Assembly: GCA_964430915.1 (NCBI GenBank) | Contig: CAYSHT010000005.1 | Coordinates: forward strand, 1-35,126 | DNA: 35,126 bases | DNA from: an uncultured Syntrophaceae bacterium | GTDB taxonomy: Bacteria; Desulfobacterota; Syntrophia; Syntrophales; UBA2210 | Direction: 5' to 3' | Position numbers and translations under genes: made by a program | Shown here: positions 1 to 35,126 of the stretch, in pieces | How positions within the stretch are numbered: the first letter of the stretch is position 1 | Layout: each line of letters starts with the position of its first letter | Notes under the pieces: model-generated | What the model was told of the DNA's origin: nothing | Database searches by the model: none | The model's input: the letters and a program-made list of their open reading frames with translations, nothing else

Positions 1-118
1 TGAATTGAACAGCGAGCGCATTCCCCGCTGCTTGCGGCGAGGTTAGCGAGCGAATATAAAATAAACATTTTCCTTAGCAATCGGAGATTCTTCGCAACTT
101 GTTGCGGGGAGATTCAAT
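1..118 (+). repeat. Structured intergenic repeat, copy 1 (left end clipped by about 1 nt at the window edge)
   Basis: Aligns by eye with 14422-14540, 14650-14800 and 22272-22365. Shared layout: (t)tgaattgaa, agcgagcg, GC hairpin ccgc-N5-gcgg, ttagcgagcgaat, A-rich tract, ttccttagcaatcggagattc, hairpin cttcgcaac-tt-gttgcgggg (90-109), gagattcaat. Confidence 0.8.
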
Positions 119-212
119 GACCGGGGTGAGGTATCATGACTTTCAGGCAATATAAGCATTGCCGGATGCCGGTCTTTGCTCAGTTGATCACGGTAAGTTA
201 GGATGTGGTGAT

Positions 213-740
213 ATGAAATATTTTTGCCTCTCAGGCAGGCACTCTTCAGACGGTACCCTCAGTCTCTTCGTAATAGGTGTAATCATGGCGGCTATTTTCT
301 GCACCCTTTCATTTGGAGTAATCGAGAACAGTCATGCCGCTGGATTGAGAGCGCAAGGGATATCCGAACCGTTAAAGGCTGAAAATCTTGACGATTTCCA
401 TGGCCGACTATCGAACATTGTCGGCTCATGGGTTGAGAACGGGCATGTGAAATTGGAGGCCTCGTTCCCTTCTTTCAGACAAAAAAGTGTGAAGGCGTAC
501 CGATATCGCCATGAGCAGTATAAAATGCTTAAAATGGTAATGGGCTGGGTTCTGATACCGATATTTTACATTCTAAAGTACCCCAACGTTTCTCTTTTTT
601 TCTTTTTCCTGGTTACGGTGTTTCTCGCCATTCTCGATGAGTTTCTGTATCGATATAAAAGATACCCGAGTCTATCTGACGAATCAGCGAGCGAAATCGA
701 ATCGTTTTATAGAGGAACCTATAGCCAGTTCGTAAAATAA
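213..740 (+). CDS. Hypothetical small membrane protein (about 175 aa; the ORF is open from TTG 159)
   Basis: ORF 159..740. ATG at 213 with AGGA at 200-203 is preferred as the start. Three hydrophobic segments (LSLFVIGVIMAAIFCTLSFGVI, MVMGWVLIPIFYIL, VSLFFFFLVTVFLAIL). No family recognised. Confidence 0.5.
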   Translation: MKYFCLSGRHSSDGTLSLFVIGVIMAAIFCTLSFGVIENSHAAGLRAQGISEPLKAENLDDFHGRLSNIVGSWVENGHVKLEASFPSFRQKSVKAYRYRHEQYKMLKMVMGWVLIPIFYILKYPNVSLFFFFLVTVFLAILDEFLYRYKRYPSLSDESASEIESFYRGTYSQFVK

Positions 741-814
741 GGCTCGACGTTAGAGGATGTCGCTGCAAAGAGGAAAGACACAGGTGCAGGCATCGACAGC
801 CAGATAAACAGGGG

Positions 815-2362
815 ATGTGTGTACATGGATTTGATATGAAACTCTTAGACCTGCTGGAAGATAGTGATGTTCATGAAGTATCAGGAGATACCTCTGATGA
901 TATAATCGATATTTGTTACGATTCAAGAAAGTGCGTAGAGAACTCTCTTTTTGTTGCCATTCGAGGGCTCTCCTATGACGGCCACAATTTTATCTCCGAT
1001 GCCATAAAAAAAGGTGCACGGTATATTGTGCACGAACACGATGTGCCACTGGATCTCAAGGCGGGAGCCACTTTCATAAAAGTTTCCGATAGCCGGCGGG
1101 TATTGGGAAAACTCGGGAAAAGACTCTACAAAGATCCCTCGTCGGAGCTCTGTCTCATAGGGGTTACGGGAACGAACGGGAAAACAACGGTAACCTATTT
1201 TCTCGAATCGATCCTGAAAAAGGCGGGACTGAAAAGCGGTGTCGTGGGTACGATCAATTATCGATTTGGTGACCATACTTATGAGGCACCGCAAACAACG
1301 CCTGAATCTCTTGATCTTCAAAAAACATTAAGGGAAATGGTTGATGACGGGGTAACGCACGCCGTCATGGAAGTGTCCTCCCATGCGATAGATCAGGGAA
1401 GGGTGAGAGATTGTGAGTTTGACATCGGTATATTTACGAATCTCTCGCAGGACCACCTTGATTATCATAAGACGATGGAAAGCTACTTTCATGCAAAAAA
1501 GAAATTTTTTCAAGAGCAGCTGAAGGAAGACGCCAGAATACTCATAAATGGCGATGATCGCTGGGGAACACGTCTTCTCGGGGATATAGAAAAACCAGCC
1601 CTGACCTACGGTATCGATACTCCCTCTGATGTATCGGTCAGCGATTTTGAACTTTCCATCAATGGGATAGACGCAGAAGTGAAGGCCGGCGACAGAGTCT
1701 TTGCCCTTCATTCTCCCGTGATCGGGAGGTTTAATTTATACAACATTCTTGCGGCAACAGCGGCTGCGCTTTGCCTTGATATTCCAGAAGCGTATATCAC
1801 GGCAGGTATCGAGGAGTTGATGAACATTCCCGGTCGTTTTGAAAAGGTAAGCGATTCTACTCAACCGGCTACGTTTATTGACTATGCTCATACGGATGAT
1901 GCACTGAAAAAGATTCTTGAGAGTCTCGTCTCCTTCAGGAAGGAGAGGATTATCACCGTTTTCGGATGCGGGGGGGACAGAGACAGAACCAAGAGACCCC
2001 TTATGGGGAGGGCCGTTTCCGATATCAGCGATATAACCATCATCACCTCGGATAATCCGAGGACTGAAGATCCCCTGAAAATCATCAGCGATATAGAGAA
2101 GGGAATAGAAGGAACCTCTGTCGCAAAGCTGACTCCGAATGAGATGGCGAAGGGCACTAATAAAAAGGGATACACTATTGTTCCCGATCGCCTCCTGGCC
2201 ATAGAGCTCGCACTTTCGGTGGCCGGAATCGGTGATATAGTCCTGATTGCCGGAAAGGGACATGAAGATTACCAGATCCTGGGTGAAAAACGAATTTTCT
2301 TTGATGACAGAGTCGTTGCGAGAGAGATACTGGCGGGGCGTACATGGAAAGGAACCCGTTAA
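815..2362 (+). CDS. murE: UDP-N-acetylmuramoyl-L-alanyl-D-glutamate--2,6-diaminopimelate ligase
   Basis: Mur-ligase P-loop GVTGTNGKTT. DNPR motif (ITSDNPRTEDP) typical of meso-DAP-adding MurE. First gene of the murE-murF-mraY order. Start could instead be ATG 836 (MKLLDLLE). Confidence 0.9.
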   Translation: MCVHGFDMKLLDLLEDSDVHEVSGDTSDDIIDICYDSRKCVENSLFVAIRGLSYDGHNFISDAIKKGARYIVHEHDVPLDLKAGATFIKVSDSRRVLGKLGKRLYKDPSSELCLIGVTGTNGKTTVTYFLESILKKAGLKSGVVGTINYRFGDHTYEAPQTTPESLDLQKTLREMVDDGVTHAVMEVSSHAIDQGRVRDCEFDIGIFTNLSQDHLDYHKTMESYFHAKKKFFQEQLKEDARILINGDDRWGTRLLGDIEKPALTYGIDTPSDVSVSDFELSINGIDAEVKAGDRVFALHSPVIGRFNLYNILAATAAALCLDIPEAYITAGIEELMNIPGRFEKVSDSTQPATFIDYAHTDDALKKILESLVSFRKERIITVFGCGGDRDRTKRPLMGRAVSDISDITIITSDNPRTEDPLKIISDIEKGIEGTSVAKLTPNEMAKGTNKKGYTIVPDRLLAIELALSVAGIGDIVLIAGKGHEDYQILGEKRIFFDDRVVAREILAGRTWKGTR

Positions 2363-3786
2363 AGACTATGAAGATGCCCGTATTCAGTACAGATGAGATA
2401 ATAAAGGCAACCGGCGGAAGCATCGTTGGGGGAAAATCCGACAGGAGCTTTGAAGGATTATCAACGGATTCAAGAAATATAGGAAAGGGAAGCCTCTTTG
2501 TCCCGCTTATGGGTGAGAGATTTGACGGACACGATTATGTTGCCACTGCCGCCCGTAGAGGTGCAGCAGGAGTCCTCTGTGAACGGGGCAAAGAAAAAAC
2601 GATAGCACAGCTTCCCGACTATATCAGTGTAATTATTGTCGATGATACCCTGAAAGCCCTCGGTGATATGGCACATTTCTGGAGGAGACACTTTTCAATA
2701 CCCGTGGTGGCGGTGACAGGGAGTTCCGGAAAGACAACGACAAAAGAGATGATGGCAGCGATCGCTGGAATTTCGATGAATGTCTTAAAGAATAAAGGCA
2801 ATTTCAACAACCTCATAGGGCTTCCCCTTACCCTCTTTGATCTGAATTCGGGACACGAGATGGCTATTGTCGAAATGGGGACAAACAGACGGGGCGAGAT
2901 AAAAAGACTTACCGAGATTGCTGAACCCGACATCGGCGTTGTTACGAATATAGGTCCTGCACACCTTGAGGGTTTCGGCTCCCTTGAATCCGTACGAGAT
3001 GAGAAGGGAGATCTCCTTCTCGGTTTGAAGAGGAGTGGCGTAGCTGTAACAAACAACGATGATGAAATGTCAGATGGACTGGCTCACAAATGGCCGGGAA
3101 GGAAGATAACCTTCGGGATGAGAAGGGATGCCGAGGTGAGGGCGAAAGATGTCGTGATGAAGGGTCAAGGGGCTATGGCCTTTAACCTTTCTATTGAGGA
3201 AACCTGCGGGATGGTCGAAATAAAAGCCCCCGGTATTCATAATGTTTATAATGCCCTTGCCGCCGCCGCTGCATCCCTGGCGTCCGGTATAGCAAATGAC
3301 GATATTTGCAAAGGATTGAGTGAATTTCGCCAGATTCCGGGGAGAATGAGCATCCATCGATTAAAAAATGGGGCATACCTTATTGATGATGCCTACAACG
3401 CAAATCCCGCTTCCCTCAGGGAGGCCCTTCTAACCCTCGAGGAGCTCCGCGGAGGAGATGAGTCGATCGTTGTATTCGGAGATATGCTTGAACTTGGTGA
3501 TACGTCGGAGAAACTTCACGAGGAAGCGGGCATGATCATGGCAGAAACGGGAGTGAAGAAAATATTTCTCAGAGGAAATTTTTCACAGGCAGTGGCGAGA
3601 GGTCTCAAAAAAGGGGGTATAGGAAGCGATCATATATTTTTCAACGATTCTCCCGATGAAGTTGTGGATCACCTTCGAGGGTATTTACACCCCCATTATT
3701 GGTTGCTCGTAAAAGGATCAAGGGGAATGAAAATGGAACAATTTGTTCAGGCTGTTGTTGCTGGATTCGGGGAAGAGGATACATAG
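2344..3786 (+). CDS. murF: UDP-N-acetylmuramoyl-tripeptide--D-alanyl-D-alanine ligase
   Basis: P-loop TGSSGKTTTKEM and Mur-ligase central and C-terminal domains. Directly follows and overlaps murE. Alternative starts at 2368 and 2374. Confidence 0.9.
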   Translation: MERNPLKTMKMPVFSTDEIIKATGGSIVGGKSDRSFEGLSTDSRNIGKGSLFVPLMGERFDGHDYVATAARRGAAGVLCERGKEKTIAQLPDYISVIIVDDTLKALGDMAHFWRRHFSIPVVAVTGSSGKTTTKEMMAAIAGISMNVLKNKGNFNNLIGLPLTLFDLNSGHEMAIVEMGTNRRGEIKRLTEIAEPDIGVVTNIGPAHLEGFGSLESVRDEKGDLLLGLKRSGVAVTNNDDEMSDGLAHKWPGRKITFGMRRDAEVRAKDVVMKGQGAMAFNLSIEETCGMVEIKAPGIHNVYNALAAAAASLASGIANDDICKGLSEFRQIPGRMSIHRLKNGAYLIDDAYNANPASLREALLTLEELRGGDESIVVFGDMLELGDTSEKLHEEAGMIMAETGVKKIFLRGNFSQAVARGLKKGGIGSDHIFFNDSPDEVVDHLRGYLHPHYWLLVKGSRGMKMEQFVQAVVAGFGEEDT

Positions 3787-3874
3787 GGTGCCTGTTTCAA
3801 AAATTTCGTTCGGAAATCCGGCTGGAAAAGCGATCTGAATCTCCTGTGAACACAGTATATAGTGTTTTAATTTA

Positions 3875-3903
3875 TTGTAAGGCACAACATAATGTGGTAT
3901 AAG
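3875..3903 (+). promoter_or_regulatory. Candidate sigma70-type promoter in the murF-mraY gap (TTGTAA-N17-TATAAG with TGn extended -10)
   Basis: ttgtaa at 3875-3880, 17-nt spacer, tg at 3895-3896, tataag at 3898-3903. A second TATAAT lies at 3934-3939. Sequence pattern only. Confidence 0.3.
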
Positions 3904-3960
3904 TCTGAAAATTTATATCTTCCGAGAGACTCCTATAATATGTAGAAGGAAGGGCTGTGC

Positions 3961-5040
3961 GTGATCTATCACCTTTTATATCCACTTAGCGATACTTTCT
4001 CTTACTTCAACGTATTCAGATACATAACGCTGAGGACGATCTATGCGACGATAACTGCACTTGTAATCTGTTTTATTCTGGGGCCGTGGCTGATAAGGAA
4101 ACTTCAGTTGCTTCATGTCGGTCAGCAGATTCGCGAAGACGGTCCGGGGTCACATCTTTCAAAAGAGGGTACGCCCACAATGGGGGGGCTCCTCATCATA
4201 TTTTCTGTTGTCCTTTCGACTATTCTCTGGGCGAGATTAGACGTTGAATACATCTGGATTGTGCTGACAGTAACCCTGGGGTTCGGTCTTGTCGGTTTCA
4301 TGGATGATTACCGAAAGCTCGCCAACCAGAGCAGTAAGGGCATTTCGGGCACTTCTCGATTGATAGCAGAGGTGGCAATCGCACTCACTATCAGCACAGT
4401 GTTGTATTTGAATCCCGGATTTAGCACGAACGTGACAATCCCCTTCTTCAAAAAGATTCTCCCCGATCTTGGATGGGGGTACATTGTCCTTTCCACCTTT
4501 ATCATTGTCGGTGCGGCCAATGCCGTAAACCTTACAGATGGACTTGACGGACTGGCCATAGGACCCGCCACAATATGCTTCGGGACGTACCTCCTTTTTG
4601 CCTATCTTGCAGGAAATATAAAGATATCGGGATATCTTCAGATACCCTACGTTGCGGGAACAGGTGAACTGACCGTTTTTTGTGGCGCCATGGTAGGCGC
4701 TGGTGTCGGATTCCTCTGGTACAACACATACCCTGCCCAGATCTTTATGGGTGATGTGGGTTCCCTCTCGCTGGGAGGTGCCCTCGGAACAATCGCGGTT
4801 ATGACAAAGCAGGAGATCATACTTGCCATTGTGGGGGGGATATTCATCGTTGAGACGATTTCAGTCATATTTCAGGTGGGCTGGTTCAAGGTGTCCAATG
4901 GAAGGAGGATATTCAGGATGGCGCCCATTCATCACCACCTCGAGCTTAAGGGGTGGGCAGAGCCAAAGGTAATTGTAAGGTTCTGGATTATTTCGATAAT
5001 ACTTGCTCTTATTGCCATGAGCACATTGAAGCTCAGATAG
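3961..5040 (+). CDS. mraY: Phospho-N-acetylmuramoyl-pentapeptide transferase
   Basis: Motifs [24 protein letters not shown] and APIHHHLE. Polytopic membrane protein of 359 aa. GTG start with AGGAAGG upstream. Confidence 0.92.
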
Positions 5041-6408
5041 GTGCTGTGTGCTATGGATCTTAAGGGAAAGAGAGCTCTGGTTATAGGCTTAGGAAAGACG
5101 GGCGTTGAAACGGCCAGGTTTCTGGTCGGCAGGGGAACCGATGTCGTCCTATGCGATGAAAAACCGGAGTCGGAATTGAGACCATTTGTCGATAAACTGG
5201 ACGATTTGAAGGTCGATCTGAAAATGGGGTGTCATTCGACGGAGCTCCTCTCTGGAGTTGATCTTATCGTTCCATCACCGGGAGTTCCCCCCGTGAATGT
5301 ACTCCTGAAAAATGCCGTAAAAGAAGGGGTTGAGATAGTAAGCGAAATTGAACTGGCGGGAAGATTTATAAACCGCCCCTATATTGCGATTACCGGTACG
5401 AACGGGAAGACGACAACGACAAAACTCCTGGGGGAGATATTGACTCGATGGGGCAAAAAGGTATTCGTCGGTGGAAACATCGGCAATCCCCTTATTTCAT
5501 ATCTGAACGGAGAGAAAAAAGAGGAGTATCTGGTGGTGGAGGTAAGCAGTTTTCAGTTACAGTGGATGAGTTTCTTTCACCCCTCTGTGGCCGTACTCCT
5601 GAACACGAGCAGTGACCACCTTGATTATCACGAGTCCTTTGAAGAGTATCGGTCTGTGAAGGAGAGGATTTTTGTAAATCAATTGGGGGGTGATCGTGCC
5701 ATACTGAATGCCGACGAATCGCCGTCCCCAGGGCTTTTGGAAGGGATTAAGGCTGAGATAATCCGTTTCAGCTCCTCATCATCCCTTGAGAGAGGAATCT
5801 TTCTTGACGGCGGGGCGTTGCATTATCTCGATTCGAGAGGTGAAAGGGAAGTCTATCCCATTTCGAATATACGGTTAAAGGGCATCCACAACCTGGAAAA
5901 TATTATGGCTGCCATTGTTGCAGCGAGGTGGTGCGGGTGTCCACCCGAAACGATTATCGATACCCTTGAGAAGTTCGACGGTATGCCGCACAGAGTCGAA
6001 TGCGTGGGTGAGAAAAACGGTGTCGCATTCTACAACGACTCCAAGGGAACGAATGTCGGTGCCGTTGAGAGAGCGCTTGAATCGTTTCCGGGGTCGGTCA
6101 TTCTTCTCATGGGGGGGAGGGATAAGGGGGGCGATTTCGAGAGACTGAGAGAGCCGATTGGACAAAAAGTGAGACAACTCGTCCTCTTTGGTGAAGCGGG
6201 CGATAGAATACATCGGCTTCTTGGTAATATCGTTGAGACAGAGGTTGTGGAAGGCCTTGGGGATGCGATGGTTTTGGCCTTTAGCGTATCGAAACCCGGA
6301 GATACTGTTCTTCTCTCTCCCGGTTGCTCCAGTTTCGATGAGTTTGAGAATTATGAAGCGCGGGGAGACTTCTTCAAAGAGAGCGTTAACCGAATGGCGG
6401 TGAGATAG
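5041..6408 (+). CDS. murD: UDP-N-acetylmuramoylalanine--D-glutamate ligase
   Basis: N-terminal Rossmann-like VIGLGKTGVE and P-loop ITGTNGKTTT. Positioned after mraY. GTG 5041 abuts the mraY stop; ATG 5053 (MDLKGK) is an alternative start. Confidence 0.9.
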   Translation: MLCAMDLKGKRALVIGLGKTGVETARFLVGRGTDVVLCDEKPESELRPFVDKLDDLKVDLKMGCHSTELLSGVDLIVPSPGVPPVNVLLKNAVKEGVEIVSEIELAGRFINRPYIAITGTNGKTTTTKLLGEILTRWGKKVFVGGNIGNPLISYLNGEKKEEYLVVEVSSFQLQWMSFFHPSVAVLLNTSSDHLDYHESFEEYRSVKERIFVNQLGGDRAILNADESPSPGLLEGIKAEIIRFSSSSSLERGIFLDGGALHYLDSRGEREVYPISNIRLKGIHNLENIMAAIVAARWCGCPPETIIDTLEKFDGMPHRVECVGEKNGVAFYNDSKGTNVGAVERALESFPGSVILLMGGRDKGGDFERLREPIGQKVRQLVLFGEAGDRIHRLLGNIVETEVVEGLGDAMVLAFSVSKPGDTVLLSPGCSSFDEFENYEARGDFFKESVNRMAVR

Positions 6409-6410
6409 AA

Positions 6411-7559
6411 ATGGTCAGTACCACTCCAGAAAAAAGGAAAAAACCCGATGTGGTCATGCTTGTGGCCACACTGTTTCTGGTTTCTCTCGGCATGGTTATG
6501 GTTTACAGCTCGAGTTCCATCGTGTCTCTGGAGCGGTTTGGCGACGAGTATTTCTTCCTGAAGAAACAGATACTGTTCGCCGTTATCGGAATTATCACCA
6601 TGATAATTATGACGAAGATCCCCTATCTTCTATGGAGAAAGACGGCCTATGCGGGGATACTCGTCTCGCTCGGACTTCTTTCGCTTCTTCTTATTCCGGG
6701 CCTCGGGGTCAAGGTGGGTGGCGCGACAAGATGGCTCAGAGTCGGGGGCTTTTCTTTTCAGGTGACTGAGTTGGTGAAGGTGGCGCTGGTCATTTTCCTG
6801 GCACATTATCTGACGAAAAAGAAGGAACATATACGGGATTTCATCAGGATTTTTCCGGTTCCGCTTTTTCTCACCCTTGCCATGGTTTTTCTGATCATGC
6901 TTCAGCCCGACTTCGGGACAGCGGTGATCATGATTGTCTTGCTCATGTTCATGTTTTACCTGGCGGGGAGCAGGGTTTTTCATCTTGCCGGCTTTGTGGC
7001 CGCTTTCATTCCCATCGCTGTCACCCTTGTAATATGTGAAAGTTACCGCATACAGAGATTGTTATCTTTTCGAAATCCCTGGGATGACCCGACCAGATCA
7101 GGATTTCAGATTATACAATCCTTTATATCCTTCGGGTCCGGTGGCGCTTTCGGTGTGGGTCTTGGTGACAGTATGCAGAAACTGTTCTACCTTCCAGAAC
7201 CCCATACAGATTTTATACTTTCAGTGATTGCCGAGGAAGTCGGTTTTATCGGTGTAGCGGTGGTAATTTTGCTCTTCGCCCTTCTCATTATAAGGGGGTT
7301 TATGATCTCTTTCAATACCACCGAACTTTTCGGAACGCTTTTGTCTGCAGGCCTGACCATAATTATAGCCATCGAGACCTTTATCAATATGGCCGCCGTT
7401 ATGGGTCTTGTGCCGACAAAAGGTCTGGCGCTTCCTTTCCTGAGCTACGGAGGAACGTCCCTCATCATGAGTATGACAGCGGTGGGAATAGTGTTGAATA
7501 TCTCTTCCTACCATAACCAGAATACAAAGAGTGGCGCGTTTGAAGCCTTTGATAAATGA
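6411..7559 (+). CDS. ftsW: SEDS-family peptidoglycan glycosyltransferase / lipid II flippase FtsW
   Basis: Multi-TM 382-aa protein with SEDS motifs PEPHTDFIL and LPFLSYGGTS. Lies between murD and murG. Confidence 0.85.
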   Translation: MVSTTPEKRKKPDVVMLVATLFLVSLGMVMVYSSSSIVSLERFGDEYFFLKKQILFAVIGIITMIIMTKIPYLLWRKTAYAGILVSLGLLSLLLIPGLGVKVGGATRWLRVGGFSFQVTELVKVALVIFLAHYLTKKKEHIRDFIRIFPVPLFLTLAMVFLIMLQPDFGTAVIMIVLLMFMFYLAGSRVFHLAGFVAAFIPIAVTLVICESYRIQRLLSFRNPWDDPTRSGFQIIQSFISFGSGGAFGVGLGDSMQKLFYLPEPHTDFILSVIAEEVGFIGVAVVILLFALLIIRGFMISFNTTELFGTLLSAGLTIIIAIETFINMAAVMGLVPTKGLALPFLSYGGTSLIMSMTAVGIVLNISSYHNQNTKSGAFEAFDK

Positions 7560-8649
7560 AGCAGACGATGATCTCAGAGTAATACTGGCCGGAGGCGGAA
7601 CGGGAGGCCATCTTTTTCCGGCCCTGGCAATTGCAGAGGAGTTTGTAAGGAGAAAGGGGAAAACAAAGGTCCTTTTTATCGGAACGAAAAGGGGATTGGA
7701 AAGACGGTTATTGTACGATGGGACATTTCCCGTTCGTTTTATCGATATAGAAGGGATACGGGGGAAGGGATTTATTGGTGTTCTCAGGGGAGCAATGAAG
7801 ATTCCGGGGAGTATGTTTCAGTCTTGGGGGATACTACGGGATTTTGATCCTCATATCGTGATCGGTGTGGGTGGGTATGCCTCGGGACCGGCAGTTTTTG
7901 CAGCGCACCTGATGGGAGTGAAAACAGCAATTGCAGAGCAGAATGCCCTTCCCGGTTTTACCAACAGGATCCTTGGGAAAGTTGCGAAGAGGATATTTCT
8001 GACCTTTCCGGACGAAAGCAGGGTTTTCCCCGAAAAAAAGGTGGTGGTTGCGGGAAATCCCGTAAGGAATGCTTTCATTGAAGAAGGTGAGAAAAAGAAG
8101 AAGACCGGCACGTTCACCCTTCTCATATTTGGGGGGAGTCAGGGTGCCTCGGCTATTAATAGCGCCGTTATGGAGGCCCTCCAATATATGGAAGGGGTTA
8201 TGGATGGGTTGAAGATTATCCATCAGACCGGAGAGAGGGATCTCGAAAAAGTTGCCAACGCCTATAGAGAGCATAACATTAATGCCGAGGTTCTGCCTTT
8301 CATTACCGATATGGCCGAGGCGTGTAAAGAGGCGGATCTTCTGATATGCAGGGCCGGTGCGACGTCAATCGCTGAGATAACGGTTCTTGGAAAGGCGGCA
8401 ATCTTTATCCCCTATCCCTTTGCGACGGGGAATCATCAGGAATTGAACGCTAAGACACTGGTGGATGCCGGGGCTGCTGAGATGATCGTGGAAGATGAAC
8501 TGAGTGGAAGGACACTTTTTCAAATGATTGAGGAACTGTACAGAAATTCCGGAAGAATAGAGATAATGGAGAAAATGTCGAAAAGCCTCGGGAATATAAA
8601 GGCGGCATCGAACATCGTGGATGAATGCCTGACCCTAATCGGGCAGTGA
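7531..8649 (+). CDS. murG: UDP-N-acetylglucosamine--N-acetylmuramyl-(pentapeptide) pyrophosphoryl-undecaprenol GlcNAc transferase
   Basis: N-terminal GGGTGGHLFPALA. GT28-like length (372 aa). GTG start overlaps the ftsW end. dcw position. Confidence 0.9.
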   Translation: MARLKPLINEADDDLRVILAGGGTGGHLFPALAIAEEFVRRKGKTKVLFIGTKRGLERRLLYDGTFPVRFIDIEGIRGKGFIGVLRGAMKIPGSMFQSWGILRDFDPHIVIGVGGYASGPAVFAAHLMGVKTAIAEQNALPGFTNRILGKVAKRIFLTFPDESRVFPEKKVVVAGNPVRNAFIEEGEKKKKTGTFTLLIFGGSQGASAINSAVMEALQYMEGVMDGLKIIHQTGERDLEKVANAYREHNINAEVLPFITDMAEACKEADLLICRAGATSIAEITVLGKAAIFIPYPFATGNHQELNAKTLVDAGAAEMIVEDELSGRTLFQMIEELYRNSGRIEIMEKMSKSLGNIKAASNIVDECLTLIGQ

Positions 8650-8654
8650 GGAAA

Positions 8655-10070
8655 ATGAAGAGTAACGAAGAAAGAGGTTTCATGCAGAGAAAAATCAGAC
8701 GCATTCATTTCGTCGGAATCGGTGGTATTGGAATGAGCGGGATTGCCGAGGTGCTCCTCAACCTCGGCTATTCGATATCGGGATCGGATATAGCGAGATC
8801 CGACACTACCCAGAGACTGGAGTCGCTGGGCATAAACGTCTTGTATGGGCACGAACCGTCGAATCTGGGAGATGCCGATGTGGTTGTGACATCGACAGCA
8901 ATACAGAAAGGTAATCAGGAGGTAATTGAAGCAGGGAAAAGGAATATACCTGTTATTCCGAGGGCCGAGATGTTGGCGGAACTCTTAAAGATGAAATTTT
9001 CCGTTGCCGTCTCCGGGTCTCATGGCAAGACAACGACAACCTCCATGATTGCCACGATACTTGCCGATGGTGGCCTGGATCCCACAATGGTTATAGGGGG
9101 GAAACTTGCAGGTGTGGGAAGCAATGCAAAACTGGGTGAAGGAGAGATCATCGTTGCCGAGGCGGATGAGAGTGACGGCTCTTTTCTTACCTTGAGCCCC
9201 ACGATGGCAGTGATTACGAATATTGACCGTGAACATCTCGACTTCTATAGCGGGATTGAGGATATAAAAGAGGCATTTCTGAAATTTGCAAACAGCGTCC
9301 CCTTTTACGGATCAACAATTTTATGCAGCGACGATCCTCATGTGAGAGAGATATTGCCAGGGGTCAAGAGGGCAACTATCACATACGGCCTTTCTGACAA
9401 CTCCGATTACAGGGCGACCGATGTGTCCTCAAGCGGTCTTGCATCACATTACAAGCTCTATCGGCGTGGCGATTATATGGGTGATATCTCCATCGGTGCT
9501 CCCGGTCTCTTTAATGTCTACAATTCTCTGGCGGCGGTTGCGGTGGCTCTGGAACTTGATATGGATTTTCCCACGATTCAAAGGGGTGTCAAAACATATA
9601 CAGGCGTAGAGAGGAGACTTGAGGTCAAAGGTGTTAGGGGAGGCGTTACGGTGATCGACGATTACGGTCATCACCCGACGGAGATCAGGGCAACCTTAGA
9701 AGCGGCGAGAAAGGCCTGGAGCGGCAGGATGATCGTCGTATTCCAGCCCCATCGCTATACCCGTACCAGAGAACTCTTTGATGATTTTCTCGATGTATTT
9801 GATGCTGCCGACTACACGATTCTCACGGATATCTATGCTGCCAGCGAAAAGGAAATAGAGGGGATACATTCGGCGCATCTCTGTGACGGGATTCGGGGCC
9901 GTGGAAATGATACCGTTATCCATATATCGAGTTTTGAGGATATCGTCGATCATTTGGAGTCTTTCGCAGAACCGGGAGATTTTATTATAACGCTCGGAGC
10001 AGGCAATGTATGGAAGGTTGGCGAAGCCTTTCTCGCGATAGAGCACCCCGGGACCGATTCCGCGAGGTGA
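8655..10070 (+). CDS. murC: UDP-N-acetylmuramate--L-alanine ligase
   Basis: HFVGIGGIGMSGIA and P-loop SGSHGKTTTTSM. ORF is open from 8625, but ATG 8655 has GAGGA 5 nt upstream and lies just after the murG stop (8649). Confidence 0.9.
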   Translation: MKSNEERGFMQRKIRRIHFVGIGGIGMSGIAEVLLNLGYSISGSDIARSDTTQRLESLGINVLYGHEPSNLGDADVVVTSTAIQKGNQEVIEAGKRNIPVIPRAEMLAELLKMKFSVAVSGSHGKTTTTSMIATILADGGLDPTMVIGGKLAGVGSNAKLGEGEIIVAEADESDGSFLTLSPTMAVITNIDREHLDFYSGIEDIKEAFLKFANSVPFYGSTILCSDDPHVREILPGVKRATITYGLSDNSDYRATDVSSSGLASHYKLYRRGDYMGDISIGAPGLFNVYNSLAAVAVALELDMDFPTIQRGVKTYTGVERRLEVKGVRGGVTVIDDYGHHPTEIRATLEAARKAWSGRMIVVFQPHRYTRTRELFDDFLDVFDAADYTILTDIYAASEKEIEGIHSAHLCDGIRGRGNDTVIHISSFEDIVDHLESFAEPGDFIITLGAGNVWKVGEAFLAIEHPGTDSAR

Positions 10071-10092
10071 AAGTGAAAGCGGGAGTAACGCC

Positions 10093-11013
10093 ATGACTGT
10101 TGGTGAGGAATTGCGAAGAAAGATAATAAATAGGGTCTCGGGACGAGTCCTTTTCGATGAACGGATGTGCAATCACACATCAATGGGTGTTGGCGGAAAG
10201 GTGGATATTCTCTTTTATCCCCATGGCGTGAAGGAGGTTGAGGAGGCGGTTTCTGTTCTCGTAGCGGAAGATATACCCTTTTTGGCTGTGGGAAACTGCA
10301 CGAATCTTCTCGTAGGGGATGGCGGCTACAGGGGGTGCCTGATTTCACTCACGGATCTTCAACAATTTGAGATCAATGAAGAATCTGACGGGAGGGTATC
10401 TCTCTATGCAGAATCGGGTGTTCCCCTTTCACGCATCGTAGAAGCCTCCGTTAAAGAATCGCTTGAGGGGCTGGAGTTTTGTGCAGGAATACCGGGGAGT
10501 GTCGGTGGCGGTGTATGGATGAATGCCGGTGCCTACGGGAGAGAAATGAAGGATACCATAGGATCGGTTGTCGTTGTGAACGGTAATGGAAAAAGGAAAC
10601 AAATTGAAAGAGAAGACCTCCATTTCGAATATAGAGGGCTCGATCTGCCCGAAAGCACCGTAATAACCGGAGCCACCTTTGACTTGCTGAAGGGACAGAA
10701 AGAAGAGATTCAAAGAAGGGTTGCCGATATCCTGAATGCGAGGAGAGAGAAACACCCGCTTGGCGAGAGAAGCGCAGGCTCTGTTTTTAAAAACCCGCCA
10801 TCATCACCTGCGGGCAGGATCATCGATGAAGTGGGACTCAAAGGCACAAAAAGTGGTAGGGCGATGATATCGGAGAAGCATGGCAATTTCATTGTGAATC
10901 TCGGAGGGGCAACAACTGAGGATATCCTTACACTGATAGATATCATTAGAAAGAGGGTATTTGTGGAAAAGGGCATCAAACTTGAAACAGAAGTAAAAAT
11001 TATCGGGGAATAG
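10093..11013 (+). CDS. murB: UDP-N-acetylenolpyruvoylglucosamine reductase
   Basis: 306 aa with a PCMH-type FAD-binding N-terminal domain and the C-terminal SAGSVFKNP motif. dcw position. Confidence 0.88.
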   Translation: MTVGEELRRKIINRVSGRVLFDERMCNHTSMGVGGKVDILFYPHGVKEVEEAVSVLVAEDIPFLAVGNCTNLLVGDGGYRGCLISLTDLQQFEINEESDGRVSLYAESGVPLSRIVEASVKESLEGLEFCAGIPGSVGGGVWMNAGAYGREMKDTIGSVVVVNGNGKRKQIEREDLHFEYRGLDLPESTVITGATFDLLKGQKEEIQRRVADILNARREKHPLGERSAGSVFKNPPSSPAGRIIDEVGLKGTKSGRAMISEKHGNFIVNLGGATTEDILTLIDIIRKRVFVEKGIKLETEVKIIGE

Positions 11014-11015
11014 CT

Positions 11016-11858
11016 ATGAAAAAGTCCCTGAAGTCCTCAATGGGGACGAAAAAAAACAGAATCAAGAGACGATCGGGGAAAATTATACGAGAGAGTGTAA
11101 AGGCCCTGATGGTCCTTGGCATTTCCGGAGGACTGGCCCTCCTCATGGTATATGCTTATAATTACGCAATTTGTGCGCCCTATTTCGAACTCGGCGATAC
11201 GACAGTCAGGGGATGTGCAAAGGTAAGTGAGCGAGAGGTCCGTGAGCTTGCCGGGGTCGATGCATCGATGAATATTCTGGCGTTAAATCTCGATAAAATG
11301 ACGGATAAGATCAGGGGAAATCCCTGGATCAAAGATGTATCGATCGGAAGAGAGCTTCCCAACAGGCTGGTGATTGAGATTGTTGAGAGGGAAGCGGCGG
11401 CACTGATTAAGAAAAATGATGATCTCTACATCGTTGACAGGAATGAAGAGATATTCAAGGGGTTCGGGGAGGGTGATTGCATTAACCTTCCGGTGCTGAC
11501 GGGATTTTGTGAGAACGGGGTAGTCAATAAGGGTCTTTTGAGGATGGCATTTGAACTTCTGGATTATCTTTCCCGAAGCAGCACTTTTCCGAAAATGGAA
11601 AATGTTTCCGAAATAAACGGAAACGGTATTTACGGATTTTCGGTATTTACAAATAATCAAATGTTAATTCAGCTTGGTTTTGGAAATTATGAAAAGAAAA
11701 TTAAGCGATTGAACAGGATTCTTCTAGATCTGGCAAGGAAGGATCTTGATGAGGGATGTTTGAAGATAGATTTGGCTGATTGCAACAGGGTCATCGTTCA
11801 GCATAGGGATTATTTCGATAGAAAAAGACCAGAGGGGCGCTCACGCACAAAGATATGA
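11016..11858 (+). CDS. ftsQ: Cell division protein FtsQ
   Basis: Basic N-terminus, a single TM (ALMVLGISGGLALLMVYAY), then a POTRA-like region. Sits between murB and ftsA. Confidence 0.75.
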   Translation: MKKSLKSSMGTKKNRIKRRSGKIIRESVKALMVLGISGGLALLMVYAYNYAICAPYFELGDTTVRGCAKVSEREVRELAGVDASMNILALNLDKMTDKIRGNPWIKDVSIGRELPNRLVIEIVEREAAALIKKNDDLYIVDRNEEIFKGFGEGDCINLPVLTGFCENGVVNKGLLRMAFELLDYLSRSSTFPKMENVSEINGNGIYGFSVFTNNQMLIQLGFGNYEKKIKRLNRILLDLARKDLDEGCLKIDLADCNRVIVQHRDYFDRKRPEGRSRTKI

Positions 11859-11880
11859 AGTTTTAATGATCGGTGTATAG

Positions 11881-13107
11881 ATGTCAAAAAAAGGGAACAT
11901 AATAGTAGGGCTCGATATCGGGACAACAAAAATCTGTGCAATTGTTGGTGAGGTAACTGAAACCGGCATCGACGTCATAGGAATTGGTACCCATCCCTCG
12001 AAGGGCCTGAGGAAGGGCGTTGTGGTTAATATTGACAGCACTGTGGATTCCATAAAGAGGGCTATTGAGGAAGCGGAGCTGATGTCAGGATATGAGATAA
12101 AGGCAGTATATACGGGAATTGCCGGAGCTCATATTAAGGGCATGAACAGTCACGGTATCGTGGCTGTGAAGAGTGGTGAAGTTGAAGCGGCTGACGTAAA
12201 AAGAGCAATTGAGGCGGCAAAGGCTATCGTCGTGCCTTTGGACAGGGAAGTCGTTCATGTATTGCCTCAGTACTATGTCGTCGATGAGCAGGACGGTATC
12301 AAAGAGCCGATAGGGATGTCAGGAGTAAGGCTTGAAGCAAAGATTCATGTAGTAATCGGTGCAGTTACGTCTATTCAGAACATCATAAAATCGGTTAACC
12401 GTGTGGGACTTGATGTGAATGATATAGTGCTCGAACAGTTGGCATCCAGCAGGGCCGTTCTCAGTCCCGACGAAACGGAGCTTGGGGTAGGCCTTATAGA
12501 TATTGGTGGAGGAACGACCGATATCGCGGTATTTGCCGAAGGTTGTATTAAACATACGGCGGTTTTACCACTGGGAGGCAATTACGTTACCAACGATATA
12601 GCGGTTGGTTTAAGAACACCAGCAATAGAAGCAGAAAAGATAAAGATCAAATATGGATGCGCCTATACTCCGATGATACCTCAGGATGAGACGATAGAGG
12701 TCTCGAGTGTCGGCGGCAGAGGGCCTCGAAAGGTGTCGAGGCAGGTTCTGGGTGAGATTATCGAGCCTCGTCTCGAGGAAATTCTGAGCCTGGCCAACAG
12801 GGAGATAGTAAGATCGGGTTACGAGGATCTTCTTGCGGCAGGTATTGTTTTAACTGGCGGAACGTCTATCTTGGAGGGAATAACAGAACTGGGTGAACAG
12901 ATATTCAATATGCCGGTAAGAAGGGGAAGTCCCTCTGATGTGGGGGGTATTACGGATATAGTTAACAGTCCCATATATGCCACCGGGGTAGGACTTGTTA
13001 TTCACGGGAACAACAACCAGTCCGGTCTGGTGGTAAGAAGAAATGAAAGAAGTTTAGTAAAAAAAATAGCCAGGAGAATGAAACGATGGTTCGACGACTT
13101 TTTTTAG
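11881..13107 (+). CDS. ftsA: Cell division protein FtsA
   Basis: Actin-fold phosphate motifs [15 protein letters not shown] and [13 protein letters not shown]-terminal amphipathic helix [15 protein letters not shown]. Confidence 0.92.
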
Positions 13108-13123
13108 AAGGGAGGGTGAAACC

Positions 13124-14284
13124 ATGTTCGAATTAGTACAAGGTGGTAAGGGTACGGGTGCAAAGATAAAGGTTATCGGTGTCGGTGGCGGAGGAGGAAA
13201 CGCCGTGAACATGATGATATCGTATAACTTGAGTGGAGTGGATTTCGTTGCTGCGAATACGGATTCGCAGGCCCTGACGGTATCCAAGGCACCGATAAAA
13301 ATACAATTGGGGACCGAGGTAACAAAGGGCCTTGGTGCAGGATCGGATCCCGATGTGGGCAAGAGGGCAGCCATTGAGTCTCAGGACAGAATCAGTGATG
13401 TCCTGGATGGGGCCGATATGGTCTTCATTACGGCCGGTCTTGGAGGTGGAACGGGTACGGGTGGAGCTCCCGTTATGGCCGAGATCGCAAAGGATTTGGG
13501 GGCCCTTACGGTTGCCGTTGTTACAAAACCTTTTCAGTTCGAGGGAAAAAGGAGAGAGAAACAGGCCGAAGAGGGGCTGATCGAGCTTAAGAAGATGGTT
13601 GACAGCCTCATAGTGATACCGAACCAGAGGCTTTTGAGTATCAGTGGCAGAAACATGTCCCTTTCCGATGCATTCAAAAAGGCCGACGATATCCTCTATC
13701 ACGGTGTAAAGGGGATCTCGGATCTCATAATGGTTCCCGGTCTCATTAATCTCGATTTTGCCGATGTCAAGAATATAATGTCAGAGATGGGGTTGGCACT
13801 CATGGGTACGGGAATTGCGAGCGGTGAAAGCAGGGCAGTTGAAGCGGCGCAAAAAGCGATATCCTCTCCCCTTCTCGAAGACAACTCGATTCAGGGTGCT
13901 AGAGGTGTCCTTCTCAGCATTACCGGCGGACCCGATATGACCCTCTTTGAGGTCAACGAAGCCTCTTCTCTTGTCCAGGCCGAAGCTCACAATGATGCAA
14001 ATATCATCTTTGGAACCGTTATTGATGAAGATATGGGAGATGAAATGCGCGTCACCGTAATCGCCACCGGTTTCAATGCATCGGACAAGAAAAGAGACAT
14101 AGTGTCCGAGAATATGTCGAGTTTTGCTACCCGCAAAAAGGAAGATATTTCCAAGCCTACCTTTATGAGAAGGAAAGAGGAGGCTAATTCTGAAAAACCG
14201 GTTGTTATCAGGATGGGTATGATCAATGATGAGGAAAACATTGATTATGAAACACCTGCTTTTTTGAGAAAACAGGCCGATTGA
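13124..14284 (+). CDS. ftsZ: Cell division GTPase FtsZ
   Basis: Tubulin signature [11 protein letters not shown]7-loop NLDFADV, and conserved C-terminal peptide [11 protein letters not shown]. Confidence 0.97.
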
Positions 14285-14421
14285 TGGAGTAGAAATGATA
14301 AAAAGAAAAAATTGGTCCGACTTTTCGGTTCCTTAGATTGCGTCTCTCGGAAACAGTATGTAGTTTCTTGTAATTATGTTATCGGCTTTTTAATAGATAC
14401 TCTTTTCATTAGATTCTTATC

Positions 14422-14540
14422 TTGAATTGAGAAGCGATTGCATTCCCCGCTTTCTGCGACGGGGTTAGCGAGCGAATAAAAAACAAACACTTTCCTTAAC
14501 AATCGGAGATTCCCTGCAGCTTGTTGCAGGGAGTTTCAAT
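14422..14540 (+). repeat. Structured intergenic repeat, copy 2 (full length, 119 nt)
   Basis: Same layout as copy 1. Hairpin 2 is ccctgcagc-tt-gttgcaggg (14512-14531). Confidence 0.8.
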
Positions 14541-14649
14541 ATCTAAGTATATATTCACATAGGCAATGTTTCAAAAAATACTATGTTATCGCGAGAAAAT
14601 ACTATAGTATTCTTCTGTAAGTTGTATATTCCGCTTTGTTTCTAAAGGA

Positions 14650-14800
14650 TTGAACTGAGAAGTGAGCATTTTCCGCTACGTGCGGTGGTGTTAGCGAGCG
14701 AATAAAAAATACATTATTCCTCAATCCCGATAAAAGGGGATAATTTCTAAAGTACTAAACAGTCGGAGATTCCCCGTAACAAGTTGCGGGGAGATTCGAT
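14650..14800 (+). repeat. Structured intergenic repeat, copy 3 (diverged, with an internal insertion of roughly 35 nt)
   Basis: ttgaactgagaag..ccgc-tacgt-gcgg..ttagcgagcgaataaaaaat. An extra segment contains atccc-N8-gggat. Then agtcggagattc plus hairpin ccccgtaac-aa-gttgcgggg (14772-14791) and gagattcgat. Confidence 0.7.
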
Positions 14801-14834
14801 TTTCAACTATTCATTATAAGCCAGGGGGTACACT

Positions 14835-16070
14835 ATGGCAATCAATGATCTGTTTTTGTGTCCTCAGGAGTGGGTTGACGATGGTGCGAAAGATTTTGTC
14901 TCTCTTGTCAGGAAGTGGGCAGACAGAGAGATCATATCGAAACGCCACGAGTACCGGCTGAACTACGAGGATCTTTTTATTGAAAAGAGGCTGAAACTGA
15001 TCGGAGACATAGGCCTTGAAAGGCTCGTTCTGCCCGAAAGTTACGGAGGTTACGGATGGAACGAACCGGCCGGGGCATCGGGCATTACGGCAGTTCTGAG
15101 TGAAGTAGGAAGGGCCGATGCCGCGATCGGATTCGCCCTTGCCATCAAATTTGCCCTTTTCTCCGTGATTGCCATGAAACCCAGTATAAGCGATGTCCTC
15201 TGTGATACCTTGGTGCCGCTCAGCTTTACCGAAGGCATTAATGACGTGACGCTGATCCTGCCGGGGGCTGGTGTTGCGGATAGCGAGACGCCACTTTTTT
15301 TCGGCAGATCAGTTATATCCCGTATAGAAAAGACAGATGGGGGATATAGTATAACCGGAGATAAACTGAGACCGGTGGGGTGTGGCAGGAACGCCAGTCT
15401 CTACTGTGTCGTCTGCTCAACTGGGGAGGGGGAAATTGTTCTTGCCTTTGTCCCGAGTGAGACGGAGGGCGTCGTAAGGGGCGATGCTATAAAGGATACA
15501 GGACTTAATGCATGTAAAAATGCGGATATTACCTTTGATAATGCAATAATACCAGCCGAGAACGTGATCTGTCGGGAGGGATCGGTATTGGAACTGTATT
15601 CATGGCTCAATCTTTTCCTCAGTGCTGTGACCCTCGGTGCGGCATTCAATTTTTTCGAGATAGTGCATGAATGGGCCGAAACCAGGGTTATAAAAGGTGG
15701 CGTAGTAATGAAAGAAAACCCCCTCTGTGCGTACGTTCTGGCCGATGTGGCGGGGGAGATAGCCACGGCAAAGCTGTTGTGTTACAGCCTGGCCCAGAGT
15801 TTTGCCGGAAGCGAGCAATATGGCGGAATCGGCGGGCAGGCGATTTATACCTACGCGCAGATGACAGGAGAACGTGTTCATCGGGGTGTTGTGAAGGCAA
15901 TTAACAGGGGCATGGAGCTTATGGGCTCGGCAGGTTACTCAAAGGAATGGCATGTGGAAAAACACTGGCGGGATGTCAAAACGATACAGTCTCATCTTAG
16001 TGGTATCGGTGCGGATGTGCCGGTTAAAATGGATATTGCCCGTTATTTTTATCAGTGCAAAGAACTTTAA
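14835..16070 (+). CDS. Acyl-CoA dehydrogenase-fold protein, subunit A (degenerate FAD and catalytic motifs)
   Basis: 411 aa with ACAD-like N-terminal helices and the C-terminal pattern EKHWRDVKTIQSHLSG in place of RDARxxxIYEGT. ILPGAGVADSE occupies the place of the TEPxxGSD motif. RBS AGGGGG at 14823-14828. Confidence 0.7.
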   Translation: MAINDLFLCPQEWVDDGAKDFVSLVRKWADREIISKRHEYRLNYEDLFIEKRLKLIGDIGLERLVLPESYGGYGWNEPAGASGITAVLSEVGRADAAIGFALAIKFALFSVIAMKPSISDVLCDTLVPLSFTEGINDVTLILPGAGVADSETPLFFGRSVISRIEKTDGGYSITGDKLRPVGCGRNASLYCVVCSTGEGEIVLAFVPSETEGVVRGDAIKDTGLNACKNADITFDNAIIPAENVICREGSVLELYSWLNLFLSAVTLGAAFNFFEIVHEWAETRVIKGGVVMKENPLCAYVLADVAGEIATAKLLCYSLAQSFAGSEQYGGIGGQAIYTYAQMTGERVHRGVVKAINRGMELMGSAGYSKEWHVEKHWRDVKTIQSHLSGIGADVPVKMDIARYFYQCKEL

Positions 16071-16085
16071 AGAGGAGTGCATGCA

Positions 16086-17360
16086 ATGGACCATTTTGAC
16101 GAGTTTTCGAGACCCAAAGAATACATATCACCCTTGGACAAGACCCTTCGCGCGGTGATCAGAAATTGGGCCGAAGAAGAGGTCATGCCAGTACGAAGGA
16201 AATTTGACGAAGACTGGAAGGACCATAAGCTCATAGGCCCCGCCTTTGATAAACTCATGGGCGAATTGGGCCTCCAAAAGGCGATGTTTCCAGAAGAATT
16301 TGGTGGATGGGGACTCACACGATCTGATTCCCTCTTCAGGATTGCCTATGCTCTCTGCGAGGAGATGGGGAGGGCTGATACGGGAATGGCGGTTGCCTGT
16401 GGCGTTACTTTCTGGCCGCTTCTCACCATACTGGTTGAACCCTATGTGAACATGAGACTCGCTGAGGAATTGGCACCCCTCTTCTGTAATACGAAAGAAG
16501 CGGTATTTGTGGCAAATGCCATGACCGAACCTCAGGGAGGGTCCGATATAGAAAATCTGGGATTTTTAAAGGGAAAAACAATAAAGACGACTGCCCGACT
16601 CGATGGTGATGAATGGGTAATCAATGGTCACAAAATCTGGCCATCGAACAGTGGTGGTGTCGCGAAACTCTTTGGTGTTCCCTGTACCACACAACCGGGC
16701 TCAGGTGACCCCGATGACTTTGCATTCATCTTTGTGCCGGCCGATAGTAAGGGGGTAACGCAGGGCGGCCCTTATGAAAAGGCGGGAATGTCAGGAGACA
16801 AGAACGGCGATGTGTGGTTTGAGGATGTAAGGGTACCGAAATGGTACAGGGCACATGGACCAGGCCTGGATGCGAAGGCTTTCTATCAGCTTATATCATT
16901 TGGTCAGGTGGCAAGCGTTGGTTTCTTAACAGGTGCGATGCTGAATCTCTATGAAAAGTTGTACGAATTTGTCTCTTCACGAACCTATCGCAACAGGCTT
17001 CTCAAAGAAGACGATGCTATTGCGGCTGTTATTGGTCGTATCGCCGGCGATATAGATATCTGCAGGATACTCGGTCACGAGGCCGCTATGATGGGAGACC
17101 GGAGAAATAAACCCTATGGCGAACCGATCACTTCGGAAGCGGTTGTGGGAAAGATTCGAAATATCAAGGACTTTGTTTCAGACAGGGCAGTGGAAAACTT
17201 TGGCAAGGCCATGGATGTTATGGGTGTCTATGGTACGGACAGGAATTGGGATATAGAGAAGCACTGGAGGGACGTTAAGATCATACAGCTCTGGATGGGA
17301 GGCAAGCAGCTCTGCCAGATGGAGTCGGCACGGTATTTTTTTAACTGTACAACATTGTAA
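16086..17360 (+). CDS. Acyl-CoA dehydrogenase-fold protein, subunit B (FAD motif retained, catalytic Glu not evident)
   Basis: AMTEPQGGSDIENL, WVINGHKIWPSNSG, and C-terminal EKHWRDVKIIQLWMGG. ORF is open from GTG 16077, but AGAGGAG (16071-16077) fits ATG 16086. Lies 15 nt after subunit A. Confidence 0.75.
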   Translation: MDHFDEFSRPKEYISPLDKTLRAVIRNWAEEEVMPVRRKFDEDWKDHKLIGPAFDKLMGELGLQKAMFPEEFGGWGLTRSDSLFRIAYALCEEMGRADTGMAVACGVTFWPLLTILVEPYVNMRLAEELAPLFCNTKEAVFVANAMTEPQGGSDIENLGFLKGKTIKTTARLDGDEWVINGHKIWPSNSGGVAKLFGVPCTTQPGSGDPDDFAFIFVPADSKGVTQGGPYEKAGMSGDKNGDVWFEDVRVPKWYRAHGPGLDAKAFYQLISFGQVASVGFLTGAMLNLYEKLYEFVSSRTYRNRLLKEDDAIAAVIGRIAGDIDICRILGHEAAMMGDRRNKPYGEPITSEAVVGKIRNIKDFVSDRAVENFGKAMDVMGVYGTDRNWDIEKHWRDVKIIQLWMGGKQLCQMESARYFFNCTTL

Positions 17361-17372
17361 AGGGGACTGGAT

Positions 17373-17786
17373 ATGTCTGATGATCACAATAGAGGGATTA
17401 TCGACGCAACAAACAGGATTGTAAAAGTGCTGCTTAAAAGGCCGGCATTCAAGGAGAACGTGAGGTCTATACTAAACGGTGTCGATCCCGATAATGCGAG
17501 GGAACTTGCCAGGACAATACTATGGGAGGATCCCGAAATTGTTTTGTCCCTGATGGGGGCTCTTCCTTCTCTTGCGAATTCGATGATTCGGTTTCTGGAT
17601 GAGATTATACTGCAGGTGAGGGAAAAATTTCCCCCTGAACTTCTTCATGCATTCCTGGAGGAAATCATGAAGGAATTTGATGGAGAGGCGATTAGAAGTA
17701 TAAGGGACAATATCTCTACCATGGCACAAGAGGGGTATTTTCATTATGACCCCGTAAGCGGGAAGAAGGGAGAGGGGGATGATTGA
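17373..17786 (+). CDS. Uncharacterised protein, paralogue 1 (137 aa; ILWEDP...KFPPxLL module)
   Basis: ORF lies 12 nt after the ACAD-like B gene, with RBS AGGGGA. Shares an approximately 90-aa module with the next ORF. No family recognised. Confidence 0.65.
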   Translation: MSDDHNRGIIDATNRIVKVLLKRPAFKENVRSILNGVDPDNARELARTILWEDPEIVLSLMGALPSLANSMIRFLDEIILQVREKFPPELLHAFLEEIMKEFDGEAIRSIRDNISTMAQEGYFHYDPVSGKKGEGDD

Positions 17787-18444
17787 GACAATGAAAGTGT
17801 CTGACGCGAGAGACGGGGAAGGAAGTGTGCTTGCTGAGATTATTCGAACCCCGCTCTTTAAGGACATGCTGAACAATTATCTCAGCGAGATAGACCCCCG
17901 AAGGGGCGCTGCCACGGCAAAAGTGATACTATGGGAGGATCCACAGCTTATATTATCAATTCTGACCTCGATTCCCCTCATAGTTAACTGGATAATCGTG
18001 TTTCTTGGTGAGTTGGGAAATCAGACATCGGACAAGTTTCCCCCGCAGCTTCTAAAAGGTTTTATGGCAAATATGTGGGAGGATATCGATAAGGATGCGA
18101 TGGAAGAGTGCCTGAAGAATTACGGCAGGCTCATAAAGGGATTGCTCGATGAATCACCAGAATTCCAAAGGGCTCTTCTGGAGGCGATTAAGGGTCCCGT
18201 CGCGATCGGAACAGGAAAGGGTATTAATTCTGCAGTGAGATACATAAATGACATTAACAGGCAGGATCCCATGTTTTTGAAAAAGGTGTTCTCGGGTGTT
18301 ACATCCACGATTGAAGGAAAGGAATTTACCGAGGCATCCACGAGCCTGATTAATGCTGCTCTCGATCAAAAACCCCCGCTCGTTTCATGGGTATGGCACC
18401 TGCTGAAGATGAGAATAAAAGGAAAGTTCGGAAGGCAACCCTGA
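17779..18444 (+). CDS. Uncharacterised protein, paralogue 2 (221 aa; same module plus an approximately 110-aa C-terminal extension)
   Basis: 8-nt overlap with the preceding ORF. Aligns by eye: FK..L..(I/V)DP....A..ILWEDP...LS....P...N..I.FL.E...Q...KFPP.LL..F. The C-terminus ends in the basic HLLKMRIKGKFGRQP. Confidence 0.65.
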   Translation: MIETMKVSDARDGEGSVLAEIIRTPLFKDMLNNYLSEIDPRRGAATAKVILWEDPQLILSILTSIPLIVNWIIVFLGELGNQTSDKFPPQLLKGFMANMWEDIDKDAMEECLKNYGRLIKGLLDESPEFQRALLEAIKGPVAIGTGKGINSAVRYINDINRQDPMFLKKVFSGVTSTIEGKEFTEASTSLINAALDQKPPLVSWVWHLLKMRIKGKFGRQP

Positions 18445-18473
18445 GAGGGGAAAGCCCGGGAAGGTCTTAGTTT

Positions 18474-20597
18474 ATGAGGGAAAAGGAGAGTAATACAAAG
18501 CCGGATAGCAAAGTAAAAAACAATGCAGATGATTCTTTTGACTACAAACGAATTATGATTGTGTCAGATGTAGTAGAGGAACTGAGGATTAAACAAAGCG
18601 TTATCGAATCATCAATTAATGGACTGGCAATCGGCGACCTTGATGGAAATCTGACCTATGTTAACAACGCCGCACTTGAACTATTTGGCGGGTATGAATT
18701 ATTGGAGGTCCTGGGACGTTCCGCTGTCATTTTTGCCTGTTCAGAGGATGAGGCCCTTGGTGCCCTCAGTCAGGTGCGCGAGAAGGGAACGTGGGTTGGA
18801 GATATAACAGGCAAAAAGAAGGATGGTTCTGAAATCTTCGTTAGTTTATCGGCGAATATCGTTAACAATGAAGAGGGAGAGCCTATTTTTATAATGTGTT
18901 CCTTTGTAGACATTACGGAGCGAAAGCAGATCGAGGATGAACTTCACATCAAAGAAAACGCCATTGCTTCGTCAATCAATGGCATCGGTATTGCCGATCT
19001 GGAGGGGAGGATCACCTATATCAACGATGCGGCACTGACAATGTGGGGTGCCGAAGATCCTTCTGAGGTTCTGGGAAAATCTCCCCTTGATTTTGCCGAG
19101 GACCAGGAGGAGGCGGAACGTATATTTGTAGAGTTCATCGAGAAGGGTGGCTGGACCGGCGAGGTATCGGGGAAGAGAAAGGACGGTTCACCGATCACGG
19201 TTCTTATCACGGCGAGCCTGGTGAAAAACGAGAAGGGTGAGCCGATCTGCATGATGGATTCCTTTGTTGATATTACGGCACGTAAGAAAATGGAAGAGGA
19301 ACTCCGCATCAAAGACAGTGCGATACGATCATCAATCAACGGTATTGCCATTGGAGATCTGGAGGGGAGGATCACCTATATCAACGATGCGGCACTGACA
19401 ATGTGGGGTGCCGAAGATCCTTCTGAGGTTCTGGGAAAATCTCCCCTTGATTTTGCCGAGGACCAGGAGGAGGCGGAACGTATATTTGTAGAGTTCATCG
19501 AGAAGGGTGGCTGGACCGGCGAGGTATCGGGGAAGAGAAAGGACGGTTCACCGATCACGGTTCTTATCACGGCGAGCCTGGTGAAAAACGAGAAGGGTGA
19601 GCCGATCTGCATGATGGATTCCTTTGTTGATATTACGGCACGTAAGAAAATGGAAGAGGAACTCCGCATCAAAGACAGTGCGATACGATCATCAATCAAC
19701 GGTATTGCCATTGGAGATCTTGAGGGGAATATTACCTATGTAAATGAGGCCTTCATAGAGTTGTGGGGCGGTGAAGATATATCTGAGATACTGGGAAAAT
19801 CGGCTGTAACATTTGCCGAGTCTGAAGAAGAAGGACATGATATTATAACTGTTTTGATGAAAGAAGGAAACTGGATCGGAGAAATAACGGGAATCAGAAA
19901 AGATGGCATACCCATAACGGTTCAACTCTCGGCAAGTATGGTTTCGAATGAAAAGGGCGAACCGATTTGCATGATGTGTTCCTTTGTCGACATTACAAAA
20001 CGGAAGGAAGCGGAGGATAAGCTACAGAGGTCACACGAAGAACTGGAGATCAAGGTTCAGGAGCGAACGCAGGAACTTACAGAGGCTAATATACAATTGA
20101 AGAAAGAGATTGATGAGCGCAAAGAGGCGGAAAAGGCTCTATTGCTGAAGGAGAAAGAGCTCGAACTCAAATCCCTTAATCTCGAGGAGGCAAACACGGC
20201 ATTGAAGGTCTTGCTGAGACAGGGGGAAAAGGATAAGATAGAGCTCGAAAATAAGGTACTTACGAACATAAAAGAGCTTGTCATGCCAGGTATCGAGAAA
20301 CTGAGGAGTTGCAGACTCGACGAAAAGCAGAAGGCCTATGTAAACATACTAGAATCAAATCTCGACGACATAATTTCTCCCTTCCTTCAGAAACTCTCGT
20401 CGAAGTATATGGATTTTACTCCTACCGAGATACAGGTCGCCAACCTCGTGAGAGAAGGAAAACCGACCAAAGAAATATCGGAATTATTGAATATCTCTGA
20501 AAGGGGCATAGAATTTCACAGGAACAACATTAGAATGAAGCTGGGTTTGAAAAACAGAAAGACAAACCTCAGGACCTACCTTTTGTCCCTAACCTGA
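18474..20597 (+). CDS. One-component transcriptional regulator: four PAS domains, a coiled-coil-like linker and a LuxR/FixJ-type HTH
   Basis: Four approximately 120-aa repeats, each starting S(S)INGxxIxDLxGxxTYxNxA and ending FVDIT(E/A/K)RK. A Glu/Lys-rich helical stretch follows. C-terminal TEIQVANLVREGKPTKEISELLNISERGIEFHRNNIRMKLG. Confidence 0.8.
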   Translation: MREKESNTKPDSKVKNNADDSFDYKRIMIVSDVVEELRIKQSVIESSINGLAIGDLDGNLTYVNNAALELFGGYELLEVLGRSAVIFACSEDEALGALSQVREKGTWVGDITGKKKDGSEIFVSLSANIVNNEEGEPIFIMCSFVDITERKQIEDELHIKENAIASSINGIGIADLEGRITYINDAALTMWGAEDPSEVLGKSPLDFAEDQEEAERIFVEFIEKGGWTGEVSGKRKDGSPITVLITASLVKNEKGEPICMMDSFVDITARKKMEEELRIKDSAIRSSINGIAIGDLEGRITYINDAALTMWGAEDPSEVLGKSPLDFAEDQEEAERIFVEFIEKGGWTGEVSGKRKDGSPITVLITASLVKNEKGEPICMMDSFVDITARKKMEEELRIKDSAIRSSINGIAIGDLEGNITYVNEAFIELWGGEDISEILGKSAVTFAESEEEGHDIITVLMKEGNWIGEITGIRKDGIPITVQLSASMVSNEKGEPICMMCSFVDITKRKEAEDKLQRSHEELEIKVQERTQELTEANIQLKKEIDERKEAEKALLLKEKELELKSLNLEEANTALKVLLRQGEKDKIELENKVLTNIKELVMPGIEKLRSCRLDEKQKAYVNILESNLDDIISPFLQKLSSKYMDFTPTEIQVANLVREGKPTKEISELLNISERGIEFHRNNIRMKLGLKNRKTNLRTYLLSLT
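18996..19720 (+). repeat. Perfect 360-bp in-frame tandem duplication (one whole PAS domain) inside the regulator gene
   Basis: 18996-19360 is identical base for base to 19356-19720 when the printed lines are compared. Period 360 nt, equal to 120 codons. Confidence 0.95.
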
Positions 20598-20716
20598 TAG
20601 ACATAGCTGAGACAGCCTCATTTTTACTATAGAAGCTCTGCGGAGCCCCGTATAAGAGGAATCTCCGCTTCAGCTCCGACTAGCTTGCCGGAAACTCCGG
20701 TTGTTTAGTAAGTTAG

Positions 20717-20753
20717 AAATTATTTTCTGTGTTTTCCTGTCAGAGAATAATTT
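20717..20753. promoter_or_regulatory. Imperfect 13-bp inverted repeat (candidate operator) between the regulator gene and acd
   Basis: aaattattttctg (20717-20729), 11-nt spacer, cagagaataattt (20741-20753). One mismatch. AT-rich context about 210 nt upstream of the acd start. Confidence 0.25.
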
Positions 20754-20961
20754 TGTTAACGCACTTATCTCATTTATCGGGATTAATGAAATATTTATTA
20801 TTTTATGCGCTTCCTGTTCAGTTCAAACTTCTTTCCATGGAGGCCGTCAAATTCATGCTTGAATGATTGTTTCTTTTATCGTATCAGTATTTCCCGTCAC
20901 CATTCATCTCTTTTTCGGGGGGATATAATCTGGGACACAAAAAACCAAAAGGAGGAAATTC

Positions 20962-22113
20962 ATGTCGCTACTGGAAAACTATTACACTCAGGAACACTCA
21001 ATATTCAGGGAATCGATTCGGCGGTTTTTCGACAAAGAGGTAACGCCCTATGTTGAAGAATGGGAGAAAGCAGGAATCGTTCCACGCGAGATCTGGAAAA
21101 AATTCGGAGCGCAGGGTTTTCTATGTCCCTGGCTGCCTGAGGAATACGGTGGAGTGGAAGCGGACTTTATTTATTCTCTCATCGGCATTGAGGAAGCTGC
21201 AAGCACCCATTGTGCGGGATTCGTTTTTCCCCTTCACTCGGATATCATTGTTCCCTATATTTACGCTTACGGAAACGACGAACAGAAGAAACGCTGGCTT
21301 CCCGGCTGTGCGACAGGTGAATACATAACGGCCGTCGCCATGACGGAGCCTGGAACCGGGTCGGACCTGGCGGCCATTCGTGCAACCGCGGTCAAAGACG
21401 GTAATAATTATATAATCAACGGTCAGAAGACCTTTATATCGAACGGTATCAACGGCAACCTCGTGATCGTTGCCGCTCAGACCGAGTCTGAGGCAGACTC
21501 TCCCTATGCGAGGATGTCACTCTTTGTGGTCGAAGGAGATACACCCGGATTCGAAAGGGGACGGAATCTTGAAAAGATCGGGCTCCACTCTCAGGATACT
21601 GCGGAAATGTCCTTCGTTGATTGCGTTGTTCCGGCAGAGAATCTCCTTGGTCAGGAAGGAAAAGGGTTTTACTATCTTATGGAAGAACTCCAGCAGGAAA
21701 GACTTGTCTCAGCAATGATGAGTCAGATCTTTGCTGAGGAGGCCCTGCGTCTGACCATAGAATATACCAAGAGCCGCGAGGCCTTCGGCCGTCCCATTAG
21801 CCGTTTCCAGTATATCTCATTCGAACTCGCCAAGATGGCTACGGATGTTGAACTGGGACGAACATTTATGGAAAGCCTCATTATAGATCACATGGCGGGT
21901 AAGGAACTCGTAAAAAAGGCATCCATGGCGAAATACTGGATTGCTGAAATGTTAAACCAGGTGGTAGGAAAGTGCGTTCAGTTTCATGGAGGTTACGGAT
22001 ACATGGAGGAATATCCTATCGCACGTCTCTTCAGGGATGCGAGGGTACAGACAATATATGCGGGAACTTCCGAGATCATGCTCCTGATTATCAGCCGATA
22101 TCTCGGACTTTAG
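20962..22113 (+). CDS. Acyl-CoA dehydrogenase, LCAD/IVD-type catalytic-base arrangement
   Basis: 383 aa with AMTEPGTGSDLA, KTFISNG, GKGFYYLMEELQQERL and RDARVQTIYAGTSEIM. Strong RBS AAGGAGGA at 20949-20956. Confidence 0.9.
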   Translation: MSLLENYYTQEHSIFRESIRRFFDKEVTPYVEEWEKAGIVPREIWKKFGAQGFLCPWLPEEYGGVEADFIYSLIGIEEAASTHCAGFVFPLHSDIIVPYIYAYGNDEQKKRWLPGCATGEYITAVAMTEPGTGSDLAAIRATAVKDGNNYIINGQKTFISNGINGNLVIVAAQTESEADSPYARMSLFVVEGDTPGFERGRNLEKIGLHSQDTAEMSFVDCVVPAENLLGQEGKGFYYLMEELQQERLVSAMMSQIFAEEALRLTIEYTKSREAFGRPISRFQYISFELAKMATDVELGRTFMESLIIDHMAGKELVKKASMAKYWIAEMLNQVVGKCVQFHGGYGYMEEYPIARLFRDARVQTIYAGTSEIMLLIISRYLGL

Positions 22114-22271
22114 AAAAAGCTCTATTTACAGGGGAATACTGGGTCAGGTGATAAACATATTTAAGTGTTTTCATATTATTATTGTCCTGTCCCTTTCCAT
22201 CCTTTAACATATCTTCAGTGTGAGGCGGAACCTTCATGAAAAAAAACAGTATACCACTGAAGACATGCCAG

Positions 22272-22365
22272 CTTGAATTGAACAGCGAGCGCGTTCCCCG
22301 CTGCTTGCGGCGGGGTTAGCGAGCAAATAAAAAATAAAAATTTTCCTTAACAATCGGAGATTCAA
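22272..22365 (+). repeat. Structured intergenic repeat, copy 4 (hairpin 2 precisely absent)
   Basis: Near-identical to copy 1 through ..ttccttaacaatcggagattcaat. The segment between the two gagattc direct repeats is missing. Confidence 0.8.
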
Positions 22366-22417
22366 TTATGAAATTTGTTCTGATACACTCTTTCGCCGAC
22401 ACTGAATGATAGAATAA

Positions 22418-22446
22418 TTGACCTCCTTTCAAAAGGGGAGTATCTT
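22418..22446 (+). promoter_or_regulatory. Candidate sigma70-type promoter upstream of lutA (TTGACC-N17-TATCTT)
   Basis: ttgacc at 22418-22423, 17-nt spacer containing the near-palindrome ctcctttcaaaaggggag, and tatctt at 22441-22446. Pattern only. Confidence 0.3.
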
Positions 22447-22572
22447 CTTTTTCACGATCAAAAGGTGAAAGCTGAGCCATAGCCTTTTTGATGCCAGAAA
22501 ATTATTTGTTGCAACCGGTAGTGCCGTTTTTCATTTCTTCAGAGAATAGTAGAATAAGCAAGGAGGGTCCTT

Positions 22573-23313
22573 ATGAAAAAGGTGTCGCTGTTTATCCCCT
22601 GTACCGTTGATATTATCCTTCCCGAGATAGGAGAAGAGACCACGTATTTGCTCGAACGTCTCGGGGTTTCGCCCATTTACCATGAGAAACAGACATGCTG
22701 CGGCCAGCCTGCAATTAACGCAGGTTATGTTGACGAGGCAAAAAAGTCGGCGAAACACTTTATCGAGGTCTTTGGAGACGATGAGGTCGTGGTCAGTCCT
22801 TCAGGGTCCTGCCTTCATACGGCGAAATACAGGTATCCGGAGCTTCTCTCGGACGAGCCGGTGTGGCTGCGGCGGGCAGAGGAGCTGTCATCCCGGCTCT
22901 TTGAGCTGTCCCAGTATATTGTCGATGTGCTGGGAGTTGAGGACGTGGGTGCCTCATTTGAGGGCACGGTCACCTACCACGAATCCTGCCAAATTCTGAG
23001 AGGCCTGGGGGTTTCCGAACAACCAAAGAAACTCATAACTGCCGTAAATGGAGCGGAATTTGTTCCTCTCAACAGTGCTGACAAATGCTGTGGTTTCGGG
23101 GGAGAATTCGCGAATAACTACCCCGATATTTCGGAGGAGATGGTGAAAGACAAGGTGCAAAACTATATAGCGAGCGGTGCAGATCTGCTCGTCCTCTGCG
23201 AGCCGGGGTGTCTTCTCAATATTAATGGGTACCTGAGCCGCAATCATCCAGAAAAAAAGGCCCTTCATATCGCAACGCTTCTTGCAGATACGGGAAGGGA
23301 GGTGCGGCTATGA
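22573..23313 (+). CDS. lutA: Lactate utilisation protein A (cysteine-rich CCG-domain Fe-S oxidoreductase, LutA/YkgE-like)
   Basis: Two CCG motifs (QTCCGQP, DKCCGFGG). 246 aa. RBS AAGGAGGG. ATGA overlap with the next gene. lutA-lutB-lutC order. Confidence 0.8.
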   Translation: MKKVSLFIPCTVDIILPEIGEETTYLLERLGVSPIYHEKQTCCGQPAINAGYVDEAKKSAKHFIEVFGDDEVVVSPSGSCLHTAKYRYPELLSDEPVWLRRAEELSSRLFELSQYIVDVLGVEDVGASFEGTVTYHESCQILRGLGVSEQPKKLITAVNGAEFVPLNSADKCCGFGGEFANNYPDISEEMVKDKVQNYIASGADLLVLCEPGCLLNINGYLSRNHPEKKALHIATLLADTGREVRL

Positions 23314-24746
23314 AGATAAAAACGGAACAGTTTGTCGAGGTAGCACGAAGGGAAATGGCGGATCTGAATTCACGAGCATTTCTGCAACTACTCCCCCCTG
23401 TCATAGCGGCGATGCGAAAAGCCGCAATGGCAACCTTTCCCGATCCGGATGCGGCCACTGAATATTCGAGGGCCATCAGGGCTGAGGTGGTTGCGCGATT
23501 GCCGGAACTTCTTGAAGAATTCGAGGCAAATGCAATTGCACGCGGTGTCAAGGTGATCTGGGCGCGGGATGCGGAGGAGGCAAACGATTTTATTCTCAAT
23601 CTTGCCCTGAAGCGAGGGATCAAATATGTCACGAAGGGTAAATCCATGGTCAGTGAGGAACTGGGAACCAACGATGTACTCATCAAAAACGGCATAGAGG
23701 CATTTGAAACGGACCTCGGTGAGTTTATCGCCCAGCAGCTCAATCGCCCTCCCTTTCATATCGTAGGTCCGGCCGTCAATGTTTCAGTCCAGGAGATATG
23801 CGATCTCTTTATGGAAAAGGCGGGCATGGAGGAAGCCACCACGGATCCTGTTGAACTTGGGTATGCGGCGCGTGTTTATCTGAGAGATAAGTTTCATCAT
23901 CTCGAGATGGGTATTACGGGCGTCAATATGGCCGTGGCCGAGACGGGTTCAATTATAAATGTTGAAAATGAGGGAAATATACGCCTGACCAAATCATCTC
24001 CCAGGGTCCAGGTATCCGTCATGAGCCTTGAAAAGGTCGTTCCCACCATGCGAGATGCAATACATGTACTCAGGCTCTTGTGCAGAAACTGCACCGGGCA
24101 GTCAATTTCCTCATATGTGTCTATAGATACGGGTCCGAAAAAAGACGATGAGATTGACGGACCGGAAGAACTCTATATCGTCATTGTTGATAACGGGCGC
24201 TCCGATCTTTACGGGGACGTAAAGGCCCGTGAGGCCCTCAGATGCATACGCTGCGGAGCATGTCTAAATCACTGCCCTGTTTACGCGACGATCGGCGGTT
24301 ATCCTTACGGCTGGGCCTATTCCGGTCCGATGGGTCAGGTGTTAAATCCCCTCCTTCTCGGTCTGGACAGAACGCAAGACCTTTATCGAGCCTGTACGTT
24401 ATGCGGAGCGTGCAAAGAGGTGTGTCCCTCAGGCATAGACCATCCAAGCATGTTCCTCTACTACCGCTCAAAGGACGTGAAGGGTGATAGTAAATTGAAA
24501 GGGAAAAAACGCGACTGGAAGGAAGTTGGCATTTTCAAGATATTCACCCTTGCATCCACACTACCATGGCTTTGGAATCTGGGTGCAAGGCTGATACGTC
24601 CCTTCTATAATCGAAATGCCAAAAATGGTGTGGTCTCTCATATATCGGGGCTCTTTGAAGGCTGGTTCAGAAAAAGGGACCTCCCGGCCATGCCTGCAAA
24701 GACATTCCACGAGCGCTGGAAGGATATAGAAAAGAGGTTATCTTAA
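23310..24746 (+). CDS. lutB: Lactate utilisation protein B (4Fe-4S / LUD-domain protein, LutB/YkgF-like)
   Basis: 478 aa. Two ferredoxin-type motifs, CIRCGACLNHCP and CTLCGACKEVCP, following a LUD-like N-terminal domain. Confidence 0.8.
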   Translation: MKIKTEQFVEVARREMADLNSRAFLQLLPPVIAAMRKAAMATFPDPDAATEYSRAIRAEVVARLPELLEEFEANAIARGVKVIWARDAEEANDFILNLALKRGIKYVTKGKSMVSEELGTNDVLIKNGIEAFETDLGEFIAQQLNRPPFHIVGPAVNVSVQEICDLFMEKAGMEEATTDPVELGYAARVYLRDKFHHLEMGITGVNMAVAETGSIINVENEGNIRLTKSSPRVQVSVMSLEKVVPTMRDAIHVLRLLCRNCTGQSISSYVSIDTGPKKDDEIDGPEELYIVIVDNGRSDLYGDVKAREALRCIRCGACLNHCPVYATIGGYPYGWAYSGPMGQVLNPLLLGLDRTQDLYRACTLCGACKEVCPSGIDHPSMFLYYRSKDVKGDSKLKGKKRDWKEVGIFKIFTLASTLPWLWNLGARLIRPFYNRNAKNGVVSHISGLFEGWFRKRDLPAMPAKTFHERWKDIEKRLS

Positions 24747-24773
24747 TAACGAATCGGGGGAGAGGAGAATAAA

Positions 24774-25445
24774 ATGGTACGGAACGCAAGAGACGAAATC
24801 CTCGGTAAACTCAGGGCTGTTCACAGGGCTGATGTCCCTCAGCGACCCGAGGTGCCGTCATTGAATGAAACGGCCTTCGACAGAGAGGAAATGATAGCCA
24901 AATTTACAGAGGCACTCTTCCTGCAGACAGGTGTTGTACACAGGGTCAAGGACAATCAGGAAGCCCTGGATAAGCTTGCGGAGATCGCAAAAGAGGAAAA
25001 ACTGGAAAAGGTTATGGCCTCGACGGATGACGTAATTGCACCGCTGGATTTACCTTCATGGGGGAAGGAAAACGGAATTCAGATTCTTACGGCCGGGGAT
25101 TTCAAGGACAGAAATTCCTTTAAAGATGCGGTCTTTGATGAGGTAAATGCGGGCATTACGGGAGCGAATTTTGCCGTGGCGGAATCGGGCACGCTTGGAC
25201 TCATCCATGACAGGGATCAGGCAAGGCTGATCTCTCTTGCACCCATACTCCATATTGCCATTGTGCCGACGGAGAGATTTGTTCCCATATATGAAAGTGC
25301 AATCGAGAAGGTTTTTGAAGATATAAATGCTGTTCCCGGCCAGTTCACTTTTATTACGGGGCCGAGCATGACGGCCGATATTCAGGCTACCATCTTCAGA
25401 GGGATGCACGGACCGAGGAAGCTGATCGTCATCCTGACAGGTTGA
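24774..25445 (+). CDS. lutC: Lactate utilisation protein C (LUD-domain, LutC/YkgG-like)
   Basis: 223 aa, third gene of the lutABC arrangement. RBS GAGGAG. Call rests on size, position and general LUD-domain resemblance. Confidence 0.7.
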   Translation: MVRNARDEILGKLRAVHRADVPQRPEVPSLNETAFDREEMIAKFTEALFLQTGVVHRVKDNQEALDKLAEIAKEEKLEKVMASTDDVIAPLDLPSWGKENGIQILTAGDFKDRNSFKDAVFDEVNAGITGANFAVAESGTLGLIHDRDQARLISLAPILHIAIVPTERFVPIYESAIEKVFEDINAVPGQFTFITGPSMTADIQATIFRGMHGPRKLIVILTG

Positions 25446-25489
25446 TTTTTTCAGATATGGAATCATATCGAATAAGTGGAGGGCATTGA

Positions 25490-25765
25490 ATGAAGCCGAA
25501 TGTGGTTATTATAAATCTTCGGGATAATGTTGCCGTGATACTTGAGGATGTAAAAGAGGGAGACATCATTAATCTTCCCAACGGTAAAATGTTTACCGCC
25601 CGTTCCGATATTCCTTACAGTCATAAGGTTGCATTGAAAGACATAGAAGCTGGAGGGTACATTTATAAGTACGGTGAGGTAATCGGAGCGGTAAAGGAAA
25701 ACATAAGAAAAGGCGACTGGATTCATACCCACAATCTGGATATCGAGGCGAAGGTTGAGGAATGA
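25490..25765 (+). CDS. UxaA-family small subunit (SAF-domain; SuyA / altronate-dehydratase N-terminal-like)
   Basis: 91 aa. Pattern VAVILEDVKEGD...SHKVALKDIEAGGYIYKYGEVIG is typical of the SAF domain that forms the N-terminus of UxaA/GarD. ATGA overlap with the large subunit. Confidence 0.7.
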   Translation: MKPNVVIINLRDNVAVILEDVKEGDIINLPNGKMFTARSDIPYSHKVALKDIEAGGYIYKYGEVIGAVKENIRKGDWIHTHNLDIEAKVEE

Positions 25766-26928
25766 GAAAAATGGAGACATTCGACGGATATGAGAGACCT
25801 GACGGGTCAGTGGGGATAAGGAATTATGTAGCGGTTATTCCCACCGTGGCATGTGCCAACGGGATTGTTGGTATGATTGCGAGGGCCGTCCCCGGTGTTG
25901 TCCCCATTTATCATGGTCACGGTTGCGGCAGAGCCGTTGAGATAGAGATGCATACAAGGACATTGGCGGGGCTGGGAAAGAATCCCAATGTTGCCGCTGT
26001 CCTTGTGATCGGTCTTGGATGCGAAACAATAAACGCCGAAGGGCTTGCACTGGCTATTTCAGTGACAGGAAAACCGGTGGAATTTCTGTCCATTCAGGAT
26101 AAAGGAGGCTCAAGAAAAACGGCGGCGCTGGGTATGGAAATAGTCAGAAAAATGATTGATGATGCAAAAAGGATCGAGAGAAAACCCTTTGGATTTGACC
26201 GGTTTTGTGTGGGTCTTGAATGCGGCGGCTCCGATGCCTTTTCGGGCGTTACTGCCAATCCCGGGGTTGGTCTCGCGGCCGACTGGATTGTTGACGCCGG
26301 CGGTACGGTAATCCTCACGGAAACGACAGAGATGATAGGGACATCGCACATACTTGAGAAAAGGGCCGAATCTCCTGAAATTGCGGCCGAGATTCATCGT
26401 GTCATTGCGGAGGCGGAAAAGCGTGCCGACGATATCCTCGGCCCTCTCGCGTCTCTTGTCATTTCACCGGGTAATATGGATGGTGGCATGAGTTCCATTC
26501 GCGAAAAGTCGCTGGGCTGCATCATTAAAGGAGGGAGCAGACTGATTAACGAAGTAATAGACTACGGAACTACCCCTGCAAAAAAGGGGCTCGTTATCAT
26601 GGACGGACCGGGCTATGACATGGAATCCCTGGCGGGTCTCGGAGCGACGGGAGCACAGCTCATACTATTTACCACCGGGAGGGGCAATCCTGCCGGTTTC
26701 CCGCTGATACCCGTAATCAAGGTGGCAAGTACGAGAAGACTCTATCGCGCTATGGAAGATGATATGGATATCAATGCGGGGGTTGTCCTCGAAGGTGAAA
26801 GCCTGGAGGATGTTTCTCAGGAGATAATCAGTCTTGCGAAAGAGGTCGCAAACGGGAGGCAAACGAAGGCGGAGATTAATGATCAGGATGGTATCGTTTG
26901 CCTCTATACGATGAATCCGGCCTTTTAA
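25762..26928 (+). CDS. UxaA-family large subunit (SuyB / altronate- or galactarate-dehydratase C-terminal-like)
   Basis: 388 aa. GIRNYVAVIPTVACAN, HGHGCG, VIGLGCE and GLECGGSDAFSG patterns match the GD_AH_C domain as I remember it. Confidence 0.72.
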   Translation: MRKMETFDGYERPDGSVGIRNYVAVIPTVACANGIVGMIARAVPGVVPIYHGHGCGRAVEIEMHTRTLAGLGKNPNVAAVLVIGLGCETINAEGLALAISVTGKPVEFLSIQDKGGSRKTAALGMEIVRKMIDDAKRIERKPFGFDRFCVGLECGGSDAFSGVTANPGVGLAADWIVDAGGTVILTETTEMIGTSHILEKRAESPEIAAEIHRVIAEAEKRADDILGPLASLVISPGNMDGGMSSIREKSLGCIIKGGSRLINEVIDYGTTPAKKGLVIMDGPGYDMESLAGLGATGAQLILFTTGRGNPAGFPLIPVIKVASTRRLYRAMEDDMDINAGVVLEGESLEDVSQEIISLAKEVANGRQTKAEINDQDGIVCLYTMNPAF

Positions 26929-26947
26929 GAGAAAAAGGGGGTATAAG

Positions 26948-28192
26948 ATGAAAAGGGTGTCTGTGCCATCGCGGCTCTGGTATGAAAACATAGAAAGGGA
27001 ATTGAACTTCCCCGACAGGTGGGAGGTGGATAATCTTACCTCCCCCGGTTTTGAAAAGCCGGCGCTTGCCTCCGAGGAGATAAAAGAAAAGATTAGAAAT
27101 CCCATTGAGGGTCCGACGCTTGAGGAACTCGCGAAGGGTAAGAGTCAGGCCGTCATTGTATTTGACGACATGACAAGACCGACGCCTGTTAAGGATATTG
27201 CCCCACATGTGCTCGAGTCTCTCCACAAAGCCGGGATGAAGAAAGATCAGATACGGTTTATCTGGGCGCTGGGGAGTCACGGTCCCTATGACATGATAAA
27301 TGCCAGGAAGAAATTGGGCGACGAGATAGTCGAAAATTACGCCGTCTACAACCATGATGCCTTTCAGAATACGGTGTGGGCGGGAAGAACGCCGACAGGA
27401 GTGGAACTCTGGTTCAACCGGGAATTTATGAACTGCGACCTGAAAATAGGTATCGGGTGCATCACGGCCCATGTTCATGTGGGCTTTGGAGGTGGCGCAA
27501 AGCTGATTCTTCCCGGTGTGGCAGGGATCGAGACGGTAAACCAGTTTCATAATCAGATGTTCAGAGATCCCGTACGAACAGGACTGGGAAAGTTTGATGA
27601 TAATATTATGCGAGCCGAGTGCGATGCCGCCGGTGATATGGTCGGTCTTGATTTCAAGGTGGATTGTCTTTTGAACCGCCGTGGTGAGATAACCGGTCTC
27701 TATGCGGGATCATTCAGGGCCACTCATGCCGCCGGGGCCGAGGAAGGTAAGGATCACTATGGGATTCCCCATGCTTCAGGCTATGATGTAGCGGTATGCA
27801 ATTCCTACGGAAAGGCGAATGAATCGGCGATTGCACTCTTGCTTTCCCTCACTGTTTTAAAACCTGGCGCAGAGGGAACGGCCGTACTTATTTCCGATGC
27901 TCCCGAGGGGCAGGTGCCTCATTATGTCATGCGGGCCTGGGGGACCGGCTATGGCGGCCGCCACTATAGTCCGCGGGATCCGGGATTTGTCTCCCTGCTC
28001 ATGAAGAAACTGATTGTCTTAAATCCCCAGCCCGACCGGACAATGCTTGACCTTGTCTGTCACATTGATGATGCCACGGTTGTGAAGACCTGGAATGAGG
28101 TGCTGAACGTACTGGAAAAGGATTATACCGGGGCGGCAAAGGTTGCCGTGATTCAGGACGGGACCATGCAGTATATAAAAACGCCGGAATGA
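26948..28192 (+). CDS. larA: LarA-family nickel-pincer-nucleotide-dependent 2-hydroxyacid racemase/epimerase homologue
   Basis: 414 aa. FDDMTRPTP (compare LarA DxTRP), ALGSHGP (His108-like), AHVHVGFGGGAKLILPG (His174/Lys184-like) and NQFHN (His200-like). Confidence 0.72.
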   Translation: MKRVSVPSRLWYENIERELNFPDRWEVDNLTSPGFEKPALASEEIKEKIRNPIEGPTLEELAKGKSQAVIVFDDMTRPTPVKDIAPHVLESLHKAGMKKDQIRFIWALGSHGPYDMINARKKLGDEIVENYAVYNHDAFQNTVWAGRTPTGVELWFNREFMNCDLKIGIGCITAHVHVGFGGGAKLILPGVAGIETVNQFHNQMFRDPVRTGLGKFDDNIMRAECDAAGDMVGLDFKVDCLLNRRGEITGLYAGSFRATHAAGAEEGKDHYGIPHASGYDVAVCNSYGKANESAIALLLSLTVLKPGAEGTAVLISDAPEGQVPHYVMRAWGTGYGGRHYSPRDPGFVSLLMKKLIVLNPQPDRTMLDLVCHIDDATVVKTWNEVLNVLEKDYTGAAKVAVIQDGTMQYIKTPE

Positions 28193-28373
28193 GAAGGTGC
28201 CGAAAATCGAAACAACATAAACTCCAGCGGGAATCCGGCATTTTCAGGACTGTCAAATCTGTAGCCCGCCGATTTATCGGCATAATAGCCTGATGAATCA
28301 GGCAACTACATTTTACAAATCTATCATATTTTGCCACAATGTCATTCCCAACATGATCGGGAATCCGGTGTAT

Positions 28374-28994
28374 TTACTGCTTTAGTAGTTCTCTCCCCAG
28401 GTCAAAGGCCTTCAGGTTTATGTCGATCTTATTCTGAGGTATGCTCTTAGCGATTACCTCCCTGAAGTCCTCCTTATCGAGAGGCAGGTCGTCAAGACCA
28501 GAGAGGGCGCCGAGCATAATGATATTTCCCAGGATTGGATTCCCGAGCTTCAGCGCTTCGTCTGTTGCATCGATAAACCAGGCCTCAGATGAAATTCCCC
28601 GGGCGGTCTTTTTTGTTTCCTCGAGGGCGGGGTAGGCGAGATCTCCCGCAAGGACGCCTGCGGGATGGATCGGCCTTGTATTGCTCACGACCTTTACATC
28701 GGGATTACCGTAATCCGCCAGTACCCTTATTGCCTCGGTAGGTTCAAGGGCGACAATCATATGCGCCTTGCCCTTGGGGATTTGCGGACTCCATGTATCT
28801 TTCTTTGATATCCTGAGATGGCTCATAACCGAGCCTCCGCGTTGTGAGGCACCGAAGGTTTCACCGATTGTGACATAATATCCTTTTTTAACAAGCATAT
28901 TTGCCAGTACCCGCGATGCCATGACATTTCCCTGACCGCCGACACCGGTGATGATAATATTATAAGGATCGTTTGGTAATTGTGTGCCTGCCAT
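28374..28994 (-). CDS. iorB: Indolepyruvate/arylpyruvate:ferredoxin oxidoreductase, beta subunit
   Basis: 206 aa with ITGVGGQGNVMASR (gamma-domain of 2-oxoacid:ferredoxin oxidoreductases). Starts 3 nt after the iorA stop, with AAGGAGG RBS. Confidence 0.8.
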   Translation of the reverse strand: MAGTQLPNDPYNIIITGVGGQGNVMASRVLANMLVKKGYYVTIGETFGASQRGGSVMSHLRISKKDTWSPQIPKGKAHMIVALEPTEAIRVLADYGNPDVKVVSNTRPIHPAGVLAGDLAYPALEETKKTARGISSEAWFIDATDEALKLGNPILGNIIMLGALSGLDDLPLDKEDFREVIAKSIPQNKIDINLKAFDLGRELLKQ

Positions 28995-28997
28995 GGT

Positions 28998-30935
28998 TTA
29001 CACTGCCTCCTTTCTGGTAATGGCTCCTGCAGGGCATATATCTGCGCAGACCCCGCATCCGGTGCATATCACTTCGTCCAGCCTTGTTACCTGCTTTTCC
29101 TTGTCCCAGACAAGACCGGGACAGCGGAATATGCGTGTGCATACCCTGTTGCATCCGCAATTTTCTCCGAGACAGATTTCCTCGTTGATGGCCATTTCAT
29201 ATTTCTTTCCTGCCTTTTTTTCCGGGCTGAGGCCGCAGATCTGTCTCAGAATAAGGACCTTGAGACCTTCCTTGTCCTCCATGAGTTCGTTCAATGTTTC
29301 CCGCGTTTCTTCCAGTTCAAAGGGGTCTCGTATCTCAACCCGTGCCCCCATTGCCCGGCATAGCTCTGCAATGTCGAGATCGGGAACGTTGTCTCCCATG
29401 GCGTTTACTTTCAGACCGGGATGAGGTTGGAATCCCGTCATGGCAGTACCGCTGTTATCGAGTACGACAAGCGTAAAATCCGATTTATGATGTCTGGCGT
29501 TAATGAGCGCCGGTATTGCCGAGTGAAAAAAGGTGGAGTCTCCGCAGACGGCCAGGACCGGCTGATCAAGCCCGAACTGGCCAAGTTTCCCAAATCCGCT
29601 GGCGAGGCCGCTTCCTGAGCCCATGGCGTGGACGGTTTTCAGGGTAGTAAAACCGGTGGGGAGGAGTGCCATCGTATAACAGCCGATGTCACCGCAGACA
29701 AAACCCTTTCGTCCATCCAACTCGAGGGCGTTATGAATGCTCCAGAATGACGCCCTGTGAGGACATCCGGGACAGAAGATAAGCTCCCTTTGGGGTGCGC
29801 CGAAAAATGCCAGGCCCTGTGTCTTGGCTGAATACTCCTCGGGCCTCGGCAGATAGTCAATCTCCAGTATTTTTGCAATTGCGTTAATCACGTGATCGGG
29901 ATTCAACTCGCCAACCATGGGAATGGTATCGTCATTCTTGCCGTAAAATTTCTTGATGCCGATTTCAGACGCGGTTTCAGCGGCGATTACTTTCACATTC
30001 TCTTCGAGAAAGGGCAGTACCTCCTCGACAATCAATATCTTTTCCGTGAGCGAGAGATACCGCGTGAGGAGCTTGGGTGGAAGCGGCCATGTTGTCCCCA
30101 TTTTGAGAAGGCCGACTCTGTCTTTCAGCCCGAGAATACTGATAGCTTCCCTGCTGTAGAGAGTGCATGCGCTGCTCGTGATTATGAGGAGTTCCGGTTT
30201 ATCAGGGCCTTCGTATGTATTGAAGGGGGAATCCTCGAAGATTTCCTTTGCCCTTTTGAGCTTTTCATGCTGCTGGGAGTGCTTATAGTCGACGGGCGCG
30301 CTGATGACCACACCCTCGTCAGGATCAAGGATAAATCCGTCACATCTGAACCGTGCCGTCGATTCTTCGGTGGGGAGTGTGCCGAATTTAACGTTACCAC
30401 TCGCGTGAGAAAGACGGGTAACACTCCTTAGCATTACCAGCTGTTTCAGTTCCTCCGAGAGTTCGAAGGCCCACTTGGTCATGTCCTTTGCTTCCTGAAA
30501 ATCGCCGGGTTCCAGAAGAGGAATCTCGACCGTTCTTGCAAAGAAACGGGATTCTCCCTCGTTTATGCTCGAAAGTGCTCCCGGGTCGTCACAGGGGACC
30601 AGTACCATCCCCCCCCGTGTGCCTGAACCTGCCAGGTGAAGCAGAAAGTCAGAGGCCACATTGACACCGTTTTGCTTCATTACGCAAAGTGATCTGAGCT
30701 CCGCGAAGGATGCAGCCGCAGCTACCTCCATGGCCACCTTTTCATTGACTGACCATTCCACATACATATTGGTCTCCTTTGCGACGCCGGCGAGACTCTC
30801 TATTATTTCTGAAGAAGGGGTGCCCGGATATCCGGCGGCCACTTTTGCGCCTGCCTCCAATGCCCCGCGCGCAATCGCCTCATTTCCCATAAGCAGGTGC
30901 TCTGCACCTTCCTTTTTGTCTAATAGTGCGGACAT
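28998..30935 (-). CDS. iorA: Indolepyruvate/arylpyruvate:ferredoxin oxidoreductase, alpha subunit
   Basis: 645 aa. N-terminal pyrimidine-binding domain, TPP motif GDSTFFHS...LDN, and C-terminal Cys clusters CNRVCTRIFRCP and CTGCGVCADICP. Confidence 0.85.
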   Translation of the reverse strand: MSALLDKKEGAEHLLMGNEAIARGALEAGAKVAAGYPGTPSSEIIESLAGVAKETNMYVEWSVNEKVAMEVAAAASFAELRSLCVMKQNGVNVASDFLLHLAGSGTRGGMVLVPCDDPGALSSINEGESRFFARTVEIPLLEPGDFQEAKDMTKWAFELSEELKQLVMLRSVTRLSHASGNVKFGTLPTEESTARFRCDGFILDPDEGVVISAPVDYKHSQQHEKLKRAKEIFEDSPFNTYEGPDKPELLIITSSACTLYSREAISILGLKDRVGLLKMGTTWPLPPKLLTRYLSLTEKILIVEEVLPFLEENVKVIAAETASEIGIKKFYGKNDDTIPMVGELNPDHVINAIAKILEIDYLPRPEEYSAKTQGLAFFGAPQRELIFCPGCPHRASFWSIHNALELDGRKGFVCGDIGCYTMALLPTGFTTLKTVHAMGSGSGLASGFGKLGQFGLDQPVLAVCGDSTFFHSAIPALINARHHKSDFTLVVLDNSGTAMTGFQPHPGLKVNAMGDNVPDLDIAELCRAMGARVEIRDPFELEETRETLNELMEDKEGLKVLILRQICGLSPEKKAGKKYEMAINEEICLGENCGCNRVCTRIFRCPGLVWDKEKQVTRLDEVICTGCGVCADICPAGAITRKEAV

Positions 30936-30950
30936 ATCTTTCTCCCTCTC

Positions 30951-32063
30951 TTATCCTGTAATTTCGTCTACCGTCTTTGATTGCAGTCTCAAATAGGATT
31001 TCTTATCCCCTTCCGTGTTTATCATACCTTCCTCTTTTGCCTTCACAAAGGCCCGTTTCTTCTTGTTTCCCGCGGCCCACATGAGGTGTTCGAGATTTTC
31101 TTCCGGAATATCGTGGAGGATTAGATATCCCTCTTTAACAGATTCGTTCACGATCTTTTGGCCCCGTTCGGTCCTGATGATCAGAGTATTCAAATCGGGG
31201 CGGCCCTCAAGCACGCCGACAGAAATATCGGAGAATTCCGAGGTCATATCGATGCAGTAACTGCATGTTTCGGGAACCAGCTCACGTATTTCATTGAGGG
31301 GTATCTCGATCTTTTCCTCCCCCATATACACCTCCATTATCTCGGAGGGGGGAGGCGGAATATCGACCTTCGTAATTGTAGTAATATCGACCCGTTCGGA
31401 AATGAAGGGTGCGAAGGCTCTGAAATCAATGGCCCATGTACAGAAGAGTCCCACCACGAGGGCGACTGAATCAGTGAAGTCCTCTTTTTCGAGAGGGTTC
31501 ATTCTCATCTGTGCCACCGACAATACCTGACAGGGTGTTGCCACAACGCCAATCTTTTTATACTCGTCGGTCATCGCCTGATTAAGTGCCGAGAGCGTCG
31601 GTGAAGCCGAATACTTTGAGGAAGAACACTGTAAGACTTCATCAGCATCGGTAATAACTCGTGGAACGGGGAGTATCCCTTCCTTGTCGGTGAGCACCGC
31701 CGCATCTATATGGCCTTTAGCCAGGGCAAAACTCATAAGGGCCGATACTGTTCCTCCTGCCTGAAACGACGCCTTTTCCACCTTCGGGCCTGCCTTTGCT
31801 GTATGTATTGAGAGATAATTTCCAAGGGGTCCTCCTTCGTAGTATCTCCCGAAATATTGCTGGGACAGTTCGTCAAGATTCACCTCGATCTTCGGACAGT
31901 AAGCGAAACACCTCCCTTCTTCAAGGGTACAGGGAAACAACATGGCCGTTTTCCCCTTATAGGACCTGAAATAGGGGCAAAGGTGAATGCATGCTCCGCA
32001 TCCGATACAGAGATTTTTGTTGATAACTTCTTCCAAGAGTTCATTGGGTCCGAAAATTTTCAT
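30951..32063 (-). CDS. FrhB/FdhB-family flavo-iron-sulfur protein (coenzyme F420 hydrogenase/dehydrogenase beta-subunit-like) with an N-terminal ferredoxin domain
   Basis: CIGCGACIHLCP plus C..C...CFAYCP, then QAGGTVSALMSFAL, GVVATPCQV and VGLFCTW, which are typical of FrhB_FdhB N and C domains. AGGAGG RBS. Ends 15 nt before iorA. Confidence 0.7.
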   Translation of the reverse strand: MKIFGPNELLEEVINKNLCIGCGACIHLCPYFRSYKGKTAMLFPCTLEEGRCFAYCPKIEVNLDELSQQYFGRYYEGGPLGNYLSIHTAKAGPKVEKASFQAGGTVSALMSFALAKGHIDAAVLTDKEGILPVPRVITDADEVLQCSSSKYSASPTLSALNQAMTDEYKKIGVVATPCQVLSVAQMRMNPLEKEDFTDSVALVVGLFCTWAIDFRAFAPFISERVDITTITKVDIPPPPSEIMEVYMGEEKIEIPLNEIRELVPETCSYCIDMTSEFSDISVGVLEGRPDLNTLIIRTERGQKIVNESVKEGYLILHDIPEENLEHLMWAAGNKKKRAFVKAKEEGMINTEGDKKSYLRLQSKTVDEITG

Positions 32064-32273
32064 TTATGATCCTCCTAATCCATTGTGCATCAGACACCAG
32101 ATTATTGTACATCTTTTTCATTCTGCCGTACCTGCAATGATACCATCGGTGAAGGAACCACATGACCCCGTGATAACGGCAACTCTTACTAACACAACTC
32201 CCGTATTCCCTGCAATACTCTTATACGAAAAGGGGAAACAATCCTTGGGAGAGGAAGAGATTTGTGTGGTTTG

Positions 32274-33311
32274 TTAAAAGTTGTGTATCGCAGTTGATTT
32301 AAAGGAAAGGCATATCTCTGACCCTTCGTTGATTTCCATCTCGAAGAGTGAGCTTTTCGTAATAAGCGATTTGAAGAGGACCTTCTCGACGATAATATCA
32401 ACCTCATAATAGAGCCCATGATCCACTATGGCGGTAACCCTTCCACTGAAGGAATTTCTCATGCTTGAGGTCAGTTTTTCCCTGCTGAGGACGATGTCTT
32501 CCGGTCGTATCGCAAGGTATCCGTGGCCGTTTTCGGGTGTTCTGCCGAGCTCGATTGCAAGACCGTTTACATTTGCCTTTGTTCCCTGAAAATGGGCCAT
32601 AAAAAGATTTTTCATGCCGACAAAATCGGCAACAAAAGTCGAATCAGGGTGCTGAAATATATCCTTCATGTATCCGACCTGTTCGATTTTTCCTCCGTTC
32701 ATAATAGCGGCCCTGTCTGCGAGGGAAAGGGCTTCGGCAAAATCGTGGGTTACCATGAGGAAGGTAACATCCGTACTCTTGTGAAGTCTTTTTAACCCGA
32801 TTCTTATGTCTTCCCTGAATCCCGGGTCCAAGGCGGAGAGGGGTTCGTCAAGGAGCAGCACCTTCGGGTTAACCATGAGTGCTCGTGCCAGGGCTATACG
32901 CTGATTTTCGCCGCCGCTCAGGTTAGTAGGAAGCCGTTTCAACAGATGCGAAATATTCAGCTCTTCCACGAGTCGATCCCGTCGTTTTTTTGACTCATTC
33001 TTTGGTAACTTGTGAAAATGAAGACCATAGGTGATATTTTCGAGTACCGTCAGATGGGGAAAGAGGGCATAATCCTGATAGACAATACTGATCCCTCGTT
33101 TCTCCGGCGGTAATTTCGTGACGTTTCTTCCAGCTATTGTCATACGTCCGCTATGAACCCCAATGAGTCCGGCCATTGCTTCAAGGAGAACAGTTTTACC
33201 CGCGCCCGTTGGCCCCATCAGTATGAAAAACTCGTTCTTTTCAATTCTGAGGTTGATATCGCGGAGTTTAAACTCGCCCAGATTAATATTGACGTCTTCA
33301 ATATGGATCAT
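32274..33311 (-). CDS. wtpC: Tungstate/molybdate ABC transporter ATP-binding protein with a C-terminal TOBE/Mop-like domain
   Basis: Walker A GPTGAGKT, signature LSGGENQRIALARAL, Walker B LLLDEPLSALD. The C-terminal approximately 60 aa form a beta-rich TOBE-like tail. ATGA overlap with the permease gene. Confidence 0.7.
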   Translation of the reverse strand: MIHIEDVNINLGEFKLRDINLRIEKNEFFILMGPTGAGKTVLLEAMAGLIGVHSGRMTIAGRNVTKLPPEKRGISIVYQDYALFPHLTVLENITYGLHFHKLPKNESKKRRDRLVEELNISHLLKRLPTNLSGGENQRIALARALMVNPKVLLLDEPLSALDPGFREDIRIGLKRLHKSTDVTFLMVTHDFAEALSLADRAAIMNGGKIEQVGYMKDIFQHPDSTFVADFVGMKNLFMAHFQGTKANVNGLAIELGRTPENGHGYLAIRPEDIVLSREKLTSSMRNSFSGRVTAIVDHGLYYEVDIIVEKVLFKSLITKSSLFEMEINEGSEICLSFKSTAIHNF

Positions 33312-34102
33312 TCGTCTTTTTTATTCCTTAAAGTGAGAATTCTTAAAATCAGGAACAGGGTAAGGCAGACGGAAACCAGCCAGACTGCAACGGGCTGTGA
33401 ATACTTCAGGCCGTAACTCTCAAAACGTTCGTAAAGCAAAACCGGTGCGATCATCGGGTGATAGGCGACGACAACAACCGCTCCAAATTCACTTATGGCG
33501 CGTGCACTGCACATAATGATACCGATCAGCATGCTACGCCATGCAAGGGGGAAGGTAATTCTGGAAAAGGTGCTGAACATGGATGCACCCAGGCTGCGCG
33601 ATACATTTTCGAGCCTGGGGGAAATGTTTTCAAACCCATTCTTAACGGCATTCACATAAAAGGGAAGACCAACGAAAGTCAGCACAACAACGATTCCCGT
33701 TACGCTCCCCATTATCCTGATTCCGAGCTCGCCGAAAAATTGTCCGAGCCAGTGATTTTTTCCCGCAACGCTAAGGATCGCAATACCCACAACGGGGTGG
33801 GGAATGACAATGGGCAAATCGATGATACTTTCTATGAGGTGTTTCCCCCTGAAATTGCTACGTGCCAGTATATAGGCGAGGGGAGTTCCGAAGACGAATG
33901 CGATAAGGGCGGCCAGTCCAGCCGTATAGATACTCAGCCAGATCGACCGCACAACATCTTTGTCCTGTATGGTTTCTTTGAGCATCGAAAAAGAAGGAGC
34001 CGTCAGCATCTGTATCAGGGGAAGCAGTATGAATGCCAGGATGATAAGCCCGCATGAAACGGTGATCCAGAAAAAGGGTTCTTTCTTTGTCATGTTTTCC
34101 AA
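33308..34102 (-). CDS. wtpB: Tungstate/molybdate ABC transporter permease
   Basis: 264 aa with about 6 TM. EAA-like loop SRSLGASMFSTFSRITFPLAWRSML. Lies between the binding-protein and ATPase genes. Confidence 0.7.
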   Translation of the reverse strand: MENMTKKEPFFWITVSCGLIILAFILLPLIQMLTAPSFSMLKETIQDKDVVRSIWLSIYTAGLAALIAFVFGTPLAYILARSNFRGKHLIESIIDLPIVIPHPVVGIAILSVAGKNHWLGQFFGELGIRIMGSVTGIVVVLTFVGLPFYVNAVKNGFENISPRLENVSRSLGASMFSTFSRITFPLAWRSMLIGIIMCSARAISEFGAVVVVAYHPMIAPVLLYERFESYGLKYSQPVAVWLVSVCLTLFLILRILTLRNKKDE

Positions 34103-34116
34103 TCTTTATAAATCTA

Positions 34117-35103
34117 TCAATCTTTTACAATAATCAGTTTCTGAAGCTCGGCCGGAAGTTTATCCTTCATCTCCGACGTTGGTACTCTCGCCGGGACGAA
34201 GGGAGGCTGACCCATCTCCTTGAGTATCTTCAAGCCGCCTTCGGGGTCAAGCATATACTGGAGGAAGGCGATAGCGGCCTCTTTATTCGGTGCATCGTTT
34301 GTGATGGTAACACCATATGTGCAGGATTTTCCCTTGAGTGTCGTAAAGGTTCCCGGTTTTTTGCCCGAAACCTTCACAACCGCACTTTCGTAAACGGAGT
34401 CGTATTTATAGTTGCCCAGATTCATCTCGTCCGGAAGTACGATATAGTTGAGTTTGTGCTGGACCGCAACGGAGAGGTATTCCCAGGCATAGTCCATGTT
34501 TCCGGTCTGAAGGAGCGAGATAAGTTCGACCGACTTGGGGCGGACATTTTCTTTCGGTCTGTTGGCAAGAAGTCTTTCATAAAGGCCCGGTTTGTCCAAA
34601 GCCTTTTCCGCAAGCTGCATGACCATTAGCGACCGGTAACCGCAGGGATCGATATTTGGTTCTGCATGTCCCCACACAACACCCTTTCTCTGGAGAATCT
34701 CATACCAGTTATCGGCATTGATCTCGTCTGCGTATTTGCTCGTGTCAGTATAACAGAGGACAAGCTGGTTCGTTGCAAAACGTATATTACAGTCGGAATA
34801 TTTGGGAATAAGGAGGTTGTCGATAACCTTGTAGTCGGCGGAGGCCATAATGTCGCACGGCTTATTCAGATCAGAAATCTTTCTTGCGCATTTTCTGCTG
34901 CCGCTTGCCTCGCGCAAAAGGTCAACCTTAGGATACTTCGCCTCAAAAGCCTTTTCCATAGCTGCAAAGGGTACGGAGAGGCTCCCGGCATGGAACATGA
35001 TCAGCTTACCTGCGGGTTCAGCCGACGCATGAGATACCGGAAGAATAATTATTGCGCAAAGAAAAAAGAAAGCCATCAATTTGATAACACTATTTTTTTT
35101 CAT
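34117..35103 (-). CDS. wtpA: Periplasmic tungstate/molybdate-binding protein, WtpA-like
   Basis: Signal peptide ([19 protein letters not shown]). [29 protein letters not shown] and [15 protein letters not shown] resemble archaeal WtpA as I recall it. AAGGAG RBS at the window edge. Confidence 0.65.
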
Positions 35104-35126
35104 CTGGATTCACACTCCTTTCAAGT

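Follow-up and report, generated by a model that had tools for sequence, protein, structure and literature searches.

What reaction can an acyl-CoA dehydrogenase (ACAD) carry out if it has no catalytic base? ACADs are a textbook enzyme family defined by a glutamate base and FAD, and the question is raised by two adjacent genes, here designated A and B, in a 35,126-nt stretch of DNA from an uncultured Syntrophaceae bacterium (GenBank assembly GCA_964430915.1, contig CAYSHT010000005.1; hereafter ‘the window’). The features of the locus are as follows:

14285..14834, + strand: upstream intergenic region, with conserved sequence blocks, repeated hairpin units and direct repeats
14835..16070, + strand: subunit A, 411 aa; degenerate ACAD-fold paralogue, predicted partner without flavin-ring binding
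16086..17360, + strand: subunit B; conserved, predicted FAD-binding catalytic subunit
17373..17786, + strand: P1; small, all-helical orphan-family protein paralogous to P2
17779..18444, + strand: P2; second P-family protein, with hydrophobic central helix and basic amphipathic C-terminus
18474..20597, + strand: regulator with four PAS domains and a LuxR-type (GerE) domain, as defined by Pfam, 29 nt 3' of P2

In the window's lineage, the locus comprises only A, B, P1, P2 and the PAS/LuxR regulator gene, and lies directly after ftsA-ftsZ. Re-reading of the open reading frames confirmed the layout given in the initial annotation, including the 15-nt gap between the A stop codon and the B ATG codon and the position of the PAS/LuxR regulator gene after the four-gene unit. 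The mechanically called reading frame of B opens at an in-frame GTG codon at 16077; the ATG codon at 16086 is the likely start, because it is preceded by AGGAG and because it agrees with 424-aa homologues. P1 and P2 overlap by 8 nt. The PAS/LuxR protein is probably the local regulator in the window's lineage; the same arrangement is present in two relatives (loci L087 and L089), and TetR regulators replace the PAS/LuxR protein in other lineages. The PAS/LuxR gene carries a 360-nt tandem duplication. The upstream intergenic region, which is kept in L087 and L089, including AAAATACTATGTTAT...AAAATACTATAGTAT, is probably the promoter/operator region of the operon. An Rfam scan of the window, upstream region included, gave no match, and a promoter and terminator scan gave counts at background level.

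A and B are paralogous ACAD-fold proteins. Each matches, weakly, all three Pfam ACAD domains (PF02771, PF02770 and PF00441), with the middle domain of A scoring below the gathering cut-off, and each has the three-domain organization of the ACAD fold: N-terminal α, middle β and C-terminal α. The two proteins are 27% identical (HHalign E 1e-60) and have in common an 8-residue insertion and the motifs KEN[PD], EKHWRD and ARYF.C. The best PDB matches of A are generic ACADs (E about 1e-17 to 1e-19). The AF2 model of B (pLDDT 83, pTM 0.87) matches MCAD, SCAD and Ch1DH in Foldseek with query-normalized TM scores of 0.74–0.79 at 18–26% identity, and reaches target-normalized TM scores of up to 0.88 with ACADs.

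We mapped the catalytic-base positions by aligning A and B to PDB ACADs with HMMER, both as single sequences and as profiles, and we took a residue census of 70 B sequences and 56 A sequences. In the window, the position of MCAD Glu376 is Leu388 in A (QSH-L-SG) and Met407 in B (QLW-M-GG); across the families, it is Leu in 53 of 56 A sequences and Met in 61, Leu in 8 and Glu in 1 of the 70 B sequences. The position of the IVD/LCAD helix-G Glu, which corresponds to MCAD Thr255, aligns with Gly276 in B, where Gly is present in 70 of 70 sequences, and falls inside a 3-residue deletion in A. The third base position of the superfamily, Asp91 of Ch1DH (PMC9293079), is occupied by Trp113 in B (70 of 70 sequences) and by Ala, Thr or Ser in A. 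The alignment register at the Glu376 position is backed by L066_10, a within-clade paralogue that is 65% identical to B of the same locus and that has QLYEGGKQL where B has QLWMGGKQL, so that its YEG aligns with the WMG of B. The profile alignments and census bear out the earlier by-eye reading that neither canonical base position carries a carboxylate in A or B, and the sequence alignments place no Glu or Asp of either subunit at any of the three known positions. The window's ‘ordinary’ ACAD, used as the reference in that reading, is of the helix-G (LCAD/IVD) type and has Ala at the MCAD position, a point that the reading had missed. Residues around the empty base of B also are changed, and are invariant in their changed form (Y375 replaced by W, T378 by G, the R256 equivalent lost, and L103 replaced by W113). 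We conclude from these alignments that the A/B subfamily has been left without a Glu/Asp base at each of the three places where ACADs are known to have one. The best explanation of the empty positions would be that textbook, Glu-initiated α,β-dehydrogenation is not possible.

The FAD-binding residues of A and B show complementary conservation. The flavin-ring contacts of MCAD, T136, W166 and T168, correspond to T150, W188 and T/S190 of B and are invariant in the 70 sequences, and the equivalent positions of A contain I/L/V, R179 and L/F, respectively; at the sequence level, the isoalloxazine contacts are present in B and missing in A. Invariant residues R284, G288 and E361 of A correspond to MCAD R281, G285 and Q349, which contact the FAD of the partner subunit, and the B equivalents of these residues vary, with the R281 equivalent being Arg in only 43 of 70 sequences. 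The pattern indicates that A and B would form an obligate heteromer with one FAD per pair, as in ChsE/FadE, with stoichiometry and FAD content predicted from the conserved residues, and lends weight to the α/β heteromer with one FAD site per pair that had been suggested in the initial annotation. That the Thr in contact with N5 and the stacking Trp never vary in B argues that the flavin ring matters for function.

A and B share with the α2β2 ACADs of steroid catabolism (ChsE1-ChsE2, ChsE4-ChsE5, IpdE1-IpdE2 and Scd1AB) two adjacent genes for ACAD paralogues, a flavin-ring site in one subunit only, and one FAD per pair, with its predicted site between the two subunits of the heterodimer (PMC8399759); the complementary loss of FAD residues in adjacent paralogues that marks α2β2 ACADs is found in A/B. 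A and B differ from the steroid heteromers in several respects. The steroid heteromers have a catalytic Glu in one subunit (PMC8399759), in line with what had been stated for the actinobacterial FadE/ChsE heterotetramers, whereas A/B have it in neither. The steroid heteromers belong to aerobic actinobacterial and proteobacterial steroid catabolism, whereas the hosts of A/B are strict anaerobes and A/B are accompanied by P proteins and a Bzd-like reductase. Nor are A and B specifically related to the steroid heteromers in sequence. Membership in an already characterized heteromeric ACAD family, which would have accounted for the pair, was examined for ChsE/FadE/IpdE and for PimC/PimD, and A/B are members of neither: no ChsE, FadE26-29 or IpdE chain is present among the PDB matches, no IpdE match was obtained in NCBIfam, and the NCBIfam scores for PimC/PimD are 40 and 21 bits, compared with cut-offs of >600.

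A precedent for Glu-less anaerobic ACADs, missed in the initial annotation, is Ch1DH, a strict-anaerobe ACAD that has non-acidic residues (N241 and T363) at both canonical Glu positions, as A/B do, and whose substrate, the product of benzoyl-CoA reductase (BCR), undergoes 1,4-elimination (PMC9293079). Ch1DH ranks with the best PDB matches to A and B by sequence and by fold, at an identity of only about 22–23%. A and B are not of the Ch1DH type, however: the invariant Asp91 of the broken N-domain helix is not present (W113 in B, A/T/S in A), and Ch1DH is the product of one gene, not of a paralogue pair like A/B. Assignment of A/B to the group D flavin monooxygenases (DszC, SfnB and HsaA) also was rejected, with E values of 1e-4 to 1e-7, scores of 20–30 bits compared with cut-offs of 430–850, and hosts that are strict anaerobes.

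The A/B family is present in at least 265 species, all represented by MAGs, in several phyla, and carries generic names only. Conservation on this scale dismisses a chance origin of the pair and its empty positions. B has a mean column identity of 73% across phyla, is among the best-conserved products of the cluster, and is 60–63% identical between Thermodesulfobacteriota, Bacillota, Actinomycetota and Spirochaetota; A is less conserved than B, with a median identity of 48% to A of the window. As judged from this conservation, the A/B subfamily is under strong purifying selection. The family occurs in digester and sediment lineages that are syntrophic or sulfate-reducing, and its hosts, judged from taxonomy and neighboring genes, are strict anaerobes. 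A full-text literature search retrieved no published description of the pair or the cluster, and the A/B pair is probably an undescribed type of flavoenzyme.

The A-B-P1-P2 synteny, proposed as a check in the initial annotation, recurs in other genomes: A is upstream of B in 79 of 79 loci, and a P-family gene is downstream of B in 72 of 74 loci. The usual genomic partner of these genes, missed in the initial annotation, is a Bzd-type ATP-dependent reductase module. In the 50 loci with at least 9 kb of downstream sequence, genes for HGD-D β (43 loci), HGD-D α (43), activase (42), an ACS-like protein (40) and a CooC-like protein (33) are present, counts that are not independent, the sampled loci being mostly from related Desulfomonilia and Smithella lineages; the full arrangement of A-B-P plus reductase module is found in three phyla. 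The β-like subunit of the reductase is nearest to BzdN (8s02, 5e-39) and MbdN (9g87, 9e-36), ahead of HadC; the second HGD-D catalytic subunit is extremely divergent, with a best PDB E value of only 7e-6, to a double-cubane protein; and the module contains two distinct BzdQ-like ATPases (1e-58 to 1e-60), an ACS-middle-domain-like protein with a CxxCx5C motif and a CooC-like ATPase with a CxC motif. It is this neighboring module, not A/B, that resembles the Bzd/Mbd class I BCRs (BzdNOPQ and MbdNOPQ), through its BzdN/MbdN-like subunit, second HGD-D subunit and two BzdQ-like ATPases; it differs from them in the divergence of the second subunit and in the ACS-like and CooC-like companions. The dienoyl-CoA hydratase, dehydrogenase and hydrolase genes usual for BCR are absent from the clusters, and no CoA ligase, transferase, hydratase or thiolase gene is a regular member, with an AMP-binding ligase nearby in only 4 loci. 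In the window's lineage and in L063, L071, L074 and L077, A-B-P is present with no reductase within 10 kb, and the reductase-less loci adjoin housekeeping genes (dcw/ftsZ, pst, pfk); such loci suggest that the pair can function, or at least be encoded, independently.

P1 and P2 are 32% identical (BLASTP E 1e-22) and gave no match in Pfam, NCBIfam or PDB sequence searches; long members of the P family likewise contain no Pfam domain. In a set of 1.84 billion proteins, the family accounts for only 421 cluster representatives, and its members consist of 1–5 repeats of a domain of roughly 120 aa. The AF2 model of P2 (20 sequences) is all-helical but poor (pLDDT 51). Derivation of the P family from an ACAD/VLCAD-like helical domain was rejected on profile-profile comparison with the B family (probability 0.1%).

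The best explanation overall, for which our confidence and our doubt are evenly balanced, is that A and B form a heteromeric, base-less flavoprotein that acts with the P proteins and the Bzd-like reductase. According to this proposal, A and B would assemble into an obligate heteromeric ACAD-fold flavoprotein (αβ or α2β2), in which B would hold the single FAD and the substrate pocket, and in which A, the degenerate paralogue, would complete the FAD site of B across the dimer. The A-B heteromer would act with the dedicated helical proteins P1 and P2 and, in most genomes, through a putative coupling, also with the co-encoded Bzd-type ATP-dependent, BCR-like Fe-S enzyme. On the assumption that A-B has a CoA-thioester substrate, its flavin would most likely exchange hydride or electrons with a thioester, probably a cyclic or conjugated one, that the reductase produces or uses up as an intermediate, with (de)protonation occurring at a remote carbon or by a base elsewhere. 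More tentatively, A-B-P may be the flavoprotein arm of an unrecognized multi-component anaerobic system, comprising the P proteins, the Bzd-like Fe-S reductase, the ACS-like Cys-motif protein and a CooC-like maturase, that would catalyze an undescribed reductive or radical transformation through flavin chemistry other than Glu-initiated α,β-dehydrogenation.

The alternative that survives best, which we regard as unlikely but worth serious attention, is that A-B is an ordinary α,β-acyl-CoA dehydrogenase or enoyl-CoA reductase with its carboxylate at a fourth position, supplied by B itself, by A from across the interface or by a P protein. The base of ACADs is already known at three places (PMC9293079), the flavin contacts and the overall layout of the pocket are kept in B, and the canonical YEG of the close paralogue L066_10 indicates that the scaffold is compatible with classical catalysis; candidates for a relocated base among the invariant acidic and basic residues of B include E159, which lies in a family-specific insertion, E293, E311, D313, K410 and E416, all but K410 being acidic. 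However, the invariant remodeling of the residues that flank the empty position suggests an altered pocket rather than a simple base swap, and the clusters contain no ETF genes and are linked to a low-potential ATP-driven reductase.

A lipid- or acyl-ACP-directed housekeeping enzyme, in which A-B would be tethered or served by hydrophobic P proteins and would modify long-chain acyl or ether lipids, with HGD-D/activase in a PlsA/Ger-like reductive role, seems improbable. Stand-alone loci lie among housekeeping genes (after ftsA-ftsZ in the window's lineage, next to pst or pfk elsewhere), START-domain proteins are encoded nearby in 3 loci, and TetR regulators, such as replace the PAS/LuxR protein, also control lipid synthesis. 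The central helix of P2 is very hydrophobic (19-residue Kyte-Doolittle hydropathy 2.37) and is followed by the basic amphipathic C-terminus, but membrane anchoring of the P proteins found no support: hydropathy does not discriminate, the soluble proteins A and B scoring equally high, and P-family values are not consistently those of membrane proteins, the median, 1.64, being below the soluble B controls. Moreover, the nearest relatives of the reductase β subunit are BzdN and MbdN, the two BzdQ-like ATPases are separate, and the patchy cross-phylum spread at 60% identity resembles that of a transferred accessory trait.

Non-redox members of the ACAD fold are known, including the ACAD10/11-type eliminases, and A-B could be one of their kind (a lyase, an isomerase or a desulfinase), with FAD either missing or serving structure only, a reading that we consider decidedly improbable. 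3-Sulfinopropionyl-CoA desulfinase (AcdDPN7) has an ACAD fold without the catalytic Glu (PMC9293079), and B weakly matches the corresponding NCBIfam model (NF042439; 57 bits, compared with 38 bits for A). These scores are far below the 600-bit cut-off, that of B being no better than its scores for a dozen other ACAD families, and A/B are not such desulfinases; the desulfinase, moreover, is one protein described by one model in an unrelated genomic context, whereas A/B are a gene pair. The invariant flavin-ring contacts of B likewise argue against non-redox chemistry. That A and B have no catalytic activity and serve as a scaffold or as a pair of regulatory pseudo-enzymes, as the lack of a base in both subunits and the clear degeneracy of A might suggest, is very improbable indeed, given the column identity of B, its invariant active-site-region motifs, and the rarity with which cofactor-ring contacts stay invariant in pseudo-enzymes.

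The preferred reading, a base-less heteromeric flavoprotein acting with the P proteins and the reductase, would place A/B among the exceptions to the ACAD family definition. Earlier exceptions each gave new chemistry: 1,4-elimination in the case of Ch1DH, and non-redox elimination in the case of the desulfinase. The A/B subfamily joins two rare traits, a predicted heteromeric single-FAD architecture and the loss of every known base position. Its genes are linked to those of an ATP-dependent BCR-like reductase and of a protein family without known relatives. The YEG-containing paralogue L066_10, and the contrast of W-M with Y-E, provide a direct mutational handle. The substrate of A-B, once found, probably would define an unrecognized anaerobic pathway and would widen the catalytic repertoire of both the ACAD family and the class I BCR/HGD family.

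ORF calls reproduced the layout given in the initial annotation, in which the adjacent ACAD-fold paralogue genes A and B (ACAD, acyl-CoA dehydrogenase) lie 15 nt apart (A stop to B ATG) and are followed by two more genes and by a PAS/LuxR regulator gene; the two genes, P1 and P2, encode small, predicted helical proteins of an orphan family:

14835-16070, + strand: A, ORF of 411 aa
16077-17360, + strand: B, mechanical ORF; the likely ATG start at 16086 gives 424 aa, the homologue length, and has AGGAG 8 nt 5' of it
17373-17786, + strand: P1, 12 nt 3' of B
17779-18444, + strand: P2, 8-nt overlap with P1
18474-20597, + strand: four-PAS/LuxR regulator, 3' of P2

The dcw cluster, ftsA, and ftsZ lie 5' of A, and an ordinary ACAD, lutABC, altronate-dehydratase-like, LarA-like, and 2-oxoacid:ferredoxin oxidoreductase genes lie 3' of the operon, a downstream gene set that is that of an anaerobe. 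The lutABC-like genes and the altronate/galactarate-dehydratase-like and LarA-like (lactate racemase N-terminal domain) genes that follow them (22573-28192; order kept in a homologous locus, L089) may form a hydroxy-acid utilisation cluster. A molybdate/tungstate-type ABC transporter (SBP_bac_11, permease, TOBE-domain ATPase) lies at 32274-35103 on the minus strand, 15 kb from A-B, and another lies immediately upstream of A-B in a spirochaete locus (L006 4382-7208); this proximity is probably coincidental. The regulator gene contains a 360-nt tandem duplication (18996-19739; 2.1 copies, 98% matches) that is a near-exact doubling of one PAS module, and a third, older copy (85%) reaches 19996; the L089 orthologue has more PAS modules (947 aa), so PAS copy number varies through tandem duplication in the window lineage. 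The ftsZ-A intergenic region (14285-14834) contains two copies of a composite unit (44-nt block, 82%, plus 61-nt block, 74%), both forming GC-rich hairpins with compensatory changes between their stems, and a short direct repeat, AAAATACTAT..TAT, of which two copies lie at 14575-14610. In L089 and a second locus, L087, this short repeat is kept together with its flanks, and hairpin-unit copy number varies. The region has no Rfam match and may combine an operator with a REP-like element or a small RNA.

A and B give weak matches to all three ACAD Pfam domains (1e-15 to 1e-4 for A, 1e-17 to 1e-10 for B, versus 1e-45 for the window's ordinary ACAD), and neither comes near an NCBIfam equivalog cut-off (best, 104 bits versus 650). 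A confident AF2 model of B (pLDDT 83, pTM 0.87) superposes on MCAD, SCAD, IBD, and Ch1DH, the Glu-less ACAD of strict anaerobes that acts on the benzoyl-CoA reductase product, with query-normalised TM-scores of 0.74-0.79 at 18-26% identity, and structure comparison gave no closer special relative. The closest relative of each subunit is the other (HHalign E 1e-60, 27% identity, colinear over full length); both have the motifs KEN[PD], EKHWRD, and C-terminal ARYF.C and, after the GSD loop, an insertion of eight residues. Conservation is much stronger in B, whose median identity to the window protein is 73%, compared with 48% for A.

HMMER alignments to solved ACADs, made with single sequences and with family profiles (A1 for B, A3 for A), were mutually consistent. 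Counting along the 4p13 chain returns the MCAD landmarks E99, T136, W166, T168, and E376, and the register is therefore sound. At the MCAD Glu376 position B has Met407 and A has Leu388, within the WMGG and HLSG segments previously placed there by eye. The MCAD Thr255 position, which is the Glu position of IVD and LCAD, is occupied in B by Gly276 and in A lies within a deletion of three residues. A third ACAD base position is known, Ch1DH Asp91 (PMC9293079), where B has Trp113 and A has Ala107; counting along chain 7p98 returns T363. A census over related loci (70 non-redundant B sequences and 56 A sequences) gave the following:

Residues at the known ACAD base positions
MCAD Glu376 position: B, Met 61, Leu 8, Glu 1 (n = 70); A, Leu 53/56
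Helix-G (Thr255) position: B, Gly 70/70; A, three-residue deletion
Ch1DH Asp91 position: B, Trp 70/70; A, Ala, Thr, or Ser

The results bear out the earlier claim that neither subunit has a carboxylate at the MCAD-type or helix-G position. The window ACAD at 20962-22113, used as reference for that claim, does carry a helix-G Glu (QQERL) and is LCAD/IVD-type by that residue, but at the MCAD Glu376 position it reads IYAGTSEI, with Ala in place of Glu; it adjoins the operon in L089 too. The one Glu in the census belongs to L066_10, a third ACAD gene in its locus, 65% identical to that locus's B, which reads QLYEGGKQL where B reads QLWMGGKQL; this Tyr-Glu versus Trp-Met contrast confirms the register and shows that Glu loss is derived within the B clade. 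L066_10 (L066 14119-15381; MAG Deltaproteobacteria bacterium AUK176) is a B-clade paralogue with 57% identity to window B and keeps the canonical Tyr-Glu-Gly. Around the lost base, B has invariant replacements of Tyr375 by Trp406 and Thr378 by Gly409, followed by invariant Lys410. Trp113 and Trp406, both invariant, are at positions that in MCAD form part of the acyl-pocket lining, and the remodelled residues suggest a reshaped, possibly flat pocket. That the base has instead moved to a fourth position we consider unlikely.

The protein collection contains over 2,400 B relatives, all of them named only generically, and at least 265 GTDB species representatives, all MAGs, encode one, in Desulfomonilia, Smithella/Syntrophales, Desulfobacterales, Bacillota (including Syntrophomonadaceae), Actinomycetota (Geothermincolia), and Spirochaetota. 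B identity of 60-63% between phyla indicates strong constraint and probably horizontal spread. In a tblastn census of 87 loci, A-B-P synteny recurs: A is directly upstream of B in 79/79 loci, and a P-family gene is downstream in 72/74 (the two without one are L066 and its relative L065). Among 50 loci with at least 9 kb of downstream sequence, 43 have an HGD-D beta-like gene, 43 a divergent HGD-D alpha-like gene, 42 BcrAD-type ATPases, 40 a CdhC-like gene, and 33 a MinD/CooC-like ATPase. The usual gene order, found in full in three phyla, runs TetR, A, B, P, P, (TetR), longer P protein, HGD-D beta, HGD-D alpha, two different ATPases, ACS-like, CooC-like, and sometimes an EFR1 flavodoxin-ferredoxin. 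The beta-like subunit is nearest BzdN (8s02, 5e-39) and then MbdN (9g87, 9e-36), ahead of HadC; the ATPases are BzdQ-like, and the alpha-like subunit is very divergent. Downstream of this reductase module (L048 17759-19256 and equivalents in ~40 loci) are a 244-aa protein that is similar to the acetyl-CoA synthase middle domain and has a conserved CxxCx5C at its C-terminus, and the MinD/CooC-like ATPase, with E-G-C-x-C, the metal-binding motif of Ni-insertion ATPases. The two would be a metallocentre-maturation pair, unexpected beside a benzoyl-CoA-reductase-like enzyme.

No CoA-activating or beta-oxidation gene is regular in the cluster across the loci surveyed; an AMP-binding ligase occurs in four loci and a START-domain protein in three. 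START-domain (PF01852) proteins are uncommon in bacteria; those here are from two lineages (L004 16325-16963; L045 and L046, ~6 kb upstream of A, for example L046 3898-4584). The L004 gene adjoins URO-D-like methyltransferase, B12-binding protein, and TRAP DctP genes. The START-domain proteins and these neighbours may point to a substrate that is hydrophobic or methylated. The window lineage, read in the window and in relatives at 76-95% identity, is the exception: A-B-P1-P2 follows ftsZ and precedes the PAS regulator, ACAD, and lutABC, with no reductase nearby, and a few other stand-alone A-B-P loci adjoin pst or pfk genes. That A-B is a lipid- or ACP-directed housekeeping enzyme is quite improbable.

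In the residue census, the isoalloxazine contacts of B (Thr150, Trp188, Thr/Ser190) are invariant, and A has Ile/Val, invariant Arg179, and Leu/Phe at these positions. MCAD Arg281, Gly285, and Gln349 extend across the dimer interface to the FAD of the partner subunit; their equivalents are invariant in A (Arg284, Gly288, Glu361) and drift in B, where the Arg is kept in only 43/70. Complementary conservation of this kind is what would be expected if A and B formed an obligate dimer that binds one FAD, with its ring in B, and we infer that A-B would be the one-FAD-per-pair alpha/beta heteromer proposed in the initial annotation. A non-redox function for the pair merits little credence, and a pair of pseudo-enzymes is highly implausible. 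Steroid alpha2beta2 ACADs have the predicted architecture but keep a Glu in one subunit (PMC8399759), whereas A-B has none at known positions in either; NCBIfam and PDB profile comparisons gave no specific sequence relationship to these enzymes, and membership was rejected. P2 is a paralogue of P1 (32% identity, E 1e-22). Searched exhaustively by HMM, 1.84 billion representatives yielded only 421 members of their family, comprising single domains, P1-P2 fusions, and proteins with 3-5 repeats of a ~120-residue unit. The family has no Pfam domain or PDB relative and is unrelated to ACAD domains, and its AF2 model is all-helical and unreliable. The near-obligate linkage of P genes to A-B suggests that their products are additional subunits of the pair or partners dedicated to it.

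The analyses establish the fold, the paralogy, the lack of a carboxylate at the known base positions, the complementary flavin residues, and the synteny. We propose that the A-B flavin would work on a thioester intermediate linked to the Bzd-like, ATP-driven reductase, with hydride or electron transfer that would not be begun by Glu-mediated alpha-proton abstraction. Ch1DH provides a precedent, in which anaerobes re-engineered ACADs for a reductase-derived cyclic dienoyl-CoA, but B lacks its aspartate. Weak points of this reading are that the pair stands alone in the window lineage and that CoA-activating and beta-oxidation genes are not regular cluster members. Full-text searches and targeted look-ups found no description of the pair or cluster, and A-B may, more tentatively, mark a wholly undescribed multi-component enzyme system. 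Judged from its sequences, A-B appears to be an ACAD-superfamily heteromer without any known base.

Follow-up and report, generated by a model that had tools for sequence, protein, structure and literature searches.

What is the role of two small overlapping genes, here called P1 and P2, that directly follow a pair of ACAD-like genes in an uncultured Syntrophaceae bacterium? The original prediction, made from the sequence and its open reading frames, was that they encode paralogous accessory, scaffold or partner subunits that make up, with the ACAD-like pair, a complex not described before. The window, that is, the whole analysed stretch of DNA (35,126 nucleotides), has the following features in this region.

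14835..16070, forward strand: ACAD-like subunit A, 411 aa, degenerate, probably non-catalytic.
16077..17360, forward strand: ACAD-like subunit B, 427 aa, bearing the flavin motif, with Met at the position of the catalytic Glu.
17361..17372, forward strand: spacer between B and P1, 12 nt, with Shine-Dalgarno-like AGGGGA at 17361-17366 (sequence read).
17373..17786, forward strand: P1, 137 aa (ORF list).
17394-17729, forward strand: WEDP helical module of P1, approximately residues 8-119, with a short acidic tail after it.
17768..17786, forward strand: P1/P2 junction, with Shine-Dalgarno-like GGGAGAGGGGG at 17768-17778, the P2 ATG at 17779-17781 and the P1 TGA at 17784-17786.
17779..18444, forward strand: P2, 221 aa (ORF list).
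17818-18192, forward strand: WEDP module of P2, residues 14-138, followed by a helical conserved C-terminal half and an anchor-like C-terminal end.
18373..18441, forward strand: C-terminal amphipathic Trp-rich helix and basic cluster of P2 (KPPLVSWVWHLLKMRIKGKFGRQP), a putative membrane-targeting sequence.
18474..20597, forward strand: PAS(x4)-LuxR/GerE regulator (Pfam PAS and GerE), 29 nt downstream of P2.

The two overlapping frames lie exactly at the originally given coordinates, and the peptides quoted with them are found verbatim. The junctions, too, read as had been described. The stop codon of ACAD-like B (TAA, 17358-17360) is followed, after 12 nt, by the P1 ATG at 17373, and P1 and P2 overlap by 8 nt, the P1 TGA and the P2 ATG both falling within ATGATTGA. 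Purine-rich Shine-Dalgarno-like stretches are situated upstream of both starts, and a tight or overlapping P1/P2 junction recurs in four other loci (L004, L006, L007, L012). Stoichiometric co-expression of P1 and P2 with the ACAD-like pair, as suggested originally, may be expected from the gene overlap. The first searches yielded 22 orthologs of P1 and 20 of P2, with 56–95% identity, all annotated as hypothetical and all coming from Deltaproteobacteria/Syntrophobacterales MAGs and metagenomes. Pairwise comparison with four orthologous loci gives dN/dS of 0.13–0.33 at dS about 1 for both genes. P1 and P2 are genuine genes under purifying selection.

P1 and P2 are paralogs. They align without gaps over 103 aa with 32% identity (BLASTP, E 1e-22), and the profile-profile comparison of the two ortholog-family alignments by hhalign has the probability of 99.7% (E 5e-26). 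The module noted originally by eye is thus confirmed, with the length of about 105 rather than about 90 aa. Among the P1 residues, W51, E52, D53 and P54 are invariant in the 22 orthologs, further invariant residues of the module are K28, N70 and E78, and the positions conserved in the P1 and P2 orthologs include W-E-D-P and K-F-P-P. The AF2 models of both proteins are all-helical, in agreement with the largely helical appearance of the sequences remarked upon earlier. The P1 model has six helices, with the mean pLDDT 82 and pTM 0.59, and the P2 model has pLDDT of about 80 over residues 14-138 and less than 50 beyond them, that is, in the C-terminal half and the tail. The C-terminal half of P2 itself scores E 0.0016 against P1, at only 16% probability, and E 0.017 against the N-terminal module of P2 (hhalign).

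The module has no counterpart among the families and folds covered by our searches. In Pfam-A 2025 and NCBIfam r20, the best E-value for P1 and P2 is 0.04 and every match is below the cut-off; ten long or fused relatives have no Pfam or NCBIfam match; and 61 family members scanned singly yield no recurrent family from these two collections. The family profile, applied to the PDB sequences with hmmsearch, gives the best E-value of 0.1, to a de novo design. The Foldseek comparison of the predicted structures with the PDB, a check proposed together with the original prediction, retrieves no matching fold for either protein, the best E being 2.7 with the model of P2 and 9.6 with that of P1. A relationship between the module and the ACAD domains was considered separately and rejected, the hhalign probability against the ACAD alignment of the window being 0.07%. 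Homology to known families is rejected as well, since Pfam, NCBIfam, the PDB profile search and Foldseek against the PDB are all empty, and the earlier failure to recognise a family is borne out at all four levels. A literature search found no description of this type of gene cluster. P1 and P2 are members of a previously undescribed all-alpha family with a six-helix module of about 105 residues and an invariant W-E-D-P turn.

No cofactor motif had been seen in P1 and P2, and the alignments agree: the median number of Cys residues over the 271 family proteins gathered is zero, the P1/P2 alignments show neither a conserved Cys or His nor a motif for nucleotide binding, and neither P1 and P2 nor the singly scanned family members have a Pfam ETF match. 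Because the median Cys count is zero, the proteins are unlikely to work with a metal or a redox cofactor.

The family is considerably larger than the initial sets of orthologs. A mixed profile retrieved 99 clusters, mostly from anaerobic Actinomycetota MAGs, and the exhaustive hmmsearch over 1.84 billion representatives yielded 356 proteins at E <=1e-3, of which 189 have E <=1e-10, the former number being that of representative clusters at 50% identity. The family is found in the Desulfobacterota and in anaerobic Actinomycetota MAGs, and all sequences come from uncultured organisms. The scan of GTDB genomes returned three loci; since its patterns were specific for the Desulfobacterota type, it is no gauge of the taxonomic range.

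Two types of family members may be distinguished. Proteins of the P1 type carry K-G-L-I-D-A as an N-terminal motif and lack a hydrophobic tail, their tail in the Actinomycetota being rich in Lys, Ala and Pro; those of the P2 type combine a P-x3-N-W motif with a tail that is hydrophobic. Each type is present in both phyla; hence the duplication that produced P1 and P2 is ancient and predates the spread of the family, both copies having been retained. Reading of the 348-aa protein P0044 shows a natural P1-P2 fusion, formed by two modules and the P2 tail. Seven more proteins of 354–386 aa with two matched stretches each (P0123, P0124, P0126, P0129, P0132, P0134, P0137) are probably fusions of the same kind. 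The family also contains proteins of 450–600 aa with three to five module matches. The long proteins encoded in the P1/P2 loci are family members too: they match P2 via its C-terminal half and tail (hhalign probability 88–95%), and their ends resemble the hydrophobic/basic C-terminus of the P2 type. In one protein, P0120, the module is followed by a TM helix and then by a CxxCxxCxxxCP motif; this is a single sequence from a short contig and may be an artefact of assembly or gene calling.

The A and B genes encode ACAD-like proteins. The N-terminal, middle and C-terminal ACAD domains (PF02771, PF02770 and PF00441/PF08028, respectively) match both, the domain matches in A being weak but significant, with the middle domain below the cut-off. 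All PDB relatives of A and B are ACADs, the best ones for B being ordinary ACADs with E 1e-28. The active-site positions were compared in a MAFFT alignment of 18 A/B-type subunits and the ordinary ACAD of the window (20962-22113). B retains the flavin motif, MTEPQGGSDI, at the position where A has ILPGAGVAD, lacking TEPxxGSD. The catalytic Glu is replaced by Leu or Ile in all orthologs of A, by Leu in the window. Where SCAD and MCAD have I-Y-E-G-T, most B orthologs have L-[YFV]-E-G-G, and B of the window has L-W-M-G-G, Met at the Glu position being also observed in L004_B, L011_2 and the L015 fragment. The alternative IVD-type site (IVD E254-type) is occupied by Gly in B of the window, and the MCAD E376-type Glu is absent from it as well. 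The third ACAD of the window, serving as the alignment control, has the IVD-type Glu. This is the arrangement of a heteromeric ACAD: the two genes are adjacent paralogs, only B has the flavin motif, and the base is gone in A. With Met in place of Glu in B of the window, the A/B pair may catalyse something other than a simple alpha,beta-dehydrogenation.

A survey of the gene neighbourhoods of P1 and P2 had been proposed originally, with lack of conservation or synteny named as the outcome that would speak against partner subunits. On the contrary, ACAD-like genes adjoin in every locus inspected: P1-P2 is next to at least two of them in all loci with readable flanks, in at least five gene orders, in the Desulfobacterota and the Actinomycetota. 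In the window and in L001-L005, A-B-P1-P2 is situated behind the dcw/ftsZ cluster, and the upstream 14 kb of the window are the dcw cluster, judging by synteny with L001 and L004. Two loci (L007, L008) have the order P1-P2-A-B, and two more (L006, L009) the order HGD-D, HGD-D, activase, SCP2-like gene, B, P1, P2, A, B. The Actinomycetota order, seen in seven loci (L011-L014, L016, L017, L019), starts with a divergent ferredoxin-domain gene, (TetR), B, A, (B), P1, P2, and continues with the gene of a 138–148-aa membrane protein, a long paralogue of 459–551 aa, HGD-D, HGD-D, (ferredoxin), activase. The L018 locus is rearranged (long paralogue, HGD-D, HGD-D, ACAD, ACAD, P1, P2). In L015, a fragment of a B-type ACAD, 74% identical to B of the window, is followed by fused P1-P2, TetR, a 468-aa protein and HGD-D. 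In the Actinomycetota, the P1/P2 copies sit by dnaB or elsewhere.

One more explanation, that P1 and P2 are filler ORFs, a broken fused gene or a part of the dcw/ftsZ cell-division cluster, is effectively refuted by these data, and we give it hardly any credence. It would account for the existence of fused versions and for the position of P1 and P2 about 3 kb downstream of ftsZ in the window lineage. However, fast-evolving filler is rejected by the low dN/dS of both frames together with their conservation and synteny across two phyla, and two halves of a broken gene by the split form being kept in more than ten divergent loci of these phyla. A cell-division function is rejected too, as the adjacency to dcw is limited to one lineage and the window has 550 nt of intergenic DNA between ftsZ and ACAD-like A.

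In most lineages the P1/P2-ACAD unit is extended by one more, long paralogue and by genes for ferredoxins, an activase and a pair of HGD-D proteins. The HGD-D pair with the BcrAD/BadFG activase is a feature of the clusters in L006, L009 and L011-L019. The best NCBIfam match of these HGD-D proteins is the double-cubane reductase model, with 165–183 bits against the cut-off of 350; they are far below every NCBIfam equivalog cut-off, and no characterised subgroup fits. The scanned ORFs of 150 aa or longer between 14.8 and 35.1 kb of the window include no HGD-D or activase gene. L010 comes from a closely related MAG (91% nucleotide identity to the window), in which a second, HGD-D-linked copy is located on another contig (L009). 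The partner-subunit idea is supported by the linkage, the fusions and the absence of a family match, and the link with the ACAD pair stands; one amendment is that the predicted complex is usually larger, with the long paralogue, the HGD-D pair, the activase and ferredoxins added. The window locus, with its four genes, is a minimal version of the cluster. The embedding with the HGD-D pair, activase and ferredoxins suggests a role in an anaerobic, radical-enzyme-linked acyl-CoA redox pathway. At that, gene linkage indicates functional association, not a stable complex.

None of the clusters contains etfAB. This, together with the conserved neighbours, namely the activase and one or two proteins with a ferredoxin domain, and with the module, TM helix and Cys motif combined in P0120, is what one would expect if the family were an electron-transfer docking scaffold replacing ETF, which would hold the ACAD-like flavoprotein in position for a ferredoxin, for the HGD-D enzyme or for a quinone site in the membrane. 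We consider this quite improbable. P1 and P2 cannot carry electrons themselves, since conserved Cys or His residues and motifs for nucleotide binding are absent from them; the window locus has neither a ferredoxin nor an HGD-D neighbour; the clusters alone were covered, and ETF genes may sit elsewhere in the genomes; and P0120, as said above, is possibly an artefact.

The gene immediately downstream of P2 encodes the PAS-LuxR regulator. It is syntenic in L001-L003, and no terminator-like site lies between it and P2. The scan for promoters and terminators in general performed no better than on shuffled sequence, and the Rfam search found no RNA family in 14200-21100. The PAS-LuxR/GerE protein is probably the regulator of the P1/P2-ACAD cluster. 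The regulator gene holds a 360-nt tandem duplication whose copies are 98% identical.

In the window the C-terminus of P2 reads PPLVSWVWHLLKMRIKGKFGRQP, an amphipathic helix that is rich in Trp and ends in basic residues, and the pattern SWxWxLxKxRIKRKF is conserved at this place in the 20 P2 orthologs. In 88% of 74 P2-type proteins, the last 12 residues carry a net charge of +3 or more, and the 13-residue Kyte-Doolittle mean exceeds 1.5 in 50% (reaching 3.1), versus 2% of 63 P1-type proteins. In the Actinomycetota orthologs, the same position is occupied by a TM-like hydrophobic stretch of 15–20 residues followed by Arg/Lys, as in AGAVIALLAVLVVFKKIRGR (hydropathy 3.1) and VTWAFISWSIKGLRGKK. 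The tail of P2 in the window has 13-residue hydropathy of less than 1 and is amphipathic, not clearly transmembrane. The overall picture is that of a single C-terminal hydrophobic or amphipathic helix within about 30 residues of the end, with basic flanks and with no other TM segment or signal peptide. The basic tail of the original description is therefore retained, whereas its statement that no TM motif is present needs correction, as there is an anchor-like helix, TM-like in the Actinomycetota. The C-terminus of P2 looks like a membrane anchor and is a putative one. Being only amphipathic, the window tail might have as its target not lipid but nucleic acid or the surface of a protein.

Some neighbours point in the same direction. 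The Actinomycetota clusters contain a small polytopic membrane protein, and the HGD-D-linked clusters of the Desulfobacterota an SCP2-like lipid-binding protein. Together with the P2-type tails, they suggest a membrane or lipid interface.

Here two alternatives have to be considered. P1 and P2 might belong to the ACAD-like heteromer as soluble subunits serving its structure or assembly, or might be its chaperones, with the C-terminus of P2 contacting the enzyme or a partner and having no membrane role. The linkage and the fusions fit this equally well, the P2 tail of the window is merely amphipathic and P1 of the window has no hydrophobic tail. Still, the strongly hydrophobic tail of the Actinomycetota P2 proteins is hard to square with a soluble interface, and membrane and lipid-binding proteins co-occur in the clusters, which makes the soluble variant, in our opinion, unlikely. 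Alternatively, given the SCP2-like gene in the Desulfobacterota HGD-D-linked clusters, and the helical bundles with many conserved hydrophobic positions in P1 and P2 themselves, they might be not scaffolds but SCP2-like carriers of lipids or acyl chains, presenting a hydrophobic substrate. This seems very improbable: the proteins resemble neither SCP2 nor other lipid-transfer folds in sequence or fold, and their invariant residues (W-E-D-P, K28, N70, E78) are polar or turn-forming, more like an interaction or structural motif.

In the description that we prefer, giving it about an even chance, P1 and P2 together make up a heteromeric, non-catalytic adaptor, which tethers a heteromeric ACAD-like flavoenzyme to the membrane. 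As they always occur beside the ACAD-like pair in two phyla, P1 and P2 are most likely dedicated, and probably membrane-tethering, subunits of an anaerobic enzyme system that has not been characterised before. Specifically, the co-translated paralogs P1 and P2 would associate with each other and would bind, as non-catalytic adaptors, the ACAD-like heteromer encoded upstream, B having the flavin motif and A being degenerate. The hydrophobic or amphipathic, basic-ended C-terminal helix of P2 might then tether this assembly to the cytoplasmic membrane, where its substrate may be a lipophilic acyl-thioester. The four-gene unit would, in most related genomes, work alongside a BCR/HAD-type (HGD-D) radical enzyme, an ATP-dependent activase and ferredoxins. 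All these steps are predicted from sequence comparison and gene order, and the heterodimer of P1 and P2, the physical complex with A and B, the membrane attachment and the class of the substrate are proposed with the corresponding caution. Several observations count against the adaptor model: the tail of P2 in the window is amphipathic, the scanned ORFs of the window include no HGD-D or activase gene, B of the window lacks the canonical catalytic Glu, and the C-terminal half of P2 is modelled with pLDDT below 50.

The same adaptor may be placed in a broader scheme. In it, the WEDP proteins, that is, P1, P2 and the long paralogue of 460–550 aa, would be a membrane-anchored scaffold that joins the ACAD-like flavoenzyme and the ATP-driven BCR/HAD-type radical enzyme into a metabolon; the latter would either transform a membrane-resident or lipophilic thioester or couple enoyl/acyl-CoA redox to the membrane without ETF, in the Desulfobacterota and in deep-branching anaerobic Actinomycetota. 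We offer this scheme as a speculation that is unlikely to be correct.

In the anaerobic breakdown of fatty acids, amino acids, aromatic compounds and steroids, a central place is held by heteromeric ACADs and by BCR/HAD radical enzymes. We know of no enzyme of either kind that needs dedicated non-catalytic helical subunits. The present case is that of a new protein family attached to a known kind of enzyme. If P1 and P2 do tether or organise enzymes at the membrane, a pathway for lipophilic substrates that has escaped recognition would be indicated; alternatively, acyl-CoA redox chemistry might be connected to the membrane by a route that does not involve ETF. Being the smallest version, the unit of four genes in the window is handy for heterologous expression.

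The closest parallel for the A/B pair is provided by the alpha2beta2 ACADs: of their two kinds of subunit, one carries the catalytic Glu, whereas the other has degenerated (PMC11153573). ChsE4-ChsE5/FadE26-27, ChsE1-ChsE2, IpdE1-IpdE2 and PimC-PimD are likewise encoded by adjacent diverged paralogs, and, similarly, the flavin motif survives in B, along with the Glu in most orthologs, while A has lost both. To our knowledge, the alpha2beta2 ACADs have no extra small subunits, whereas here the genes are invariably accompanied by those of two, and often three, helical proteins from a new family. The other differences are Met at the Glu site in B of the window, the occurrence in strictly anaerobic lineages, and the link to HGD-D and not to steroid catabolism.

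The C-terminal domain of VLCAD and ACAD9 offers a functional analogy for P1 and P2. In VLCAD, hydrophobic and positively charged residues of the C-terminal helical domain hold the enzyme on the membrane for lipophilic substrates (PMC9237092). P1 and P2 may play a comparable role as separate polypeptides, the VLCAD/ACAD9 domain being fused to the enzyme. P1 and P2 show no sequence kinship with ACAD domains, given the negligible hhalign probability against the ACAD alignment cited above and the absence of a matching PDB chain.

The terminal amphipathic or hydrophobic helix with a basic flank on a soluble protein is a feature that P2 shares with MinD, FtsA and RNase E, whose MTS are bacterial C-terminal membrane-targeting sequences or tail anchors. 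This is a likeness of sequence character only, not homology.

Finally, ACADs occur together with 2-hydroxyacyl-CoA dehydratases in the operons hadAIBC-acdB-etfBA and fldAIBC-acdA-etfBA. The loci related to the window share with these operons and with class I benzoyl-CoA reductases the HGD-D alpha/beta pair, the BcrAD/BadFG-type activase and the ACADs. They differ in that their HGD-D proteins fall below the equivalog cut-offs and their clusters contain no ETF, and the window does not have the HGD-D part. Compared to the dehydratase and benzoyl-CoA reductase operons, the family of P1, P2 and the long paralogue is unique to this type of cluster.

The flavin-motif ACAD-like subunit B (16077-17360) has methionine at the position of the ACAD catalytic glutamate (residues ~405-412), the site motif being LWMGG in the window, whereas most orthologs have L[YFV]EGG. 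The same Glu-to-Met variant is found again in three other places: L004 (a dcw-linked locus like the window), the Actinomycetota locus L011, and the L015 fragment.

The PAS-LuxR regulator gene (18474-20597) contains a 360-nt tandem duplication (18996-19739; 98% identity, 2.1 copies), whose unit is one entire PAS domain. The PAS copy number differs among relatives, as the regulator is 707 aa long in the window and its ortholog in L001, another dcw-linked locus, is 947 aa long. Alternatively, the duplication could be an assembly artefact.

The block downstream of the regulator (20962-28192) contains an ordinary ACAD gene with the IVD-type catalytic glutamate present (YAGT plus QQER), LutA/B/C-like genes, a GD_AH gene of the D-galactarate/altronate-dehydratase type, and a LarA-like gene (Lar_N). 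It is retained in synteny in L001, where the GD_AH gene is preceded by a small SAF-domain gene. The block looks like a hydroxy-acid utilisation island adjoining the A-B-P1-P2 unit.

In the Actinomycetota clusters, P2 is directly followed by a polytopic membrane protein of 138-148 aa with the C-terminal end GTCCGEDDGCCRG, and then by a 459-551-aa protein with a basic C-terminus, distantly paralogous to P2 and built of multiple modules. Equivalents of the L012 pair listed here are present in L014, L016, L017 and L019. Two further genes recur at the edges of several Actinomycetota clusters, one for a CrtI/amine-oxidase-type flavoprotein and the other for a radical-SAM (B12-binding) protein; CooT, DUF3842 and thioredoxin genes are likewise recurrent nearby.

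Genes accompanying the Actinomycetota clusters
L012 10780-11226, 138-148-aa-type membrane protein
L012 11272-12693, 459-551-aa-type protein
L016 16424-17815 (-), CrtI/amine-oxidase-type flavoprotein
L019 12201-13586 (-), CrtI/amine-oxidase-type flavoprotein
L014 17454-18935 (-), radical-SAM (B12-binding) protein
L016 18998-20173, radical-SAM (B12-binding) protein

A different architecture is seen in one family member, P0120 (196 aa, on an NCBI contig of 2742 nt). Its P1-type module is followed by a predicted transmembrane helix and a CxxCxxCxxxCP ferredoxin motif. This may be a genuine fusion, or else an artefact of gene calling or assembly.

Finally, a dispersed intergenic repeat of ~120 nt with two GC-rich hairpins occurs in the window and in L009, an HGD-D-linked cluster contig from a closely related MAG. 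Its core is ...CCCCGC...GCGACGGGGTTAGCGAGCGAATAAAAAA...TCGGAGATTCCCTGCAGCTTGTTGCAGGGAG.

Copies of the repeat
Window 1-118
Window 14422-14540
Window 14650-14800
Window 22272-22363
Window 20690-20723 (-)
L009 1-116
L009 11015-11190
L009 15508-15594

In the window, two copies fill the 550-nt spacer between ftsZ and the ACAD-like A gene, and the lutA-like gene has one copy upstream of it; contig ends of the related MAG also hold copies. A comparison with Rfam yielded no match. The sequence of the hairpin stems varies from copy to copy with the pairing retained, and the repeat resembles an element of the REP or MITE type.

Follow-up and report, generated by a model that had tools for sequence, protein, structure and literature searches.

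A split UxaA/GarD-family dehydratase encoded with LutABC and a LarA homologue in a Syntrophaceae genome suggests an operon for hydroxy-carboxylic acid catabolism

Gene content and layout of the locus

The window analysed here, a whole stretch of 35,126 nt from the genome of an uncultured Syntrophaceae bacterium, carries three plus-strand open reading frames of 91, 388 and 414 amino acids, which encode the small and large subunits of a split UxaA/GarD-family dehydratase (uxaS and uxaL) and a homologue of the nickel-pincer racemase LarA (larAH) (Table 1). Read directly from the sequence, uxaS and uxaL overlap by the ATGA at 25762-25765, and 19 nt (26929-26947) separate uxaL from larAH; the reading frames and their Pfam domains confirm this part of the original prediction, and GGAGG-like ribosome-binding sites precede both the small-subunit gene and larAH. 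The frame first drawn around the locus (25490-28192) does hold these three genes, but it is too narrow, as lutA, lutB and lutC lie immediately 5' of uxaS on the same strand, overlapping or separated by gaps of no more than 44 nt. Because of this close spacing, and because a gap of 460 nt precedes lutA, the unit probably comprises six genes, lutABC-uxaS-uxaL-larAH, with co-transcription judged from spacing alone. Promoter and terminator scans of positions 20500-28500 gave nothing above shuffled expectation and were uninformative.

The LutABC proteins share with the LutABC/LldEFG L-lactate oxidation complex its three subunits and their domains (CCG, LUD/Fe-S and LUD), encoded in one operon, and differ from it in that LutB stays under the TIGR00273 cut-off (Table 1) and that no lactate permease LctP (PF02652) was found in the genome; a role in lactate oxidation is putative here. 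The acyl-CoA dehydrogenase encoded 5' of lutA scores 334 bits against the NCBIfam acryloyl-CoA reductase model (cut-off 640), and its gene is not kept beside the module in the related loci examined. Homologues of the PAS-LuxR candidate regulator recur 1-3 kb from the SAF-uxaL pair in four other loci.

Table 1. Genes in and around the predicted operon, with the matches on which each assignment is based
Feature	Positions	Strand	Basis
PAS x4 / LuxR-HTH one-component protein; candidate regulator of the island	18474..20597	+	Pfam PAS + GerE
Acyl-CoA dehydrogenase, AcrC-like; membership in module uncertain	20962..22113	+	Pfam Acyl-CoA_dh N, M and C domains
lutA-like CCG-domain Fe-S subunit	22573..23313	+	PF02754 CCG x2; matches C-terminal part of LdhH NF045670
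lutB-like LUD-domain / 2x[4Fe-4S] subunit	23310..24746	+	PF02589, Fer4_8, LutB_C; TIGR00273 393 bits vs cut-off 444.8
lutC-like LUD-domain subunit	24774..25445	+	PF02589
uxaS, small (SAF / beta-clip) subunit of split UxaA/GarD-family dehydratase	25490..25765	+	PF08666; TIGR03248 positions 4-80
uxaL, large catalytic subunit of split UxaA/GarD-family dehydratase	25762..26928	+	GD_AH_second + GD_AH_C (PF04295, PF20629); GarD structure 6u7l E 5e-59
larAH, LarA homologue; predicted NPN-dependent 2-hydroxyacid racemase/epimerase, group-23-like	26948..28192	+	Lar_N PF09861
iorB + iorA, indolepyruvate-type 2-oxoacid:ferredoxin oxidoreductase, convergent with operon	28374..30935	-	TIGR03334 173 bits vs 205.8; TIGR03336 593 vs 650.9
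FrhB/FdhB-like flavo-Fe-S protein, directly upstream of iorA	30951..32063	-	PF04432, PF04422, Fer4

The split dehydratase belongs to a clade of its own

Matched to the galactarate dehydratase profile TIGR03248, the small protein covers positions 4-80 and the large protein positions 106-500, so that the two together correspond to one fused enzyme cut at the domain boundary. The pair carries the SAF, GD_AH_second and GD_AH_C domains and the four conserved cysteines of the UxaA/GarD superfamily (COG2721); in the alignment, Cys31, Cys55, Cys87 and Cys154 of the large subunit occupy all four cysteine columns conserved in UxaA, GarD and other members. The TIGR03248 match scores 240 bits, below the equivalog cut-off of 730.85. 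In trees built with FastTree on all 122 rows and with IQ-TREE (LG+G4) on 51 rows, the large subunit falls within a 100%-supported clade of 80 enzymes that are always split and whose hosts are Desulfobacterota, Actinomycetota, Spirochaetota and Bacillota MAGs. The large-subunit gene is immediately preceded by a SAF gene in 77 of the 80 loci, the other three having less than 200 nt of upstream contig. UxaA, GarD and the fused idonate/arabinonate-like group all lie outside this clade, and GarD, the tree outgroup, is separated from it with 100% support. On these sequence grounds, the enzyme is classified as a predicted iron-type, cysteine-ligated hydroxy-acid dehydratase in a clade of its own, and is neither SuyB, UxaA nor GarD.

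The original prediction had laid its emphasis on SuyAB, reading the split enzyme as a (2R)-3-sulfolactate sulfo-lyase and the LarA homologue as a redox-neutral sulfolactate racemase that would replace the SlcC/ComC dehydrogenase pair. The two enzymes do share a superfamily and a division into a SAF subunit of about 90 residues and a catalytic subunit of about 390, so the match in subunit sizes stands, and the family chemistry is compatible with beta-elimination from a 3-substituted lactate. The sizes are of no diagnostic value, because split (SAF + catalytic) forms are also frequent outside SuyAB, in Bacillus, Salmonella, Sporomusa and haloarchaeal plasmids, and because an L-fuconate dehydratase has been inferred to be heteromeric (PMC6336799); an annotation as "SuyAB-like" from subunit sizes alone is unsafe. 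As the reference we took the SuyB of S. mexicanum, whose identity is verified by neighbouring genes for SuyA, a YeiH/SuyZ-like exporter and a ComC-like protein. The window protein is 32% identical to this SuyB, whereas the SuyB proteins of 17 Desulfobacterota genomes are 66-73% identical to it, a similarity that holds between phyla. The four cysteines are reported to be conserved across the UxaA/GarD family "except for sulfolactate sulfo-lyase" (Watanabe 2019, PMC6336799), and the window protein has all four, against one (the fourth column only) in the SuyB compared. SuyB forms a separate clade with 100% support, outside which the window protein falls, and an AU test rejects the union of the two (lnL difference 100.5, p 0.004). 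Sulfite-handling genes are likewise missing where they were looked for: the 90%-complete genome has no siroheme sulfite reductase domain (NIR_SIR, PF01077) and no Ldh_2/ComC-type gene (PF02615), and the Pfam and NCBIfam annotation of the window shows no sulfite/sulfate exporter. The sulfolactate reading thus fails on identity, cysteine signature, phylogeny and genome context; we regard it as largely refuted and as very improbable.

The alternative named beside it, a sugar-acid dehydratase with a 2-epimerase, came closer to the truth, but in its classical hexuronate or aldarate form it is unsupported. In such a route a hexonate, pentonate or aldarate (altronate, galactarate, arabinonate, fuconate etc.) would be dehydrated, with the LarA homologue acting as 2-epimerase in the way that GntE does for gluconate/mannonate. 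The window enzyme has the three-domain architecture and four-Cys motif of E. coli GarD (PDB 6u7l), UxaA and the D-arabinonate and D-idonate dehydratases (Watanabe 2019, PMC6336799), and is predicted to share their chemistry, in which a 2,3-dihydroxy acid is dehydrated to give a 2-oxo-3-deoxy acid; moreover, sugar acids are the substrates of every characterised family member other than SuyB (PMC6336799). Among annotated plasmid homologues, the closest (43-47% identical) lie beside genes for a KDG permease, DHDPS-family and FAH-family proteins and KGSADH, some clade members are flanked by IclR and MFS genes, and group-22 LarA homologues adjoin UxaA-family genes in sugar-acid contexts. Those known dehydratases are, however, fused chains encoded in sugar-acid operons, whereas the window enzyme consists of two subunits, has a separate branch in the trees, scores far below the TIGR03248 cut-off and occurs in non-saccharolytic anaerobes beside LutABC, IOR and AOR genes. 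The large subunit does not cluster with altronate or galactarate dehydratases, and neither UxaC nor a KDPG aldolase (Eda, PF01081) was found in the genome. The annotated recurrent neighbours of the clade are LutABC, IOR, AOR, ALDH and CoA ligase, with no KDG kinase, aldolase or DHDPS-like gene among these neighbour clusters (called with a crude ORF procedure, whose antisense artefacts, clusters 6 and 22, were ignored). We therefore consider a classical sugar-acid route unlikely.

The LarA homologue and its relatives

LarA homologues constitute a large and mostly unassigned family of nickel-pincer enzymes. In the window protein, D73, D74, R77, H111, H175, K185 and H201 are invariant across 25 relatives, and D74 and R77 (the Asp and Arg of the D-x-x-R motif), H111, H175, K185 and H201 align to D72, R75, H108, H174, K184 and H200 of LarA, so that the His/His/Lys/His set of cofactor and catalytic residues, whose loss would have spoken against the racemase assignment, is intact. 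An AlphaFold2 model (pLDDT 86.2, pTM 0.87) has the two-domain LarA fold, with Foldseek TM scores of 0.76-0.82 to the LarA structures 9eid, 6c1w and 5huq. It is the sole LarA homologue of the genome, and larB, larC and larE, all above their cut-offs, lie together on another contig (C125). The positions of LarA Tyr294, Gln295 and Lys298 are occupied by Ile, Ala and Leu. All NCBIfam models of LarA homologues match below cut-off; these include the lactate racemase model NF033504 (197.8 bits, cut-off 460, N-terminal domain only), the group 5 (Mar1) model NF052595 (188 bits, cut-off 462) and, as the best match, a malate-racemase model. As judged by sequence, the protein is a member of the LarA superfamily, a predicted NPN-dependent racemase/epimerase, and belongs neither to the lactate racemases of group 1 nor to group 5.

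It resembles LarAH group 23, which has been described as of "unknown function, no associated COG" and includes Deba_0774 of Desulfarculus baarsii (Desguin et al. 2020, PMC7583248); this likeness comes from a text search of the published data set, and group 23 is itself heterogeneous. Deba_0774 likewise retains the D, R, H, H, K, H series, has small or hydrophobic residues at the Y294/Q295/V297/K298 positions and shares the motifs KANE, PEGQ(V/I)xHY and YGGR. The window protein differs in being about 42% identical to the Deba_0774-like clade, in belonging to its own group of orthologues (71-80% identity) and, unlike the 2020 data set, in having a clear conserved gene context. This group-23-like lineage thereby gains a conserved context of LutABC, the split dehydratase and often FrhB-IorAB, which reduces the question of its substrate to a short testable list.

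The pairing of a LarA homologue with a UxaA-family enzyme, which had been thought undescribed, is already on record: altronate dehydratase COG2721 is listed among the neighbours of LarAH group 5, with 19 genes beside 15 LarA homologues (Desguin et al. 2020, Sci Rep, PMC7583248, Table S1). Our full-text literature search found no main-text discussion of a LarA/nickel-pincer and UxaA/dehydratase pairing beyond that table, and no characterisation of the group 5 dehydratase partner. As in the group 5 system of Desulfitobacterium hafniense (Mar1), an NPN-dependent LarA homologue here adjoins a UxaA/GarD-family dehydratase, and a logic of stereo-inversion plus elimination can be proposed for both; the window protein differs in falling outside the group 5 model, and its partners are LutABC and FrhB-IorAB, with no TctABC.

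The precedent raises the prospect of a C4-dicarboxylate route, in which the LarA homologue would epimerise tartrate or malate stereoisomers and the dehydratase would convert one tartrate isomer to oxaloacetate. This would suit the TctA/TctC genes that accompany COG2721 in the group 5 context (Table S1 of PMC7583248), the reported epimerisation of tartrate by malate racemases, the standing of tartrate as the C4 analogue of galactarate and the best NCBIfam match of the window protein. That match is poor, however, with 188-207 bits to the two malate-racemase models (cut-offs 462-500), in the N-terminal domain only; no Tct, TRAP or dicarboxylate transporter, malic enzyme or oxaloacetate decarboxylase was found in the window or among the annotated recurrent neighbour clusters, and LutABC and IOR would have no obvious role. 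We judge a C4 route improbable.

Recurrence of the module across Desulfobacterota

The module of lutABC, dehydratase and larAH recurs in many Desulfobacterota, often with FrhB-IorAB. In a phylum sample of 400 genomes, 24 carry a LarAH orthologue at 71-80% identity, and the lutABC-larAH-SAF-uxaL set is present, in any order, in 10 of these; lutABC is complete in seven of the ten clusters, and two of the remaining three lie on short contigs. Six further loci outside the window illustrate the arrangement, and the set is kept while its order is permuted: lutABC-S-L-larAH in the window, S-L-lutABC-larAH in L016 and lutABC-larAH-S-L in L085. The iorAB pair is found again next to SAF-uxaL and lutABC-larAH in several arrangements, accompanied by an FrhB-like gene in eight loci; FrhB-IorAB forms part of the same gene string, in the same orientation, in L016, L085 and one other locus (L013) and adjoins SAF-uxaL in two more.

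By our tally, a group-23-like LarA homologue occurs in 28 of 34 genomes that carry the dehydratase clade and in about 30 of 366 that do not, figures that overstate the link because related genomes are not independent. The partnership is facultative, since most loci of either gene lack the other: no LarA homologue is within reach at 67 of the 80 dehydratase-clade loci, and 14 of the 24 LarAH orthologues have no dehydratase nearby, eight of the 14 adjoining an ECF-type transporter. Such separation is what one would expect if there were no shared pathway, with lutABC and larAH sufficing as a unit for D/L-lactate utilisation and the dehydratase being a frequent neighbour that acts on an unrelated acid; lactate oxidation by LutABC is known, as is the combination of LarA with lactate dehydrogenases (group 1 in Table S1, PMC7583248). 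Several observations speak against it: no sampled locus has complete lutABC with larAH but without the dehydratase, the gene set persists through changes of order, the genome-level co-occurrence is high, and the LarA homologue both lacks the Tyr294/Gln295/Lys298 set and falls below the lactate-racemase cut-off. Mere neighbourhood of this kind seems to us a poor explanation.

Proposed role and substrate of the operon

We favour reading lutABC-uxaS-uxaL-larAH as an operon for hydroxy-carboxylic acid catabolism, with a probability of roughly 0.6. The layout of the genes, their families, the catalytic and cofactor residues, the exclusion from SuyB, UxaA and GarD and the conservation and co-occurrence of the module are established by the sequence data, whereas we infer which acid is used, which way the flow runs, that the genes are co-transcribed and that IOR is linked to them. 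Most likely, the operon would allow a small 2-hydroxy or 2,3-dihydroxy acid to be channelled into a 2-oxoacid whichever of its mirror forms is supplied. By family chemistry, the substrate of UxaS and UxaL would be a 2,3-dihydroxy acid, which on losing its C2 proton and C3 hydroxyl would become a 2-oxo-3-deoxy acid. LutABC would produce a 2-oxoacid by oxidising the corresponding 2-hydroxy acid. The LarA homologue, with a nickel-pincer cofactor made by the larB, larC and larE products encoded elsewhere in the genome, would invert C2, so that both enantiomers or epimers could reach the stereospecific enzymes. In this respect the original prediction was sound in its general logic, that of a stereospecific alpha,beta-eliminating enzyme supplied by a racemase acting at C2. 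The 2-oxoacid would probably be converted to an acyl-CoA by the convergently encoded FrhB-IorAB; counting against this step, the classical substrates of IOR-family enzymes are arylpyruvates, not pyruvate.

As to the substrate, our leading guess, held tentatively and at less than even odds, falls on glycerate and lactate, two C3 acids that would each yield pyruvate. Lactate and glycerate are both racemised by LarA-type enzymes (PMC11770544). A bolder and more doubtful proposal is that the split clade of these anaerobes may be a dehydratase dedicated to short-chain 2,3-dihydroxy acids, the most attractive case being an enzyme that turns glycerate directly into pyruvate, with the LarA homologue as its glycerate/lactate racemase. 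To our knowledge, no dedicated natural enzyme family has been established for the dehydration of glycerate to pyruvate. If true, this would provide a first function for LarAH group 23, and a natural glycerate-to-pyruvate dehydratase would be of interest for the design of minimal cell-free glycolysis. Syntrophs, sulfate reducers and subsurface Actinomycetota widely carry the dehydratase clade, and its substrate therefore bears on their use of small hydroxy acids.

Two further candidates were considered and rejected. A profile search of the genome gave no match to ILVD_EDD, and replacement of IlvD by the split enzyme was dismissed, as IlvD is present in 386 of 401 phylum genomes, including the sister genome (G149) and essentially all carriers of the dehydratase clade; its absence here is most simply explained by incompleteness of the MAG. 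The plasmid-borne LarA homologue of Sporomusa termitida, encoded beside a split UxaA, was likewise weighed as LarAH62 (a malate racemase) or LarAH66, and since the published primers mismatch the locus both identities were rejected; it is a group-22 enzyme.

Gene organization

The dehydratase genes lie on the window, contig C5 of a 2.17-Mb metagenome-assembled genome (MAG), G000, that is 90% complete; the MAGs closest to it are from Desulfobacterota and carry the labels "Deltaproteobacteria", Thermodesulfobacteriota or Syntrophales. The three open reading frames of the original prediction, encoding the small (uxaS) and large (uxaL) subunits of a split UxaA/GarD-family dehydratase and a LarA homologue (larAH) of the nickel-pincer (NPN)-dependent 2-hydroxyacid racemase/epimerase family, were confirmed exactly in position and all on the forward strand. 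The three-gene frame itself was too narrow, as lutABC lies immediately upstream on the same strand, and the transcription unit is probably lutABC-uxaS-uxaL-larAH.

Features of the split dehydratase region (window coordinates)
Feature	Position	Strand	Description
lutA, lutB, lutC	22573-25445	+	directly 5' of uxaS
uxaS	25490-25765	+	small subunit, 91 aa; Pfam SAF
uxaL	25762-26928	+	large subunit, 388 aa; Pfam GD_AH_second + GD_AH_C
larAH	26948-28192	+	414 aa; Pfam Lar_N
iorB, iorA, FrhB-like gene	28374-32063		convergent with lutABC-uxaS-uxaL-larAH

The uxaS and uxaL genes overlap by ATGA, a 19-nt spacer separates uxaL from larAH, and ribosome-binding sites are readable in the sequence. Positions 4-80 of the galactarate dehydratase profile TIGR03248 are matched by the small protein and positions 106-500 by the large one, so that the two together make up an enzyme of the fused type, divided between domains. 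Upstream of lutABC are an acyl-CoA dehydrogenase gene, a PAS-LuxR regulator gene and a 460-nt gap (22114-22572) before lutA, while the dcw cell-division cluster makes up the first 14 kb of the window. The leader 5' of lutA holds one copy of an intergenic repeat family (22272-22365). Adjoining frhB-iorAB is a probable tungstate/molybdate ABC transporter (32274-35103, reverse strand), with a ModA/TupA-like binding protein, a permease and a TOBE-domain ATPase; this trio is kept in one related locus (L009), and permease and ATPase homologues are found just 5' of the dehydratase genes in three others (L017, L018, L025).

The split enzyme is distinct from sulfolactate sulfo-lyase

The subunit sizes had been taken as a pointer to the (2R)-3-sulfolactate sulfo-lyase SuyAB. 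As a SuyB reference we used Sinorhizobium mexicanum plasmid pEmeITTGR7c, a species to which SlcC, ComC, SuyA and SuyB homologues have been attributed (PMC12421959), and verified its identity by gene context: downstream of the genes for a SAF protein (95 aa) and a large subunit (393 aa) come those for a YeiH/SuyZ-like exporter, a D-2-hydroxyacid dehydrogenase and a homologue of L-sulfolactate dehydrogenase (ComC-like). The window enzyme resembles this pair in being split into a SAF and a large subunit, but size is not diagnostic, given that split forms are also carried by plasmids of Metabacillus, Priestia, Salmonella, Sporomusa and haloarchaea and that a heteromeric L-fuconate dehydratase has been inferred (Watanabe et al., PMC6336799). 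On Haloterrigena turkmenica pHTUR02, three consecutive UxaA-family genes are arranged large-small-large; one large paralogue is without three of the four family cysteines, like SuyB, and the other is without one.

Sequence comparison, phylogeny and genome content all speak against SuyAB, which we reject. A search of 400 genomes of the window's phylum recovered proteins 66-73% identical to S. mexicanum SuyB in 17 genomes, so that SuyB orthologues form a tight group across phyla; the window large subunit, at 32% identity, stood near the bottom of the match list. Watanabe et al. (PMC6336799) describe four cysteines shared by the whole UxaA/GarD superfamily "except for sulfolactate sulfo-lyase", and in our alignment all four are present in the window protein (C31, C55, C87, C154), as in E. 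coli UxaA and GarD, while S. mexicanum SuyB keeps only the fourth. The window protein falls outside the long-stemmed, 100%-supported SuyB clade (122-row FastTree and 51-row IQ-TREE trees), and an AU test rejects a tree joining the two (lnL difference 100.5, p 0.004). Neither the NIR_SIR sulfite reductase domain nor Ldh_2 (ComC) had a match in the 90%-complete genome.

The contrary outcome envisaged in the original prediction, firm clustering with altronate or galactarate dehydratases alongside hexuronate genes, was not found either, as the trees place the enzyme apart and no UxaC domain was found in G000. Assignment as GarD was rejected at 240 bits against a TIGR03248 cut-off of 731, and assignment as UxaA or as a fused idonate/arabinonate-like enzyme was rejected because the trees show no grouping with E. 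coli UxaA or with those enzymes.

A dehydratase clade associated with small-acid metabolism

The window large subunit belongs to a 100%-supported clade comprising all 80 loci fetched from species genomes (51-84% identity), almost all from MAGs of Desulfobacterota, Actinomycetota (Geothermincolia and relatives), Spirochaetota and a few Bacillota. A SAF gene lies directly 5' of the large subunit in 77 loci, and in the remaining three the contig extends <200 nt 5' of the match; the split is therefore ancestral to the clade. Neighbouring genes are heterogeneous, the recurrent ones being LutABC, LarA homologues, FrhB-IorAB (IorAB, 2-oxoacid:ferredoxin oxidoreductase, IOR), aldehyde:ferredoxin oxidoreductases (AORs), aldehyde dehydrogenases, AMP-forming CoA ligase, Liv-type ABC and MFS transporters, IclR and PAS-LuxR regulators and a PanE-like 2-oxoacid reductase. 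This set points to small-acid, 2-oxoacid and acyl-CoA metabolism rather than sugar-acid catabolism. Sugar acids are retained as a rival class of substrate, although no KDPG-aldolase domain was found in G000 and no KDG-type downstream enzyme among the annotated recurrent neighbour clusters. In two Spirochaetota/Leptospirales MAGs (L022, L080), the genes after those of the dehydratase encode IclR, a 2-oxoacid reductase of PanE/ApbA type, an Fe-S protein with DUF362 and an AMP-forming CoA ligase, so that the presumed 2-oxoacid product is dealt with in another way there.

No dihydroxy-acid dehydratase (ILVD_EDD) domain was found in G000, whereas across the phylum 386 of 401 genomes carry it, the sister genome among them; this is most likely an assembly gap, not replacement by the UxaA-type enzyme.

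The LarA homologue

LarA residues D72, R75, H108, H174, K184 and H200 correspond to D74, R77, H111, H175, K185 and H201 of the window protein, and all are invariant (HMMER alignments to LarA structures; 25-sequence alignment). The Lys/His cofactor-binding residues, whose loss had been named as evidence against a racemase, are thus all retained. In an AlphaFold2 model (pLDDT 86, pTM 0.87) both domains superpose on LarA structures with a TM of ~0.8. This is the only Lar_N gene in G000, where larC, larE and larB are clustered on another contig (C125).

Scores against all NCBIfam LarAH equivalog models are well short of the cut-offs, and the matches are confined to residues 1-290 of the protein. 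In its C-terminal domain, Ile, Ala and Leu align with LarA Tyr294, Gln295 and Lys298, and the lineage conserves instead N285, K289, E292, Q322, H325, Y326 and a YGGR motif. When the sequence dataset of Desguin et al. 2020 (PMC7583248) was searched as text, these motifs turned up in Deba_0774 (Desulfarculus baarsii), listed there in LarAH group 23 as of "unknown function" and lacking an associated COG. Deba_0774 clearly falls in a clade ~42% identical to the window LarAH, which is probably, though not provenly, a group-23-like orphan.

The pairing with a dehydratase, originally thought undescribed, had already been tabulated: 19 COG2721 "altronate dehydratase" genes adjoin 15 LarAH genes, together with TctA and TctC, in the context of group 5, the group of Desulfitobacterium hafniense Mar1 (Desguin et al. 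2020, PMC7583248, Table S1). A dehydratase is nowhere discussed in the main texts of the LarA papers. Group-22 LarAHs (NF052515) lie beside a split UxaA and a TctCBA transporter on Sporomusa termitida pSPTER, and beside a fused altronate-dehydratase-family gene and larC on Pseudosulfitobacter plasmids. With groups 5 and 22 and the window type, at least three different LarAH lineages have thus been recruited next to UxaA/GarD-type enzymes. New here is that the LarAH is of an orphan lineage and the dehydratase of an uncharacterised clade, in company with LutABC and IOR. The Pseudosulfitobacter-type dehydratase gene matches 47 plasmid records of that genus, and its context was read on one, P. pseudonitzschiae plasmid P8 (NZ_CP087024.1, 46622-50680): GntR, the fused gene, LarAH and larC, in pentonate-like surroundings with L-arabinonate dehydratase, DHDPS-family and KGSADH genes.

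Conservation of the module

In the 400-genome sample, the window LarAH orthologue group is sharply bounded (71-80% identity, next best 45%) and present in 24 genomes, around each of which 20 kb were fetched. The racemase gene directly adjoins the dehydratase genes in 10 of the 24 loci; seven of these ten have complete lutABC, and two of the remaining three are on short contigs. No locus among the 24 combines complete lutABC and larAH without the dehydratase. The gene set is kept while its order varies, from that of the window to S-L-lutABC-larAH-frhB-iorAB (L013, L016) and frhB-iorAB-lutABC-larAH-S-L (L085). By our own tally, group-23-like LarAHs occur in 28 of 34 sampled genomes with the dehydratase clade (17 of window type, 11 of the 42% type) versus ~30 of 366 others, a strong hint but not a statistic, because relatives are not independent. 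The rival explanation that the genes are merely neighbours without a shared pathway is kept. Conversely, no LarAH lies within reach in 67 of the 80 dehydratase loci, and the dehydratase has in the racemase a facultative accessory rather than an obligate subunit.

Eight other LarAH orthologues (73-78% identity), apparently from genomes of one family (f37), are followed by an ECF-type transporter with a QueT-like S component, a fused double ATPase and CbiQ/EcfT (L163, L166, L170, L172, L176-L178, L180). This transporter is reminiscent of the one for nickel in the lar operon and may serve specifically to import nickel. Most of these loci have DsrE-like, NarI-like and HdrD-like (CCG) genes on the other side of LarAH, which may be a set of redox partners.

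Proposed pathway and substrates

By family chemistry, the two-subunit enzyme would take a 2,3-dihydroxy acid, abstract its C2 proton and eliminate its C3 hydroxyl, giving a 2-oxo-3-deoxy acid; because this product has lost the C2 stereocentre, LarAH acting as a C2 epimerase would let one stereospecific dehydratase use both epimers. LutABC would oxidise the matching 2-hydroxy acid, yielding that 2-oxoacid or a related one, and, being also stereospecific, would benefit from the same racemase, while FrhB-IorAB would carry the 2-oxoacid on to acyl-CoA. We give this general scheme a probability of about 0.6. The broader notion that a racemase supplies a stereospecific eliminating enzyme is supported, and two unassigned enzyme clades gain a short list of testable substrates.

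The simplest set using every part would be glycerate and lactate, both leading to pyruvate, which we propose only tentatively; LarA-type enzymes racemise both acids (PMC11770544). Against this choice, no LctP permease was found in G000. IOR, moreover, classically prefers arylpyruvates. The organism's ~9 AOR paralogues and its aromatic or amino-acid-fermenter flavour also leave room for other R groups, and tartrate or malate is kept as a rival substrate. For a 2.17-Mb genome this AOR (AFOR_N) load is unusually high (contigs C18, C67, C79, C100, C7, C88, C34, C43 and C129), and AOR genes also recur beside the dehydratase genes in related loci (L010, L036, L043, L053, L064, L068, L088).
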